A DNA stretch of 58,241 nt. Source: Deltaproteobacteria bacterium. GTDB taxonomy: Bacteria; Desulfobacterota; Dissulfuribacteria; Dissulfuribacterales; QOAL01. Position numbers and translations under genes: made by a program. The stretch spans positions 1 through 58,241 of the forward strand of contig JALXCD010000086.1 in NCBI GenBank assembly GCA_026991135.1. Direction: 5' to 3'. Shown in pieces: positions 1-58,241 of the stretch (positions are counted from its first letter, which is position 1; each line of letters opens with the position of its first letter). The notes beneath the pieces were generated by a model, which saw only the letters and a program-made list of their open reading frames with translations, was not told where the DNA came from and did not search any database.

Positions 1-63
1 TCTCCTTGATTATGAACTGTATCAATTATATAAAAATAAGTATTATTTTGCAAAAATTTGTAA

Positions 64-83
64 TAATTATACATAATTATACA
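64..83. repeat. Perfect tandem duplication of the 10-mer TAATTATACA in AT-rich intergenic DNA at the window edge
   Basis: Read directly: TAATTATACA at 64-73 and again at 74-83. It lies 3' of the minus-strand kinase gene. Function unknown. Confidence 0.6.
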
Positions 84-226
84 AAGTTAGTTCTTAATTT
101 AAATAGAGAGTTTCTCAGAGGTCTCTATTTTGTGTATGAAAGTCTTGTAAGCATATCTGCGGGACAGGCTCTTTTACTGTCAATGTGTATGCTGATTGTT
201 TGACCTTTATCTTTTATTGTGCTTTA

Positions 227-2116
227 TTATTTCTTTAGTACACTTTTGATTTTTTGAGTTAATGCAATAGGTGTGATTGGTTTAGATATATAATGAATAC
301 CCTTTTCAAGCACACCGTGTCGGACAATTATATTTTCAGTGTAGCCAGACATGAAAATAACCTTAATCCCCGGTCTTTCTTTTCTTATGCTTTCCGCAAG
401 CTCTCTACCATTTATTTGTGGCATAACAACATCCGTAATTAATAAGTGAATTTCTCCGTCATATTTATGCATAATATCTATTGCTTCTTTACCAGAAGTG
501 GCCTTAAGGCAATTATAGCCAAGGGGTTTTAGTGTATCTTCAATGAGCTGACAAATGGATGGATTATCATCAACAATTAGGATTGTTTCATTTCCATAGG
601 GTAATCTTCCCTTGATAGAATTATCATCTTTTTTCTCTTTTTTACTCTTCTTACTGGCTGGTAAATATATTTTGAATGTTGTTCCCTTACCTTTTTCACT
701 GTAAACATAAATATAACCACCATGCTGTTTAACAATACCATATACAGTCGCAAGGCCTAGTCCAGTACCCCTGCCCAGTTCCTTAGTTGTAAAAAACGGG
801 TCGAATATCTTTGACATAACCTCTTCATCCATGCCTTCTCCTGTATCGCTTATGCTCAAGAGAACGTAGCGCCCTGGTTTGACCTCTCTATGTTTTTCTG
901 TATAAAGTTCGTCAAGTTCAACCTCAGCGGTTTCAATTGTTATTTCACCCCCATCGGGCATGGCATCTCTGGCATTAACTACTAGGTTCATGAGGATCTG
1001 TTCTATTTGAGCGGGATCAGCCTCGACGATACAGCTGTCTTCAGACAAATAGGTTTTAAAGACTATGTCTTCACCCACCATTTTACCCAAAATTTTTAGA
1101 AAATCCTTTATGATGGTATTTATAGATATGACCTCTCTTTTAAGAACCTGTTTCCGGCTAAAGGCCAGCAACTGCCGTGTTAAGGTGGAAGCTTTACTAC
1201 TGGCATCATGAATGGCCTTTATTTTATCATATATTGGATCACTGGGAGGGATTTGAGCAAGCAACAACTCGGAATAGCCTATTATTATGCTGAGAATATT
1301 ATTAAAATCGTGGGCGACACCACCGGCAAGCCTGCCAATGGATTCCATCTTCTGGGCCTGTTGAAGCCTCCGTTCGAGTTCGATCCGTTTTGCTATCTGC
1401 TTTTCCAGATCTTGATAGGCCTCAAAGATTTCACGGGACATGAGATTGATGGCATTTACTGTACTGGTTAGTTCGTCATTTTCTGTGAATCTGTTAATGG
1501 GCCGGTCAAGTGTAAGTGGCTCCTGCTTGAGGCCCAATTTGATGCTTTTTGTGTACTCCTGAATGGCAATTAAGTGCCTGGAAATAAGACGATGGAACAA
1601 GAAAATAATGGCTATAGAGAGGAGAAACATCAGTAGCAGGTTCTGGAAAAATGTTATAAAGATTAAAGATCGAGCTTTTGCGATAGCAGACTGTTTTGAT
1701 GCCTCAACTGTAAGCTTGCCAAGAAAGATTTTTCTCCCTTTATCCTGATGATAAAGGGGAACGGTTTTTTTTATATTGTTGTTACTACCCGGACTTCCGC
1801 TGCGTACAACTATCTTTCCATTTTCATCGGTGATTTGGAAAAAAACAATATCATTGTTTAGCAAAAAACCCTTCATTGCAAGGCTCAATGAACGAGTGTC
1901 CATTATCCAGAGACTTTGCTCTATAAATGATTTGTTAGTTGTAACAATAGTATCAAGTTCTTTTTTAATAAAAGAGATTCTTTCCTGGTATTGCTGATAT
2001 GATATGATGATAGAAATTACCAGGGACATCATTGTCCCTGACAATATAGTACAAAGAGCAAAACATCTACCTATTTTACTCTTAAACCATTCTGGCATTT
2101 CTATCATTTTCACCAT
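227..2116 (-). CDS. Hybrid sensor histidine kinase (TM-periplasmic sensor-TM, HAMP-like linker, HisKA, HATPase, C-terminal receiver)
   Basis: 629-aa ORF. H-box GGVAHDFNNILSII, N-box NLVVNARDAM, G-boxes DTGEGM and GTGLGLATV. C-terminal REC (ILIVDDNP ... LLITDVVMPQINGRELA ... ISKP). Two hydrophobic segments flank a roughly 130-aa extracytoplasmic region. The ATG overlaps the stop of the upstream binding-protein gene (ATGGTGA). Confidence 0.9.
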   Translation of the reverse strand: MVKMIEMPEWFKSKIGRCFALCTILSGTMMSLVISIIISYQQYQERISFIKKELDTIVTTNKSFIEQSLWIMDTRSLSLAMKGFLLNNDIVFFQITDENGKIVVRSGSPGSNNNIKKTVPLYHQDKGRKIFLGKLTVEASKQSAIAKARSLIFITFFQNLLLMFLLSIAIIFLFHRLISRHLIAIQEYTKSIKLGLKQEPLTLDRPINRFTENDELTSTVNAINLMSREIFEAYQDLEKQIAKRIELERRLQQAQKMESIGRLAGGVAHDFNNILSIIIGYSELLLAQIPPSDPIYDKIKAIHDASSKASTLTRQLLAFSRKQVLKREVISINTIIKDFLKILGKMVGEDIVFKTYLSEDSCIVEADPAQIEQILMNLVVNARDAMPDGGEITIETAEVELDELYTEKHREVKPGRYVLLSISDTGEGMDEEVMSKIFDPFFTTKELGRGTGLGLATVYGIVKQHGGYIYVYSEKGKGTTFKIYLPASKKSKKEKKDDNSIKGRLPYGNETILIVDDNPSICQLIEDTLKPLGYNCLKATSGKEAIDIMHKYDGEIHLLITDVVMPQINGRELAESIRKERPGIKVIFMSGYTENIIVRHGVLEKGIHYISKPITPIALTQKIKSVLKK

Positions 2117-2925
2117 TGATTAAGAATTCCTTCAAGGTGTGGCAGATGGGCCTTTTCTATAATGTGTCGGATGGTTCCATCCTTTTGCATCTGATGAATA
2201 GTGTAGTTGAATTCATCAAGTATCTTGACAAATGGAGAACCCTTTCTGATCAAAAGCCGAAAGGCAATTGTAGTTAACGGATAAGGATTGATACATATAT
2301 TTTTATACTCTTCGGAAATTGAGCCTCCTTCCTTGAGTTTTTCTTGAAGAAAGAATGCTGCAACAAAACCATTTAGGATGAAGATATCCGCACGATTCTT
2401 AATGAGCATCTTGAAGGCGCTATCCAGGGTTGGAACCCAGGTAATCATGGCCCCTTTTAATTTTTCTTTGGTCCAACCTGCACCCAGTGTCTCAACGACT
2501 CTATATTTTTTAATTGTTTTCAAAGATCGTTTAGACAAAGATCGTATAGACATTATTTCCTTTACTCGGGGATTGTGCCTGTTGAGAAATATATGTTCGG
2601 AAACTAGAAGAATGGGATCGGAAGCAAGAAAAAATGGTTTTCTCTCACTTGTAAGGATGGTGACCATGCCATCAGCCTTTCCGGCAGCCACGATCTTCTG
2701 AGCCCGGGCCCAAGGATAGAGCTCTACCTTAATGGGAATATTCATGCGATAAAATGCTTCTGTAATAATCTCATAGAAAATGCCAGTAGGTTTCCCGTCA
2801 TCTCCACGGTAAATAAGTGGCGGGTAATCCTCATCGTCTATCCAGTGAAAGACCTTTGTCTCATTTGCGTTGACAGAATTGACTATCAATACCAGTGCAA
2901 AGAGTAAGCAGGTAACTATTTTCAT
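2110..2925 (-). CDS. Periplasmic solute-binding protein, family 3 (polar amino acid type), probable co-sensor for the downstream kinase
   Basis: ORF 2110-3006 trimmed to the internal ATG at 2925, which gives a signal peptide MKIVTCLLFALVLIVNSVNA. The mature part has the family-3 SBP look (DYPPLIY..., GKADGMV, lobed alpha/beta pattern). The start choice is inference. Confidence 0.78.
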   Translation of the reverse strand: MKIVTCLLFALVLIVNSVNANETKVFHWIDDEDYPPLIYRGDDGKPTGIFYEIITEAFYRMNIPIKVELYPWARAQKIVAAGKADGMVTILTSERKPFFLASDPILLVSEHIFLNRHNPRVKEIMSIRSLSKRSLKTIKKYRVVETLGAGWTKEKLKGAMITWVPTLDSAFKMLIKNRADIFILNGFVAAFFLQEKLKEGGSISEEYKNICINPYPLTTIAFRLLIRKGSPFVKILDEFNYTIHQMQKDGTIRHIIEKAHLPHLEGILNQW

Positions 2926-3407
2926 AACAGACTCTTTGTGCAATCTATGCAATCTAAAAGGAAAGATCCAAGCTCCATCCTTGACGCTATAAGTAATTGG
3001 TTTCATACATTTTTTATCGGTCCTAATTTAGGAAACCTATAAGTGAGTATAGCAGAAGTGTGAAATACGAGTCAAATATATCCCCTAAGTTCTAAGATAA
3101 GAAATAGAGAGAGGGACCCAACTTAAGGGTATAGAAGTGATAAAGGTAAAAAATAATTCAATAAGACATTGGGTTACTTTTACAATCCAGCTAAAAATTT
3201 TTTAGAACAAAACCAATCCAATTTTTCTTTAAAAATGGTTTTATCCCTTGCAAGTAGTGTCGGGTCAAAACAAAAGTGATATGCTCTTATTTATCTTATC
3301 CAACATTCAAATCTTAAGCGTTAATTTCGTGAAAATAACCAGGAAAAATTTGTCACCCCTTCGACAAAATTGTATGGTGTAAATCTTTTGGAAAGGGTGT
3401 TTTTGAA

Positions 3408-4496
3408 ATGATGAGTGAAAAAAGAATTAAACGGCTAAGGCGTTCATTGTTGGCAAGGGGTCTGGACGGAGCCTTGATTTTTGGCCCTGAGAATAGATTT
3501 TATTTTTCTGGATTTTGGGCAGAGGATCTGGGCTGCACAGAATCTTCAGGGTGTCTTTTGATAACAAGGGATGAGAATTTTCTTCTTACAGATGGAAGAT
3601 ATGAAGAGCAGGCAAGAAGGGAGGCCAAAGGCTTTAATGTTCAAATTTATAAAAGGGGTCTGAAGGGGCTTTTAAAGAGGCTTTTTGGGGAGCTTGAAAT
3701 AAAAAGATGTGGTCTTGAAGGGAATTATATCTCGTATTTTCGGGCAAAATCCATAAAAGGTGCCTTTCCAAAAATAAAATGGGTTGAGCTTAGTGGAATT
3801 TCCGAAAGGATGAGGTCGGTAAAGGACAAGGAGGAGATTGAAAGGATACGGGCTTCTCAAAGGGTTAATGAAGAGGTCTTTGAGGAGGTCCTTTCAAAGA
3901 TTAGGGTAGGTATGAGTGAAAAGGAGCTTTCCTTTATGATTCTTAAGGGACTTATGGAAAGGGCAGATGGCCCGTCCTTTCCCACAATAGTGGCATCCGG
4001 TCCTAACAGTTCTCTGCCACATGCAGTTCCTACAGATAGAAGGATACGGAAACACGAGCCTGTCATTATTGACATGGGGGCGCGTCTTCATGGGTACTGT
4101 TCTGACATGACAAGGACGGTCTTTTTGGAAGGGCCAGATAAAGAATTTAAAAAGATATACGAGATAGTAAAGGATGCCCAAAAAAGGGCAAAGGAAATGA
4201 TAAGGGCCGGGATCACAGCAAGGAAGGCGGACAGTTTTTCAAGGGATTATATTACTGAAAAAGGTCTTGGAAAATACTTTATGCATTCCTTGGGGCATGG
4301 AGTTGGAATAGCAATTCATGAGGCCCCGGCACTTTCTAAAAGAAACAGGAAAAAACTTAAGGCCGGTATGGTAATTACCATTGAGCCTGGCATTTATCTT
4401 CCTGGAAAGGGAGGAGTAAGGCTTGAGGATATGGCGGTTGTGAAGGAAGATGGAGTTGAGGTAATTACCTCTAAAAAGTGGTTTTATGAATTTTGA
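3408..4496 (+). CDS. M24B family Xaa-Pro aminopeptidase/dipeptidase
   Basis: 362 aa. N-terminal creatinase/prolidase-like domain, then the M24 pita-bread metal-ligand motifs DMGARLHGYCSDMTRT, HSLGHGVGIAIHE, VITIEPGIY and GGVRLEDMAVV. Confidence 0.88.
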   Translation: MMSEKRIKRLRRSLLARGLDGALIFGPENRFYFSGFWAEDLGCTESSGCLLITRDENFLLTDGRYEEQARREAKGFNVQIYKRGLKGLLKRLFGELEIKRCGLEGNYISYFRAKSIKGAFPKIKWVELSGISERMRSVKDKEEIERIRASQRVNEEVFEEVLSKIRVGMSEKELSFMILKGLMERADGPSFPTIVASGPNSSLPHAVPTDRRIRKHEPVIIDMGARLHGYCSDMTRTVFLEGPDKEFKKIYEIVKDAQKRAKEMIRAGITARKADSFSRDYITEKGLGKYFMHSLGHGVGIAIHEAPALSKRNRKKLKAGMVITIEPGIYLPGKGGVRLEDMAVVKEDGVEVITSKKWFYEF

Positions 4497-5235
4497 CCCC
4501 AATGAACAAAAGGAGCTAAGCCTTACTGAGCACCTGGCAGAGCTTAGAACAAGGCTTATAAGGTCAATCATTGCAATTACCGTTGGTTTTTGTATCTCCT
4601 ACGCATTCATAGAGCCAATTTTTTTGATTCTTTCAAGGCCCCTTGAAGAGGTGCTTCCCCCTGGCTCAAGCCTTATCTTTACATCCTACCCCGAGGCCTT
4701 TTTTACATATCTAAAGCTTGCCTTGACCTGCGGGATATTTATGGCAAGCCCCTTTGTGCTTTATGAGATTTGGGCATTTGTTGCCCCTGGCCTTTACCCC
4801 CATGAAAAGAGGCTGGCCCTTCCCTTTGTGCTTTTTTCAAGCATCTTTTTTATTGGAGGCGGCTTTTTCGGATATATTGTCGTATTTCCTGCTGCCTTTA
4901 ACTTCCTGGCAAGCTACGCAGGAAAGGACCTTAAGCTTCTTCCAAGTGTAAGCGAATATTTTAGCCTTACAGTTAAGCTTCTTCTGGGCTTTGGGGCAGC
5001 CTTTGAGCTTCCGATCTTTATGGTCTTTATGTCCCTTATAGGAATCATTGATGCAAGGATGCTTCGAAAAAACAGAAAATACGCCCTTCTAATAGTATTT
5101 ATCCTTGCAGCCATTCTCACCCCTACCCCTGATGTAATAAACCAGTGCCTTTTGGCAGCCCCCCTCCTTGTCCTTTATGAAATAAGTATCTGGCTGGTTG
5201 CCCTTATTGGCAAAAGGAAAGTATCTTTAGGATAG
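4486..5235 (+). CDS. tatC: Twin-arginine translocase subunit TatC
   Basis: 249 aa with six predicted TM helices. N-terminal LTEHLAELRTRLIRS motif typical of TatC. Overlaps the end of the peptidase gene by 11 nt. Confidence 0.9.
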   Translation: MNFDPNEQKELSLTEHLAELRTRLIRSIIAITVGFCISYAFIEPIFLILSRPLEEVLPPGSSLIFTSYPEAFFTYLKLALTCGIFMASPFVLYEIWAFVAPGLYPHEKRLALPFVLFSSIFFIGGGFFGYIVVFPAAFNFLASYAGKDLKLLPSVSEYFSLTVKLLLGFGAAFELPIFMVFMSLIGIIDARMLRKNRKYALLIVFILAAILTPTPDVINQCLLAAPLLVLYEISIWLVALIGKRKVSLG

Positions 5236-6379
5236 TTTTTTTATTGTAAATATCTTCAATCCCCCAGACCCTTGCCTGAAATAATGCATTTTCTGCTATC
5301 TTTTCATGGTCAGCCGATGGAATGGAAATTTCTGAAAGGCACTTGGGGCAGTTGATCTTATTAAGCCATAGGCCAAAGGATTTTGCGGTTTCCTTGGCTG
5401 CCATTTTGTCATCAAGCCCCTTTTCTATGCCAAAACACCTTTTCCCAAGTTGCGCGATCTTTTGAGGTTCGTCTTTTTCTTCTGCCTTCCAGTTCATCCA
5501 CCCTGGAAGAAGGGCTGCAAGGCCCTGTCCATGGGGAATGTTGTAAATAGCACTTAAAGAATGCTCAATGAGATGGACAGGAAAGGGGTGATCCCCAACC
5601 CCTGCACGGGTAAGACCGTTAAGGGCAAGGGTTGCGGCCCACATAAGGCTTGCCCTGCTGTCATAATCTTTGGGGTTTTTCATGGATGATTCAGTGGTTT
5701 CCATGATAACCCTTATAAGGCCCTCTGCTATCTCATCCTGGACAGGGGTCTTGGGATAGGGGCCGTTAAAATATGGTTCAAGAAGGTGACATATTGCATC
5801 AACTCCTCCAAAGGCCGTGTAATTTTCAGGAACAGAAAAGGTGAGTTCAGGGTTCAGGAAGGATACCTTTGGGAAAAGGTGTGGAGAGCCTGCCGCAAGC
5901 TTAAGCCCCTTTTCCATGTTGGTTATAACCATAAAGCCATTCATCTCAGAGCCAGAGGCAGCAAGGGTTGGAATGCAAAAAACAGGAAGGGCCTCCTTTA
6001 TCTCCTTTTTGCCTTCAAAGACCTCCCAGACATCCCCGTTAAGCTTAACCCCGCAAGAAATGGCCTTTGCCGTATCCATAGAGCTTCCGCCACCAAGGGC
6101 AAGAAGCATCTCAATTCGGTTTTTTCTGACAATCTCTATTCCTTCTTGAACCTTGTCAAGAAGGGGGTTTGACTGGACTCCTTCAAGGGTCCAGAAATTT
6201 ATTCCTCCCTCCTTAAGAACCTTAACTACCCTGTCATAGGCCCCAGAGCCCCTGGCGCTTTTTTGCCCAATAACCAGAAGGCAGCTTTTGCCATATTCTC
6301 TAAGCTCTATTGCTATCTTGTTCAGGGCATCTTTTCCAAATATGATCTTTGTAGGATTGTGAAATTCAAAATTTTTCAT
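5204..6379 (-). CDS. Iron-containing (group III) alcohol dehydrogenase, YqhD/butanol dehydrogenase-like
   Basis: 391 aa. GGGSSMDTAKAI dinucleotide/Fe-ADH signature and conserved His cluster (DAICHLLE, HLIEHSLS, PHGQGLA). The 3' end overlaps the convergent tatC by 32 nt. Confidence 0.9.
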   Translation of the reverse strand: MKNFEFHNPTKIIFGKDALNKIAIELREYGKSCLLVIGQKSARGSGAYDRVVKVLKEGGINFWTLEGVQSNPLLDKVQEGIEIVRKNRIEMLLALGGGSSMDTAKAISCGVKLNGDVWEVFEGKKEIKEALPVFCIPTLAASGSEMNGFMVITNMEKGLKLAAGSPHLFPKVSFLNPELTFSVPENYTAFGGVDAICHLLEPYFNGPYPKTPVQDEIAEGLIRVIMETTESSMKNPKDYDSRASLMWAATLALNGLTRAGVGDHPFPVHLIEHSLSAIYNIPHGQGLAALLPGWMNWKAEEKDEPQKIAQLGKRCFGIEKGLDDKMAAKETAKSFGLWLNKINCPKCLSEISIPSADHEKIAENALFQARVWGIEDIYNKKTILKILSFCQ

Positions 6380-6431
6380 GTCCTACTCCTTTTTAGGCTC
6401 CTTCTTTTGATGGCCGAATGAAGGAAAGAAA

Positions 6432-7100
6432 TTATAGCCCTATCTCCTTTAAAAACCTTTCCATTCCAATCTTTTTGATTACCCTGTCAAGCCTTGATTT
6501 TATCTTAACGTTTTCAGTAAAAAGGGCTGCTATCTTTGAAAGAAGCTCTATTCCTTCCTCATAGGTCTTTATAATTGCAATATTTTGGCCTGGGACAGGT
6601 TTTGAGCCACCATGTCCGCCAACAAAAACCTGAAATCCCCTTTTAATTCCCACAAAGCCTACATCTAATACATTTGCCCATGAACAACAGGCAGGACAGC
6701 CAGCTATTCCAACCTTTAGCTTTTTTGCAATTGGTTGACGTCCTATCTTCTGGATTATGGCGTCTGAAAATGGAAAGGTCTCCTGAAGGGCAAACTTACA
6801 ATAGGGCCTTCCTACACATACCCTTGGTTGAGAGATGTCCCTTGCTGTTTTTGCATAAAGGTTAGTTTTGGATAATTTTTCAAGGGCTCTTTGGCCTGTC
6901 TCTTTTGTTAGGTTAAGAAGCATGAATTTTTGTGCTGTAGTTATGTGAACTTTACAGTCAAGCTCTTCCGAAACTTCTGAAAGTGCCTTAAGGTCACTGG
7001 CGCTAGGGCAGGCTCCATTGGGAACTTCGATATATATTGCATAGGAGCCATCTTTTTGTGGAACGAGGCCCGGTATAATCTCTTTTTTATTTTTGCCCAT
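6432..7100 (-). CDS. Small nitrite/sulfite reductase-like protein (ferredoxin-like half domain plus 4Fe-4S/siroheme-binding domain)
   Basis: 222 aa. Cys spacing CVGRPYC (C-x5-C) and later GCPACC (C-x3-C) fits the C-x5-C-xn-C-x3-C cluster/siroheme coupling motif of NiR/SiR proteins. It lies upstream of, and on the same strand as, the Fe-ADH gene with a 52-nt gap. Confidence 0.72.
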   Translation of the reverse strand: MGKNKKEIIPGLVPQKDGSYAIYIEVPNGACPSASDLKALSEVSEELDCKVHITTAQKFMLLNLTKETGQRALEKLSKTNLYAKTARDISQPRVCVGRPYCKFALQETFPFSDAIIQKIGRQPIAKKLKVGIAGCPACCSWANVLDVGFVGIKRGFQVFVGGHGGSKPVPGQNIAIIKTYEEGIELLSKIAALFTENVKIKSRLDRVIKKIGMERFLKEIGL

Positions 7101-7302
7101 TCGTGCCTCCTTAGTAGTTTAAATAAAATAATAGCCCTATTTGTTTAGAATACAACAGGTTTAGGCGTATGTTAAAGTTGCAAGATAAAAAGATTATGAG
7201 AAATCTTTTAAGGGAATACCCTTTAATTTTTGAAGAATGTTTTTTTTAGTGTTAAAGAAAAGAATATTTTTTATCATGTCAATGATAAGAACGAGGGACC
7301 TT

Positions 7303-8202
7303 ATGCCAAAGAAAATTCTTGCCCTTTTAATAACAGTTGCCTTTTTACAGGGCTGTTCACTTATCCCAAGAAACCAAATCAGGCCAGTGGCCAAGGGTGA
7401 ACGCTGGAGAGTAAGGCTCATCAAATATGAAAATGGCTCTGATTTTGTTAAAAAGGGAGGATTTGAGCACCCTTATGATTTTTCCCTACTTAAACTCAAT
7501 AGAATCCTTGGCGCTATCTATTACAGGAATTCAGAGCTTTTTGGAAGTGGTAAAAAGACAAGGCTTTTTAATAAAAGGGTCAGGGCAACCCTTCTAAAAC
7601 CGTTAAAACAGGCCTTTTCTATGGCAAGACCTGATGAGGTGGTTGATTTTTCCTTCATGCTCTCGGAGAGGAAATTGGTCTTTTTTAATCATGACCTTTT
7701 TACTAGTGGAATCATGTTCGTGAAGGATGGCAAACTGAATGTAGTAATGAGAGTTGTGGATTTTCAGGTGGAAAATTTTGCCGATGCCTTGAGGCAGTTT
7801 GCCGGTGATCCTACAGGGCGTGCGTTAAGAAATCCCTGGGAATTTGTTGTTGGGCCTGGTCAAAGGCTTAAACCTTCTAAAAAATCAGGCCTTGGGATAT
7901 TTCAGGAGTCAGTATATCCAAATTGGCTCATAATTGACCTTGATTATGAGTTTGGTCCTGCACCTTTAAAGGCCCGCAAAAAGTTCAATGTCCCCCAGGT
8001 CCTTACTCCAGGCTCTGCTCCCCCAAAGGTGAAATTTGAACCTGTAAAACCAGGTGAAGGGGCGGTAAAGACAAAGACCTATACCCCAGTTGATGATCCG
8101 GAAGTGAGGAAAAAACTCCAGGTCCTAAGAGACCTTTATAACAGTGGGGCTATTAGCAGAAAGACCTATGAGAGAAAGAAGGAGGAGCTTTTATCCCGCT
8201 AA
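7303..8202 (+). CDS. Lipoprotein of unknown function with C-terminal SHOCT-like motif
   Basis: ORF 7237-8202 trimmed to the ATG at 7303, preceded by GAGGGA. Signal peptide MPKKILALLITVAFLQGC has a lipobox (LQGC). The C-terminus LQVLRDLYNSGAISRKTYERKKEELL resembles a SHOCT domain. Confidence 0.7.
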   Translation: MPKKILALLITVAFLQGCSLIPRNQIRPVAKGERWRVRLIKYENGSDFVKKGGFEHPYDFSLLKLNRILGAIYYRNSELFGSGKKTRLFNKRVRATLLKPLKQAFSMARPDEVVDFSFMLSERKLVFFNHDLFTSGIMFVKDGKLNVVMRVVDFQVENFADALRQFAGDPTGRALRNPWEFVVGPGQRLKPSKKSGLGIFQESVYPNWLIIDLDYEFGPAPLKARKKFNVPQVLTPGSAPPKVKFEPVKPGEGAVKTKTYTPVDDPEVRKKLQVLRDLYNSGAISRKTYERKKEELLSR

Positions 8203-8723
8203 AGGGCATTTTGCCTTAAAAGATCCTTTATGAACTTTTCATAAATAAAGGTGCTATCAGGGGTAAAGGGCTCTTTTTTCATAAGTTTTTCAAGCCCTTT
8301 TAGGGAAAGAAATCTAAAATCCTCAACTTCGGTCTCCTGGGGCCTAATTGCACCTGAAAACCTGCATGAAAAAAGCCTTCCAAAGACCCTGTTCTTTTCA
8401 TCTTCAAAGAAAAATTCAGCATGCATTTTAAGTTCCGGGCAATCTATGCCGGTCTCCTCCTTAAGTTCCCTTTTTGCATTTTCCAAATAGGTCTCCCCCT
8501 TTGCCACAACACCACCAGCAGCTATCTCCCACATCCCCGGGTAGATGTCCTTTTTTAGGGTTCTTTTTTGACACAAAATCCGTTTCTTACCGTCAATTAC
8601 CACAATATAGGTTGCCCTGTGAATCAGCCTTTTTTGGCGCATCTCTTTTCTGGTGGCAACGCCAATTTCATTGTTCTTTTCATCAACAATTATTACGGGT
8701 TCGTCTTGATCCAGTGGTTTCAC
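8199..8723 (-). CDS. Nudix hydrolase
   Basis: 174 aa with a GTG start preceded by GGGGAG. Complete Nudix box GVVAKGETYLENAKRELKEETGI (G-x5-E-x7-REUxEExGU). Confidence 0.87.
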   Translation of the reverse strand: MKPLDQDEPVIIVDEKNNEIGVATRKEMRQKRLIHRATYIVVIDGKKRILCQKRTLKKDIYPGMWEIAAGGVVAKGETYLENAKRELKEETGIDCPELKMHAEFFFEDEKNRVFGRLFSCRFSGAIRPQETEVEDFRFLSLKGLEKLMKKEPFTPDSTFIYEKFIKDLLRQNAL

Positions 8724-8768
8724 AATGAGTCTCCCCTTTTAATTTTATAAGGCCAAGGCAGTTGCATA

Positions 8769-8797
8769 TTGGTAACTTTGTGATACCTTGATACAAT
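8769..8797 (+). promoter_or_regulatory. Putative sigma-70 promoter for the CoADR-dsbC-purH operon
   Basis: TTGGTA (8769-8774), 17-nt spacer, TACAAT (8792-8797), about 60 nt upstream of the ATG at 8856. The spacer carries a direct repeat TGATAC-CT-TGATAC. Sequence match only. Confidence 0.3.
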
Positions 8798-8855
8798 GAA
8801 TGGTTATTCAGTAAGTTTCCTCTCTTATCTATCATCATGAAGGAGGATTAGTCAA

Positions 8856-10580
8856 ATGGGTCAAAGGATTGTAGTCATAGGCGCTGTAGCTGCCGGGCCA
8901 AAGTCTGCATGCAGGGCAAAAAGGCTTATGCCCGATGCAGAAATTACGCTCATAGACCAGGATGACCTTATTTCTTACGGAGGCTGCGGCATTCCCTATT
9001 TTGTTTCAGGAGATGTCTCTGACGAAAAGGAGCTTCGTTCCACTAGCTTTCACATGGTGAGGGACAAGTATTTTTTTGAGCAGGCCAAGGGCCTAAATGT
9101 TCGCATACTGACCAGGGCCCTTTCCATTGATAGAAAGGACAAGATTGTCCATGTAGAGGATGTGAAGACAGGTGAAAAGGACCAAATTCCCTATGACAAA
9201 CTGGTAATTGCAACAGGAAGCAGGCCAAATGTCATCCCTGTTCCAGGGCATGACCTGGAAGGTGTATTTACAATAAGCAGCCTTCATAAGGCCATTCAAA
9301 TAAAAGACCTTTTGGCAAAGGGAAAGGTGGCAAGGGCCGTTGTAATAGGGGGTGGCGCAATAGGCATTGAGATGGCCGAGGCCCTTACGGACCTTTGGGG
9401 TATTGAGACCAGAATAGTGGAATTTATGCCCCAGGTGCTTCCGCGAATAGTGGATAGCCCAATAGCAAGGATGGTGGAGCAGCATTTGAGGGAAAACGGG
9501 GTAGAGGTCTTTACCAGCGAAGCTGCCCAGAAATTTGAAGGAGATGACAGTGGCTGGGTGAAAAAGGTCATAACCAACAAAAGGGAACTTGAGACAGACC
9601 TTGTGATAATGGCAGCAGGAGTTAGGCCCAGGGGAGAGCTAGCAAAGGATGCCGGCCTTGAGGTGTCTCCCTTTGGCGCAATAGTGGTAAATCAAAGGAT
9701 GCAGACTTCTGACCCCGACATCTATGCGGCAGGGGACTGTGTAGAGACATTCAATCTGGTTACTGGAAAAAAGGCCTATGCACCGCTAGGTTCGGTTGCA
9801 AACAGGCAGGGAAGGGTTGTGGCCGACAACCTTGCCGGCATTCCGTCCCGCTTTGATGGGGTCGTAGGAAGCTTTATAATGAAGGTCTTTGATATTTGTG
9901 TGGGTTCCACTGGAATTAGCATGGAGGTTGCCCGCGATGAGGGATTTGCCCCGGTTTATGCCATGGCGGTCCAGGCAGACAGGGCTCACTTTTTCCCCAC
10001 CCAGGCCCTCATGTTCAATAATCTTGTGGTAAACAAGAAAGACGGCAGGGTCCTTGGCCTACAGGGCTTTGCCAAGATGGGCGACGGACTTCTTGCAAGG
10101 ATTAATGCGGCAGCAGGGATGATTGCAAAAAGGGCGGTTGTTTCAGACTTTAGCACCCTTGAGCTTGCCTATGCCCCTCCATTTTCCAATGCCGTTGACA
10201 TCCTTAATGCAGCGGCAAATATTGCTGACAATCTCATAAATGACCGATTAAAGGTCATAACCGTAGAGGAGTTTGTTGACTGGATGGACGGAAAGGTAGA
10301 GCATCCTGACTGGATTGCCCTTGACCTCAGGCATCCAAAAGAGGCCGAACCCTGGGTCAAGGCCTTTCCAGACAAGTGGCTTGCCCTTGTGTATGATAAG
10401 GTTAGGGCCAATTATGAAAGCCTTCCTAAGGATAAGACCTTTATCATTATTTGTAATGCTGGAACAAGGTCCTATGAAATACAGCTCTTTTTAAGGACTG
10501 TTGGAATCGATAATACCTATGTGCTTCCTGGAGGACTTAATGTTATAAGAAGACTTGGTGTCTCCTGGTGGCAACAATAG
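8856..10580 (+). CDS. CoA-disulfide reductase / NADH-dependent persulfide reductase-like flavoprotein with C-terminal rhodanese domain
   Basis: 574 aa. FAD fold VVIGAVAAGPK, redox Cys SYGGCGIPYF, NAD(P) fold VVIGGGAIGIEMAE. C-terminal rhodanese active-site loop IIICNAGTRS. Strong RBS AAGGAGG. Confidence 0.88.
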   Translation: MGQRIVVIGAVAAGPKSACRAKRLMPDAEITLIDQDDLISYGGCGIPYFVSGDVSDEKELRSTSFHMVRDKYFFEQAKGLNVRILTRALSIDRKDKIVHVEDVKTGEKDQIPYDKLVIATGSRPNVIPVPGHDLEGVFTISSLHKAIQIKDLLAKGKVARAVVIGGGAIGIEMAEALTDLWGIETRIVEFMPQVLPRIVDSPIARMVEQHLRENGVEVFTSEAAQKFEGDDSGWVKKVITNKRELETDLVIMAAGVRPRGELAKDAGLEVSPFGAIVVNQRMQTSDPDIYAAGDCVETFNLVTGKKAYAPLGSVANRQGRVVADNLAGIPSRFDGVVGSFIMKVFDICVGSTGISMEVARDEGFAPVYAMAVQADRAHFFPTQALMFNNLVVNKKDGRVLGLQGFAKMGDGLLARINAAAGMIAKRAVVSDFSTLELAYAPPFSNAVDILNAAANIADNLINDRLKVITVEEFVDWMDGKVEHPDWIALDLRHPKEAEPWVKAFPDKWLALVYDKVRANYESLPKDKTFIIICNAGTRSYEIQLFLRTVGIDNTYVLPGGLNVIRRLGVSWWQQ

Positions 10581-10622
10581 GTACTTTGTGTTAGGTTTCA
10601 AAAAAATTTTAGGAGTGAAAGT

Positions 10623-11375
10623 ATGCAAAAAGTTTTTTTAAGATTTTCTGTTCCGGGTTTGATAGCAGTATCTTTAGTCTTTTTTTCACAATTTGTTTTT
10701 GCAAAGTGTCCTTCAGGAAATGTCTTAGAAAAGGGTATTCAAAAGACCTTTAGGCAAAAAATAAAGGTAATTAAGGTCAAACCCAGTAAAATGCCTGGTG
10801 TATGTCAGGTCCAGGTAAAATTTCGGGGCATGACAAGGCTCATCTATTCAGATACAAATGGCGATTTTTTGCTGGCAGGGCAGCTTTTTGATACGAAGAC
10901 AGGAAAGAACCTTACACGGGAGACCCTTGCAGAGATAAATCGCCTTGGTCCAAAGGAGTTGAAGAAGCTAAAGAATCTTTCTGCCTTTTCTCTCGGGAGC
11001 AAGGGACCAGTCGTTTATTTAGTTACTGATCCTCAATGCCCTTATTGCAAAAAAGCAGAAGAAATACTTGAGCCCTTGGCCAAAGATGGAAAGCTTCAAG
11101 TCAGATACCTTCTTTTTCCTTTAAAATTTCATAAAGGTGCCAAAGAGGAATGTATTTCCATAATTTGTGATAAAAAGGGCCTTGAAGGTTTTAAGAACAG
11201 GTATCGTTCTGAAAACCAGTGTGAAAAAGGAAAGAAACAGGTTGATGAGACTGTAAAATTCCTTATGAGTAAGGGGATTTCTGGAACACCAACCTATATC
11301 TTTCCAGATGGACGGTATCACTCAGGGGTATTAAACAAAAAGCAACTTATGGAAAAACTTAGCAAATTTAAATAG
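10623..11375 (+). CDS. Exported thiol:disulfide interchange protein, DsbC/DsbG family
   Basis: 250 aa. Signal peptide ending FVFA. N-terminal dimerisation-like domain and a thioredoxin fold with CPYC (DPQCPYCKK). Confidence 0.8.
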   Translation: MQKVFLRFSVPGLIAVSLVFFSQFVFAKCPSGNVLEKGIQKTFRQKIKVIKVKPSKMPGVCQVQVKFRGMTRLIYSDTNGDFLLAGQLFDTKTGKNLTRETLAEINRLGPKELKKLKNLSAFSLGSKGPVVYLVTDPQCPYCKKAEEILEPLAKDGKLQVRYLLFPLKFHKGAKEECISIICDKKGLEGFKNRYRSENQCEKGKKQVDETVKFLMSKGISGTPTYIFPDGRYHSGVLNKKQLMEKLSKFK

Positions 11376-11386
11376 GAGTGGTAGCC

Positions 11387-12676
11387 ATGGCCGATATTAA
11401 AAAGATGTACAAAACCATTTTAGGTGATCATTTCCCCATGGAAATGAGAATCAAATTTGGCGACCAGGAACTTGTTTACAAGAAAAGGACTTGGAAGATA
11501 CCGAATGCCAATGGAGAGTTAGAAGAAAGAGGGCTTCGCTATGGTGAAAATCCGGATCAGGAGGCAGCCCTTTACGAGCTTGTAAATGGGAACCTGGTCC
11601 TTGGTGATTGTGCCTTTATTACACCGGGAAAGGGTTTGGTCAGTGCAATTACAGAAGAAGATATGATACAAGCAGGTAAGCACCCTGGTAAGATAAATCT
11701 CACTGATGTGGATAATTCCTTGAATGTCTTAAAGTTTCTTATGAAGACCCCTGCCTGCGTGATAGTAAAGCACAACAATCCATGTGGAGTTGCAAAGGCA
11801 GATACTATAGAAGATGCTTTTACCAGGGCGCTTCGTGCTGACAGGGTTGCGGCCTTTGGAGGGTGTGTGGCCCTTAACAGGCCAGTTGACAGGTCCACGG
11901 CAGAGGCCATTAGCAATCAATATGTAGAGGTTGTTGTTGCGCCTGAATATGAAGAAGGGACGGTTGATATTCTTTCAAAGAGGAAAAACTTAAGAATAAT
12001 AAAGATACAAAGAATTGATCAACTTGAGTCCTATTGGGATTTAAGGTTTGTGGATTTTAAAAGCCTCATTGACGGCGGAATAATTGTTCAGCAGTCACCT
12101 GTAAATAAGGTTCGTTCCAAGGAGGACCTAAAGCCTGCTGAATGCGAATATCAGGGGAAGGTCTATAGGATAAAAAGGCTTCCTACAGAACAGGAATACG
12201 AAGATATAATCTTTGGCTGGGCAGTGGAACAGGGAGTTACCTCAAACTCTGTTATTTATGTAAAAAATGGTGTGACTGTTGGTATCGGGACCGGCGAGCA
12301 GGACAGGGTCGGAGTGGCCGAGATTGCCGTCTATAAGGCCTATACCAAGTATGCAGATATACTTTGTTATGATAAATACGGGATTCCTTATAAGGAGCTT
12401 GAGCTTTTGGTAGAAAAGGGTGAGCGCGATAAGGCGCAAAAGGATGAGATTGATCAGAAGGTCAAGGAGGACAGGGGGAACATTCCTGGTTCCACAATGG
12501 TGTCAGACGCCTTTTTTCCATTCAGGGATGGAGTAGATGTTGGTATAAGACAGGGTGTTACAGCCATTGTTCACCCTGGAGGCTCCTTGAGAGACTGGGA
12601 GTCCATTGAGGCATGTAATGAGGCAGACCCCCCAGTGACCATGGTATTTACCGGCCAGAGGGCCTTTAAACATTAA
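11387..12676 (+). CDS. purH: AICAR transformylase-type PurH lacking the N-terminal MGS-like IMP cyclohydrolase domain
   Basis: ORF track starts at GTG 11378. The ATG at 11387 sits 8 nt after AGGAG. GLRYGENPDQ, NNPCGVA and the FPFRDG...HPGGS motifs are typical of the AICARFT domain. At only about 430 aa there is no room for the roughly 200-aa cyclohydrolase domain. Confidence 0.85.
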   Translation: MADIKKMYKTILGDHFPMEMRIKFGDQELVYKKRTWKIPNANGELEERGLRYGENPDQEAALYELVNGNLVLGDCAFITPGKGLVSAITEEDMIQAGKHPGKINLTDVDNSLNVLKFLMKTPACVIVKHNNPCGVAKADTIEDAFTRALRADRVAAFGGCVALNRPVDRSTAEAISNQYVEVVVAPEYEEGTVDILSKRKNLRIIKIQRIDQLESYWDLRFVDFKSLIDGGIIVQQSPVNKVRSKEDLKPAECEYQGKVYRIKRLPTEQEYEDIIFGWAVEQGVTSNSVIYVKNGVTVGIGTGEQDRVGVAEIAVYKAYTKYADILCYDKYGIPYKELELLVEKGERDKAQKDEIDQKVKEDRGNIPGSTMVSDAFFPFRDGVDVGIRQGVTAIVHPGGSLRDWESIEACNEADPPVTMVFTGQRAFKH

Positions 12677-12699
12677 TAGCTTTACTTGGATCTTCATAA

Positions 12700-12730
12700 A
12701 AGGCGGGTTATTGTGCCCGCCTTATTTCTG
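12700..12730 (+). terminator. Intrinsic terminator after purH
   Basis: Stem AAGGCGGG (12700-12707) pairs with CCCGCCTT (12716-12723) around an 8-nt loop, followed by ATTTCT. Confidence 0.6.
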
Positions 12731-12750
12731 TAATCACACAGATAATTTCC

Positions 12751-13173
12751 ATGCGCAAGGCTTTAAAAAGTCTGGTTATGATAAAGGATCCCAAAATGAT
12801 TGAAGAAATTACATTACCAAATGGGCTCAATGTCCAGTTCTATGACTATTCAAGACGGGTTGCAGGAGATAGATGGCTTGTGGGGCTCCTTGTCAGGATA
12901 CCAATCAAGGTAGAAAGGGAAGATTTTTCCACCTTTGAAAATGGTGATGAACTATACAAAGGCTTTTTAGAAAAACATGGAGATGAAATAGCCTTTGAAC
13001 TCCAGAAGGAGAGAAATTTTATAGACGAAAGGGAAAAGGCCGAGATATTTTCAACGCTTTTATCAACCCTTAAGAAACATGCTCTATCATATATGGGACA
13101 CAAGGATTTTGCCAAGGGATTTAAAAAAAGAAAAATTGAAGAATTTAAACAGAGGCTTTCATGGTGGAAATAG
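12751..13173 (+). CDS. Hypothetical protein with no recognisable motif
   Basis: 140-aa ORF, possibly starting later at MIKDP or MIEEI. Its stop overlaps the start of the next gene (ATGGTGGAAATAG), implying translational coupling. Confidence 0.55.
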   Translation: MRKALKSLVMIKDPKMIEEITLPNGLNVQFYDYSRRVAGDRWLVGLLVRIPIKVEREDFSTFENGDELYKGFLEKHGDEIAFELQKERNFIDEREKAEIFSTLLSTLKKHALSYMGHKDFAKGFKKRKIEEFKQRLSWWK

Positions 13174-13973
13174 AGAAGTTGAAGGAGCTTGATAAAAGTG
13201 GGATCAAGGACAAGTTATTTGAAAAAAAGGTGTCTAAAAATGACATAGCTCAAGAAGAACTTCTGCACTTCTGGGATGATGAAGGTCAAAGATTGACCGC
13301 AAGGATTTTTTCAAAAGAGCCTTCCAATCCCCATGTCCTTTATTTTCCTGCTGAGTATGAGAGTGAAGAGACCTTAAAAAGGCTTGCCGACGGGTTTGCT
13401 TCAATAAATTTCACCTTTATTGCCTTTGAATATCCTGAATTCGGTCTTAGCCAGGGCGAGTTTTCCTTTTTGACCATCTTCGATAAGGCAAGTCTTTTTT
13501 TTGATTCCGTAAAGGAGTGGATGAAAGAGACCAAAAGAAATGGTGGGCTTGTCATTATGGGACGCTCCATTGGTTCTGCCATTGCGATTAATGAGGCCTT
13601 AAAGCGTGAAAAGGAACTACTGTGTCTTGTTATAGAGAGCGGTTTTTCGTCTGGAAGGCAATTTTTTGAGAGATCTGGCATTCAATCGAATTTGTTACCA
13701 GAGGAGCCCATTTTCGCAAACAGGAAAAAGATGGCCCAATTTAAAAAGCCTGTCCTTTTCATTCATAGCTCGAGAGACGAGATACAAAGTCTTCCTGAGG
13801 TGGAATGGCTAGTGGCAGAAAGCCGTTCAAAGGCCACGCAATTTCAGATTGCCCCAAGTGGTACAAGGAGAGAACTGGCCAAGGCTGTAGGAGGTATCTA
13901 TTTTGAGATACTTGAGCAATACATAAACTTACGAAGGGGAGTGAGGCCCTCTAGAAAGAGGAAAAGGGGTTAA
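13161..13973 (+). CDS. Alpha/beta-hydrolase-fold protein, apparently degenerate (nucleophile elbow present, no catalytic His found)
   Basis: 270 aa. GRSIG nucleophile elbow and acid candidate IHSSRDE. No histidine anywhere C-terminal of that Asp. Basic tail PSRKRKRG. Confidence 0.68.
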   Translation: MVEIEKLKELDKSGIKDKLFEKKVSKNDIAQEELLHFWDDEGQRLTARIFSKEPSNPHVLYFPAEYESEETLKRLADGFASINFTFIAFEYPEFGLSQGEFSFLTIFDKASLFFDSVKEWMKETKRNGGLVIMGRSIGSAIAINEALKREKELLCLVIESGFSSGRQFFERSGIQSNLLPEEPIFANRKKMAQFKKPVLFIHSSRDEIQSLPEVEWLVAESRSKATQFQIAPSGTRRELAKAVGGIYFEILEQYINLRRGVRPSRKRKRG

Positions 13974-14983
13974 CTCCACACCCCTTCAATTGTTTCTCCA
14001 CATTTCGGACACCTTCCATTATCCATTCGGTTTTCCAATATTGTAAAGCCATATCTTTTAATGAGCAGTTCATTACAAGCAGGGCAGTAGGTATTTTCTC
14101 CTCCTTCTCCTGGTACGTTTCCTTCATAGACGAATCTCAGACCCTCTTCGTAGCCAATTTCTCTTGCACGGCGTAATATGCTAACCGGTGTAGGTGGACG
14201 ATCTAACATTTTATAGGTTGGATGAAAGGCTGTAACATGCCAAGGGATGGATGATGAGACTGATTTTATGAATTTAGCAATTTCTCTAAGTTCTGCCTCT
14301 GAATCATTCCAGCCAGGAATTATCAGGGTGGTAACTTCAACCCATATGCCCAACTCGTGCATTAGTTTTATAGAGTCTAACACTGGCTGAAGTCGTGCCT
14401 TGCATACCTCCTTGTAAAACTTGTCTGTAAATGCCTTAAGATCAATGTTGATGCCATCGAGAAAATCCGTGCTGTGCCTGCATGTCTCCTCTGTCATATA
14501 TCCATTACTTACAAATACATTTTTTAGGCCCTCTGTCCTTGCGATTTTCCCTGTATCATAGGCAAATTCATAAAAGATGGTCGGTTCCACATAGGTGTAG
14601 CTTATACTTCTTACACCTGAAAGAAGGGCATCCTTGACAACCTGTTCAGGTGTAGCTTCATCTCCTGCAATCTGGCCATTATTTAAACGAGGATACTGAC
14701 TTATGTACCAGTTCTGACAATGTTTGCACTGGAAGTTACAGCCCACCGTGGAAATGGAAAAGGAACTCGTTCCTGGCAAAAAATGAAATAGGGGTTTTTT
14801 TTCTATAGGGTCATTGTTTTGTGAAATGAGCCTTCCATAGACAAGGCTATAAAGAGTGCCATTACGGTTTTCTCTTACCTGGCAAATCCCCCTTTTACCA
14901 CTTGATATTGTGCATCTGTGTCCACAAAGGTTACATTTTACTTTTCCCTCTGGCCTTTTTTCAAAGAGATATGCCTCCTTCAT
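13970..14983 (-). CDS. amrS: AmmeMemoRadiSam-system-type radical SAM enzyme (AmrS-like)
   Basis: CNFQCKHC (C-x3-C-x2-C) radical SAM cluster motif. N-terminal Cys-rich knuckle KCNLCGHRC...GICQVR and C-terminal zinc ribbon CPACN...CPKCG. The ORF track starts at 15001, but the ATG at 14983 is preceded by GGAGGA, so it is preferred. Confidence 0.82.
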   Translation of the reverse strand: MKEAYLFEKRPEGKVKCNLCGHRCTISSGKRGICQVRENRNGTLYSLVYGRLISQNNDPIEKKPLFHFLPGTSSFSISTVGCNFQCKHCQNWYISQYPRLNNGQIAGDEATPEQVVKDALLSGVRSISYTYVEPTIFYEFAYDTGKIARTEGLKNVFVSNGYMTEETCRHSTDFLDGINIDLKAFTDKFYKEVCKARLQPVLDSIKLMHELGIWVEVTTLIIPGWNDSEAELREIAKFIKSVSSSIPWHVTAFHPTYKMLDRPPTPVSILRRAREIGYEEGLRFVYEGNVPGEGGENTYCPACNELLIKRYGFTILENRMDNGRCPKCGETIEGVWS

Positions 14984-15138
14984 GGTTGATTTTCCTCCCA
15001 TTATTCTAAATCCAAGCTTTTTTGAAATATAAGCACTAATTTTAAAAAGTCTCTTTAATTTTTTTTAAAAGTGGTCGATAAAGATTATGAGCAATATAAA
15101 AAAATAGTGTCTGATGGGACTTCCCTGAGGAGAATTCC

Positions 15139-15606
15139 ATGAAGGAAATTTTATTAGAAAGAGGTGGAAATATTGTTTCAAATGATAAAAATGTGGCATT
15201 AATTGCTAAAAGTCTGGGATCAACCCTTGCAGTTATAGTAACAGATACAGAAAATTCGATATCAGGTATATGTCAATGCATTTTGCCAAAGTCCGTCAGG
15301 CGGGATTCCAGCCTGAAAGATGTTCTTGAGCAGCTACGACTTCTCTTTAAGCAAATGATTAAGCTTGGGTCAAAGACACAAAATATTAGAATTATGCTTT
15401 GTGGTTCTGCTACTTATCTGGAAGAGCCCCCGGATACGGCTCTTGGTGTAATGCTTTATAAAAGGGTTTTGGCAGTCTTAAAGCAAAGTGATATGAAGAT
15501 TTCAGGAGAACATGTGGGAGGGCCAATAAATAGATCAGTTTCAATAAGGGTTGGTGATGAAAAGGCCAAGGTATTATTACCTGACAATAAGGAGATATTG
15601 ATATGA
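15139..15606 (+). CDS. CheD-like protein lacking the deamidase catalytic residues (probable pseudoenzyme)
   Basis: 155 aa, collinear with remembered CheD sequences. SLGSTLAVIVTD matches GLGSCVAVCMRD, GICQCILP matches AMAHVMLP, CGSATYL matches AGGASMF, and GGPINRSVS matches GGNRARSVE. The Cys and His positions read Thr and Gln. RBS GAGGAG. Confidence 0.72.
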   Translation: MKEILLERGGNIVSNDKNVALIAKSLGSTLAVIVTDTENSISGICQCILPKSVRRDSSLKDVLEQLRLLFKQMIKLGSKTQNIRIMLCGSATYLEEPPDTALGVMLYKRVLAVLKQSDMKISGEHVGGPINRSVSIRVGDEKAKVLLPDNKEILI

Positions 15607-16475
15607 ATTTGGCTATCAGTCCCGATTTTACCCTAGATGCAGTTTTTGAATCTATGGCTTCATTGCCAGTATTCCCAAAGATAGTACATGAGGCCCTGAA
15701 AGTTTTAGATGATCCTAAGAAAAAAATCAGCGATGTTAGCGAAATAATAAAATATGATCAAGGAATTGTTGGAAATATTTTGAAACTTACAAATTCTGCA
15801 CTTTTTGGTCTCACCCAGCAGGTTTCTGACCTTGATACAGCCCTTGCCCTATTGGGTCAGCAAAGAATTAGAGAAGTCCTGATAACAAGTGCAGCACTTC
15901 CTTATCTTTCTCGTACCTTAAGTGGTTATGAGATGTCTCCTCAGGATCTTTGGCTGCATTCCATTGGTTGTGCAATAATTTCTGAGGCCGTTAGTGAAAA
16001 GATCGCCCCTAACTTAAGTTCTGAACTTTATACGGCTGCAATTCTTCATGATATTGGAAAGATAGTTTTAGATATTTACCTGGGGCCTCGTCTTATTGAG
16101 GTCTTAGAACATGCTAGAATAAAAGAACATGATTTTTCCATGGCAGAATGGGAAATAATAGGGACTGATCACGCAATTGCTGGCTCTACTATTTTAAAAA
16201 ATTGGGATTTTCCTCCGGATATTTATAGGGCTGTCCGTAACCATCATGATCCAGACCTTTATATTCAAGATAAATTATCTACCATGCTAGCGCTATCAAA
16301 TTTGATAGCTGTTCAATTAGGGCTTGGTGTTGGTGCAGATGGTTTTAGATATCGAATCAATCCTGAAATTCTAAAAAAATTGGAGTTATCTACTGAGAAT
16401 TATCTTGAGCTAATAGATGAGGCTGTAAAAAAGATAGATGCGGTCCAAGATGTATTTAAGTTGATTTTAGAATAG
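15603..16475 (+). CDS. Stand-alone HDOD-domain protein
   Basis: 290 aa. HDOD hallmarks LPVFPKIVHEALKVLDDP, ILKLTNSALFG, AAILHDIGKIVL and GTDHAIAGSTILKNWDFP. The ATG overlaps the CheD-like stop (ATATGA). Confidence 0.85.
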   Translation: MNLAISPDFTLDAVFESMASLPVFPKIVHEALKVLDDPKKKISDVSEIIKYDQGIVGNILKLTNSALFGLTQQVSDLDTALALLGQQRIREVLITSAALPYLSRTLSGYEMSPQDLWLHSIGCAIISEAVSEKIAPNLSSELYTAAILHDIGKIVLDIYLGPRLIEVLEHARIKEHDFSMAEWEIIGTDHAIAGSTILKNWDFPPDIYRAVRNHHDPDLYIQDKLSTMLALSNLIAVQLGLGVGADGFRYRINPEILKKLELSTENYLELIDEAVKKIDAVQDVFKLILE

Positions 16476-17183
16476 CTAAAGATCCTTTAAAGGACAGATT
16501 TCGCATTTAGGTTTTCCTTTTTTACAGAAATCTTTACCAAGTCTTACAAAAAGTGCATGGAATTCGTTGAATAGACACGCATCTTCTGGAAGGTTAGACA
16601 TAAATATGTCTCTTAATTCATGATAATCTATATTGTCGTCGATAAGGTTGTGCCTCAACAAAATCCTGAAGGTATAGGCATCTATTACAAAGGAAGGCTT
16701 ACCTAGGGCATACAGTATGATGCTATCGGCTGTCTCAGGCCCTACTCCTTTAATTTTTAAAAGTTCTCTTCTCAGTTTTTCATGATCCATTTCTTCCATT
16801 TTGGAAATGGAACCATCAAATCGTCCAATCAGAAAATTCAAGAAATTTTTTAGTCTCTTGGCCTTTAGGTTGTAATATCCAGTAGGCCGAATTAGGGAAG
16901 CAAGTATTTCATTATCTAGCTTGAAAAGTTTATGGGGCGATAATAATTTTCTTTCTTTTAAATTGTTGATAGCCTTTTCTACATTGGTCCAGGCCGTATT
17001 TTGAGTAAGAATTGCACCAATTGCTATTTCAAAGGGGGTTTCACCAGGCCACCAGTACTGGCTTCCATAGGAATCATAGAGCTTCCAGAAGATATCAAAT
17101 AATTTCTCGGTTGTTTTATTACCTTTAAAATTGAGTGTTAGATTCCTGAGATGATCTTTTCTACACGGTGGTTGCCGCTTCAA
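16476..17183 (-). CDS. Endonuclease III-related HhH-GPD family protein
   Basis: 235 aa. Helix-hairpin-helix LLKIKGVGPETADSIILYAL, Asp in VIDAYTFR, and C-terminal FCKKGKPKCEICPLKDL (C-x6-C-x2-C). The stop abuts the stop of the convergent HDOD gene. Confidence 0.8.
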   Translation of the reverse strand: MKRQPPCRKDHLRNLTLNFKGNKTTEKLFDIFWKLYDSYGSQYWWPGETPFEIAIGAILTQNTAWTNVEKAINNLKERKLLSPHKLFKLDNEILASLIRPTGYYNLKAKRLKNFLNFLIGRFDGSISKMEEMDHEKLRRELLKIKGVGPETADSIILYALGKPSFVIDAYTFRILLRHNLIDDNIDYHELRDIFMSNLPEDACLFNEFHALFVRLGKDFCKKGKPKCEICPLKDL

Positions 17184-18291
17184 TTAGTTTTTCCGTTTCT
17201 TTCAAATCTTGATAAAGCTCGTTGGTCAGGAGATTATTAATATCCCAATTTTTGTCAAGCCCAAGATACCTTATTGCCATGGGATGTATATCAAGTGTGC
17301 AAGGTGTCATGTCATAATATCCGCTAAGATTTGCAAGCATATCACTAAGAGATACCAAAATGGTAGGCACACGTGCATGTTGTGGGATGTCTTCCCAGTT
17401 GGAAAAGGACGGATGATGATGATAGGATATGGTGGTACATAGTATTTCAGGAAGGCCCCAATACGTAGTAATTAAATAGGCCAGGCGGCAATGGTCAATT
17501 CCATAAAAACTGTCTTCTCCTATAACAGAAGGATTTTTACAAGGGGAATCATCTTTGATTTCCACATCCTTGTTCCCAAGACCTCTTAGAAGAAATTTTC
17601 CGACATCGTGAAGGAGTGAGCACGTATAGACTGTTGGAGCAATATCACTTGTATTCATGTCAAGTTGTATAAGGAGGTGTTTAGCACATGTAGCCGCTGC
17701 TGCACCGTGTCTCCAAAGGCGCTTCATTTCTTCATTTGATAATTCTGAAAAATTTTGAACTGCAATTGTAGCTAAGAGCTGGTTTACCAGAAGCCAAAGG
17801 TTGTTAAAACCTAGAATCACCACAGCATGCTGAACTGATGTGATCTTTTTATGCGGCGAATAGGCAGGAGAGTTGACAACTCGTAAAATCTTTGCAGATA
17901 ATATTGGATAAGTGGAGATGATCTTTACTATTTTTTTTATTCTTGCTTCTGGATCCTTAAGTATTTGTGATAGCTGAACTATTCCAGTGGGCAATTCTGG
18001 ATTTTGCCTAATTATGTCTATTAAAGCTGCATCTTCTTTGGTTATAGGTCGTTCTGGGCTATATCTTTCCTTTTCAATAAAGGAAATCATTTCAACTTTA
18101 CGATCTTTTTTAAGGCTGGTAACAGAATCTGTTAGCTGCTGAATGTCTAAATAGGCCTTTGATTCTTCTGTTTTTCTCCTGTTAGATGTCTTGAGATTGC
18201 TTTGTTTGTTGGAGCTACTTTTAAGGAAAAAAATTACGATAAATAAAAAAACTACTAAAAAGCTAAGAATCATGACAATATAGATATTCAT
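17161..18291 (-). CDS. Membrane-anchored HDOD-domain protein
   Basis: 376 aa. N-terminal TM IVMILSFLVVFLFIVIFFL, a linker, then HDOD (ILRVVNSPAY, SLLHDVGKFLL, GIDHCRLAYLITTYWGLP, YHHHP). Confidence 0.85.
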   Translation of the reverse strand: MNIYIVMILSFLVVFLFIVIFFLKSSSNKQSNLKTSNRRKTEESKAYLDIQQLTDSVTSLKKDRKVEMISFIEKERYSPERPITKEDAALIDIIRQNPELPTGIVQLSQILKDPEARIKKIVKIISTYPILSAKILRVVNSPAYSPHKKITSVQHAVVILGFNNLWLLVNQLLATIAVQNFSELSNEEMKRLWRHGAAAATCAKHLLIQLDMNTSDIAPTVYTCSLLHDVGKFLLRGLGNKDVEIKDDSPCKNPSVIGEDSFYGIDHCRLAYLITTYWGLPEILCTTISYHHHPSFSNWEDIPQHARVPTILVSLSDMLANLSGYYDMTPCTLDIHPMAIRYLGLDKNWDINNLLTNELYQDLKETEKLIEAATTV

Positions 18292-18308
18292 GTCAAACCC
18301 CTAGAATA

Positions 18309-18635
18309 TTAATCTCCTTTAATAAAAAAGTAGTATATCCATGTTGCGATGACTCCAAAACATGTAAGTCCGAAGGTAAACAGATCATTTAACTTAAGAG
18401 TTTCTTCCTTTGGTAAGAAATAGAAAAAGGCATACCAAAAGACTAGTAATCCAATAAAGAATACAAGTGTTTTTCTAAATTTTAAGAAAAAGAGGATAAG
18501 GCTTACGACAATAAAACCACCCAAATAATATGGATCTTTTAAAAAACTTAATGGATCTAGACCAGAGAAGGCCTTCAATATGTTTTCTGTTTTTAAAGTC
18601 TCAAGTACCTGGTCCAAAAAGATGTTGATATCCAT
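18309..18635 (-). CDS. Small integral membrane protein (about 3 TM helices), function unknown
   Basis: 108 aa, strongly hydrophobic. Sits 17 nt upstream of the TM-HDOD gene on the same strand. Confidence 0.6.
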   Translation of the reverse strand: MDINIFLDQVLETLKTENILKAFSGLDPLSFLKDPYYLGGFIVVSLILFFLKFRKTLVFFIGLLVFWYAFFYFLPKEETLKLNDLFTFGLTCFGVIATWIYYFFIKGD

Positions 18636-18795
18636 GAAAAACTCCTTCTTTATGGATTATCGGAAAGGTGATCAACATACTAAATTTTCCTTGCCATTTG
18701 TCTTTCATGGGTTACATCTAAAATAGATTTTGAGTTATATCATTTTTATTTATGCCCAATCACATTTAAAGGGAACTAAGGTAAAAAGGTAATAA

Positions 18796-20586
18796 ATGCC
18801 ATACGGACAGGTTCTTGAGATAATGGTTGTGCTGCTTTTGATAAGCAGTGCCCCCGAAGGACTTTCTAAGGAATTAACTCCCTTTTGGGTATGTTTTTGG
18901 TTTTTCCTGAAGTCCTTTTTATGGACGGGATTCTGTATTTGGTTTCAAAAATCCACATCTAAGAGAAGAAAATCCCTAACCTTTTTGGAATGGGTGGCCA
19001 TATTTCCACTTTTTGTTGATTTTTATGTAATTGGAATTGGGGATTATTTATCCCTTTTTGCCAAAATGATTCATTTACCTTCAATTTCAAATATATTAGG
19101 GCTCTTAATATTTATTAGTTATTTAACCATTGTATGGATGGTATATGCCGCCCAAGGTCCTTATGTAATAAACAACAGAGCAATTAAAGAAGTAACGGGT
19201 AGGATAAAGTTTCTTTTCCCAGTTTTATTGCCATACATTTTTTTGTCAGTACTCAGTGATCTCATAATTCTTCTTCCATTTCCTTACATTAGAAAGATAT
19301 TTACAGGAAAATTTTCAGAAATTTATCTTTTGGGTCTATTGCTCATATTTTTTTTCCTGTTTATGCCAGGCCTCATAAGAAGACTTTGGAGTTGTTATCC
19401 GCTCCCAAATTCTCCATTACGAAGTCTGCTTGAAGATGGATTAAAAAAACAAGGGCTTGATTTTTCAGAAATTCTTGTCTGGGATGTTGGGGAACTCATG
19501 GCTTGTACGGCTGCTGTAATTGGTCTTTTGCCTGGTTTTCGATATGTCCTTTTGACACCCTGTCTCATCGAATATCTTAGCCCTGAAGAAATAGAGGCGG
19601 TGTTGGCCCATGAGGCAGAACATGTAAAGAGAAAACATATTTTATGGTATTTAATTTTAATGATTATATTTTCCGTGGCCTTGTATAGCCTTCTTGGTCC
19701 CCTTGAGAGCTGGCTTTTTTCAAAACCATTTTTTTTACACCTATTACTGGATATTTCAAGTGAACCCTCTCCTTTTCTTGCTTTTTTGGCGGTTTTGCCA
19801 TTTGCTTTGTTATTAATCCTCTACTTTCGTTTAGTAATAGGTTTTTTTATGAGAAATTTTGAGAGACAGGCCGATTTGGCCGTCTTTAATGTCCAAGGCC
19901 ATCCATTTCACTTGATAAGTGCTCTTAAAAAAGTTGCATACCTATCAGGAATTGATCCAAATGCCCCTAATTGGCATCATTTTAGTATTTCCGAAAGGAT
20001 AGATTTCTTACTAGCTGCTAATGAAAGAAAAGAACTTTTACGTGAACATAACAGGCGGCTTGATAAGTGGAAGTATTCTTTATTGGCCTTGGCCTTAATT
20101 TTATTCCTAATTCCCAAGTTCTTGCCTCAAGAGAGATGGAGAGAAAGAGCCCGAATAAACACCTTGGAATTTTATTATGATCAGCTTTTAAAACAGCACC
20201 ATAATGACCCTAAGTGGTATCTTGCTATAGGAACATATTTTTTTGAAAATAAGATGTATAAGATGGCAGAAGACGCCTATAAAAAGGCACTTAAATTTAA
20301 TCCTGAAGATCCTGATGTCCTAAACAATCTTGCATGGTTATATATAAAGGCTGATGATAAAAAATTTTTTAAGCCAAAGGATGCACTCCTTTTGGCTATA
20401 GAGGCGGCAAGGTTAAAGCAGCAAAGCTATATTTTGGATACACTGGCTGAATGTTTCTTTTATAATGGATATATAAAAAGGGCAATTGAAACAGAAAAAC
20501 GGGCGCTTTTTTTAGCCAAACCTGCTGAAAGGCCCTATTATAGGAGACAGCTTCTTCGTTTTAAAAAGGCTTTGAGTGATAAATAA
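18796..20586 (+). CDS. Polytopic membrane M48-family zinc metalloprotease with C-terminal TPR repeats
   Basis: 596 aa. HEXXH in AVLAHEAEHVKRKH, many TM segments, and C-terminal TPR-like repeats (AEDAYKKALKFNPEDPDVLNNLAWLY...). Confidence 0.8.
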   Translation: MPYGQVLEIMVVLLLISSAPEGLSKELTPFWVCFWFFLKSFLWTGFCIWFQKSTSKRRKSLTFLEWVAIFPLFVDFYVIGIGDYLSLFAKMIHLPSISNILGLLIFISYLTIVWMVYAAQGPYVINNRAIKEVTGRIKFLFPVLLPYIFLSVLSDLIILLPFPYIRKIFTGKFSEIYLLGLLLIFFFLFMPGLIRRLWSCYPLPNSPLRSLLEDGLKKQGLDFSEILVWDVGELMACTAAVIGLLPGFRYVLLTPCLIEYLSPEEIEAVLAHEAEHVKRKHILWYLILMIIFSVALYSLLGPLESWLFSKPFFLHLLLDISSEPSPFLAFLAVLPFALLLILYFRLVIGFFMRNFERQADLAVFNVQGHPFHLISALKKVAYLSGIDPNAPNWHHFSISERIDFLLAANERKELLREHNRRLDKWKYSLLALALILFLIPKFLPQERWRERARINTLEFYYDQLLKQHHNDPKWYLAIGTYFFENKMYKMAEDAYKKALKFNPEDPDVLNNLAWLYIKADDKKFFKPKDALLLAIEAARLKQQSYILDTLAECFFYNGYIKRAIETEKRALFLAKPAERPYYRRQLLRFKKALSDK

Positions 20587-20589
20587 ATT

Positions 20590-22461
20590 TTAAGCAATTT
20601 GGACCTGTCGTTCTTCAAGAATAGAATTTACAACAGAAAAAAGCTCTTTCATCTTAAACGGCTTTTTCAGGTATGGAAGCTGATATTTTTTAAAAAAGTT
20701 TATTGTCTCCGAATCTGAGACAAGCCCAGTGGTAAAAATTATCCTGTCCTTATATTGAGGAAATTCCTTTAATAATCGTTCATAAAGTTCAATTCCACTT
20801 AGTTCTGGCATTTTTAGATCTGAGATGATTATATCAACATTTTCTTCTGAAAGCCTTTTTAGTGCTTCAAGACCATTTGATGCTCTTATGGCATCAAAGT
20901 TTTTAGAAAAAATTTCTAGAAGTAGTTGGGAAACCTCGAGTTCATCATCAACTACAAGGACCTTTGGCTTTTTGGCGAAATTTAAGTGAAATACGTTTTG
21001 AGTTTGATTATTAGTGTTTGAGAGTTGTTTCTCTGTGATTTTGGGTACCTTAATTAAAAAGGATGTCTTATGTGGTTCAGATTCCACATGGATGTCTCCA
21101 CCGTGTTCTTTGATGATTCCATGACAAATGCTTAACCCAAGTCCGGTTCCATTTCTTTTTTCCTTTGTGGTAAAAAAAGGATCAAATATCTTTTTTCTGA
21201 TCTCTGGTGGTATTCCTGGGCCATTATCGGTAATTTTTATACTAACATTCTCGGAATTTGAAAGGCTTTCTATTATTATTTGGCCTTTTGATGGGCAAAG
21301 TACGTCTATGGCATTTTTGAGTATATTTGTAATGACTTGTTCTATTTGATGAGGATCAGCCATTATGTATGGATCATTGAGATCAAGCTTTTTAATAATT
21401 TTTATCTTAGTTCCACTTAGGCAGGTTGAGACCAAATTACATGAGTGCTCAATTATTTTATTTACGTTGCATTTAATCTTTGATGGTTTTTCCCTTCTTG
21501 AGAAAAGTAGCAGAGAATTGACAATGCGTTTGGCACCATTTGAAGCATTTTTAATGCTTTCAATGGCACGTTCAAGTTGATCCTTGGGAAGGTCGCTTGA
21601 AAGTAGCTCGGCATAACCTACAATAGGGGTTAGTTTATTATTTAGTTCGTGGGCTATAGAGGCAATCATTTCCCCCAATGTCGCTAAACGTTCTGCCCGA
21701 ATTAGTCGATTCCAAAGGACATCTCTTTCGGTAATATCTCTGCAAATCAGAATAACTCCATTGCTTATATGTTCTCCAAGGGTATTTGCAAGCCTAAGTT
21801 CCACTGGAACGGTATTGCCCTTACAGTCTCTTAAGACAATCTCTTCAACAAAAAAAGCACCGGGATTTTTTGAAAGATTTTGAATCTTACCTTCTAGTTC
21901 TTGCTGATAGGTGAAATCTACAAAATCTAAGACTGGCCGTTTAATAAGTTCCTTGACAGAGCAATTGAGAATGCTTGCCATTTTTTGATTGGCATAGTGA
22001 ATAACACCATCTTTTATTATGAGATAGCCCTCGTTCATGTCCTCAATGAGTGCCCTGTATCGTTCTTTGGCAAGTGCTATCTCATCCATCATGGTTATGT
22101 GTTCTAATGCCCTCTGGAGGGAGTGATAGAGTAAATCAAATTCAAAGGGTTTAATTACATAGTCAAAGGCTCCATGTCTTAAGGCTTCTACTGCATTTTC
22201 TACAGAGGCATGCCCTGTCATTACTATGACTCTTGTTTTTGGGCAGAATTCCCTGCAATATTTCATTATGTCAGTACCGCTTCCGTCTGGAAGATAGAAA
22301 TCCGTAACAACAACATCAAAAAAATTCTCTTTTAACTCCCGAAGTCCTTCTTCCACGCTTTTACTTGTTGTAGTTGTAAATCCCGAGTAGTCGAGAAGCA
22401 TTTTAAGGGTTTCTCTCATCTGCTTCTCGTCATCGATAATAAGTATGGAGCCCAGATTCAT
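20590..22461 (-). CDS. Hybrid histidine kinase: REC-PAS-HisKA-HATPase-REC
   Basis: 623 aa. REC1 (ILIIDDE...VVVTDFYLPDGSG), a PAS region, H-box IAHELNNKLTPI, G-boxes DNGPGI and GTGLGLSI, REC2 (VLVVDDE...IIISDLKMPELSG). The start overlaps the stop of the upstream kinase by 4 nt. Confidence 0.9.
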   Translation of the reverse strand: MNLGSILIIDDEKQMRETLKMLLDYSGFTTTTSKSVEEGLRELKENFFDVVVTDFYLPDGSGTDIMKYCREFCPKTRVIVMTGHASVENAVEALRHGAFDYVIKPFEFDLLYHSLQRALEHITMMDEIALAKERYRALIEDMNEGYLIIKDGVIHYANQKMASILNCSVKELIKRPVLDFVDFTYQQELEGKIQNLSKNPGAFFVEEIVLRDCKGNTVPVELRLANTLGEHISNGVILICRDITERDVLWNRLIRAERLATLGEMIASIAHELNNKLTPIVGYAELLSSDLPKDQLERAIESIKNASNGAKRIVNSLLLFSRREKPSKIKCNVNKIIEHSCNLVSTCLSGTKIKIIKKLDLNDPYIMADPHQIEQVITNILKNAIDVLCPSKGQIIIESLSNSENVSIKITDNGPGIPPEIRKKIFDPFFTTKEKRNGTGLGLSICHGIIKEHGGDIHVESEPHKTSFLIKVPKITEKQLSNTNNQTQNVFHLNFAKKPKVLVVDDELEVSQLLLEIFSKNFDAIRASNGLEALKRLSEENVDIIISDLKMPELSGIELYERLLKEFPQYKDRIIFTTGLVSDSETINFFKKYQLPYLKKPFKMKELFSVVNSILEERQVQIA

Positions 22462-24998
22462 TGCCCCTCCCTCCCTTTGCCATTTAAGGCATCTTTTGAT
22501 ACAGGCAATTTGATTTCAAAAACTGCTCCAAAACCTGACCGTTCAATTAGTTTAATATCTCCCCCGCATGCCTTTATTAGTCCAAAGCATACAGAAAGCC
22601 CGAGGCCAGAGCCTTTTTCCTTTGTTGTTAAAAAGGGTGAAAAGAGTCGTTCTCTTATGTTTGGATCAATTCCAGGACCTGTGTCTGCAACCGTTAAAGT
22701 AATAAATCCATCCTCTTTTTTTGATACCTCTATTCTTATTGTGCCGTTTTCTCCTATTGCCTCTTGCCCATTTTTGATAAGATTGATGAGTACCTGTTTC
22801 AATTCGTCCGGGTTGATAGAAACAGTGGGGAGATTATCTTCTATCTGGACTTCGAGGTTAATATTCCTTTCATTTAGAGGCTCTTTATAAAGAATAGAAA
22901 TTTCATCAATTACCTTTTTTATGTCAGTTGAAAAATTTTGAGCTTTTTGTTCATTCTTAGAAAAGTCACTAAGCTTTTTAATGATTCGGGCAACTCTATC
23001 TATTTCGGAATTTATTGCATCTATTGTTCCTTCTTCTATCTTTCCAGTCTCTTTTTGTATCTTTAATATCTTTAATAGATTTTTGATTATTCCAAGGGGG
23101 TTGTTCACTTCATGAACAACCTTTCTTGCAACGTCACTGGCTGCCCCTAATCTTTCTATCTGTATTAGGCGTTCTTGAGCCTTTTTTAGCTCCCTTGTCT
23201 TTTTTTCAAGCTCACTTTTTAGCCATAAAGCCCTTTGTTCTCTTTCAATATCTAAAAGAACGCTGTCAGTTACATCCTTTAGAAATATTAGGCCTCTCTT
23301 TTTTCCAAAAAGTTCTATAAAACTTAGTTTTATTTCGATCCATTTTCGGTGTGTGCCTGGAGAATTAATCCTAATTGGCCCAATAGTGATTGGTTCTTTT
23401 GATGGAAGCTCAGAGTTAAGGGCTGAGATAATCTGTTCGTTTAAAAGTATCTTTTGATCAATTTCAAATAATTCTTTAAAGTGGGGATTGGCAAAAAGGA
23501 TATTTCCATCTAAATTACATATACATATGCCAACAGGGGAATTTTTTATTATTGCCTCATTAACGATATGTTCCTTTTCCCAAAGTTGTCGGTAAGAAAT
23601 GCCCCTTAAAACATGGGCTACTTGTCTAGAAAATATCCTTAACGTCTCTATTCCATTTTGAATTTTTTTGAATTCTTCCTCCCTTATGCCAATGGCCAGT
23701 GCTCCAATAGGATCGTTTCCGATTAAAAGAGGCAAGACAAGAAATTCTGTATCTAAAAATTGAATTAATTGTTTTTCAATTAACCGTGGTTGGTTTTCCA
23801 AAAAATATTCTTTAGTAAAGATCGGATAGCCCGTTGAAAAGGCCTTTTCCCATATAGAATTGTTCAAGTTAATGATTTTTATTTGGTTGATAATTGAGTC
23901 ATCTTTGGTGCCTCTTGAAACAACCCCTCTTAGAACCCCATTTTTAAAGGAGAATAGTAAAATAGATTTTATGTTTATTAGATTAGAAAGCGATAGAAAT
24001 ATGGCCTCTTGTAATTCATTCCTGTTTCTGACATCTAAAATGCTTTCTAGAGCGCCAATGAGAGATGCATAATCAATTGCTCTATCTTTAAGAACTTCTC
24101 TTGAGTCAGGTTTATCGGCGAGTTTTAGTGATTTTCCCTTTGAATCTTCTATTTTTAATCCGAGGTCATTTGCAAGCCTAGATAGTTCTTGATTTAGTTC
24201 TTTAAAAAGCTCTTCGAGTTCAGTTGCAGTTAATTTTATGCCAAGGTCAATAAATTCTTTTTCAATGTCTTCTTGGTTAAAATTTGTTTGTCCAAAGAGG
24301 TAGTGAGAGGTAATATCTGAAAGATAGGTGATCTTTACAATCGGAGTTGTATCTTCTAACTGAGTTTTAGGCTCGTGATGATAACGTACAGACCAGCAGA
24401 TATTTAATGGAATGTTCCATTCTCTAAGGAGGCTGAAACCCTCATCTGTATGAGTATTTCCGAGATAACGCCTTTCTGAATCAAGTATGGTTTGTCCTGT
24501 TCTTGGATTTTGTACCACCTTGTCAAAATTTTCCGGTCTTTTAATGAGTAGGGCCAATTGACCTATATCATGTAAAAGTCCAGCGAGAAAGGCTTCTTCT
24601 TCTGAAGGTGGTGATTCTGTTAAGAGTGCCAATTTTTTTGAAATTATTCCAGTAGAAAGGCTATGATGCCAGAAATTTTCAATGGAAAACTCATCAGGAA
24701 ATTCAAGTTTTGAAAAACTTTGGCATATAGCAACAGTTACTGCAATATTTCTTAAAGTAGAAATTCCAAGTCTTAGGGCTGCCTGAGAAATGGAATTAAT
24801 TGGTTTACCTCGATTTATAATGGGGGAATTTGCAAGTTTTAATATCTGGGTTGATAATGCAGGGTCAGCTCCAGCTATCTGACCAAGTTCCCTAAGTGTC
24901 TTTTTTTCGTCTTCTGCGGCTTCTAAAAGATTAAATACAACTCCAGGGAGAGAAGGCAAGAGGGGTATAGTAGATGTTTTGGGACAAGTCTTGGTCAT
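22458..24998 (-). CDS. Multidomain sensor histidine kinase: HDOD-GAF-like-PAS-HisKA-HATPase
   Basis: 846 aa. N-terminal HDOD (ILKLANSPIINRG, AGLLHDIGQLALL, YHHEP), central GAF-like and PAS regions, H-box VVHEVNNPLGII, NLIKNGQEA, DTGPGI and GSGLGLSV. Confidence 0.9.
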   Translation of the reverse strand: MTKTCPKTSTIPLLPSLPGVVFNLLEAAEDEKKTLRELGQIAGADPALSTQILKLANSPIINRGKPINSISQAALRLGISTLRNIAVTVAICQSFSKLEFPDEFSIENFWHHSLSTGIISKKLALLTESPPSEEEAFLAGLLHDIGQLALLIKRPENFDKVVQNPRTGQTILDSERRYLGNTHTDEGFSLLREWNIPLNICWSVRYHHEPKTQLEDTTPIVKITYLSDITSHYLFGQTNFNQEDIEKEFIDLGIKLTATELEELFKELNQELSRLANDLGLKIEDSKGKSLKLADKPDSREVLKDRAIDYASLIGALESILDVRNRNELQEAIFLSLSNLINIKSILLFSFKNGVLRGVVSRGTKDDSIINQIKIINLNNSIWEKAFSTGYPIFTKEYFLENQPRLIEKQLIQFLDTEFLVLPLLIGNDPIGALAIGIREEEFKKIQNGIETLRIFSRQVAHVLRGISYRQLWEKEHIVNEAIIKNSPVGICICNLDGNILFANPHFKELFEIDQKILLNEQIISALNSELPSKEPITIGPIRINSPGTHRKWIEIKLSFIELFGKKRGLIFLKDVTDSVLLDIEREQRALWLKSELEKKTRELKKAQERLIQIERLGAASDVARKVVHEVNNPLGIIKNLLKILKIQKETGKIEEGTIDAINSEIDRVARIIKKLSDFSKNEQKAQNFSTDIKKVIDEISILYKEPLNERNINLEVQIEDNLPTVSINPDELKQVLINLIKNGQEAIGENGTIRIEVSKKEDGFITLTVADTGPGIDPNIRERLFSPFLTTKEKGSGLGLSVCFGLIKACGGDIKLIERSGFGAVFEIKLPVSKDALNGKGREGQ

Positions 24999-25069
24999 TA
25001 CCCAGTTAAGTTATTAAGTTGTAAGCCTAAATTTTCTAATGTTAATGTTAAATTATAGTTACCTATGTT

Positions 25070-25143
25070 AAAAAAATTTTTCAAGTAATTTTCAACTATT
25101 TTTAATGTTTTTAACAATTTTTTAACGTTTTTCCAACATTTTT
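25070..25143. promoter_or_regulatory. Helically phased T-tract array (predicted intrinsically bent DNA) in a divergent promoter region
   Basis: T4-T6 runs start at 25077, 25089, 25099, 25108, 25118, 25128 and 25139, a spacing of 9-12 nt with a mean of about 10. The units resemble TTTTTAAYR. The array lies between the minus-strand kinase operon (start 24998) and yjbQ (start 25341). Confidence 0.5.
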
Positions 25144-25340
25144 ACCTAAGCCAGAAGTTAATTGTCTTTTTTCATAAGACTTTGACCACAAGGTATTGGG
25201 AATAAAAATTTTAATCATTCTAAATTTTGTGTCATTTCATCTTTACAAATAAAATCATTTTGGTTTAATAAAAATTAGTTTCAAAAGGCTTATCGAATTT
25301 TTTATTTGTGTTCTTAAGGGGGATATTGAAAGGGGCAAGT

Positions 25341-25739
25341 ATGGGGTTAAGTGAAATCTTTGTTCAAACCAACCGCCAAACCGAATTTATTGATATAACA
25401 TCAAAGGTTCAGTCTGAGGTTAGTTCAAGTTCCATCCTGTCTGGCTTGGTGACTATCTATTGTCCACATACCACGGGCGCTGTAACAATAAATGAAGGGG
25501 CTGATCCTGCTGTAAAAGAGGATATTCTATCGGTCCTTAATAAGATTATTCCATGGGATTACGATTATAGGCACCTTGAGGGGAATTCACCCGCACATAT
25601 TAAGAGTTCCATTATAGGAGAATCGGTCACTGTAATAATTGAAGGGGGAAAACTTCAGCTTGGTACATGGCAAAAGATATTTTTTTGCGAGTTTGATGGT
25701 CCAAGAAAAAGACGCCTCTGGTTGAAATTCATGAAATAA
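25341..25739 (+). CDS. yjbQ: YjbQ/UPF0047 family protein (secondary thiamine-phosphate synthase-like)
   Basis: ORF track starts at 25308. The ATG at 25341 follows AGGGGC. Family motifs VTINEGADPAVKEDI, GNSPAHIKSS and LGTWQKIFFCEFDGPRKR. Confidence 0.85.
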   Translation: MGLSEIFVQTNRQTEFIDITSKVQSEVSSSSILSGLVTIYCPHTTGAVTINEGADPAVKEDILSVLNKIIPWDYDYRHLEGNSPAHIKSSIIGESVTVIIEGGKLQLGTWQKIFFCEFDGPRKRRLWLKFMK

Positions 25740-25759
25740 TCTCTGTCTAAGTTTATCTG

Positions 25760-27304
25760 ATGGCCCTTTTAAAGGAGGAGGAGAAATTGTGTAAAAAGGG
25801 AAAGGAGTGTTTTGCTTCGTTCAGTCTTTTTGAATTCTTATTAGGCCTTACAGTAATCTTTTTCATTTTATCTTCTGTGGAATGTGTTTTTAGAACTGCT
25901 CAGGTTGAGCTTTTTAGACTAGGGCAGGAAATTCAAAATGAGGACCCAGCCAAGGCCCTTTTTGTTATAGAAGACAGTTACATACCAGACATAGAAAATA
26001 TTCAGTTTAATCTTTTTGATTGTTCCAGTTATGATTTTTTAATTTCCAAATCCTTTGAATTTAACAAAGAAGATTCAAAAAATGATATCCAAAAGTCCTC
26101 AGAAAAACCTCTTTCCCATACTGGCTTTTTAAGGGAGTTTGAGGGGAAGGTTGTAAAGGACAAATTAAGGCCAGGAGAGTCCATCTATTCATGCCTGAAA
26201 AGGCATAATATTCCTCCAAGATTGAGATATCAAATTATATCCAAACTGAAAAAGGTTATAAATGTAAGAAAGTTGAAACCAGGTGAAGAGTTTGAACTTT
26301 TTTTTAATAAAAAAGGTAATCTTGTGGCTATGAGATGGTCACGTAATACATTTGAGACCTATGAAATATCAATAAAAAAAATTAAAGGCAAAAAAAGTCA
26401 GCTTTGTCTTATAAAGCTTCCCATAACCTTTGAAAAGAAGATAATTAAAGTTACTGGAAAGATAACAGGTGGACTTATAGATTCCTTTGAAAATTATGGC
26501 CTAACTCCCGGCCTTGCAAGAAAATTTGCAGAGGTATTTTCTTCAAAGATTGATTTTAACACAGATATCAAGGATGGAGATACATTCAAGGTAATTTATC
26601 AAGAGTTTTGGAAAGATGGTAAAAAAATTGGTCAGGGTAGAATCCTTGCTGCCACCTATTGTTTTGGTGACAGGCCATGTTTGGACGCCTTTTATTTCAA
26701 GGGAAAAGACATGAAATATGGTGGGTATTTTACCCACGACGGGAGGATTATTGGCAATTCCTTTATGCGTTCTCCTCTTAAGGTCTATCGAATAACATCT
26801 CGTTTTACACCCAGACGATTTCATCCTGTTCTAAAGGTATTTCGTCCTCATTATGGCGTAGATCTTGCTGCACCAATTGGTACACCTGTTATGGCCGTAG
26901 CCGATGGGGTAGTAACCTTTACTGGGTGGCAAAGGGGATATGGAAGGATTGTAATAATTAAACACCAAGGCGGTTATACCACCTATTATGGTCACTTATC
27001 CAGATTTGGCAAAGGAATAAAAAAAGGGGTGAAAGTGAGGCAGAAGCAAATAATAGGGTATGTTGGAAGAAGTGGATATGCCACTGGTCCCCATCTTGAT
27101 TATAGGGTCAAAAAAAATGGACGTTTTATAAATCCCTTTCAGGTGAAATTTTCAAGAATTAAAGAGATTCCAAAGATGGAAAAGGCAGATTTTTTGGCTG
27201 AAGTAAAAAAATTTCAGGATATTTTGCTAGATAAAACCATAAAGGGCATAGTCTCTGTTAAAAAAGAAACCCACAAGGGTCTTCTTGAGGATCTTATAGG
27301 CTAA
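25760..27304 (+). CDS. M23 family peptidoglycan DD-metalloendopeptidase with N-terminal membrane anchor
   Basis: 514 aa. M23 motifs HYGVDLAAPIGTPV, YYGHLS and GPHLDY. N-terminal TM. A TTG at 25787 after GGAGGAGGAG is an alternative start. Confidence 0.85.
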   Translation: MALLKEEEKLCKKGKECFASFSLFEFLLGLTVIFFILSSVECVFRTAQVELFRLGQEIQNEDPAKALFVIEDSYIPDIENIQFNLFDCSSYDFLISKSFEFNKEDSKNDIQKSSEKPLSHTGFLREFEGKVVKDKLRPGESIYSCLKRHNIPPRLRYQIISKLKKVINVRKLKPGEEFELFFNKKGNLVAMRWSRNTFETYEISIKKIKGKKSQLCLIKLPITFEKKIIKVTGKITGGLIDSFENYGLTPGLARKFAEVFSSKIDFNTDIKDGDTFKVIYQEFWKDGKKIGQGRILAATYCFGDRPCLDAFYFKGKDMKYGGYFTHDGRIIGNSFMRSPLKVYRITSRFTPRRFHPVLKVFRPHYGVDLAAPIGTPVMAVADGVVTFTGWQRGYGRIVIIKHQGGYTTYYGHLSRFGKGIKKGVKVRQKQIIGYVGRSGYATGPHLDYRVKKNGRFINPFQVKFSRIKEIPKMEKADFLAEVKKFQDILLDKTIKGIVSVKKETHKGLLEDLIG

Positions 27305-27306
27305 GT

Positions 27307-28191
27307 ATGAAGACGAGAATAATTTTATTACTCTTTATGTTTTTTGCATTTTGCTCCTTTCAAAGTGGATTTTGCGCTAATTATTTGTCAGCCTGTCAGA
27401 AAGTACCAGATGTTTATAAGGAATTAGTCAAAAATCTAATAAGTGATGGCTTTGAAAGGGGATTTGTGTGTAAGATATTTTCCGATAAAAGGATAAAATT
27501 TAATCCAAAGGTTATGCCTCGAAAGGTTACTCATAAGGAGGCAAAATTGCATTATGATATATTTCTTGAAAGGGAGAGAATCGATAGGGCAAGGGCGTTT
27601 TTAAAAGAAAATAAAATGCTTTTTGCTTCAGTAGAAAGGGATTTTGGCGTCCCAAGGGAGATAAAGGCAGCAATTCTCCTTGTTGAAACTGACCTTGGTA
27701 GATACTTAGGCTCTTCCCTTGCTATTAATACCCTTTCAAGCATGGTCGTTGCTAAAGATTTTAATGCCATAAGGCCCTATTTACCCAAGGAATATAATCA
27801 GTTAAAAAGTGCTCAAAGAAAAAAGATCGAAAAAAAACTTGCAAGAAAATCAAGATGGGCATATTCGGAGTTAAAAAGTCTTTTAATATATTCGCAGTTA
27901 AATAAAATAGATATCTTCTCCATAAAGGGTTCCATCTTTGGCGCAATAGGGCTATGTCAATTCATGCCGTCAAATGCCTTAAAGTTTGGTGTGGATTATA
28001 ATAAAGATGGCAAAGTCGATCTTTTTGATCCTGCAGATGCCCTTGCAAGTATGGCTAACTACCTTAGATATTACGGCTGGAAAGATGGACTGAAGTTTAA
28101 GGGAAAACTTAAGGTTATAAAACAATACAACCATTCAACCCCTTATGCCAAGACAGTCATAAAGGTAGCAGAAAGAATTGGTTCAAGTTAA
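27307..28191 (+). CDS. Lytic murein transglycosylase (MltB/SLT_2-like)
   Basis: 294 aa with a signal peptide. LLVETDLGRY (catalytic Glu region) and GAIGLCQFMPSN motifs. Starts 3 nt after the M23 gene. Confidence 0.83.
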   Translation: MKTRIILLLFMFFAFCSFQSGFCANYLSACQKVPDVYKELVKNLISDGFERGFVCKIFSDKRIKFNPKVMPRKVTHKEAKLHYDIFLERERIDRARAFLKENKMLFASVERDFGVPREIKAAILLVETDLGRYLGSSLAINTLSSMVVAKDFNAIRPYLPKEYNQLKSAQRKKIEKKLARKSRWAYSELKSLLIYSQLNKIDIFSIKGSIFGAIGLCQFMPSNALKFGVDYNKDGKVDLFDPADALASMANYLRYYGWKDGLKFKGKLKVIKQYNHSTPYAKTVIKVAERIGSS

Positions 28192-29501
28192 GTATAAGCG
28201 CAAGTCTTGTCAAAATCCTCTCTAGTGATAACCACTTTTCCTTTTTCTAAAAACGGCAAAATTCTTTTTCTTTCTACAGGCTCGATTCTGCATGAAATGC
28301 CAAGGGTTTCCTGGAATCTTTCTTCACATCTTCTTATCCAGTTATGAAGCTCTGGCAGATCTCCTGTGAAGATGTTTTCATCCATGGCAATAAGAATCCG
28401 TATCTGGGTAAGATGCTTCCATTTATCCAAAACAACAAGACTTGTTACCGGCTTTCCTTTTGCCTCTTCTGCTAAAAGGTGTGAGATATTTGAAGGGGAA
28501 ACCTTTATACCTCTGACAGAGATAAGGTCATCTGTCCTTTTTCTTACTGGCTCCATGCGCCATGTGGTTCTTCCGCATGAACAAGTTTCCTTTATTAGTT
28601 TTGTAAGGTCTCCTGTCCTGAATCGAATAAGAGGATTTGCCCGTGTCGTAACAGTAGTTATTACAAGTTCTCCTTCCTTGCCATCCTCTACAGGCTCCGA
28701 GGTCTTAGGATCGATGATTTCAGGAATGATATGGTCGAGGGCCAGATGAAGGCCACATCTGCATTCACATTCATAGGCCATTGTTGGGCCTGATGCCTCA
28801 AATATTCCATATGTCGCCCTCATTTCTACATCAAGTTCCTTTTCAAAAACTGAACGTGCATAGGAACTTAAATGCTCTCCTAAAAGGATCAATTTTCTAA
28901 GATTTAGAGCTCCTATAGGCATATTTTTTTCCTTAAAGACCTCAAGAAGATGAAGCCCATAGGAAGGACTTGTCACAAGGGTTGTCGTTTTAAAATCTAT
29001 CATCACCCTTATTCTGGTATATGTGGAAACCGGATCTGGCGGGATGACCAAGGCACCTAGTTCTTCAGCCCCTTCTTTAAGTTCCTGGCCGTGAAGTGAA
29101 AGACCAGGATCAAGACAAATTTGAACTATGTCTTCTTTGGTTATGCCGGTTGTCTTAAAAAAGCGGGCCGCCAATTCCACACGTCTTTTCAAATCCTGCC
29201 TTGTAAGGCCAATAGCAATGGGATTTGTAAGGCCGCTTCTCAAGGTATGGATTCTTACTATATCCCTTAAGGGAACTGCAAAGAGGCCATAGGGATAATT
29301 TTCAGAAAGTTCATCTCTGGATAAAAAGGGCAATTTGACTATATCTTCTAAAGAGCCAATATCATCAGGGCCAATACCCATTTCATCCATTTTTTTGCGA
29401 TAAAAGGGAACCCTCTTGTAGGCACGGTTAACTGTGCTTTGTAGTAGCTCAGTATGCCACTGATTCCAGGCGTTTGGAGACAGGTATTCTATTTTATCCA
29501 T
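28188..29501 (-). CDS. Phenylacetate-CoA ligase (PaaK)/coenzyme F390 synthetase-like adenylate-forming enzyme
   Basis: 437 aa. Overall PaaK-family pattern (YPYGLFAVP, TSPSYGLHL, YGIFEASGP, RFRTGDLT). Located downstream of livF on the same strand. Confidence 0.82.
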   Translation of the reverse strand: MDKIEYLSPNAWNQWHTELLQSTVNRAYKRVPFYRKKMDEMGIGPDDIGSLEDIVKLPFLSRDELSENYPYGLFAVPLRDIVRIHTLRSGLTNPIAIGLTRQDLKRRVELAARFFKTTGITKEDIVQICLDPGLSLHGQELKEGAEELGALVIPPDPVSTYTRIRVMIDFKTTTLVTSPSYGLHLLEVFKEKNMPIGALNLRKLILLGEHLSSYARSVFEKELDVEMRATYGIFEASGPTMAYECECRCGLHLALDHIIPEIIDPKTSEPVEDGKEGELVITTVTTRANPLIRFRTGDLTKLIKETCSCGRTTWRMEPVRKRTDDLISVRGIKVSPSNISHLLAEEAKGKPVTSLVVLDKWKHLTQIRILIAMDENIFTGDLPELHNWIRRCEERFQETLGISCRIEPVERKRILPFLEKGKVVITREDFDKTCAYT

Positions 29502-29505
29502 GGGT

Positions 29506-30240
29506 TTACCTTTCAGCTATTTCTTTATAATCCTTTCCTAAATAGGCCCTTTTGATTTCACTATCCTCAGCTAACTCCTTAGCCCGTCCTTGAAGAGTTA
29601 TTCTGCCTGTTTCAAGGATATAGGCCCTGTCTGCAATATCAAGGGCCTTTTTGGCATTTTGTTCAACCAGAAGGATAGTCATGCCTTTTTTATTTAGAGC
29701 CACTATGGTCTTGAAAATGGTTTCAACAAGTTTTGGCGCAAGTCCCAGGGATGGCTCATCTAGCAAAAGTAGTTTTGGGCGGGCCATAAGTGCCCGGCCA
29801 ATTGCCAGCATTTGTTGCTCGCCGCCGCTAAGTGTACCTGAGACCTGTTTCCTTCTTTCTTTAAGTCTTGGAAAAAGAGAAAATATCCAGTCCATGTCAG
29901 CCTGAATCTCATCTTTAGAATCCTTTTTTCGGCAAAAGGCACCTAGCATAAGATTTTCTTCAACAGTTAAAGGGGCAAAAAGCTGTCTTCCTTCAGGGCA
30001 GTGTGCAATACCCTTTTTTACAATTTTATCTGGTGAAAGCCCTCTAATAGATTTTCCAAGGAAATCTATTTCTCCAGTGATGGAATCGATAAGGCCGGAG
30101 ATAGAGACAAGAAGTGTGGTTTTACCTGCCCCATTGGCACCAATAATAGAGACTATTTCCCCTTCATCAACATGGATTGAGCAGTTTTTAAGAACCTGAA
30201 TCGGGCCATATTTGGTATTGAGATTTTTAATATGCAACAT
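29506..30240 (-). CDS. livF: Branched-chain amino acid ABC transporter ATP-binding protein LivF
   Basis: 244 aa. Walker A GANGAGKTT, signature LSGGEQQM, Walker B LLLLDEPS. Confidence 0.9.
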   Translation of the reverse strand: MLHIKNLNTKYGPIQVLKNCSIHVDEGEIVSIIGANGAGKTTLLVSISGLIDSITGEIDFLGKSIRGLSPDKIVKKGIAHCPEGRQLFAPLTVEENLMLGAFCRKKDSKDEIQADMDWIFSLFPRLKERRKQVSGTLSGGEQQMLAIGRALMARPKLLLLDEPSLGLAPKLVETIFKTIVALNKKGMTILLVEQNAKKALDIADRAYILETGRITLQGRAKELAEDSEIKRAYLGKDYKEIAER

Positions 30241-30376
30241 GAAAAGGCACGTTCCTTAAAAATTTAGATGAGTTTTTATTCTAGTGTGCTTTAAAAATAA
30301 GCTTTTAAAGTTGATAAATGCCCTCTTTTTGTGTAATAGTCAACTCTATATAAATTTTTCACGGGAGGAGAAAGCC

Positions 30377-31525
30377 ATGCGTTTCAACAAGTTCCTTGTC
30401 TTATTTAGTATAATTTCTTTTATGATGTTTTTGGGTAGCGGTTCATCCTTTGCAAAAAAGCCATTGAAAATAGGTTCTTTTTTGGCGGTTACTGGGCCTG
30501 CCTCCTTTCTGGGAGATCCCGAGCTAAAGACCTTGCAGATGTACATTGAAGAGATAAATGCTAAGGGTGGAGTTGATGGTCACAAGATAGAGTTCGTTCA
30601 TTATGATACTAAAGGTAAGGCAAAAGAGGCCAAGAATTTTGTTAATCGACTCATTAAGAAAGATAGGGTTGATGTAATAATCGGTGGAACCACCTCTGGT
30701 AACACCTTGGCTGTAATTGACATTGTTCAAAGGGCAAAGGTTCCTTTCATTTCCCTTGCAGGTTCTATAAAGATTGTTGAGCCTGTTAAGAAGTGGGTTT
30801 TTAAAACACCTCATACAGACAAGATGGCTGCCCAGAAGATATTTGAGGACATGAAAAAACGCGGGATTACTAAGATCGCTCTAATTACTGGAAACGGTGG
30901 TTTTGATAAATCAGGCCGTGCCCAGTGTCTGGCCCTTGCGCCTAAATATGGAATAAAGATAGTGGCAGATGAGCAATACAACAACTCAGATACAGATATG
31001 ACTACACAGCTTACCAAGATAAGGGCAACAGACGCCCAGGCAATACTTAATTTTGGCTTTGGAAAGGCCCCGGCCATAGTTGTCAAAAATGCAAAGCAAC
31101 TTGGCATCAATCTTCCAATCTATGAATCACATGGTGTTGCCTCCAAAAAATTTATTGAACTTGCCGGAGACGCTGCAAATGGGGTAAGGCTTCCAGCAGC
31201 AGCACTCATTGTTGCTGACCAGCTACCTGATACTGATCCCCAAAAAAAGGTCCTTCTTGATTATAAGAAAAAGTTTGAGGCCAAGTATGGCCCGGTTTCA
31301 ACCTTTGGCGGCCATGCCTATGATGCTCTTTTCATAGTAGTAAACGCTGTTAAGAGGGCAGGTGTTATTGACAGGGCCAAGATAAGGGATGAAATCGAAA
31401 AGACAAAGGGCTTTGTTGGCACTGGTGGAGTATTCAACATGAGCCCAACTGATCACCTTGGCCTGGGCCTTGACGCCTTTAAAATGATTGAGATACAGAA
31501 CGGAAAGTGGAAATTACTTTATTAA
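30377..31525 (+). CDS. Branched-chain amino acid (Leu/Ile/Val-type) ABC transporter substrate-binding protein
   Basis: ORF track starts at 30284. The ATG at 30377 follows GGAGGAG and gives the signal peptide MRFNKFLVLFSIISFMMFLGSGSSFA. Type-1 periplasmic binding fold pattern. Confidence 0.88.
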   Translation: MRFNKFLVLFSIISFMMFLGSGSSFAKKPLKIGSFLAVTGPASFLGDPELKTLQMYIEEINAKGGVDGHKIEFVHYDTKGKAKEAKNFVNRLIKKDRVDVIIGGTTSGNTLAVIDIVQRAKVPFISLAGSIKIVEPVKKWVFKTPHTDKMAAQKIFEDMKKRGITKIALITGNGGFDKSGRAQCLALAPKYGIKIVADEQYNNSDTDMTTQLTKIRATDAQAILNFGFGKAPAIVVKNAKQLGINLPIYESHGVASKKFIELAGDAANGVRLPAAALIVADQLPDTDPQKKVLLDYKKKFEAKYGPVSTFGGHAYDALFIVVNAVKRAGVIDRAKIRDEIEKTKGFVGTGGVFNMSPTDHLGLGLDAFKMIEIQNGKWKLLY

Positions 31526-31550
31526 TTTAAACTAATTAAGGGAGTATTTA

Positions 31551-31588
31551 TTACCCCCGTTTCAGAACACTGAGCGGGGGTAATTTTT
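31551..31588 (+). terminator. Intercistronic hairpin plus T-run between the binding-protein gene and livH (attenuator or partial terminator)
   Basis: TTACCCCCG (31551-31559) pairs with CGGGGGTAA (31575-31583). An inner TCAG/CTGA pairing surrounds an AACA loop. Followed by TTTTT (31584-31588). Confidence 0.5.
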
Positions 31589-31598
31589 GCCAGTGCTA

Positions 31599-32471
31599 AT
31601 GGATCAACTTCTCCAGTTTTTTATAAGTGGCCTAACTGTAGGTTCAATCTATGCCCTTGTGGCCCTCGGGTTTTCCATCATCTACAATGCCTCGGATGTT
31701 GTGAACTTTGCCCAGGGTGAATTTGTGATGATAGGCGCAATGAGCGCCATTTTTATGTTAAAGGCAGGAATACCCTATCCTCTGGCAATCTTTCTTGCCA
31801 TATTGATTTCGGCCACTGTTGGCCTTTGTCTTGAAAAGTTTGCCATTGAGCCAGCAAAAAGGGCGACTGTGGTGAGCACCATAATAATTACCATAGGAGC
31901 GTCAATTTTTTTAAGAGGGGCTGCCCTTCTTATCTGGGGAAAGGACATCTACGGCCTTCCCCCTTTTACGGACAATACCCCCATTCATATTGGAAGGGCC
32001 ACAATGCTTCCACAAAATTTATGGGTAATGCTTGGAACCGCCTTTTTGGTAATTGTGGTCAGGTATTTTTTTGATAAAACAAGGGTTGGAAAGGCAATTT
32101 TGGCTTGTTCCTACAATAAAAAGGCCGCCTATCTCGTTGGAATAAATGTCAAAACTATGCTTCTTATTGCCTATGGGCTTTCTGCCGCCCTTGGTGCAGT
32201 TGCAGGTGTCCTTATTGCCCCAATTACCTTTATGACTTATGGTGCAGGGGTCATGCTGGGGTTAAAGGGGTTTTGTGCAGCCATACTCGGTGGCATGGGA
32301 AATTCAATGGGGGCGGTCCTTGGGGGCCTTATTCTAGGAATCGTTGAAACAGTCGGGGCAGGCTTTATCTCCTCAGGTTATAAGGATGCCATAGCCTTTT
32401 TTGTCATTCTTTTGGTTCTTTTCTTTAAACCAAGCGGAATCCTGGGTAAGGGCGAGGTTGAAAGGGTATGA
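31599..32471 (+). CDS. livH: Branched-chain amino acid ABC transporter permease LivH
   Basis: N-terminus MDQLLQFFISGLTVGSIYALVALGFSIIYN is typical of LivH. The alternative TTG start at 31587 is the ORF-track start. Confidence 0.88.
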   Translation: MDQLLQFFISGLTVGSIYALVALGFSIIYNASDVVNFAQGEFVMIGAMSAIFMLKAGIPYPLAIFLAILISATVGLCLEKFAIEPAKRATVVSTIIITIGASIFLRGAALLIWGKDIYGLPPFTDNTPIHIGRATMLPQNLWVMLGTAFLVIVVRYFFDKTRVGKAILACSYNKKAAYLVGINVKTMLLIAYGLSAALGAVAGVLIAPITFMTYGAGVMLGLKGFCAAILGGMGNSMGAVLGGLILGIVETVGAGFISSGYKDAIAFFVILLVLFFKPSGILGKGEVERV

Positions 32472-33439
32472 AAAGGCTTTTGGGGTTTTACATTTTTTCT
32501 TTCATCACCCTTGTCCTGCCAATACTTTTTCCAGATAATTATTATGTTACGGTGGTAGGTCTTACTGTCCTTATCAATATCTCCCTTGCAGTTAGCCTAA
32601 ATCTTTTGATGGGATATGCCGGCCAGATCTCCCTTGGGCATGCCGCCTTTTTTGGTCTTGGGGCCTATTCATCTGCTATTTTTACCATCAAATATGGATT
32701 TAACCCCTGGACTGCCATTTTTTTTGGCCTTTTAATAGTCTTTTTGCTTTCCTATATCCTTTCCCGGCCCATTTTGAAACTTAAAGGACACTATCTTGCA
32801 ATGGCAACCCTTGGCCTTGGCATAATAGTCCACATATTTTTTGTCCAGGCAGACGAGATAACAGGTGGCCCAGACGGGATTAGTGGGCTTCCAACCCTTT
32901 CAATATTCGGTTTTCCAATAGATACAGATCTTAAATGGTATTTTATTTTTGCCATATTTATGCTCATAACTGTCCTTTTGTCTTTGAATATTGCAGATTC
33001 CAGGGCAGGAAGGGCCCTTTCTGCAGTTCATGGAAGCGAGATAGCTGCCCAGATGATGGGAATTGACACAGCCAAGGTGAAATCCCATATATTTGTATTT
33101 TCCGCCCTTATTGCCTGTATTGCAGGAAGCCTTTTTGCTCACCAGCAAAACTTTGTAAGCCCTGAATCCTTTAGCTTTTTCTTTTCCATTGAACTTGTCA
33201 CAATGGTTGTCCTTGGAGGTCTTGGTTCCACCTTTGGGGCTGTGGTTGGTGCCTTTATTCTTTCCATTTTGCCGGAGCTTTTGATTGTTTTTGAGGACTT
33301 TGAAGTCCTGATCTTTGGTGCAATTTTGATGACCATAATGATCTTTCTCCCTGATGGGCTATTTGTGGCAATAAAGAATAAAATTGCCTTTCTTGCCTTT
33401 AAACGGTCTCAAAAGGAGGTGGCAAATGCCACTTCTTGA
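32468..33439 (+). CDS. livM: Branched-chain amino acid ABC transporter permease LivM
   Basis: 323 aa and polytopic. LLMGYAGQISLGHAAFFGLGAY motif. 4-nt overlap with livH. Confidence 0.9.
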   Translation: MKRLLGFYIFSFITLVLPILFPDNYYVTVVGLTVLINISLAVSLNLLMGYAGQISLGHAAFFGLGAYSSAIFTIKYGFNPWTAIFFGLLIVFLLSYILSRPILKLKGHYLAMATLGLGIIVHIFFVQADEITGGPDGISGLPTLSIFGFPIDTDLKWYFIFAIFMLITVLLSLNIADSRAGRALSAVHGSEIAAQMMGIDTAKVKSHIFVFSALIACIAGSLFAHQQNFVSPESFSFFFSIELVTMVVLGGLGSTFGAVVGAFILSILPELLIVFEDFEVLIFGAILMTIMIFLPDGLFVAIKNKIAFLAFKRSQKEVANATS

Positions 33440-34184
33440 GGTAAAGGGCCTTGAAAAGAGTTTTGGCGGGCTAAAGGCAATTACTGATTTGAGTTTTTCA
33501 GTGCCTGAAGGCCAGATATTTTCAATAATTGGCCCAAATGGAGCAGGCAAAACCACCCTTTTTAATCTTCTTACAAATATTTACAAACCCACAAAGGGCT
33601 CTATTTTTTTTAACAAAAAAGATATAACCAAACTTCCTCCTTTTAAAATAGCAGCCCTTGGAATCAGCAGGACCTTTCAAAATCTCCAAGTTTTTATGAA
33701 TATGAATGTGGTTGAAAATGTCATGGTTGGCTGTCATCTGAGGTCAAAATCCGGCCTTTTTGCATCGGCCTTTAGACTTCCCTCTGTAATAGCAGAAGAA
33801 AAAAGGGTCAGGGACATGGCCCTTGAGGCCTTAGAATTTTGCGGCTTGAAGGATTATTCCAGCCAGCCTGCTAGTGCGCTTCCCTATGGCATACTTAAAA
33901 AACTTGAAATTGCAAGGGCTCTTGCCTCAAAACCAAGACTTCTTTTGATGGATGAGCCGGCCGCGGGCCTTAATGATACAGAGACAATGGAGCTTTGCAG
34001 GCTTATAGAGGCAATACGTGATTCAGGTATAACAGTTCTTCTTGTTGAACACAATATGGGTCTTGTCATGGAAATATCACAAACAGTTCTAGTTTTGAAC
34101 TATGGAAGACTTCTTGCCAAAGGCTCTCCACGTGATATCCAAAAAAATCCAGAGGTCATAGCCGCCTATCTCGGAGAAGGTTGA
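33426..34184 (+). CDS. livG: Branched-chain amino acid ABC transporter ATP-binding protein LivG
   Basis: The ATG at 33426 follows AGGAGG (33414-33419). MPLLEVKGLEKSFGGLKA, Walker A GPNGAGKTT, Walker B LLLMDEPA. Confidence 0.9.
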   Translation: MPLLEVKGLEKSFGGLKAITDLSFSVPEGQIFSIIGPNGAGKTTLFNLLTNIYKPTKGSIFFNKKDITKLPPFKIAALGISRTFQNLQVFMNMNVVENVMVGCHLRSKSGLFASAFRLPSVIAEEKRVRDMALEALEFCGLKDYSSQPASALPYGILKKLEIARALASKPRLLLMDEPAAGLNDTETMELCRLIEAIRDSGITVLLVEHNMGLVMEISQTVLVLNYGRLLAKGSPRDIQKNPEVIAAYLGEG

Positions 34185-34334
34185 TTTATACTTTTTGTGC
34201 CATTTTTACTTGGCATATTCCTCTTAAAAGTTTATGTTTCGAGGCTGGCTGAATTAGTATTCATCTTAAATGGGCTAGTCCCTTTAGTGGAAACTATCTT
34301 TAATTCTAAAATTTCTGATAAGGAGTTTGCTTCA

Positions 34335-37300
34335 ATGGAAACCTATACTTATTCACGAGAAAGGGATGCATGTGCCATTATAGCCTTTGTGGATAAACGA
34401 GGGCACAGCACCCATGCCAATATTTCAAAGACCATTGAGGCCCTTCAAAAAATGGGGCACCGTTCAGGAGATATTGATGGCGAAGGTGATGGCTGCGGTA
34501 TCCTTTGTGATATACCAAGAAAGATCTGGGCAAAAAGGCTGGAAAGGGAAGGTTATAGCAGACATCTTTCAGAAAGTGGTGGATTTTTTGTAGGACATTT
34601 TCTTATGCCCTTTTCAATTGCCAAGGATGAAAAAAATATCAGGGAAAAGATACATGGCATATTCAGGGAAAATGGCGTTGAGGTAATCCTAGATATAAGA
34701 GGAAATACAAGAAATGAGGAACTCGGACCACGCGCTCTGGCAGAGGCCCCTTTTTTCTGGCAGGTTGCCGGAATGGCAGGTGGCGGGAACAAAAAGGACG
34801 CCCAGAAAAACCTTTTCATGATCCAGATGGAGATTGAAAAGGTCATTCCAGAAATCCATATTGCATCACTTAGTCTTGATTCAGTGGTTTATAAGCTTAG
34901 GGGAACACCAGATTTACTTCCACGGGTATTTCCTGAACTAATGGACGAGGACTTAACATCCATTATTACCCTTGGTCACAGCCGTTATTCCACCAATACT
35001 CTTCCTACAATGGAAAGGGCCCAGCCCTTTTCTGTCCTTTGCCACAATGGTGAGATAAATACCATTGAAAGGTTAAGAAGCACGGGAAGAATCCTGGGGA
35101 TTGAGCCGGTTCCAGGGGGGAGTGATTCCCAGGATCTTAATAGAATAATCGAGGGTCTTATAAATATGTATGGACTTGAGCCCATGGAGGCCCTTGAAAT
35201 GGTATTTCCTGCAATTCACAGCGAGGTTGAATATTATGAAGAGGACCTCAGGAAGGTCTTTGATTTCTATCGCTGGTTTTTCCCAAGCTCTGCCCAAGGT
35301 CCTGCGGCAGTAGTTGCAAGGTATGCAAATATTTGTATGGGAAGTGTCGATGCCTTGGGTTTGAGGCCCTTGTGGTTCGGGGAAAGTGACTATGAATATT
35401 TTCTTTCCTCTGAAAAGGGCGTTGTTGACATAAAAAATACCATGACAGACCCTGTCCCTTTGGCACCAGGAGAAAAGATTGCAATAGAGGCAAACATTGG
35501 TCAAAAGGCAAAGGTTTACAGACACACTGAATTTCAGGGTCGAATTAAGGAGTTCATGTTTAGAAGAAAGGGCAAACTCGAGGCTCTAAAGGGCCTTTCC
35601 AGGTCAGATGCAGTTAAGGCTGTATCCAAGGTTTCATTAAAGGATTTGATAAAAAGGACGGATAAAAATGAGGAGTTAAACCAGACAAATCTTCTGGGTG
35701 CCTTTGGGTGGCAAAAATATGATCTTGATTTGAGAAAAAGGGTTGCCATCGAAGGAGCTGATATTATTGGTTCAATGGGCCATACCGGTCCTTTAGCATG
35801 TCTTATGCCAGAGGCCCTTCCAAACTGTTCAGAGTTTTTCAAGGAAAATGTTGCTGTAGTTACAAACCCTGCAATCGACAGGGAAAGGGAGGCAGAACAT
35901 TTCACCACAAGGGTTATTCTTGGGAACAAGCCCTGTCTTTTGGTTGATACAGAAAAAACACCAGTGGGCCTAGAGCTTCTGTGTCCACTCCTTCTCGATT
36001 ATGAAGGCCTTTCTGAAAGTATATCAAAAGAGGACCTAAACGAGCTTGCAAGAAAACACGGTTCAGTAGTTCTTGAAGATATCATCTCTTATTTTTCTGC
36101 AGATGGTCTTATGCCAGAACGGGTCAAGGTCCTTAACTGCCTTTTCGACCCGAAAAAGGGTTTAAAGGAAAGGCTTGATTCCATCTGCGAAGAGGCCATA
36201 GATGCAGTTAACTCCGGTGCGATCTTACTCGTACTTGATGATAGCAATGCCTTTTTTGAAGACGAATCCTATATCGATCCGGCCTTAATGGTTGCTTATC
36301 TCAACCAGAAGCTTGAGGAGAAAAACCTTAGAAGAAGGTGCAGCATAATTGTTCGTTCAGGTGCAATAAGAAATCTTCATGACATCATGTTTCTTTTGGG
36401 CATGGGGGCAGATGCCCTTAATCCCTATAAGCTTTGGGAAACAGTTATAGGTTTTACTACAGACAAGGTGGATGAGAAAAAGGCCATTTCCAATACCATT
36501 GATGTATTTCAAAAGGGAATGGAAAAGGTCATGTCCACCATGGGCATTCATGAGCTTTGTGGCTATGGAAGGATATTTGCCGGTCTGGCAGTAACAGAAG
36601 AATTTGAAAAGATATTTAAGGTTGACTGTTTTTATAAGTCAAAGGATATCGGCCTTGGATTTAAGCTCTTGGAAGATATTGCTAAGGAACGGATAAAAAG
36701 GGCAAAATCAAAAGAAGAAATACCCATTTATTCAGAACCAAATAGAAACGCCAAGGTGGGACGGATACTTAGACAGACTGCAGAGGGCAAAAAGGGATAT
36801 TTTGAGATGGCCAAGGGTCTTTCAAAGTTAGATGAAGAGCTTCCAGTTGGGGCAAGGCATGTTATCAGGCCAAAGCTTGTTCCTGAGGAAGAGCGGCTTA
36901 CCATGGATCAGGTAGATATATCTATAGGTCATCATGACATGCCAATTGTCATCGCAGCCATGAGCTTTGGCTCCCAGGGAGAAAACTCCTTTAGAAGCTA
37001 TGCCGAGGCAGCTAAAAAGGCCAATATTATTTGCATGAATGGGGAAGGCGGAGAGATCCCGGACATGCTCGGAAAATACAGGAAAAACAGGGGCCAGCAG
37101 ATAGCTTCAGGGCGCTTTGGCGTTTATATGGAACTGCTGAATTCCGCCGATTACCTTGAGATTAAGATCGGCCAGGGGGCAAAGCCGGGTGAAGGCGGAC
37201 ATCTGCCAGGCCAGAAGGTCTCAGAACAGGTGGCACGGGCCAGACACTGTAAGCCTGGAATTACCCTTATTTCCCCGTCTAACCAACATGATATTTATTC

Positions 37301-38891
37301 CATTGAAGACCTTGCCCAGATAATTACAGAGCTTAAGACTGCCAATCCCTACGCCAAGGTCTCGGTAAAGATTCCTGTTACGAGTGGCGTTGGAACCATT
37401 GCCGTAGGTATAGCAAAGGCAGGGGCAGATATTGTTGACTTAAGCGGTTTTGAAGGTGGAACTGGTGCAGCAAGGGAACATGCAAAGCGTTATGTGGGAG
37501 TTCCCATAGAAGTAGGTGTTTCAGAGGCCCACAGGGCACTATGTGAGTCCAATCTGCGTGATAAGGTAGAGATCTGGGCAGATGGGGGTCTAAGAAGCGG
37601 AGCTGATATTGTTAAAATGATATTACTTGGTGCCAATAGGGTAAGCCTTGGAACCGTAGCACTTATGGGAGTTGGCTGTATTAGCTGCCACAGATGTCAC
37701 CTGGACCGTTGTCCAAGGGGAATATCCACCCAGCTTCAGACCAAAGAGCAGGCAGAAGCCCGTGGTGTTAAGGGATTTTCACCAAGGAAGGTGGATATTG
37801 AGGCGGAAAACCTTGCAAGGCTCCTTCGGGCCCTTGGTGATGAGGTGAGGATGATTCTTGCCGATATGGGTCAAAAAAACCTTCAGGAGCTTGTTGGAAG
37901 AACCGATCTTCTTGAACAATATAGATTCTTTGAACAGATAGATGTGACATCTATCTTGAAAAAGCCGGATCTATCCATGATTCCTGAAAACCTTGATCAG
38001 GAAAGAAGCATTAGGCTTCCTCTTAACTACCTTACAAAGCTTATAAGTGACCTTGTGATAGAGCAATTTGAACAGGGCAAAAAGGTAGTGCACTTTAAGG
38101 AGCAGGGTGTAAAGAGCACAGACAGGGGCATGTCAACCTATCTTTGTGGTGAGATAGTAAGACGATATGGCATAGGCACTGATAAAAAGGCCATGTTGAG
38201 ATTGACTTCCTCGGTCCCAGGAAATGGACTTTGTGCCTTTAACATCACCGCCGTTGATACCTGTGTAACAGGTGGTGCTCAGGATGGCACAGTAAAGGGC
38301 AGTTACGGTGGTGTGGTCGGTATATTTAAAGGTTTAAACTATCTAGGAAAAAGGGTTGATGGCTCCACTGGAAAGAGTTTTGCCTATGGGGCCATAAAGG
38401 GCACCTTTTTGATACAGAACATGGCTGATTCCCGTGCGTGCATTCGTTTTTCAGGTGCAGATGTGGTCTTTGGAAGGCGAATCACAGAGCCAGTGGATGA
38501 CTCAAATGGGAATATAGCCCACAGGGCCTTTTTAAAGGGATTCGCCTTTGAGTATATGACAGGGGGAAGGGCAGTAGTCCTTGGTGATCCAGGTCCTTGG
38601 ATGTGTGCTGGAATGACAGGAGGTGTAATTTATCAATGCCTTTACCCTGAATATAACTTCACAGTGGATTCCATTAAAAGGCGTCTTGCACGTGGGGCTA
38701 TAGTAAAAATTGAAAAGTTGACAAAAGAAGGTCTTAAAGACATTGAAGAGCTTTTAAGCCTTTATATCAAGGAACTCAGGGCAACCTTTCAGGAGGAAGA
38801 GGCCAAAGAGGTCGAAAGGATACTTGATGAGGCAGGGGATCGTTTCATAATGATAGTTCCCAAAAGTTTTAGGCCCAAGTCTGCCGGATAA
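34335..38891 (+). CDS. gltB: Glutamate synthase large subunit (class II amidotransferase-central-FMN-GXGXG domains), stand-alone
   Basis: ORF track starts at GTG 34197. The ATG at 34335 follows AAGGAG. Amidotransferase Cys in RDACAIIAF. 3Fe-4S motif CHRCHLDRCP (C-x5-C-x4-C counted from CISCHRC), FMN-domain motifs (GEGGE, IKIGQGAKPGEGGHLPG) and a C-terminal GXGXG beta-helix domain. About 1518 aa. Confidence 0.9.
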   Translation: METYTYSRERDACAIIAFVDKRGHSTHANISKTIEALQKMGHRSGDIDGEGDGCGILCDIPRKIWAKRLEREGYSRHLSESGGFFVGHFLMPFSIAKDEKNIREKIHGIFRENGVEVILDIRGNTRNEELGPRALAEAPFFWQVAGMAGGGNKKDAQKNLFMIQMEIEKVIPEIHIASLSLDSVVYKLRGTPDLLPRVFPELMDEDLTSIITLGHSRYSTNTLPTMERAQPFSVLCHNGEINTIERLRSTGRILGIEPVPGGSDSQDLNRIIEGLINMYGLEPMEALEMVFPAIHSEVEYYEEDLRKVFDFYRWFFPSSAQGPAAVVARYANICMGSVDALGLRPLWFGESDYEYFLSSEKGVVDIKNTMTDPVPLAPGEKIAIEANIGQKAKVYRHTEFQGRIKEFMFRRKGKLEALKGLSRSDAVKAVSKVSLKDLIKRTDKNEELNQTNLLGAFGWQKYDLDLRKRVAIEGADIIGSMGHTGPLACLMPEALPNCSEFFKENVAVVTNPAIDREREAEHFTTRVILGNKPCLLVDTEKTPVGLELLCPLLLDYEGLSESISKEDLNELARKHGSVVLEDIISYFSADGLMPERVKVLNCLFDPKKGLKERLDSICEEAIDAVNSGAILLVLDDSNAFFEDESYIDPALMVAYLNQKLEEKNLRRRCSIIVRSGAIRNLHDIMFLLGMGADALNPYKLWETVIGFTTDKVDEKKAISNTIDVFQKGMEKVMSTMGIHELCGYGRIFAGLAVTEEFEKIFKVDCFYKSKDIGLGFKLLEDIAKERIKRAKSKEEIPIYSEPNRNAKVGRILRQTAEGKKGYFEMAKGLSKLDEELPVGARHVIRPKLVPEEERLTMDQVDISIGHHDMPIVIAAMSFGSQGENSFRSYAEAAKKANIICMNGEGGEIPDMLGKYRKNRGQQIASGRFGVYMELLNSADYLEIKIGQGAKPGEGGHLPGQKVSEQVARARHCKPGITLISPSNQHDIYSIEDLAQIITELKTANPYAKVSVKIPVTSGVGTIAVGIAKAGADIVDLSGFEGGTGAAREHAKRYVGVPIEVGVSEAHRALCESNLRDKVEIWADGGLRSGADIVKMILLGANRVSLGTVALMGVGCISCHRCHLDRCPRGISTQLQTKEQAEARGVKGFSPRKVDIEAENLARLLRALGDEVRMILADMGQKNLQELVGRTDLLEQYRFFEQIDVTSILKKPDLSMIPENLDQERSIRLPLNYLTKLISDLVIEQFEQGKKVVHFKEQGVKSTDRGMSTYLCGEIVRRYGIGTDKKAMLRLTSSVPGNGLCAFNITAVDTCVTGGAQDGTVKGSYGGVVGIFKGLNYLGKRVDGSTGKSFAYGAIKGTFLIQNMADSRACIRFSGADVVFGRRITEPVDDSNGNIAHRAFLKGFAFEYMTGGRAVVLGDPGPWMCAGMTGGVIYQCLYPEYNFTVDSIKRRLARGAIVKIEKLTKEGLKDIEELLSLYIKELRATFQEEEAKEVERILDEAGDRFIMIVPKSFRPKSAG

Positions 38892-38894
38892 TAA

Positions 38895-38930
38895 ATAAAA
38901 AAGGCGGGTTTTTTTACCCGCCTTTTTTAT
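38895..38930. terminator. Bidirectional intrinsic terminator shared by convergent gltB and rpoD
   Basis: GGCGGGT (38903-38909) pairs with ACCCGCC (38916-38922), flanked by an A-run upstream and a T-run downstream. Confidence 0.75.
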
Positions 38931-38949
38931 TTTTACTTGAGGTGATGAA

Positions 38950-40332
38950 TTAGTCCAGAAAATGTTTTAGTTTTTCCCTTCTACTTGAATGTCTGAGTCT
39001 ATTAAGGGCCTTTTTTTCAATCTGCCTGATTCTTTCCCTCGAAACATTGAATCTTTTTCCAATCTCCTCAAGGGTATATTCAGAATCCTCTCCAATTCCA
39101 AACCTTAGCCTAATAATCTTTTCTTCCCTTGGGCTTAGAGTTGCAAGAATGCTTTTGATCCTTTCGGTAAGTTCCTTTTCGCGGACACTTTCATAGGGAG
39201 AGACGGCATCCTTATTTTCTATAAAATCTCCAAGGGTGCTGTCTTCATCTCCCACTGGTGTTTCAAGGGAAACAGGCTCCCTTGAGGCCTCTAGAATTGA
39301 AAGGATCTTTTCCATGGGAAGCCCTGTTCGTTCTGATATCTCAGCAGGAGTGGGCTCCCTTCCAAGCTCCTTAAGCATTGCATAAAAGGCCTTAAAAAAC
39401 TGACTTCGTAACTCCAAAAAGTGAACTGGAAGCCTGATTGTCCTTGTCTTATCAAGAATGGCTCTAGTAATTGCCTGCCTTATCCACCAGCTTGCATAAG
39501 TAGAAAACTTATTCCCTTTTGTATAATCAAAACGAAAGACTGCACGCATAAGGCCAAGGTTTCCTTCCTGGATGAGATCTGCCAGGGAAAGGCCTTGATG
39601 CATGTACCTTTTGGCAATGCTTACCACAAGCCTTAAATTGGCGTTTATCATTTCGTCCTTGGCCCTTTCAACCTTCTTTTGTTGGACCTTAACAAATTCA
39701 CAGAGTTCTTTTATGGATTCGTCTTCCGGATGTGCTTCACTAATACTGGTTACAGTTTCAGAAAGATAATTTAGATGTTGTTTTTTGGGCTTAAGGGATG
39801 GGTCCCTGCGCTTCCATACCCTTATTTGTTCCCGCAATGCCTCCATTTCAGGAAGGGTTGAAGGATGTTTCATAATAGAGGCAATAATGCTATTAAAGCC
39901 TGTGCGAATTATTTTGCTTAGCTCTTCTTCCTTTTCAGGAGTAAGGAGCTCATAGCGCCCCATTTCTCTTAAATAGGTGGTAGTAATCTCTTCAGAATCG
40001 GAGTATTCACCCGAATCTATCACCACCTGTTTTGTTTCTTCTTTTTGTTCAGGGACTTTGGTGGCCTTTGTAATTTCTTCTTCTGCTTCCTGGGGCTGAA
40101 TTTGGGTTTTTAATGTAATTGTCTCTTCAACAGAGCCGCCTATTACATCAATATTATTTTGGCTTAGAATATCAAATATTTCTTCAAGTTTTTCTGGGTC
40201 TTTGATGTCGTCGGGGATTATTTCGTTCAGGGTTTCGTAAGATAAAGAACCTCCATGACCAGCTTCAAGAAGCTGATCCATGTATGCCATTGATTCATCA
40301 GTAGTATTTTTTCTAGAAGTTTTTGGAGACAT
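38950..40332 (-). CDS. rpoD: Primary RNA polymerase sigma factor RpoD (sigma-70)
   Basis: ORF trimmed to the ATG at 40332, which has a GAGGT RBS. Region 2 NLRLVVSIAKRY...YASWWIRQAITRA, region 3, and region 4.2 TLEEIGKRFNVSRERIRQIEKKAL. Acidic N-terminal region 1. Confidence 0.92.
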   Translation of the reverse strand: MSPKTSRKNTTDESMAYMDQLLEAGHGGSLSYETLNEIIPDDIKDPEKLEEIFDILSQNNIDVIGGSVEETITLKTQIQPQEAEEEITKATKVPEQKEETKQVVIDSGEYSDSEEITTTYLREMGRYELLTPEKEEELSKIIRTGFNSIIASIMKHPSTLPEMEALREQIRVWKRRDPSLKPKKQHLNYLSETVTSISEAHPEDESIKELCEFVKVQQKKVERAKDEMINANLRLVVSIAKRYMHQGLSLADLIQEGNLGLMRAVFRFDYTKGNKFSTYASWWIRQAITRAILDKTRTIRLPVHFLELRSQFFKAFYAMLKELGREPTPAEISERTGLPMEKILSILEASREPVSLETPVGDEDSTLGDFIENKDAVSPYESVREKELTERIKSILATLSPREEKIIRLRFGIGEDSEYTLEEIGKRFNVSRERIRQIEKKALNRLRHSSRREKLKHFLD

Positions 40333-40393
40333 ATGAGTTAAACCTCTATTGAAGTTTATGGAAGTCTTTTTCAGATTGCAGCGAAAACACAAA

Positions 40394-40422
40394 ATTATAA
40401 AAAAATTTTTCTATGGTTGCAA
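40394..40422 (-). promoter_or_regulatory. Putative sigma-70 promoter of rpoD
   Basis: On the minus strand: TTGCAA (40422-40417), 17-nt spacer, TATAAT (40399-40394), about 60 nt upstream of the rpoD ATG. Sequence match only. Confidence 0.35.
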
Positions 40423-40531
40423 GTAAAAATAATTTATCCCTGTTTTTGCTCAAAAAATAGACATCTTTTTGAAATAGGCAAGTATTTTTTATTAAGTAGG
40501 TATTTTTTTGTTCAATTGTTGGGCTATTTTC

Positions 40532-40559
40532 TTGACATATCGCATACATTTTTTATTAT
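40532..40559 (+). promoter_or_regulatory. Putative sigma-70 promoter of rpsU
   Basis: TTGACA (40532-40537), 16-nt spacer, TATTAT (40554-40559), about 30 nt upstream of the rpsU start. Sequence match only. Confidence 0.35.
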
Positions 40560-40591
40560 TTGCTGATTCCAATTAGAAAGGGGGGATACCC

Positions 40592-40789
40592 TTGGCCATA
40601 GTTGTTGAAGTCCAGGATAACCTGGAAAAGGCGCTAAAGCTGCTTAAGAAAAAGATGCAGCTTGATGGTCTTCAGCGTGAGCTTAAAAACAGACGCTTTT
40701 ATGAAAAACCAAGTGTAAAGAGGCGTCGCAAGGCTCAAGAGGCTGAAAGAAGGCGCAGAAAGGCCAGTCGTAGGCGTAAAAGATATTAA
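40592..40789 (+). CDS. rpsU: 30S ribosomal protein S21
   Basis: 65 aa with a TTG start after [43 protein letters not shown] followed by an Arg/Lys-rich tail typical of bS21. Confidence 0.9.
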
Positions 40790-40803
40790 AAATTTTAATT
40801 AAA

Positions 40804-40830
40804 CTAAAAAAGGGGCTGTTGCCCCTTTTT
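40804..40830. terminator. Bidirectional intrinsic terminator between rpsU and the convergent mcp gene
   Basis: GGGGC (40811-40815), loop TGTT, GCCCC (40820-40824). A-run before and TTTTTT after. Confidence 0.7.
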
Positions 40831-40836
40831 TGATCT

Positions 40837-43155
40837 TTATCCTGCCTTTTTTAAAGAGGTAGCTGATTTAGATAGTCCCCTAACAAGATCAAGCAATTCT
40901 GAGATATTTGCCTGAATCTTTTCTTTAAAAAATTCCAGTCTAGTCTTTCTGTCTGCGCCTTTTATGCTTAGTTCTTTAAGCTCTTCAGCATCTTTATGAA
41001 GTTTTACATGAATTTCGCTTATCCTTGACATTACATCAGAAGGAAAGGTTGGATCAGACATATACTTATTTAGCCATCTTCCCATGAAACACTTTCCTGG
41101 ATTAAGTTCAACATCTGGAACTGAGTCATTCATTATGGCTATTCTCAGGTTTTCTAGCCAGGTAAAGTGCGCAAGAAGTGCCCCGGTTAGTGCAGCCTTA
41201 GGCATAGTGTAATTGGATGCAGCCTTTAGGACATCAATTTTACAGTTATAAAGCGAGGATATTTCATTTAATTGAGTGGACAGAGATTCAATAATTCCAA
41301 CAGTCATATCAATTGTATGTGCTATGGCTGAAAAATCAGAAGCCTGATCTGAAAGCTTATGTGCCTGACTTTCAAGTCCTTTTACTTTTTCTGCTCCTTC
41401 AGAAACAGCCTGGTTTATCTCTGAAACCGTTGCAGTCTGCTCTTCTGCTGCACTTGCAATGGTATTTGTAAAATCATTTACTTGAGAAACGGTCTGGGTA
41501 ATTTCCTCTACTGATTCAACAGCATTTTTGGTACCAGACTGGATTACCTGTATCATCTTAGTTATCTCTTCGGTGGCTTCAGCAGTTTGTTTGGCAAGCT
41601 CTTTGACTTCATTGGCCACGACTGCAAAACCCTTTCCTGCCTCTCCGGCCCTTGCTGCTTCAATGGTTGCATTAAGGGCAAGAAGGTTTGTCTGCTCTGC
41701 AATTGAATTTATGACCTGGATGATCCCTCCAATTTTTTCTGAGTTTTTACCTAGTTCTTGGATAACCTCATTTGTATATTGAGCCTTTTCTTGAGCTTCA
41801 TTAGTTGCCCTTGCCGACTCTGCAACATTTTGGGCTATTTCATTAGTGGCCTCAGTCAGTTCTTGTATGGCATTTGCCACATTTTCAAGGGTTGAAGCGG
41901 CATCTGAAGAGGCATTTGCAACCCGTTCTGCCGCAGTATCAATATCATTTGCACCTTCTGTAACAATTTCATTAACTGTTTTTAATTCATTAACAGTGCT
42001 CTTTGCACCAATAGCCTGTTTTTTTAACAGATTAATAAGGTGACCTGTCGTATAGACAATATTATTGGTTCTTCTGCCAAGTTGCCTTATCTCCTTTGCC
42101 CCTTCTGGTTTGAGCCATTTGGTGAAATCTCCGTGGGTGACATCGGCAAATATTTCCAGTATTCTTTCAAAAGGTTTTTTAATGTTTATTCTAAGTCCAA
42201 TATAGGCAAAGATAATTGCCAATATGCAGGCAATTATTGCTATTATGGCGTGCTCCATCAATTGCTTATTTATCTGTGCATTAAGTCCGGTCAAATCTAA
42301 ATACTGGACATAAACACCGGTTGGTCTGTTTTTATAATCATTAAGTTTTAAGCCAATGGCAAGAAAGTTATCGAGATTTTTAAATGCATGACCTTCTCTT
42401 AAGGCTTTTTCCAAGAAATCTTCATTAATTGCATTTTCAAGTCCAGCAGGTGTTGGAGTAAGAATAGTAAATTTTCCAATTCGATTTCTTTCAAGCCCGG
42501 CTGTAGCCTTTACAGTTTGGAGGCCAAAAAGCTGAATCTTTCCGTTTATATCGTTTTGTGCAATTTTTGCCACTTCAGAAAGGCTAGTTATTGCCTCTAC
42601 ACTTGCAATTGGTCTTGTGTGACCTTCAACAAATATTGGAGCAACTCCCCTGATAGCTATACCAACTCTGCCAGCTTCAATTCCTTTTACAGGCATTCCA
42701 TTTGTCAAGACATCTACTACGGTCCTTCTAAATCCTGATATATCATCGCCAAATTTTTTTGGCTTCCAGACCCTTAAAAAGGATTTTCCTGGAGGAACAT
42801 GAAAGTGTATCTTGAGTCTAAATCTATTTTTGGAGTTGATGGATTTAACCATTGGTTCCACAATCTCGTAAAGCTTTTCTCTATCGCCATTTTGGATTAC
42901 CTCTTTTACCCTTGGCATATCTGCAAAAAGGGAGGCAACTACTAGATTTTGAGAGGCGATTATATCAATCTCTTCAAGAAGATTTTCTGCATTTTTTAAG
43001 GCGGACATTTTAATCTCTTTTATCTGTTCATTGGCAGATATCTTGACCTGAACCATTTGGAGACCAACTAAAAAGATAATGATGATGCTTACTCCAATAA
43101 GTATCCTTGTTAAAAGGGATGTCTTTGAATAGAGATTGAGAATGCCTTTAAACAT
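40837..43155 (-). CDS. Methyl-accepting chemotaxis protein with periplasmic Cache-type sensor, HAMP, MCP signalling domain and C-terminal CZB (chemoreceptor zinc-binding) domain
   Basis: The ATG at 43155 sits 7 nt after AAGGAG (ORF track starts at GTG 43161). Cache_3/Cache_2-like motif [30 protein letters not shown]. Hairpin tip [35 protein letters not shown] pattern HFTW-x22-CFMGRW-x21-HVKLH. Confidence 0.9.
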
Positions 43156-43221
43156 AACCACACTCCTTTAAATTTTGATAATTGTCTTCTTTGTTTTAAA
43201 TCGGAATTATCAGTACTTTTC

Positions 43222-44259
43222 TTAAGTGTCTTTTAGTGTATCTGGTCCAGGTAATGCCCTTTTTGAAATATCTTCACATGGCCAAAGCCTTTTAAGGAGT
43301 TCGATTAATTCAAGGGCCTTTGTAGGACATGGCCCTTTTGGAGTAAGAATGTTTATTCTTAAAAGCATGTCTCCCCTTTTTCCATTTTCATCTATCCATC
43401 CGTGTCCTTTTATTCTAAGAAAGCGTTCCCTTTTAATGCCTGGTGTCAAAAATATTTTTTTGGGGCCATCTATTGTATCAACTTGTATGTATCCACCTCC
43501 TATATGAGTCCAACAATCAATATCTATTGTGGAGATTATATCCTTTCCATGTATTATCCAGTCCTTTGGATTTTGGACTTCTATTTCAAGAAAAAGGGTT
43601 GTCCTTGATTTTTTTTCAGGATCAAAAGGTCCTTCTCCAGGAAATTTTAGGATGGATCCATCTTTTGTGCCTGGTGGGATTGTAACCTTTACTTTTCTTA
43701 TAAGGCTAATGAAGCCTTTTCCTTTGCATTTTGGACAAGTAAGAAGTCTTTCATAGCCCTTTCCACTGCAATATTTGCAAATTATCTTTAATTCTTTATT
43801 GCCCCAAGGAAGTATTCTATATCCTTTCCCAAGGCATTTTTGACAAAGCCCTTGATTTTTTTCTGGGATAGAACCAAGTCCCTGGCATGAAGGGCAAAAG
43901 TTATCGCCTTCATTTATCTCAATTGTAATTTTGGTACCTTTTAGTGCCTTTTCTATTGGTATTTGCACAAAAGAAAAGGCGCCTTCAGGAAAATTAGTTT
44001 TTTTAAAGGACTCTTTATTTGAAAAAAAACTTTTGGAAAGGTTTAGATTATTAGAAGGACCTTTTCTCTTTACTTTTTCTTTTAAAAGGATGTAGGCATC
44101 CTTTATGGCCAAAAAACGTTTGATATTGGCCATATTTTTCCCACAAATATCAGGATGCCATTTTCTAACAAGCCTTCTGTAGGCCTTTTTTATTTCATCA
44201 AGGCTTGCCTCAGGAGTTACTCCCAGAATATCATAGGGATCTTTTTCAAAATATGTCAT
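43222..44259 (-). CDS. DnaJ-like co-chaperone paralogue (J domain, four CxxCxGxG zinc-finger repeats, C-terminal substrate-binding domains, no G/F-rich region)
   Basis: 345 aa. J domain DPYDILGV...KKAYRRLVRKWHPD with the HPD motif. CPSCQGLG, CQKCLGKG, CKYCSGKG and CPKCKGKG. Lies between cheW and mcp on the same strand with 20-nt and 66-nt gaps (the latter to the mcp ATG at 43155). Confidence 0.85.
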   Translation of the reverse strand: MTYFEKDPYDILGVTPEASLDEIKKAYRRLVRKWHPDICGKNMANIKRFLAIKDAYILLKEKVKRKGPSNNLNLSKSFFSNKESFKKTNFPEGAFSFVQIPIEKALKGTKITIEINEGDNFCPSCQGLGSIPEKNQGLCQKCLGKGYRILPWGNKELKIICKYCSGKGYERLLTCPKCKGKGFISLIRKVKVTIPPGTKDGSILKFPGEGPFDPEKKSRTTLFLEIEVQNPKDWIIHGKDIISTIDIDCWTHIGGGYIQVDTIDGPKKIFLTPGIKRERFLRIKGHGWIDENGKRGDMLLRINILTPKGPCPTKALELIELLKRLWPCEDISKRALPGPDTLKDT

Positions 44260-44279
44260 GGACAGGAACTAAGTTTAAG

Positions 44280-44801
44280 TTAGTTCCCCTGATTCTTATT
44301 ATTCTCGGCTTGCTCCAGGGATTTGCTGTCAAGGATTATTAAGAGCCTACTTTCAAGTTTACATACCTGATCTACATATTTGAGGTTTATTCCCTCTATC
44401 ATATCAGGTGGGGGACTGATTTTATCTTTTGGTATGGACATGACATCCCCAATTTCTTCGACAAGAAGGCTTACAGGTTCTTCCCTATTACCCATGATGA
44501 CATTATGTAGCTCTTTTTTTTCCGAAACCTTAAAGTCCTTGGCACTTAGCCCTATTCTCTTAGCTAGATCTATTGCAGTAAGTATCTGCCCCCTTAAGTT
44601 TACAACTCCGGATACATATTCAGGTGCCATTGGAACAGGCGTTATGTCAAGGGCCTTGTTTATTTCTATTACATCATCAATTGGAAGCCCAAAAAAGTGT
44701 TTGCCATAATGAAAGGTCACGAATTGGGAAGTGTCAGAAATAGACATTTCTACAAGATTTTTTTCTCCCTCGACAGGTAGATTGTTATTTTCCTGGACCA
44801 T
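44280..44801 (-). CDS. cheW: Chemotaxis coupling protein CheW
   Basis: 173 aa. QFVTFHYGKHFFGLPIDDVIEI and VVNLRGQILTAIDL are typical CheW motifs. Confidence 0.9.
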   Translation of the reverse strand: MVQENNNLPVEGEKNLVEMSISDTSQFVTFHYGKHFFGLPIDDVIEINKALDITPVPMAPEYVSGVVNLRGQILTAIDLAKRIGLSAKDFKVSEKKELHNVIMGNREEPVSLLVEEIGDVMSIPKDKISPPPDMIEGINLKYVDQVCKLESRLLIILDSKSLEQAENNKNQGN

Positions 44802-44813
44802 TATAAAACCTCC

Positions 44814-47516
44814 TTAGGCTGCGTTGGCTAAAGATTTTTCTTTTAAAAGTGTAGCTACAGAAGAAAGAACTTGGTCTCTATCTAATTTGGCCTGGTAATC
44901 ATCAACACCAGCTTCGAGTCCCTTTTGTCTATTTTCTTCACCTGAAAGGGATGTCACTGCAATAATTGGAACGTCCTTGTTATTGCTTTCGTTTCTTATC
45001 TTTCGAGTTAGATCAAATCCATTCATCTTTGGCATTTCAATGTCAGTTATTACAAGGTCAATATGTTCAGTTTGAAAAAGTTCCCATGCCTTTGCTCCGT
45101 CCTCTGCTTCAAGGACTTCGTATCCAGCACCGGTTAGATAAGAAGATAAAAGATTTCTATAAAAAGTTGAGTCTTCTGCCAAAAGTATTCTGGCAGTTTC
45201 TATTCCGGTTACGTCATCTTGGATAAAGAAATCAGGGTCATGCATGGATATTATTTGATAAACATCTAAAAAAAGAGTTGTTCTTTCCTTGATAATGGCA
45301 GAGCCAAGGATTCCTTCCTGTTTGAAAGTCCCCTCCTCTACATCAATGGCAAGGTCTAGGCTGTCGTCAATTTCAGACACCATAAAGGCAATATCTTTTT
45401 CATTCATGTGAAACACAATTAAATGATATTCGTCTTGTTCAGGTAATGGAGATATGGGTAAATAATTTTCAAGGCGAATAATGGGCATTGAGTGGCCTCT
45501 ATATTGAACTACCTCTTTTCCGCCAACGTATTCAATGTCAGATGCCTTTATCTTGTCAAGTCTATTTACAAGGGCTAGAGGAAGGGCAAAGTATTCATTT
45601 GGACCTATTGTGCAAAGAAGTAGAAATTGATGATCTTCTTCACCATCTTTTCCTGTTACAATAGTTGTTTCCTTCATTCCCTCTTCCCCTGCAGTTGCAG
45701 AAGAGGTTATACCTACAACGTCAAGTATTAGTGCCACCTTCCCATCTCCCATAAGAGTAGTACCTGCAAATATTGGTATGTGTTTTAGATGGCTTCCAAG
45801 AGGTTTTACAACTATTTCTTCCGAGTCACTTATAGAATCAACAACAAGGCCAAAAAGGTGCCCCCCAGCATTTAGCACTACAATATTCATACCTTCCGAT
45901 GAATTTTTCTCTTCCTCATCTTCTTGGAAACCAAGAACTTTTCTAAGTCTAACAAGGGGGAGTATTTCACCCCTTAATCTGTAAAATTCCGAATTTCCAA
46001 TCTTTTGGACATCTCTTTCAACAAGCTTTGGATTAAGGTGGACAAGTTCCACAAGGTTCACCTGGGGAATAGCGTATCTTTGTCCTCCACTGGTAATTAT
46101 TAGTGCTGGAATAATGGCAAGAGTAAGAGGAATTTTTATCTTTATGGTTGTGCCTACATCCTTTTCGCTATTTAACTCGATTGTGCCTCCGAGTTTTTCA
46201 ATATTAGTCTTAACTACATCCATTCCGACCCCACGGCCAGAAATATTGGTGACCTTTTCTGCAGTAGAAAAGCCAGGTTGAAAAATGAGCATGAGGGCTT
46301 CACGTTCACTTAAAGCCTCAGCCTGTTCTTCAGTTAAAAGTCCTTTTTCAACCGCCTTTTGCCGTATTTTATTCGGGTCTATACCTGCTCCATCATCAAC
46401 TATCTCAATTATGACTTGGCCTCCTTCGTGATAGGCCTTCATTACAAGGGTACCAACAGGGGGCTTTTGTTTTTGAACCCTTATATCTGGAGATTCAATC
46501 CCGTGGTCGATAGAGTTTCGAACCATATGGGTCAGGGGGTCCTTGATGCTTTCAATTATTGAACGATCAAGTTCTGTTTCAGCACCTTCTATCCTTAATT
46601 GCACCTTTTTTTCAGCAGCCTTGGCAAGATCCCTTACTATCCTAGGAAATTTGTTAAAGACATTTCCAATGGGCTGCATCCTGGTCTTCATGATGCGCTC
46701 TTGAAGCTCAGTAACTACAAGGCTCATTCGCTGATTGGCAGTTAGAAATTCTGGGTCATTCAGTTGATTTGCAAGCTGAGTGAGTCGATTTCTTGAAAGA
46801 ACTAGCTCGCCTGCAAGGGTCATTAACTGATCAAGAAGATGGACATCTATCCTTACATGGCTTTCAGTTAGATGGGCAGTAGTTGGAGGGGCCTTCCGAA
46901 CCGGCTTAGAAGAAGGTTTTTTATCATCTTTTTTCTTTATAGAATCTTTGGATTCTGTCTGTTTTGTTTCATCCTGTTCTTTTTTTAGTCTCTCTTCTTC
47001 TTTCTTATCTTCCCCATTTTCCTCCTCTTTTTTGTCTATTTCTTTTGCTTCTTTTTGTTCAGAGGCTTCCTCTTTTTCGGTTTCACCCTTTTCTTTTTGT
47101 TCATCCTTGACTCCAGCCTCTTTTGCTATCTTTTCAGCAAAATTTCTAAGATCCACTATGAAATCAAGGTATTCTGTATCCACAGGCTCCTTGCCAGTGG
47201 CCTCAAGCTCTGCAAGGATGGCCTTAATATAGTCAACAGACTGGAGAAGCACAGTGGTTATGTCTTCATTTACCTTTACAAGGCCATCCCTCAGCTTTGA
47301 GAGTATATCTTCGGCAAAGTGTGCAATCCCTTCAAGGGTGGTAAATCCAAAAAAACCAGATGTGCCCTTGATAGTATGAATGGTTCTAAATATGGATTTA
47401 ATAAGTTCTTCATTTTCTGGATCTTCTTCAAGCTCAACAAATTGCTGATCCAAAAGCTCCAAGTTTTCTTTTGATTCTGCCAAAAAATCTTTTAGGATAT
47501 CGTCTTCCATACCCAT
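44814..47516 (-). CDS. cheA: Chemotaxis histidine kinase CheA with an extra CheW-like domain and C-terminal receiver domain
   Basis: 900 aa. Hpt FRTIHTIKGTSGFFG, a K/E-rich linker (about nt 46870-47130), a dimerisation region, HATPase (DDGAGID, GRGVGMDVV), a P5 CheW-like domain, a second CheW-like region, and REC (ILLAEDS...LVITDIEMPKMNGFDL). Confidence 0.92.
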   Translation of the reverse strand: MGMEDDILKDFLAESKENLELLDQQFVELEEDPENEELIKSIFRTIHTIKGTSGFFGFTTLEGIAHFAEDILSKLRDGLVKVNEDITTVLLQSVDYIKAILAELEATGKEPVDTEYLDFIVDLRNFAEKIAKEAGVKDEQKEKGETEKEEASEQKEAKEIDKKEEENGEDKKEEERLKKEQDETKQTESKDSIKKKDDKKPSSKPVRKAPPTTAHLTESHVRIDVHLLDQLMTLAGELVLSRNRLTQLANQLNDPEFLTANQRMSLVVTELQERIMKTRMQPIGNVFNKFPRIVRDLAKAAEKKVQLRIEGAETELDRSIIESIKDPLTHMVRNSIDHGIESPDIRVQKQKPPVGTLVMKAYHEGGQVIIEIVDDGAGIDPNKIRQKAVEKGLLTEEQAEALSEREALMLIFQPGFSTAEKVTNISGRGVGMDVVKTNIEKLGGTIELNSEKDVGTTIKIKIPLTLAIIPALIITSGGQRYAIPQVNLVELVHLNPKLVERDVQKIGNSEFYRLRGEILPLVRLRKVLGFQEDEEEKNSSEGMNIVVLNAGGHLFGLVVDSISDSEEIVVKPLGSHLKHIPIFAGTTLMGDGKVALILDVVGITSSATAGEEGMKETTIVTGKDGEEDHQFLLLCTIGPNEYFALPLALVNRLDKIKASDIEYVGGKEVVQYRGHSMPIIRLENYLPISPLPEQDEYHLIVFHMNEKDIAFMVSEIDDSLDLAIDVEEGTFKQEGILGSAIIKERTTLFLDVYQIISMHDPDFFIQDDVTGIETARILLAEDSTFYRNLLSSYLTGAGYEVLEAEDGAKAWELFQTEHIDLVITDIEMPKMNGFDLTRKIRNESNNKDVPIIAVTSLSGEENRQKGLEAGVDDYQAKLDRDQVLSSVATLLKEKSLANAA

Positions 47517-47534
47517 ATGCCATCTCCTTAGTTT

Positions 47535-48350
47535 TTACGTTTTTTGCCAACAAGTAGCCCGGCCAAAGGTTCTTCTTTTCATATTTGTTGGAAGACCGAC
47601 AGGTGTTTCTGTGGCTCCCAAAAATAAATAACCGCCTGGATTTAATACCTTGACTAGTTTGTTAAGTATCGCCTTTTTGGTTTCCTGATCAAAATAGATT
47701 AGGACATATCTGCACATAATTACATCTATGTTATTTATGCCGATCAAGGGCCCCATAAGGTTTAGTTTTTTAAACCTTATCATCTTCTTTAATTTTGGAT
47801 CGATCATCCAAAAGGCCCCTTGTTGCTTGAAATATTTGATAAGAAGCTGTATAGGAAGCCCTCGGTTTACTTCAACCTGGGTAAATCGCCCGTCTCTACC
47901 TTTGTCTATGGCCTGTTGTGAAATATCAGAGGCAATGATTTCCCTTCTCCAAGTCTTTATGTTTGGGAAATGTTCTTCAAGAATAATTGCTATGCTATAT
48001 GGCTCTTGGCCAGTAGAGCAGGCCGCACTCCAAAATTTAAGTTGCTTTTTGGATTTTCTGACCTCAATGAGCTCAGGGATTATGTTGCTTTTTAAGGCCT
48101 CAAAGGGATGCTGATCCCTAAAAAAATAGGTCTCATTGGTAGTCATGGCCTCAATTATTTGTTCCTTGAGCTTAGGGGTGGGATTGAATTTTGCCTTTTT
48201 ATAGAGTTCATTTATGTCCTTCATCCCAAGGACCCTGGCAAGCTCATTGAGCCTACTTTCCAGTAGATACTCCTTGCCCTTTGTTAGAGCTATTCCACTT
48301 GACTCCTTAACCAGTGTAGAGAAGAACCGGAACTGTTCCGGGTTAATCAT
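47535..48350 (-). CDS. cheR: Chemotaxis protein methyltransferase CheR
   Basis: 271 aa. TNETYFFRD motif and SAM-binding FWSAACSTGQEPYSIAI. Confidence 0.9.
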   Translation of the reverse strand: MINPEQFRFFSTLVKESSGIALTKGKEYLLESRLNELARVLGMKDINELYKKAKFNPTPKLKEQIIEAMTTNETYFFRDQHPFEALKSNIIPELIEVRKSKKQLKFWSAACSTGQEPYSIAIILEEHFPNIKTWRREIIASDISQQAIDKGRDGRFTQVEVNRGLPIQLLIKYFKQQGAFWMIDPKLKKMIRFKKLNLMGPLIGINNIDVIMCRYVLIYFDQETKKAILNKLVKVLNPGGYLFLGATETPVGLPTNMKRRTFGRATCWQKT

Positions 48351-48378
48351 TGTTCTATCTACCTCGCTTTTCTACTGA

Positions 48379-49494
48379 TCAAAACTTATGTCCTGATAGC
48401 TCAAGAATGGTTGAAGTTATATTTCCTAAGGGCACAACCCTGTCTGCAAGACCTGCATCAGTAACAAATTTAGGCATGCCCCATACGACACTAGTTTGCT
48501 TGTCCTGGGCAATGACTATAGAGCCGGCCTGTTTCAATGCCCTGGCACCATTAAGTCCATCTTGCCCCATTCCCGTAAGTACTGTTGCAATCACCCTGTC
48601 TTTATATGTTGCGGCAAGGGAGCGAAAAAGGACATCAACTGCTGGCCTGCAACTATTTTCTGGAGGTCCCTGGTTTAGCTTAATTTTGTAGTTTTTATCT
48701 TCTCTTTTAACTTCCATGTGATAATCTCCAGGGGCAATGTAAACAGTGCCACCTTGAACCAACGTGTTGTCCTTTGCCTCAACTACCTTTAGCTTTGATC
48801 TTTGATCAAGTCTTTGAGCTAACTGTGCTGTAAAGACAGGCGGCATGTGTTGTACAATAAAAATGGGTAATCTGAAATTTTTTGGAAATTTGGGTATAAT
48901 TTCGTTCAGGGCGTTTGGACCACCAGTTGATACACCTATCCCTATGGCTTCTATACGCTTGCCCTTAAGTGTCTTGACTCTTAGTGGTCTTTCTGAAGAA
49001 GTAACTTTTTGATGAGTTTCAGGTTTTGATGATTTTAATTTAATAGTTGAGGGTGCCTTTTTTTGAATTGGAACCCTTACTGTTTTCAAGTGCCCGTTTC
49101 CAAGGGCTTCTACCTTTGGAATAAGTATCTCTTGTATGGTCTTAACGCTTTTTGAAAAGGCACCCGTGCCAGTTGGTTTTGGAACAAAATCTGTAGCACC
49201 GCGTGAAAGGGCCTCCAGGGTGGTCTTTGCACCTTGGCTTGTAAGGGTTGAAAACATTATTACTGTGGTTTTAAGGTGTTGCCTTTTTATTTCATCCAGA
49301 GTGGAAAGCCCATCCATTTCAGGCATTTCTACATCTAGAATGGTAATATTCGGCCTAAGAATTCTTATCTTTTTTAATGCTTCTTTTCCATTGGTAGCAG
49401 TTCCAACAACCCTTATATTGGGCCTTTTCCCAATGGCTTCCTGAAGTATCTTTCTAAATACCACTGAATCATCTACAATTAGGACTTTAATCAT
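48379..49494 (-). CDS. cheB: Protein-glutamate methylesterase/response regulator CheB
   Basis: 371 aa. REC (VLIVDDS...ILDVEMPEMDG) plus methylesterase triad contexts GVSTGGP, VQHMPP and GMGQDG. Confidence 0.92.
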   Translation of the reverse strand: MIKVLIVDDSVVFRKILQEAIGKRPNIRVVGTATNGKEALKKIRILRPNITILDVEMPEMDGLSTLDEIKRQHLKTTVIMFSTLTSQGAKTTLEALSRGATDFVPKPTGTGAFSKSVKTIQEILIPKVEALGNGHLKTVRVPIQKKAPSTIKLKSSKPETHQKVTSSERPLRVKTLKGKRIEAIGIGVSTGGPNALNEIIPKFPKNFRLPIFIVQHMPPVFTAQLAQRLDQRSKLKVVEAKDNTLVQGGTVYIAPGDYHMEVKREDKNYKIKLNQGPPENSCRPAVDVLFRSLAATYKDRVIATVLTGMGQDGLNGARALKQAGSIVIAQDKQTSVVWGMPKFVTDAGLADRVVPLGNITSTILELSGHKF

Positions 49495-49862
49495 AGTCCA
49501 AGAACCATCCTTACCTTTTCTTCAAGCATTTCTGGAGTAAATGGTTTCATAAGATATTCATTGGCTCCAGCCATAACTGCCTTAATCACATTTTCCTGCT
49601 GATTTTCTGTGGTTACCATCATGACCTTTGTATCATTCCATTCGGGCCTTTTTCTTATTTCCAAAAGGCAGTCATAACCTTCCATCTCGGGCATGTACCA
49701 ATCAAGAAGGATCAGGTCAAAAGGTCCTTTTTCTTTTATTTTGTTTAGGGCATCAACACCATTTTCTGCCTCTTCTATCCTTTCAAAGGAATTCATCTTC
49801 TTAAGGCCGGCCTTAACTATGTTACGCATTGACTTAGAGTCATCTACAACTAATGCCTTCAT
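49491..49862 (-). CDS. cheY: Single-domain response regulator CheY
   Basis: 123 aa. LVVDDSKSMR, LLDWYMPEMEG, MVTTE and LMKPF. 4-nt overlap with cheB. Confidence 0.9.
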   Translation of the reverse strand: MKALVVDDSKSMRNIVKAGLKKMNSFERIEEAENGVDALNKIKEKGPFDLILLDWYMPEMEGYDCLLEIRKRPEWNDTKVMMVTTENQQENVIKAVMAGANEYLMKPFTPEMLEEKVRMVLGL

Positions 49863-49907
49863 AAAAGTGACCCCTGGAGTTGTGTTTTTTAAAACTTTTC
49901 AATGTCT

Positions 49908-49934
49908 ATATCGAAAAATTAGCCAAATTCATTA
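49908..49934 (-). promoter_or_regulatory. Weak sigma-28 (FliA/SigD)-like promoter match upstream of cheY
   Basis: On the minus strand: TAAT, 15-nt spacer, TTCGATAT. The remembered consensus is TAAA-N15-GCCGATAT/A. The -10 element ends about 46 nt upstream of the cheY ATG. Confidence 0.25.
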
Positions 49935-50029
49935 AGCCTTTATGAGATAAATTTTTAAAACTCCTTGAGCGGAGAAAAAAAATGGGCTAAGACAAGGCAA
50001 CAAAATTGGAAATGAAAAGGTGAGACCTT

Positions 50030-52906
50030 ATGGATTATAAAGATACCCTCAATCTTCCAAGGACAAAGTTTCCAATGAAGGCAAATCTGAGTCAGAAAGA
50101 GCCTCAGATGTTAAAAAAGTGGGAAGAGTTGCGTCTTTATGAGAAACTTTTGGAAAAGGGTAAAGATAGAGAAAAGTTTATCCTTCACGATGGCCCTCCC
50201 TATGCAAACGGACATTTGCATCTTGGTCATACTGTTAACAAGGTCTTAAAAGACATAATTGTAAAATACCGACTGATGTCAGGGTATCATGCGCCTTACG
50301 TCCCTGGATGGGACTGTCATGGACTTCCAATTGAACACAATGTTGAGAAAAAGCTTGGCTCAAAAAAGAGCCAGATGGATAAGCTTGCCATAAGACTAGA
50401 ATGCAGAAAATACGCCAAAAGATTTGTTGATATACAAAGGGAAGAATTTAAAAGGCTTGGTGTCATAGGAGACTGGGAAAACCCATATCTGACTATGAAT
50501 TATGATTATGAGGCCTCCATTGCAAGGGAATTTTGTAATATTTTTTTAAAGGGGTATGTGGTTAAAAGTACCAAGCCTGTTTATTGGTGCCCGACCTGTG
50601 TGACAGCCCTTGCAGAGGCAGAAGTTGAATATGCACCTCATACGTCTCCATCAATTACAGTAAGATTTCCATGTGGTGACGATCTGAAAGACTGGTTAAA
50701 AAGGAATATAAAAGGGGATGTCTCTGTTTCAGATTCCTATATCCTGATTTGGACTACCACTCCCTGGACACTGCCGGCAAATAGGGCCGTTGCCCTTCAT
50801 CCCGATCTTCCGTATCTGGTTGTAAAGGTGTCCAGGAATGAGCTTAACAGTTGTGAATCTATTGGCACCAAAGGTGATTATGAATTGTGGATTGTAGCTG
50901 AAGGAAGACTTCAGGCCCTTCTTTTAAGTCTTGGTCTTGAGATAACACAGGTTGAAATTCTATATGAATTTTCTGGATCTGACATCGAAGGGCTTTTGGT
51001 AAAGCATCCCTTTATAGATAGATTGAATCCAGTAATAAATGCCGACTACGTAACCCTTGAAAGTGGAACAGGAATTGTCCACATAGCTCCTGGTCATGGT
51101 GCTGAAGACTATGAAAGTAGCAGAAAATATGATCTAGAAATCTATTCTCCTGTTGATGACAGGGGTTTTTTTACAAAAGAGGTCCAGCATTTTTCCGGTG
51201 AAAATATATTCAAGGCAAATCCTCTCATAATTAATCATTTAAAAGAAAAGGGTGCCTTGGTCCATGTTGAAGAATTAAGCCATAGCTATCCTCACTGCTG
51301 GCGTTGTAAAAGGCCTGTCATTTTCAGGGCCACAGCCCAGTGGTTCATCTCTATGGAAAAGAATGACCTTAGAAAAAGAGCTCTGGAGGCCATAGACAAT
51401 GTAAAATGGATTCCATCATGGGGAAGAGATAGAATTTATCTCATGGTTGAGGGGCGTCCTGACTGGTGTATTTCAAGGCAAAGGGCCTGGGGTGTTCCAA
51501 TAACTGTTTTTATTTGTGAATCTTGTGGGCAACCCAATCTCACTAAAGAGGTAAGGGATAAAATAATAGAAAATTTTAGGAAAGAAGGGGCAGATTCCTG
51601 GTTTTCCAAGCCCGTTTCAGAATTTTTGCCAGAAGGTTTTAGGTGTCAAAATTGTGGTGGCTCAGATTTTCAAAAGGAAGAAGACATTCTTGATGTCTGG
51701 TTTGATTCAGGCGTAAGTCATGCAGCTGTATTGGAGGAAAGAGACGAGCTTTCATGGCCGGCAGATATGTATCTTGAAGGCAGTGACCAGCACAGAGGCT
51801 GGTTTCAAAGCTCTTTGTTGACAGCTGTTGCCACTAGAAAGAATGCTCCTTACAGACAGGTTCTTACCCACGGTTTTGTAGTGGATGGTAAGGGGAAAAA
51901 GATGTCTAAGTCTGTGGGAAATGTAATTCCTCCTGAAAAGCTCATAAAAAGATATGGGGCGGAAATTTTAAGGCTCTGGGTAAGTGCTGAAGATTATAGA
52001 GATGATATCAAGATTTCAGATGAGATACTTCAAAGGCTTACAGAGGCCTATAGAAAGATCAGAAATACGGTGAGATATCTTTTGAGCAATATTTCAGATT
52101 TTAACTATGAGACCGACAGGGTGGAATTAAAAGAGCTTGAGCCTATAGATAGATGGGCACTTTGGAAGACATCCAAGGTCATGGAAGCCATTCAAAGGGG
52201 TTATGATGAATATAGGTTTCACGTGGTATTTCATAAGCTTCGAGAGTTTTGCACTGTTGATCTTAGCGCCCTTTATCTGGATATATTGAAGGACAGGCTT
52301 TATTGTGAGCTAAGGGAAGGCCATGCTAGAAGGTCAGCTCAGACTGCCCTTTATCTAATTTCAAGGGCTCTTATCATAAATATGGCACCAGTATTATCCT
52401 TTACTGCAGACGAGGCTTGGTTTCATCTTACAGGCCAGAACAATGCGTCTGTTTTTTTTGAAAGCTTTCCTAAATTTCCAGATGGATTGCTGACAAAGGA
52501 AGAGGAACAGTTTTGGGAAGCTATTTGGACTATTAGAAATGAAGCGACAAAGGCACTGGAGCTTGCAAGAAATGAAAAACGAATCGGTCTTGCCCTTGAT
52601 GCCAAGCTTCTTTTAAAAATTCCAGATGAGCTTGGTTTAAAAAAAGATGAGACTCTTTCAGAACTTTTAAAGATGGTTACTATAGTTTCACAGCTTGAGA
52701 TTGTAGAGGAATTTGATAAAGAACAGATTGAAGGAGGTCATATCTGGAATAGCGAAGATATTAAGGGACTTTCCTGCCTAGTGCTTAAGGCAGAAGGCCA
52801 GAAGTGTCAAAGATGTTGGCAATGGAGCACTTATGTTGGTACAGATGAAAGGTTTAATGACGTTTGTGAAAGGTGTGCCAGGGTGCTCTCTGACATGAAT
52901 CTTTAA
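50030..52906 (+). CDS. ileS: Isoleucine-tRNA ligase (type 1, with C-terminal zinc-binding Cys pairs)
   Basis: 958 aa. HIGH motif PYANGHLHLGH and KMSKS motif GKKMSKSVGN. Editing (CP1) region and C-terminal CQRCW...CERC. Confidence 0.95.
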   Translation: MDYKDTLNLPRTKFPMKANLSQKEPQMLKKWEELRLYEKLLEKGKDREKFILHDGPPYANGHLHLGHTVNKVLKDIIVKYRLMSGYHAPYVPGWDCHGLPIEHNVEKKLGSKKSQMDKLAIRLECRKYAKRFVDIQREEFKRLGVIGDWENPYLTMNYDYEASIAREFCNIFLKGYVVKSTKPVYWCPTCVTALAEAEVEYAPHTSPSITVRFPCGDDLKDWLKRNIKGDVSVSDSYILIWTTTPWTLPANRAVALHPDLPYLVVKVSRNELNSCESIGTKGDYELWIVAEGRLQALLLSLGLEITQVEILYEFSGSDIEGLLVKHPFIDRLNPVINADYVTLESGTGIVHIAPGHGAEDYESSRKYDLEIYSPVDDRGFFTKEVQHFSGENIFKANPLIINHLKEKGALVHVEELSHSYPHCWRCKRPVIFRATAQWFISMEKNDLRKRALEAIDNVKWIPSWGRDRIYLMVEGRPDWCISRQRAWGVPITVFICESCGQPNLTKEVRDKIIENFRKEGADSWFSKPVSEFLPEGFRCQNCGGSDFQKEEDILDVWFDSGVSHAAVLEERDELSWPADMYLEGSDQHRGWFQSSLLTAVATRKNAPYRQVLTHGFVVDGKGKKMSKSVGNVIPPEKLIKRYGAEILRLWVSAEDYRDDIKISDEILQRLTEAYRKIRNTVRYLLSNISDFNYETDRVELKELEPIDRWALWKTSKVMEAIQRGYDEYRFHVVFHKLREFCTVDLSALYLDILKDRLYCELREGHARRSAQTALYLISRALIINMAPVLSFTADEAWFHLTGQNNASVFFESFPKFPDGLLTKEEEQFWEAIWTIRNEATKALELARNEKRIGLALDAKLLLKIPDELGLKKDETLSELLKMVTIVSQLEIVEEFDKEQIEGGHIWNSEDIKGLSCLVLKAEGQKCQRCWQWSTYVGTDERFNDVCERCARVLSDMNL

Positions 52907-52920
52907 AGGGGCATAAAAAG

Positions 52921-53517
52921 GTGGAAGAGACAAGTTTTAGCGACAAGCTTAGAAAGATTTTTGAACCAATACTCCTTCCAAGTGCCCGTTTTCTTGGAAA
53001 ACTGGGTCTCACCCCAAACATGCTTTCAATAATAGGGATGTTTGCCTATATATTAGCTGCCATATTGCTGGCCCTTGGGCATCCAGTAGCTTGTGCAGTA
53101 GTACTTATTCTTTTTGGTCCCCTGGATGTCCTTGACGGGACGCTGGCAAGAGACAGCGGTCTTGAAACGGACTATGGCGCTTTTTTGGATGCTACTCTTG
53201 ATAGATATGAAGAATTTTTTATCTATTGCGGACTCTTATACTACATGATGGATAGCTTAAAAGACGGGCCTATTTCTGCAGTTTTGGTACTTACTGCCCT
53301 TTCTGGTTCTTATTTCGTAAGTTATACAAGGGCCAAGGCAGAGGCCCTGGGATATGAGTGCAGTGTAGGCATTCTTACAAGATTTGAAAGGATTGTTCTT
53401 TTCATTTTTGCCATACTCACAGGATGGATAAATCCAATCCTTGTCATAATTTCTATCTTTTCCTTCATTACTACCATACAGCGAATGGTAGTTGTTGCCA
53501 GGCAGGCACGGACGTGA
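52921..53517 (+). CDS. CDP-alcohol phosphatidyltransferase family protein
   Basis: 198 aa with a GTG start. Complete motif DGTLAR-x8-G-x3-D-x3-D in DVLDGTLARDSGLETDYGAFLDATLDRYEE. Multiple TM helices. Confidence 0.85.
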   Translation: MEETSFSDKLRKIFEPILLPSARFLGKLGLTPNMLSIIGMFAYILAAILLALGHPVACAVVLILFGPLDVLDGTLARDSGLETDYGAFLDATLDRYEEFFIYCGLLYYMMDSLKDGPISAVLVLTALSGSYFVSYTRAKAEALGYECSVGILTRFERIVLFIFAILTGWINPILVIISIFSFITTIQRMVVVARQART

Positions 53518-54374
53518 AAAAAGATAAGGGAATTTTTTACGTAGTTGCCACCCCTATAGGAAATTTAAAGGATATTAGTCTAAGGGCCATTGAGACATTA
53601 AAAAGTTGTTCTATCATTGCTGCTGAAGATACCCGGAGGGCTTCAAAACTTCTAAATTTTTTAGAAATCCGAGCAAAAATAATAAGCTGCCATGAATACA
53701 ATGAGTTAAAGCGACTTAATTTGATTCTCGAAACTGTAAATTCAGGAAAAAATGTTTGTTACCTGACAGATGCTGGCAGTCCTGGCATTTCAGACCCTGG
53801 TGCAAAGCTTGTAAGCGCCCTTAGAAGAGAAGGAATAAATATCTTGCCGGTTCCAGGTCCTTCTGCAGTGTCTTGTGCCTTAAGTGTGAGTGGTATTCAG
53901 GCAAACGCCTATTTTTTTGGTGGTTTTTTACCAACAAAGGATAACGAAAAAAGGCAATTTTTTAAATTCATTAAGGGGATGAATATTCCAGTTGTCATAT
54001 TTGAGGCGCCTCATAGGCTAAAAGAGTCCCTAAAATTAATGCTTGAACTTTTGGGTGATATAGAGATTTTTTTTGCTAGGGAGATGACAAAAAGGTTTGA
54101 GGAATATCAATTAATTCCTTTATCAGTCCTTCTAAAAAGTCTGGAGCCAAAGGAGGTCAAGGGTGAGATAACACTGGTTTTACCTCCAATAAAAACAAAT
54201 GCTAAAAAAGAAGCTGAAGACACTGAAGAAATTAAAGAATTTTTGAAGGTAATTTTAGGTAAGAAAAAAATGGGCACAAAGGCCTTAAGTAAGATGTTTT
54301 CAAAGGTCTTTTCCATACCATCTGGGAAGATTTATGAGTTATTGTTGGAGTTAGAAAGGGAAACTGAAAATTAG
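53514..54374 (+). CDS. rsmI: 16S rRNA (cytidine1402-2'-O)-methyltransferase RsmI
   Basis: ORF track starts at 53424, inside the previous gene. The GTG at 53514 gives a GTGA start/stop overlap and the N-terminus KKDKGIFYVVATPIGNLKDISLRAIETL...AAEDTR typical of RsmI. Confidence 0.87.
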   Translation: MKKDKGIFYVVATPIGNLKDISLRAIETLKSCSIIAAEDTRRASKLLNFLEIRAKIISCHEYNELKRLNLILETVNSGKNVCYLTDAGSPGISDPGAKLVSALRREGINILPVPGPSAVSCALSVSGIQANAYFFGGFLPTKDNEKRQFFKFIKGMNIPVVIFEAPHRLKESLKLMLELLGDIEIFFAREMTKRFEEYQLIPLSVLLKSLEPKEVKGEITLVLPPIKTNAKKEAEDTEEIKEFLKVILGKKKMGTKALSKMFSKVFSIPSGKIYELLLELERETEN

Positions 54375-54376
54375 TC

Positions 54377-55123
54377 ATGGATTTTTTTATAATCATACCG
54401 GCAAGATATGGTTCAAAGCGGCTTCCTGGGAAACCCCTTCTGGATATTTGTGGAAAACCAATGGTTTTAAGGGTGGTTGAGCGCGCATCCCTTATTCCTG
54501 ATATAAAAGGTCTCTTTGTCGCAACCGATGATGAAAAAATAAAAGAGGTGGTGGAAGACGCAGGCTTTAATGCCATTATGACAAGTAGAGAGCATCCTTC
54601 TGGCACAGACAGGATTTATGAGGCTGCCAAAAAGGTGGGCCTTTCAAAGGAAGATGTTGTGATAAATTGTCAGGGAGATCAGCCGCTTTTAGATATCCTT
54701 TCAGTCCAAAAAATGGTTTCTCTTTTTAAAAGAGAAAAGGATTTTTTAATGACAACTGTTGCAACGCCTATAAATTTTATTGAAGCCCAGGACCCCAACA
54801 GGGTCAAGGTAGTTCTAGATAAGGATTCAAGGGCTCTTTACTTTTCAAGGTCTCCTATACCCTATGACCGGGACCGGGTTTTTGACCCTAAAGAAAGATG
54901 TTATTTGCGACATCTTGGACTTTATTGCTATACCATGGAGCTTTTGGAAAGATTTGTGTCTTGGCCAGTTGGAAGCCTTGAACAGACAGAAAGGCTTGAG
55001 CAGTTAAGGGTGCTGGAAAATGGCTACAAGATTGGAGTTGCCATTATAAAGAATGCGCCAATTGATGTGGATACCATCGAAGACCTTGAAGCCGTAAGGT
55101 CTATTTTTAAAAACATGAAATGA
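54377..55123 (+). CDS. kdsB: 3-deoxy-manno-octulosonate cytidylyltransferase (CMP-KDO synthetase)
   Basis: 248 aa. IIPARYGSKRLPGKPL, HPSGTDR, QGDQPL and LEQLRVLENG motifs. Confidence 0.92.
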   Translation: MDFFIIIPARYGSKRLPGKPLLDICGKPMVLRVVERASLIPDIKGLFVATDDEKIKEVVEDAGFNAIMTSREHPSGTDRIYEAAKKVGLSKEDVVINCQGDQPLLDILSVQKMVSLFKREKDFLMTTVATPINFIEAQDPNRVKVVLDKDSRALYFSRSPIPYDRDRVFDPKERCYLRHLGLYCYTMELLERFVSWPVGSLEQTERLEQLRVLENGYKIGVAIIKNAPIDVDTIEDLEAVRSIFKNMK

Positions 55124-55127
55124 CGGA

Positions 55128-55928
55128 TTAGTCTTTTGGGGCTTCCTTTTTCAATGGAATTTTCTTTCCGAGAAATCTTTTTACAATCTCAGTAGTGTGG
55201 GCTGGAAGGTCAGATACAAAAAATTCATGCTGTGCAGAACTACTTGTTGAAACTCCACCTTCCTTGTCTATGTAATTTTTGACTAGCTTTGAGACTTCCT
55301 TTGATGGATCTACAATTTTTATACCTTTCCCAGCTTTTTGCTTAATGATAGGTTTTAGAAGTGGGTAATGGGTACAGCCAAGGACAAGGGTGTCTATTTG
55401 TTTTTCTTTTAAAGGTCTTAGATATTTCCTAACAATCATCCTTGTTTCCCTACTTTTTAGCCAGCCTTCTTCCACAAGAGGAACAAGAAGGGGGCATGGC
55501 CTTTGAAAGACCTTAGCATCACTTCTTTTTAGCGGAATAAGCCTTTCATAAATGCCGCTGATAATCGTTGCCCTTGTTCCGATAATGCCTATCTTGCCTT
55601 TTTTGCTTAATTTACATGCCTCATTTACTGATGGCGTAACCACTTCAAAGATAGGATAGTCCAATTTTTCCCTCAAAAAATCAGTTGCACAGCTTGCCGC
55701 ACTATGACAGGCGATGACAATTATGGATGCCCCCTTTTTAATCAAAAAATTTGCATCTTCAAGGGCATAACGTTTTAATATTTCAGGGCTTTTTGTTCCA
55801 TAGGGGGTCCTTGCTGTATCACCAAAATATACAATTGGTGCATTAGGTATAAGTTTCAAGACTTCTTTTACAACACTAAATCCCCCAACTCCTGAATCAA
55901 ATATGCCTATCTTTCCAGAAAAAGTCAT
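55128..55928 (-). CDS. murI: Glutamate racemase
   Basis: 266 aa. IGIFDSGVGGFSV, VIACHSA and LGCTHYPLL (the two catalytic Cys contexts). Confidence 0.92.
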   Translation of the reverse strand: MTFSGKIGIFDSGVGGFSVVKEVLKLIPNAPIVYFGDTARTPYGTKSPEILKRYALEDANFLIKKGASIIVIACHSAASCATDFLREKLDYPIFEVVTPSVNEACKLSKKGKIGIIGTRATIISGIYERLIPLKRSDAKVFQRPCPLLVPLVEEGWLKSRETRMIVRKYLRPLKEKQIDTLVLGCTHYPLLKPIIKQKAGKGIKIVDPSKEVSKLVKNYIDKEGGVSTSSSAQHEFFVSDLPAHTTEIVKRFLGKKIPLKKEAPKD

Positions 55929-56018
55929 TTAACCAAATTTAAAAACCTCCCGTTTAATATATGGAAAGGGCTTCATTCTTGTAGTATTAAAAATTAAAAA
56001 AGGCAATAGGAGGAAGAG

Positions 56019-57374
56019 GTGGCTACTCAATGTCTAGTATCCAGCTTTGTTGATGAAATAGAGGAACTAGAAAAGATCAAGACTGAGATAAAGACCCTTG
56101 GAAAATGCACGGTTTCATCACCTTTAATTAGAAAAGACTATTCCTGTTTTGTTGAAGATAGCGATAAGGTCCTTCTTCTAGCCTCAAAAAGAAATATTGA
56201 GCAATTGGTTAAAGAAGGGCATTTGCCGTCCTTTGAGTTGGCTGGTCCACGAAGAAATATCTATTATGACCCTTCAAAGACAAGATGTGCCATAGTTACC
56301 TGTGGAGGACTCTGTCCTGGCATAAATGATGTAATTCGTGCCATAGTCATGACCCTTTTTTATGCATATGGAGTGAAGACTGTTTTGGGAATTAGATTTG
56401 GGTTACGGGGATTTATACCTGAATATGGTCTTGATGTGATGGATTTAAATCCCAACACAGTTGCCAGGATTCATGAATATGGAGGGACAGTTCTAGGCTC
56501 TTCCAGGGGGCCTCAGCCAGTTGAGGAGATTGTTAATGCCCTTGAAAGGATGAACATCTCAATTCTTTTTACCATAGGAGGAGACGGCACATTTAGGGCC
56601 AGCAAAAAGATTGTTGAAGAAATAGAGAAGAGAAACCTGAAGATCGCAGTTGTGGCAGTTCCAAAGACAATTGATAATGACATCTATCTTGTCACAAAGA
56701 CCTTCGGATTTGATACTGCAGTGGAGATGGCATGTCAGGCCATAAGGTGTGCTCATACAGAGGCCATAGGTGCTCCAAATTGTATTGGACTTGTAAAATT
56801 AATGGGAAGATATTCGGGTTTTATTGCTGCAGCAGCTTCTTCTGCCCTTAGAGAAGTAAACTATTGTCTTATCCCTGAAAGTGATTTTGACCTTGAAGGT
56901 GACAAGGGGCTTTTGAGAGAGGTGGAAAAAAGACTGGAAAAAAGGAGCCATGCAGTAATAGTTGTTGCTGAAGGTGCAGGTCAAAAGTTTTTTAAAGACC
57001 AGCCAAAGGAAAAGGATCTTTCAGGCAATATTAAACTTGGAGATATTGGCAAATTTTTAAAGGACAAATTTCTTGAATACTTTTCATCCAAGGGTAAAGA
57101 GGTCTTTATTAGATATATTGATCCAAGCTATATCATTAGGAGTGTCCCGGCCAATGTAGATGACAGTCTTTATTGTGGAAATCTAGGTCAAAATGCAGTC
57201 CATGCTGCAATGGCAGGAAAAACAGATATGATGGTGAGCCTTTGGAATGACAGATATGTTCATATTCCGTTGGATAGCGCAATTCTTAAGAGGAAACAAG
57301 TAAATCTTAAAAGTCGTTTCTGGATGAGTGTCCTAGAATCCACTGGTCAGCCATCCTTAAAAAATGAAAATTAG
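56019..57374 (+). CDS. 6-phosphofructokinase, long (about 450 aa) PFK family member; phosphoryl donor not assignable from motifs
   Basis: GTG start 5 nt after AGGAGG. CGGLCPGINDVIR, TIGGDGT, PKTIDNDI and LMGRYSG motifs. Confidence 0.88.
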   Translation: MATQCLVSSFVDEIEELEKIKTEIKTLGKCTVSSPLIRKDYSCFVEDSDKVLLLASKRNIEQLVKEGHLPSFELAGPRRNIYYDPSKTRCAIVTCGGLCPGINDVIRAIVMTLFYAYGVKTVLGIRFGLRGFIPEYGLDVMDLNPNTVARIHEYGGTVLGSSRGPQPVEEIVNALERMNISILFTIGGDGTFRASKKIVEEIEKRNLKIAVVAVPKTIDNDIYLVTKTFGFDTAVEMACQAIRCAHTEAIGAPNCIGLVKLMGRYSGFIAAAASSALREVNYCLIPESDFDLEGDKGLLREVEKRLEKRSHAVIVVAEGAGQKFFKDQPKEKDLSGNIKLGDIGKFLKDKFLEYFSSKGKEVFIRYIDPSYIIRSVPANVDDSLYCGNLGQNAVHAAMAGKTDMMVSLWNDRYVHIPLDSAILKRKQVNLKSRFWMSVLESTGQPSLKNEN

Positions 57375-57383
57375 GGGGTAGCC

Positions 57384-58241
57384 ATGAATAGATCATTTAT
57401 CAAAAGGATTTTTGGTTATTATTTTGTGCTCTATTTCCTTTGTTTTTTTTGTACCCTTGCAAGTTGCTCATCACCTGAAGAACAAAAGGCAGAACATTAT
57501 AAACGAGGAATGGAGTATGTAAAAAAGAACGATTTTAGGTCAGCAAGGATTGAGTTTAAAAACGTTGTTCAAATCGATCCAAAATATGGGCCTGGTCACT
57601 ATCAGCTTGCCCTTGCCGATCTGAAAATAGGCAATTTCGGAGAAGCCTTATCTGAATTGAGAAAGACAGTAGATGTTGATCCAAAAAACAGGGATGCAAG
57701 AATTAAGCTAATTCAGATTTTACTTCTTGCAAAAAAATATGAAGAGGCCCAGAAGCACATAGATTATCTTCTAAAAGAAAAGCCAAAAGATGTTGAAGCG
57801 CTGATCTTAAAATCTGTCTTATTTACAAAACAAAAAAAGCTTTCAGACGCCTTAAAGGTTCTTGAAGAGGCCAGAAAACTAGACCCCCAAAATAGAAAGG
57901 TCTTTTTAAGTACAGCAAACATCTTAACCCAGCAGAAAAAATTCAAAGAGGCAGAAAAGCTTTTAAAAAAAGCACTTTCAGTGAGCAAAACTTCCAAAGA
58001 GAAGATACAAGTCCAGCTAATGTTGGCAGGTGTTTTGGAAGTTCAGGGGAAATTTGATGAGGCAAAGGCCACTTTGAAAGATGCAGCTAAAAAGGATGTA
58101 GGAGCTGCAATGGCCCTTGTAAAGTTTTACTTTAGGCACAAGTATAAGGGTGAAGCAGATAAGCTCTTGGATGATATTATTAAGAAAAATCCAAAATATG
58201 TTCCTGCTTATGTGGCGAAATCAGACCTTTTGACCTTCGAG
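57384..58241 (+). CDS. TPR-repeat lipoprotein (5' partial, runs off the window)
   Basis: Not in the ORF track because it is open-ended. ATG at 57384 after GGGGGT. The frame is open for 286 codons to the window end. Signal/lipobox FFCTLASC, then repeated TPR-like units (YKRGMEYVKKNDFRSARIEFKNVVQIDPKY...). Confidence 0.72.
   Translation, partial: MNRSFIKRIFGYYFVLYFLCFFCTLASCSSPEEQKAEHYKRGMEYVKKNDFRSARIEFKNVVQIDPKYGPGHYQLALADLKIGNFGEALSELRKTVDVDPKNRDARIKLIQILLLAKKYEEAQKHIDYLLKEKPKDVEALILKSVLFTKQKKLSDALKVLEEARKLDPQNRKVFLSTANILTQQKKFKEAEKLLKKALSVSKTSKEKIQVQLMLAGVLEVQGKFDEAKATLKDAAKKDVGAAMALVKFYFRHKYKGEADKLLDDIIKKNPKYVPAYVAKSDLLTFE

Follow-up and report, generated by a model that had tools for sequence, protein, structure and literature searches.

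HDOD is a widespread bacterial signalling domain, and CheD is a classical chemotaxis protein that acts as a chemoreceptor glutamine deamidase and glutamate methylesterase. What, then, are a CheD-like protein and an HDOD protein doing together in a small operon of their own, and what is left of CheD there once its catalytic residues have gone? The question is raised by a stretch of 58,241 nucleotides from a Deltaproteobacteria bacterium (contig JALXCD010000086.1, hereafter the window), for which an earlier note had proposed a catalytically dead CheD homologue translationally coupled to a stand-alone HDOD protein. The features concerned are the following, the last two being given as context only.

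15127..15132, forward strand: Shine-Dalgarno sequence GAGGAG of the CheD-like gene, 6 nt upstream of its ATG (read from the sequence)
15139..15606, forward strand: gene of the putative CheD-like pseudo-deamidase, 155 aa (ORF list, PF03975, NCBIfam, phmmer, Foldseek)
15589..15594, forward strand: Shine-Dalgarno sequence AAGGAG of the HDOD gene, within the CheD-like 3′ end, 8 nt upstream of the ATG
15603..15606, forward strand: ATGA start/stop overlap of the CheD-like and HDOD genes, 4 nt; the junction reads ...ATA TGA / ATG A..
15603..16475, forward strand: gene of the stand-alone HDOD protein, 290 aa (PF08668, PF01966, TIGR00277, 3HC1 alignment)
17161..18291, reverse strand: gene of a membrane-anchored second HDOD protein, 376 aa, with the full ligand set
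40837..49862, reverse strand: the window's sole che operon (Pfam scan)

The stop codon of the CheD-like gene does overlap the start codon of the HDOD gene, as had been claimed, and each of the two genes has a Shine-Dalgarno sequence of its own, as read from the sequence. Because the pair is flanked upstream by a divergent radical-SAM gene (13970-15001, reverse strand) and downstream by a convergent HhH-GPD gene whose stop abuts that of the HDOD gene (16476), the operon comprises exactly two genes, the products of which would most likely form a fixed-ratio heteromeric signalling module. A promoter and terminator scan of 14.8-16.8 kb yielded nothing above shuffled expectation, and our search for RNA-seq runs containing the locus returned none. 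The membrane-anchored second HDOD gene is syntenic with the pair in close relatives and not in distant ones, being absent from its vicinity in, for instance, L032 and L034.

The 155-aa protein is genuinely homologous to CheD and has a CheD/CNF1-type fold. It scores 30.9 bits with the Pfam model PF03975 (gathering threshold 25) and is matched by nine NCBIfam CheD models (best match 48.2 bits, E 1.4e-12, residues 10-143), all nine equivalog cut-offs of which it misses by far—the best score lies about five-fold below the 240 bits of NF041119. Its sole sequence match in the PDB is Thermotoga maritima CheD (2F9Z_C, phmmer E 1.5e-5), and the same chain leads the Foldseek matches of its AF2 model (pLDDT 76.6; TM 0.79, E 7.5e-11), followed by NTAN1, YfiH and CNF1; the CheD-like N-domain in the model of a natural CheD-like-HDOD fusion likewise superposes on the CheD fold (TMt 0.82, rmsd 2.6 A). 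In comparison with T. maritima TM0903 (2F9Z chain C) and Bacillus subtilis CheD, the fold (TM 0.79-0.82) and the length of about 155 aa are thus common property. Canonical CheD and the CheD-like protein are collinear throughout, the latter keeping LGS-x, D36, G89, G103 and GG...R, and where B. subtilis CheD contacts CheC through M101/F102, the CheD-like protein has the hydrophobic dipeptide Y93-L94, position 93 being F or Y in 99% of its clade. Unlike canonical CheD, however, it is encoded outside a che operon, has an obligate HDOD neighbour and carries a conserved signature of its own.

From this scaffold, the catalytic residues have been lost. Ungapped phmmer and MAFFT alignments, in which the positions can be assigned because the LGS[C/T] and xxLP motifs anchor them, place Ala23, Thr29 and Gln46 of the CheD-like protein opposite Thr21, Cys27 and His44 of T. 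maritima CheD; all three residues of the triad are substituted, just as the earlier note had it. How deep the loss goes emerges from a comparison of the CheD-like clade with 104 canonical CheD representatives. The Cys site, invariably Cys in the canonical set (100%), is Thr in 69% of the clade and otherwise A, G, S, N or C; the His site, again invariant (100%) in canonical CheDs, is Val in 62%, His in 13% and Gln in 9% of the clade, with Ile and Leu occurring as well. The Asn of the GxRN motif (position 106; 96% N in canonical CheDs) is Leu106 in the window and Leu in 72% of the clade, the rest having V or I, and the equivalent of Thr21 (60% T in canonical CheDs) is Ala23 in the window and Ala in 83% of the clade. 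Cys and His occur together in 0 of 46 clade taxa. The label of a catalytically dead protein therefore holds in so far as the dyad is absent clade-wide, yet it cannot be built on Gln46, which is confined to the closest relatives of the window and gives way to His in sister lineages and to Val in most of the clade. Since Gln46 is lineage-specific, inactivity is argued from the fact that neither dyad position is conserved and that the GxRN Asn is lost, and it is because of these losses that the CheD-like protein would no longer deamidate. We infer a pseudo-enzyme in which the CheD fold has been kept under selection for binding while deamidation has disappeared.

In a crude NJ tree of about 170 CheDs, the degenerate CheD-like clade is monophyletic, and the HDOD-linked canonical CheDs are not placed as its sister. 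Its hosts are hydrothermal-vent Desulfobacterota, including the cultured Dissulfurirhabdus thermomarina, whose clade member is annotated simply as ‘CheD’; the clade is apparently undescribed so far. It has gained conserved positions of its own, namely F/Y93, P97, Y107, N117, H125 and N131. Of this signature, the window has Y93, P97, Y107, H125 and N131 in GEHVGGPINRSVS, while the N117 of the clade is Ser there. A C-terminal tail of the form E-[VI]-x-[IL], reading KEILI in the window, is a further feature of the clade. The two cysteines beside Gln46, Cys45 and Cys47, were considered as a replacement for the lost Cys and rejected: C47 is kept only in the closest family and is L, V, F or I elsewhere in the clade, and C45 already varies within the close family.

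Because Thr is fairly well conserved at the Cys site, residual or altered chemistry may persist in the CheD-like protein. Taken further, this thought leads to a protein that is still an enzyme, with Thr29 as the nucleophile and E124/H125 (or His46 in sister lineages) as the base, carrying out deamidation or another amidohydrolase reaction, possibly on the HDOD protein. The fold superfamily, with CheD, NTAN1, YfiH and CNF1, is one of amidohydrolases, most clade members have Thr at the Cys site, and E124 and H125 are conserved in 95% and 86% of the clade, respectively, as opposed to 46% Asp at position 125 of canonical CheDs. Nevertheless, we consider such an alternative catalysis improbable: orthologous pairs have Ala, Gly, Asn, Ser or Cys at the nucleophile site as well, most members carry Val, Ile or Leu in place of the His, position 106 is hydrophobic, some members have S, F, M or A instead of H125, and the NCBIfam scores lie about five-fold under the equivalog cut-offs.

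A gene without its active site might simply be on its way out. Judging from its sequence evolution, however, the CheD-like gene is not decaying, because its reading frames are intact in every locus (152-164 aa, across 27-100% identity), its dN/dS of 0.06-0.17 indicates purifying selection (five usable estimates, dS being saturated in most pairs) and new clade-specific conserved positions have arisen. The HDOD protein evolves more slowly than its CheD-like partner, at 55-76% versus 35-61% identity and with a dN that is two to three times lower. In the dead clade, a CheD scaffold is thus under selection without its active site.

The pairing of the two genes is strict. An HDOD gene lies directly downstream of the CheD-like gene in every clade locus recovered, including loci with unrelated neighbours, and an ATGA or GTGA overlap is present in 9/10 stand-alone clade junctions listed, the exception being an in-frame fusion (L031). 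Most loci share an extended synteny, with a radical SAM gene upstream and HhH-GPD and TM-HDOD genes downstream, meaning that the evidence for pairing comes mostly from related organisms and that only about three contexts are truly independent. The pair with its 4-nt overlap has survived the complete replacement of its flanks: upstream of it lie a TRAP transporter in L013 and RecG and homoserine dehydrogenase in L034, downstream of it RND efflux genes in L032 and FlhB-like and RNase G genes in L034. The shared synteny, which makes many of the observations non-independent, is what could be said for the view that the adjacency is incidental to one lineage and the CheD-like reading frame a functionless relic. 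Set against it are the low dN/dS and the constant reading-frame length across 27-100% identity, the retention of pair and overlap after full flank replacement, the existence of fusions, the gain of clade-specific conserved residues and the canonical CheD-HDOD pairs in three che operons (see below). Because of these selection and context data, the relic view is effectively refuted, and we would give it hardly any credence.

Fusions tie the two proteins together in a second way. One of them (P0205) is a 451-aa CheD-like-HDOD polypeptide with the same synteny as the stand-alone pairs, although a single wrong base in the assembly at the 4-nt overlap could have produced it; another (P0080), from a high-GC organism, is a 425-aa polypeptide that joins a canonical CheD to an HDOD. 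HDOD homologues at about 32% identity or less are not always paired with CheD (L036 from Krumholzibacteriota, L038 and P0230), and by gene neighbourhood the CheD association belongs to an HDOD subfamily rather than to all HDOD proteins. The AF2 model of the natural fusion, calculated from a shallow, unpaired alignment in which the HDOD rows were limited to at most four since more of them misplaced CheD-like sequences, shows confident domains, a disordered linker and a pTM of 0.67. A pTM of this size together with a disordered linker is about the value expected for two unpacked domains.

That the partner is a stand-alone HDOD protein is clear from its 165.5 bits with PF08668, which cover profile positions 1-196 of 196. 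In the searchable literature, HDOD is represented by structural-genomics structures, a few motility or biofilm phenotypes and one adaptor role (SadB), with no general mechanism. It is not featureless here: the protein passes the HD model PF01966 (41.3 bits) and the HDIG model TIGR00277 (34.3 bits, above the cut-off of 27.6) and holds a complete HD-type binuclear metal ligand set in H119, H149-D150, H190 and H214-H215 (plus D216), the six ligands of which are invariant in 66/66 HDOD orthologues. Its sequence matches in the PDB are 3M1T, 3HC1, 9QZK, 3I7A, 3MEM, 1VQR and MmoQ. Of these, 3HC1 also ranks first among the structures that match the fold of the HDOD domain (sequence match E 1.1e-24), with PgpH, YqeK and PhnZ-type HD enzymes among the weaker ones. 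In 3HC1, a structural-genomics entry from Geobacter sulfurreducens, two iron ions are coordinated by five His and one Asp (PMC12075610), and all six di-iron ligands are identical in the aligned window HDOD. While neither a function nor a CheD-like partner is known for 3HC1 and the metal of the window protein is a prediction from sequence, the HDOD partner is not degenerate and is predicted to carry an intact binuclear, probably di-iron, centre. It would be the sensing or effector half of the module.

An intact metal site also invites the suggestion that the module no longer has anything to do with chemotaxis. The HDOD protein would then be an active HD-type metallo-enzyme—a phosphohydrolase or an oxygenase, say, with a nucleotide second messenger or some other small molecule as its substrate—and the dead CheD a regulatory, inhibitory or substrate-presenting subunit that makes no contact with chemoreceptors. 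This possibility, which we regard as real although rather doubtful, would fit the passing of the HD and HDIG models, the H..HD..H..HH set in 66/66 orthologues, the slower evolution of the HDOD partner, the fact that the stand-alone pair never adjoins che genes and the presence of PgpH, YqeK and PhnZ-type enzymes among the weaker fold matches. Against it speak the genomic position of the nearest HDOD outgroups, which sit in che operons between CheD and CheY, the searchable literature, in which no HDOD has a demonstrated enzymatic activity, and the known non-catalytic job of CheD, which is receptor binding (PMC3513319).

The chemotaxis genes of the window itself provide the background to this issue. 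Its only che operon, about 25 kb from the pair, encodes an MCP (dCache_3, CZB), a DnaJ-like protein, CheW, a CheA-CheW-REC protein, CheR, CheB and CheY. As had been claimed, the operon lacks CheC, CheD, CheX and CheZ: the Pfam scan found no CheC (PF04509), CheX (PF13690), CheZ or further CheD either there or among the other scanned ORFs of at least 110 aa in the window. This operon is a candidate target of the CheD-like/HDOD module. Because the pair lies at such a distance and che genes flank the stand-alone pair in no locus recovered, a present-day link to chemotaxis is suggested by ancestry rather than by location.

The ancestry in question is visible in a cassette of the order CheR-CheD-HDOD-CheY-CheX-CheB, which is found in three independent loci (L014 from a Syntrophales MAG, L037 and L040) and in which the CheD has its Cys and His intact. 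The best-scoring outgroup HDODs (P0228, P0229 and that of L014) reside in such cassettes, and the che-embedded HDODs are the closest outgroups of the window HDOD, at 158-161 bits and with five to six of the six metal ligands. Like the window pair, the che-embedded cassette has CheD followed by HDOD in overlapping or abutting reading frames; unlike it, the cassette places a CheD of the catalytic type among core che genes, whereas the window pair stands alone with a degenerate CheD. The proposal of a dead CheD/HDOD module is borne out with regard to the conserved pair and needs widening with regard to its scope, as the link is not confined to dead CheD. Both states of the pair exist: inside che operons its CheD is catalytic, and where the pair stands alone its CheD is dead. 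In the open-access literature, no paper names CheD together with HDOD, in agreement with the statement that no such module had been described, and none names HDOD together with chemosensory or CheX; the che-operon cassette, too, is apparently undescribed so far.

On balance, we lean towards a view in which the CheD-like protein is a pseudo-deamidase that only binds, is an obligate partner of the metal-centre HDOD and, like it, goes back to a chemosensory CheD-HDOD cassette. The ancestor would have been such a cassette in chemosensory operons, with its CheD still catalytic and its HDOD plausibly playing the part that CheC plays in Bacillus, i.e. that of a regulated CheD partner. The pair would then have left the che operon, and its CheD become binding-only, in the Dissulfurirhabdus-related Desulfobacterota of hydrothermal vents. 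The CheD-like subunit would most likely dock on a helical target, be it the signalling domain of a chemoreceptor or a helix of the HDOD protein, and through such docking the output of the chemosensory pathway would come to depend on the metal, redox or ligand state of the HDOD. The adaptor originally imagined, which binds a receptor or kinase and recruits HDOD, is plausible in the light of the che-operon ancestry.

A more specific version makes the HDOD protein an auxiliary chemosensory component: a metal- or redox-responsive, dedicated partner of CheD that is functionally analogous to CheC and sequesters or releases CheD to feed an iron, O2, NO or redox signal into the control of receptor or kinase. 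We put this forward tentatively, as one possibility among others and one that we would not bet on. If it is true, the dead-CheD clade constitutes a natural separation-of-function experiment, in which HDOD-coupled binding rather than deamidation has been selected, and the orphan HDOD domain acquires its first defined molecular partner.

Known systems offer partial parallels. For chemotaxis in B. subtilis, binding by CheD matters more than its deamidase activity, and CheC is a CheD partner that mimics the substrate helix of the receptor (PMC3513319). The CheC-CheD module of B. subtilis and Thermotoga thus resembles the window pair in combining a CheD-family protein with a dedicated partner gene, but the partner in the window is an HDOD rather than a phosphatase of the CheC/CheX/FliY family, and in the che-embedded cassettes CheX is present besides HDOD, unlike in the CheC-CheD module. 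On the HDOD side, SadB of Pseudomonas aeruginosa is an HDOD protein that acts as a protein-protein adaptor and not as an enzyme (PMC12075610). SadB (PDB 9QZK), which ranks high among the structures matched by the CheD-like-HDOD fusion, consists of an alpha/beta N-domain of about 150 aa followed by HDOD, a combination reminiscent of CheD-like plus HDOD. Its N-domain is YbaK-like, however, with a fold unrelated to CheD; its HDOD pocket has lost most His ligands and is ligand-independent, whereas the window HDOD keeps all of them; and SadB is one polypeptide, while the window module, fusions excepted, is two genes. In Pseudomonas syringae, both deletion and over-expression of PSPTO_4229 (273 aa) reduce swimming (PMC11813219). 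This protein is a stand-alone HDOD of similar size to that of the window, dosage-sensitive and connected to motility; it has no reported CheD-like partner and is likened to the window HDOD by description.

The CheD-HDOD pair, conserved, overlapping and occasionally fused as it is, suggests a concrete and testable binding partner and pathway for HDOD. It also allows an annotation error to be corrected, given that public records call the proteins of the dead clade ‘chemotaxis protein CheD’ or ‘deamidase’. A reading of the pair as a defence system was considered as well and is disfavoured by a PADLOC scan, in which neither protein matched a known model, the CheD-like protein having no match and the HDOD protein matching generic Cas3-HD models weakly at best (24.6 bits or less). 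With the pair present in the cultured D. thermomarina, the key experiments can be carried out. As for the habitat of the window's own host, the DNA sequencing runs that contain the locus point to a hydrothermal-vent origin.

The CheD-like gene and the HDOD gene sit among their neighbours as follows (coordinates, strand, feature):

13970-15001, minus: radical-SAM gene (343 aa), upstream of the pair and divergent
15127-15132, plus: GAGGAG, Shine-Dalgarno sequence of the CheD-like gene, a good match
15139-15606, plus: CheD-like ORF, 155 aa
15589-15594, plus: AAGGAG, Shine-Dalgarno sequence of the HDOD gene, likewise a good match
15603-16475, plus: HDOD ORF, 290 aa
16476-17183, minus: HhH-GPD glycosylase (endonuclease III-like) gene, downstream and convergent
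17161-18291, minus: gene for a membrane-anchored HDOD protein, 376 aa

As the earlier note had it, the stop codon of the CheD-like gene overlaps the HDOD start, which reads ATGA. Because the radical-SAM gene diverges upstream and the HhH-GPD gene converges downstream, its end (16476) abutting the HDOD stop with zero spacer, the transcription unit comprises exactly two genes; scanning for consensus promoters and terminators around the pair added nothing. Between the HhH-GPD gene and the membrane-HDOD gene upstream of it there is a 23-nt overlap, which points to a further HDOD-containing operon running towards the pair; close relatives share the arrangement. For the radical-SAM protein, Pfam matches that are weak and below threshold point to a possible zinc-ribbon-like tail at the C-terminus.

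The earlier note took the 155-aa product for a CheD homologue whose entire catalytic triad appears substituted, and both claims were confirmed. The protein scores 30.9 bits against the Pfam CheD model (gathering score, 25 bits), its only PDB sequence match is Thermotoga maritima CheD (2F9Z chain C), and its AF2 model (pLDDT 76.6) superposes on that chain with a TM score of 0.79. Behind it rank NTAN1, YfiH and CNF1, all members, like CheD, of one Cys-His amidohydrolase superfamily. Nine NCBIfam CheD models match over nearly the full length at up to 48 bits, all below their equivalog cut-offs (223-369). In an alignment that is ungapped around the LGS[C/T] and xxLP motifs, Ala23, Thr29 and Gln46 occupy the positions of T. 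maritima Thr21, Cys27 and His44.

This loss of the active site extends to a whole clade. Among 11 close relatives found by word-indexed search Thr29 is invariant, while Gln46 is confined to the window protein's nearest relatives, with His at this position in P0006-P0010 and Leu in P0011. When 1.84 billion representatives were searched exhaustively with a profile, 2,326 CheD-family proteins were found, the top ~25 clusters forming a distinct group; in a separate profile search with a broader clade alignment, a drop in score from 150 to 108 bits sets the clade apart. It is monophyletic in a neighbour-joining tree (46 taxa), with Cys plus His in none of its members. The window and its relatives originate from hydrothermal-vent metagenomes. 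Searching for transcript data yielded none.

Residues at the Cys, His and GxRN Asn sites in 104 canonical CheDs and 43 degenerate-clade members
Cys site (29): canonical, C 100%; clade, T 69%, plus A, G, S, N, C
His site (46): canonical, H 100%; clade, V 62%, H 13%, Q 9%
GxRN Asn (106): canonical, N 96%; clade, L 72%, V 13%, I 6%

The clade has gained conserved positions of its own: F/Y93 (99%), P97 (93%), Y107 (88%), N117 (95%), H125 (86%) and N131 (86%). Since ORF length is constant across the clade and dN/dS is 0.06-0.17 (pairs with measurable dS), the CheD-like gene is not decaying. Former catalytic sites that are not conserved under strong overall constraint are the signature of a putative pseudo-enzyme kept for a non-catalytic role. 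Residual catalysis through Thr29 and H125 would be the enzymatic alternative; with all candidate positions variable, we consider it very improbable.

In public records, clade proteins go by 'chemotaxis protein CheD' or 'glutamine deamidase CheD', among them those of a Dissulfurimicrobium MAG and of Dissulfurirhabdus thermomarina, which is in culture. The gene call for one homologue (P0009; locus L007, 810-1400) gives 196 aa, 41 of them an N-terminal extension unique among members, probably because of a mis-called start codon. Elsewhere in the family, the representative search yielded P0025, a 344-aa tandem CheD-CheD protein whose first copy is canonical (GSC...LLHYLLP) and whose degenerate second copy (GSS...MLVFQLP) has Ser for Cys and Val for His, an independent instance in which a dead CheD has been retained beside a live one. 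P0087 and P0135 are CheD-receiver fusions of ~295 aa with a canonical Cys/His dyad.

Conservation of the gene pair, which the earlier note had proposed to check, was borne out: across loci from a species-level genome collection, JGI metagenomes and exact-protein look-ups, an HDOD gene lies directly downstream in every locus recovered with the CheD-like protein whose contig extends far enough. An ATGA/GTGA overlap is present in nine of the ten stand-alone clade junctions inspected, the exception being the fusion in locus L031. As many loci share wider synteny (radical SAM upstream, HhH-GPD and membrane HDOD downstream), they are not all independent. In three independent contexts the CheD-like gene (155-161 aa) and its overlapping HDOD gene remain neighbours: behind TRAP-transporter genes (L013), between the retained radical-SAM gene and RND efflux genes (L032), and between RecG plus homoserine dehydrogenase upstream and FlhB-like plus RNase G genes downstream (L034). 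The radical-SAM gene precedes the pair in most loci, L031 and L032 included, and is absent there in L013 and L034.

Single-chain fusions occur as well. In P0205 (451 aa) a degenerate CheD is fused to HDOD within the usual synteny; in principle, an indel artefact at the gene overlap could have produced it. P0080 (425 aa), from a high-GC organism and independent of P0205, fuses a canonical CheD with an HDOD-like domain. In the AF2 model of P0205 the domains are confident (pLDDT 86.3) and the linker at residues 155-166 is disordered, and the model's pTM of 0.67 is near our estimate for two independently placed domains of such sizes. That the synteny is incidental, or the CheD-like gene a relic, is effectively excluded. 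A defence-system reading of the pair found no support.

Judged by sequence, HDOD is the more conserved half of the pair: identity to the window across the same loci is 55-76% for HDOD versus 35-61% for the CheD-like protein, and HDOD dN is 2-3 times lower. A search with the window protein, which passes the HD (41 bits), HDIG and HDOD models, defined an orthogroup of 66 clusters of ~290 aa reaching down to 41% identity. In the window protein, H119, H149-D150, H190 and H214-H215 align with identical residues in the Geobacter HDOD structure 3HC1, which, according to the paper on the SadB structure, binds two iron ions via five His and one Asp (PMC12075610). In the fusion model, 3HC1 is likewise the structure that the HDOD domain matches best in fold. 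All six ligand residues are invariant in 66 of 66 orthologues. The earlier note's description, an HDOD-only protein with no established biochemical function, thus needs qualifying, as the six ligands place the window protein in a predicted metal-centre subclass of HDOD. In anaerobic vent bacteria, an intact di-iron-type site suggests that HDOD may sense redox or iron status, O2 or NO; the chief alternative is a hydrolytic activity. Counting the paired one, the window has three HDOD proteins inside a 10-kb stretch, all with the full H/HD/H/HH ligand set; the two others are the membrane-anchored protein and a kinase:

22458-24998, minus: HDOD-PAS-HisKA-HATPase histidine kinase, 846 aa
20590-22461: REC-PAS-HK-REC hybrid kinase, after the HDOD-PAS kinase

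The best-scoring HDODs outside the orthogroup, P0228 (161 bits), P0229 (158 bits) and that of locus L014 (161 bits), are each encoded in a chemosensory operon, immediately behind a canonical CheD that retains Cys and His. CheD pairing is absent for the more distant HDODs L036, L038 and P0230. Gene orders are:

L014 (Syntrophales MAG): CheW-CheR-CheD-HDOD-CheY-CheX-CheD2-CheB
L037: CheA-CheW-FapA-CheX-CheY-CheR-CheD-HDOD-CheY-CheX-CheB
L040: CheR-CheD-HDOD-CheY-CheX-CheB

Both CheD genes of L014 (5944-6447, before HDOD; 8171-8680, before CheB) are canonical, and a further HDOD gene (81-962) lies ~3 kb upstream of that operon beside a sigma-54-type response regulator. The simplest history is that the CheD-HDOD cassette arose inside a class of che operons and that, in vent-dwelling Desulfobacterota, the pair would have moved out, CheD losing catalysis and keeping its HDOD partner; this argument rests on the HDOD side, the crude CheD neighbour-joining tree neither confirming nor contradicting it. 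A serious rival, which we regard as possible rather than probable, places the module outside chemotaxis, with the dead CheD regulating an HD-type enzyme: che genes never adjoin the stand-alone pair, and the site in HDOD is still enzyme-like.

For a chemosensory role, Bacillus subtilis offers a template: its CheD binds receptors and boosts CheA, CheC titrates CheD through a helix that mimics the receptor substrate, and the deamidase activity adds little to chemotaxis (PMC3513319). By analogy, HDOD may be a regulated partner of CheD, and the dead CheD would be a binding subunit tying HDOD to a helical target, for which an MCP signalling domain (e.g. that of the window MCP, 40837-43161) or HDOD itself are candidates. 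At the positions equivalent to the CheC-contacting M101/F102 the residues are still hydrophobic, with an aromatic one at the first in nearly all clade members, which would fit a helix-binding groove that has been kept. In Pseudomonas, swimming is affected by stand-alone HDOD proteins (PMC11813219), and SadB, the Pseudomonas HDOD adaptor, shows that an HDOD protein can serve purely as an adaptor.

The searchable literature held no mention of HDOD together with CheD, nor with chemosensory or CheX, and no chemosensory role of HDOD was found there since 2015. Each domain was known before; the recurrent CheD-HDOD cassette, and the pseudo-CheD clade that it defines, appear to be new. With the pairing, the function of HDOD, an orphan among signalling domains, can be tested directly in an organism that is in culture.

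The sole che operon of the window comprises, among others:

40837-49862, minus: entire operon, with a hybrid CheA-CheW-REC kinase
40837-43161, minus: MCP with a dCache_3 sensor and a C-terminal CZB zinc-binding domain (weak, below the Pfam threshold)
43222-44259, minus: DnaJ-type gene, between MCP and CheW
44814-47516, minus: hybrid CheA with Hpt, dimerisation, ATPase, two CheW-like stretches and a C-terminal receiver

Scanning the operon found no CheC, CheD, CheX or CheZ, in agreement with the earlier note, and no che gene was seen outside it among the window's other scanned ORFs of at least 110 aa. In architecture, the CheA and the MCP recall alternative-cellular-function or Tfp-type systems more than classical flagellar chemotaxis. 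The DnaJ-type gene, an unusual component of a chemosensory cluster, is full, with a J domain, CxxCxGxG zinc finger and C-terminal domain.
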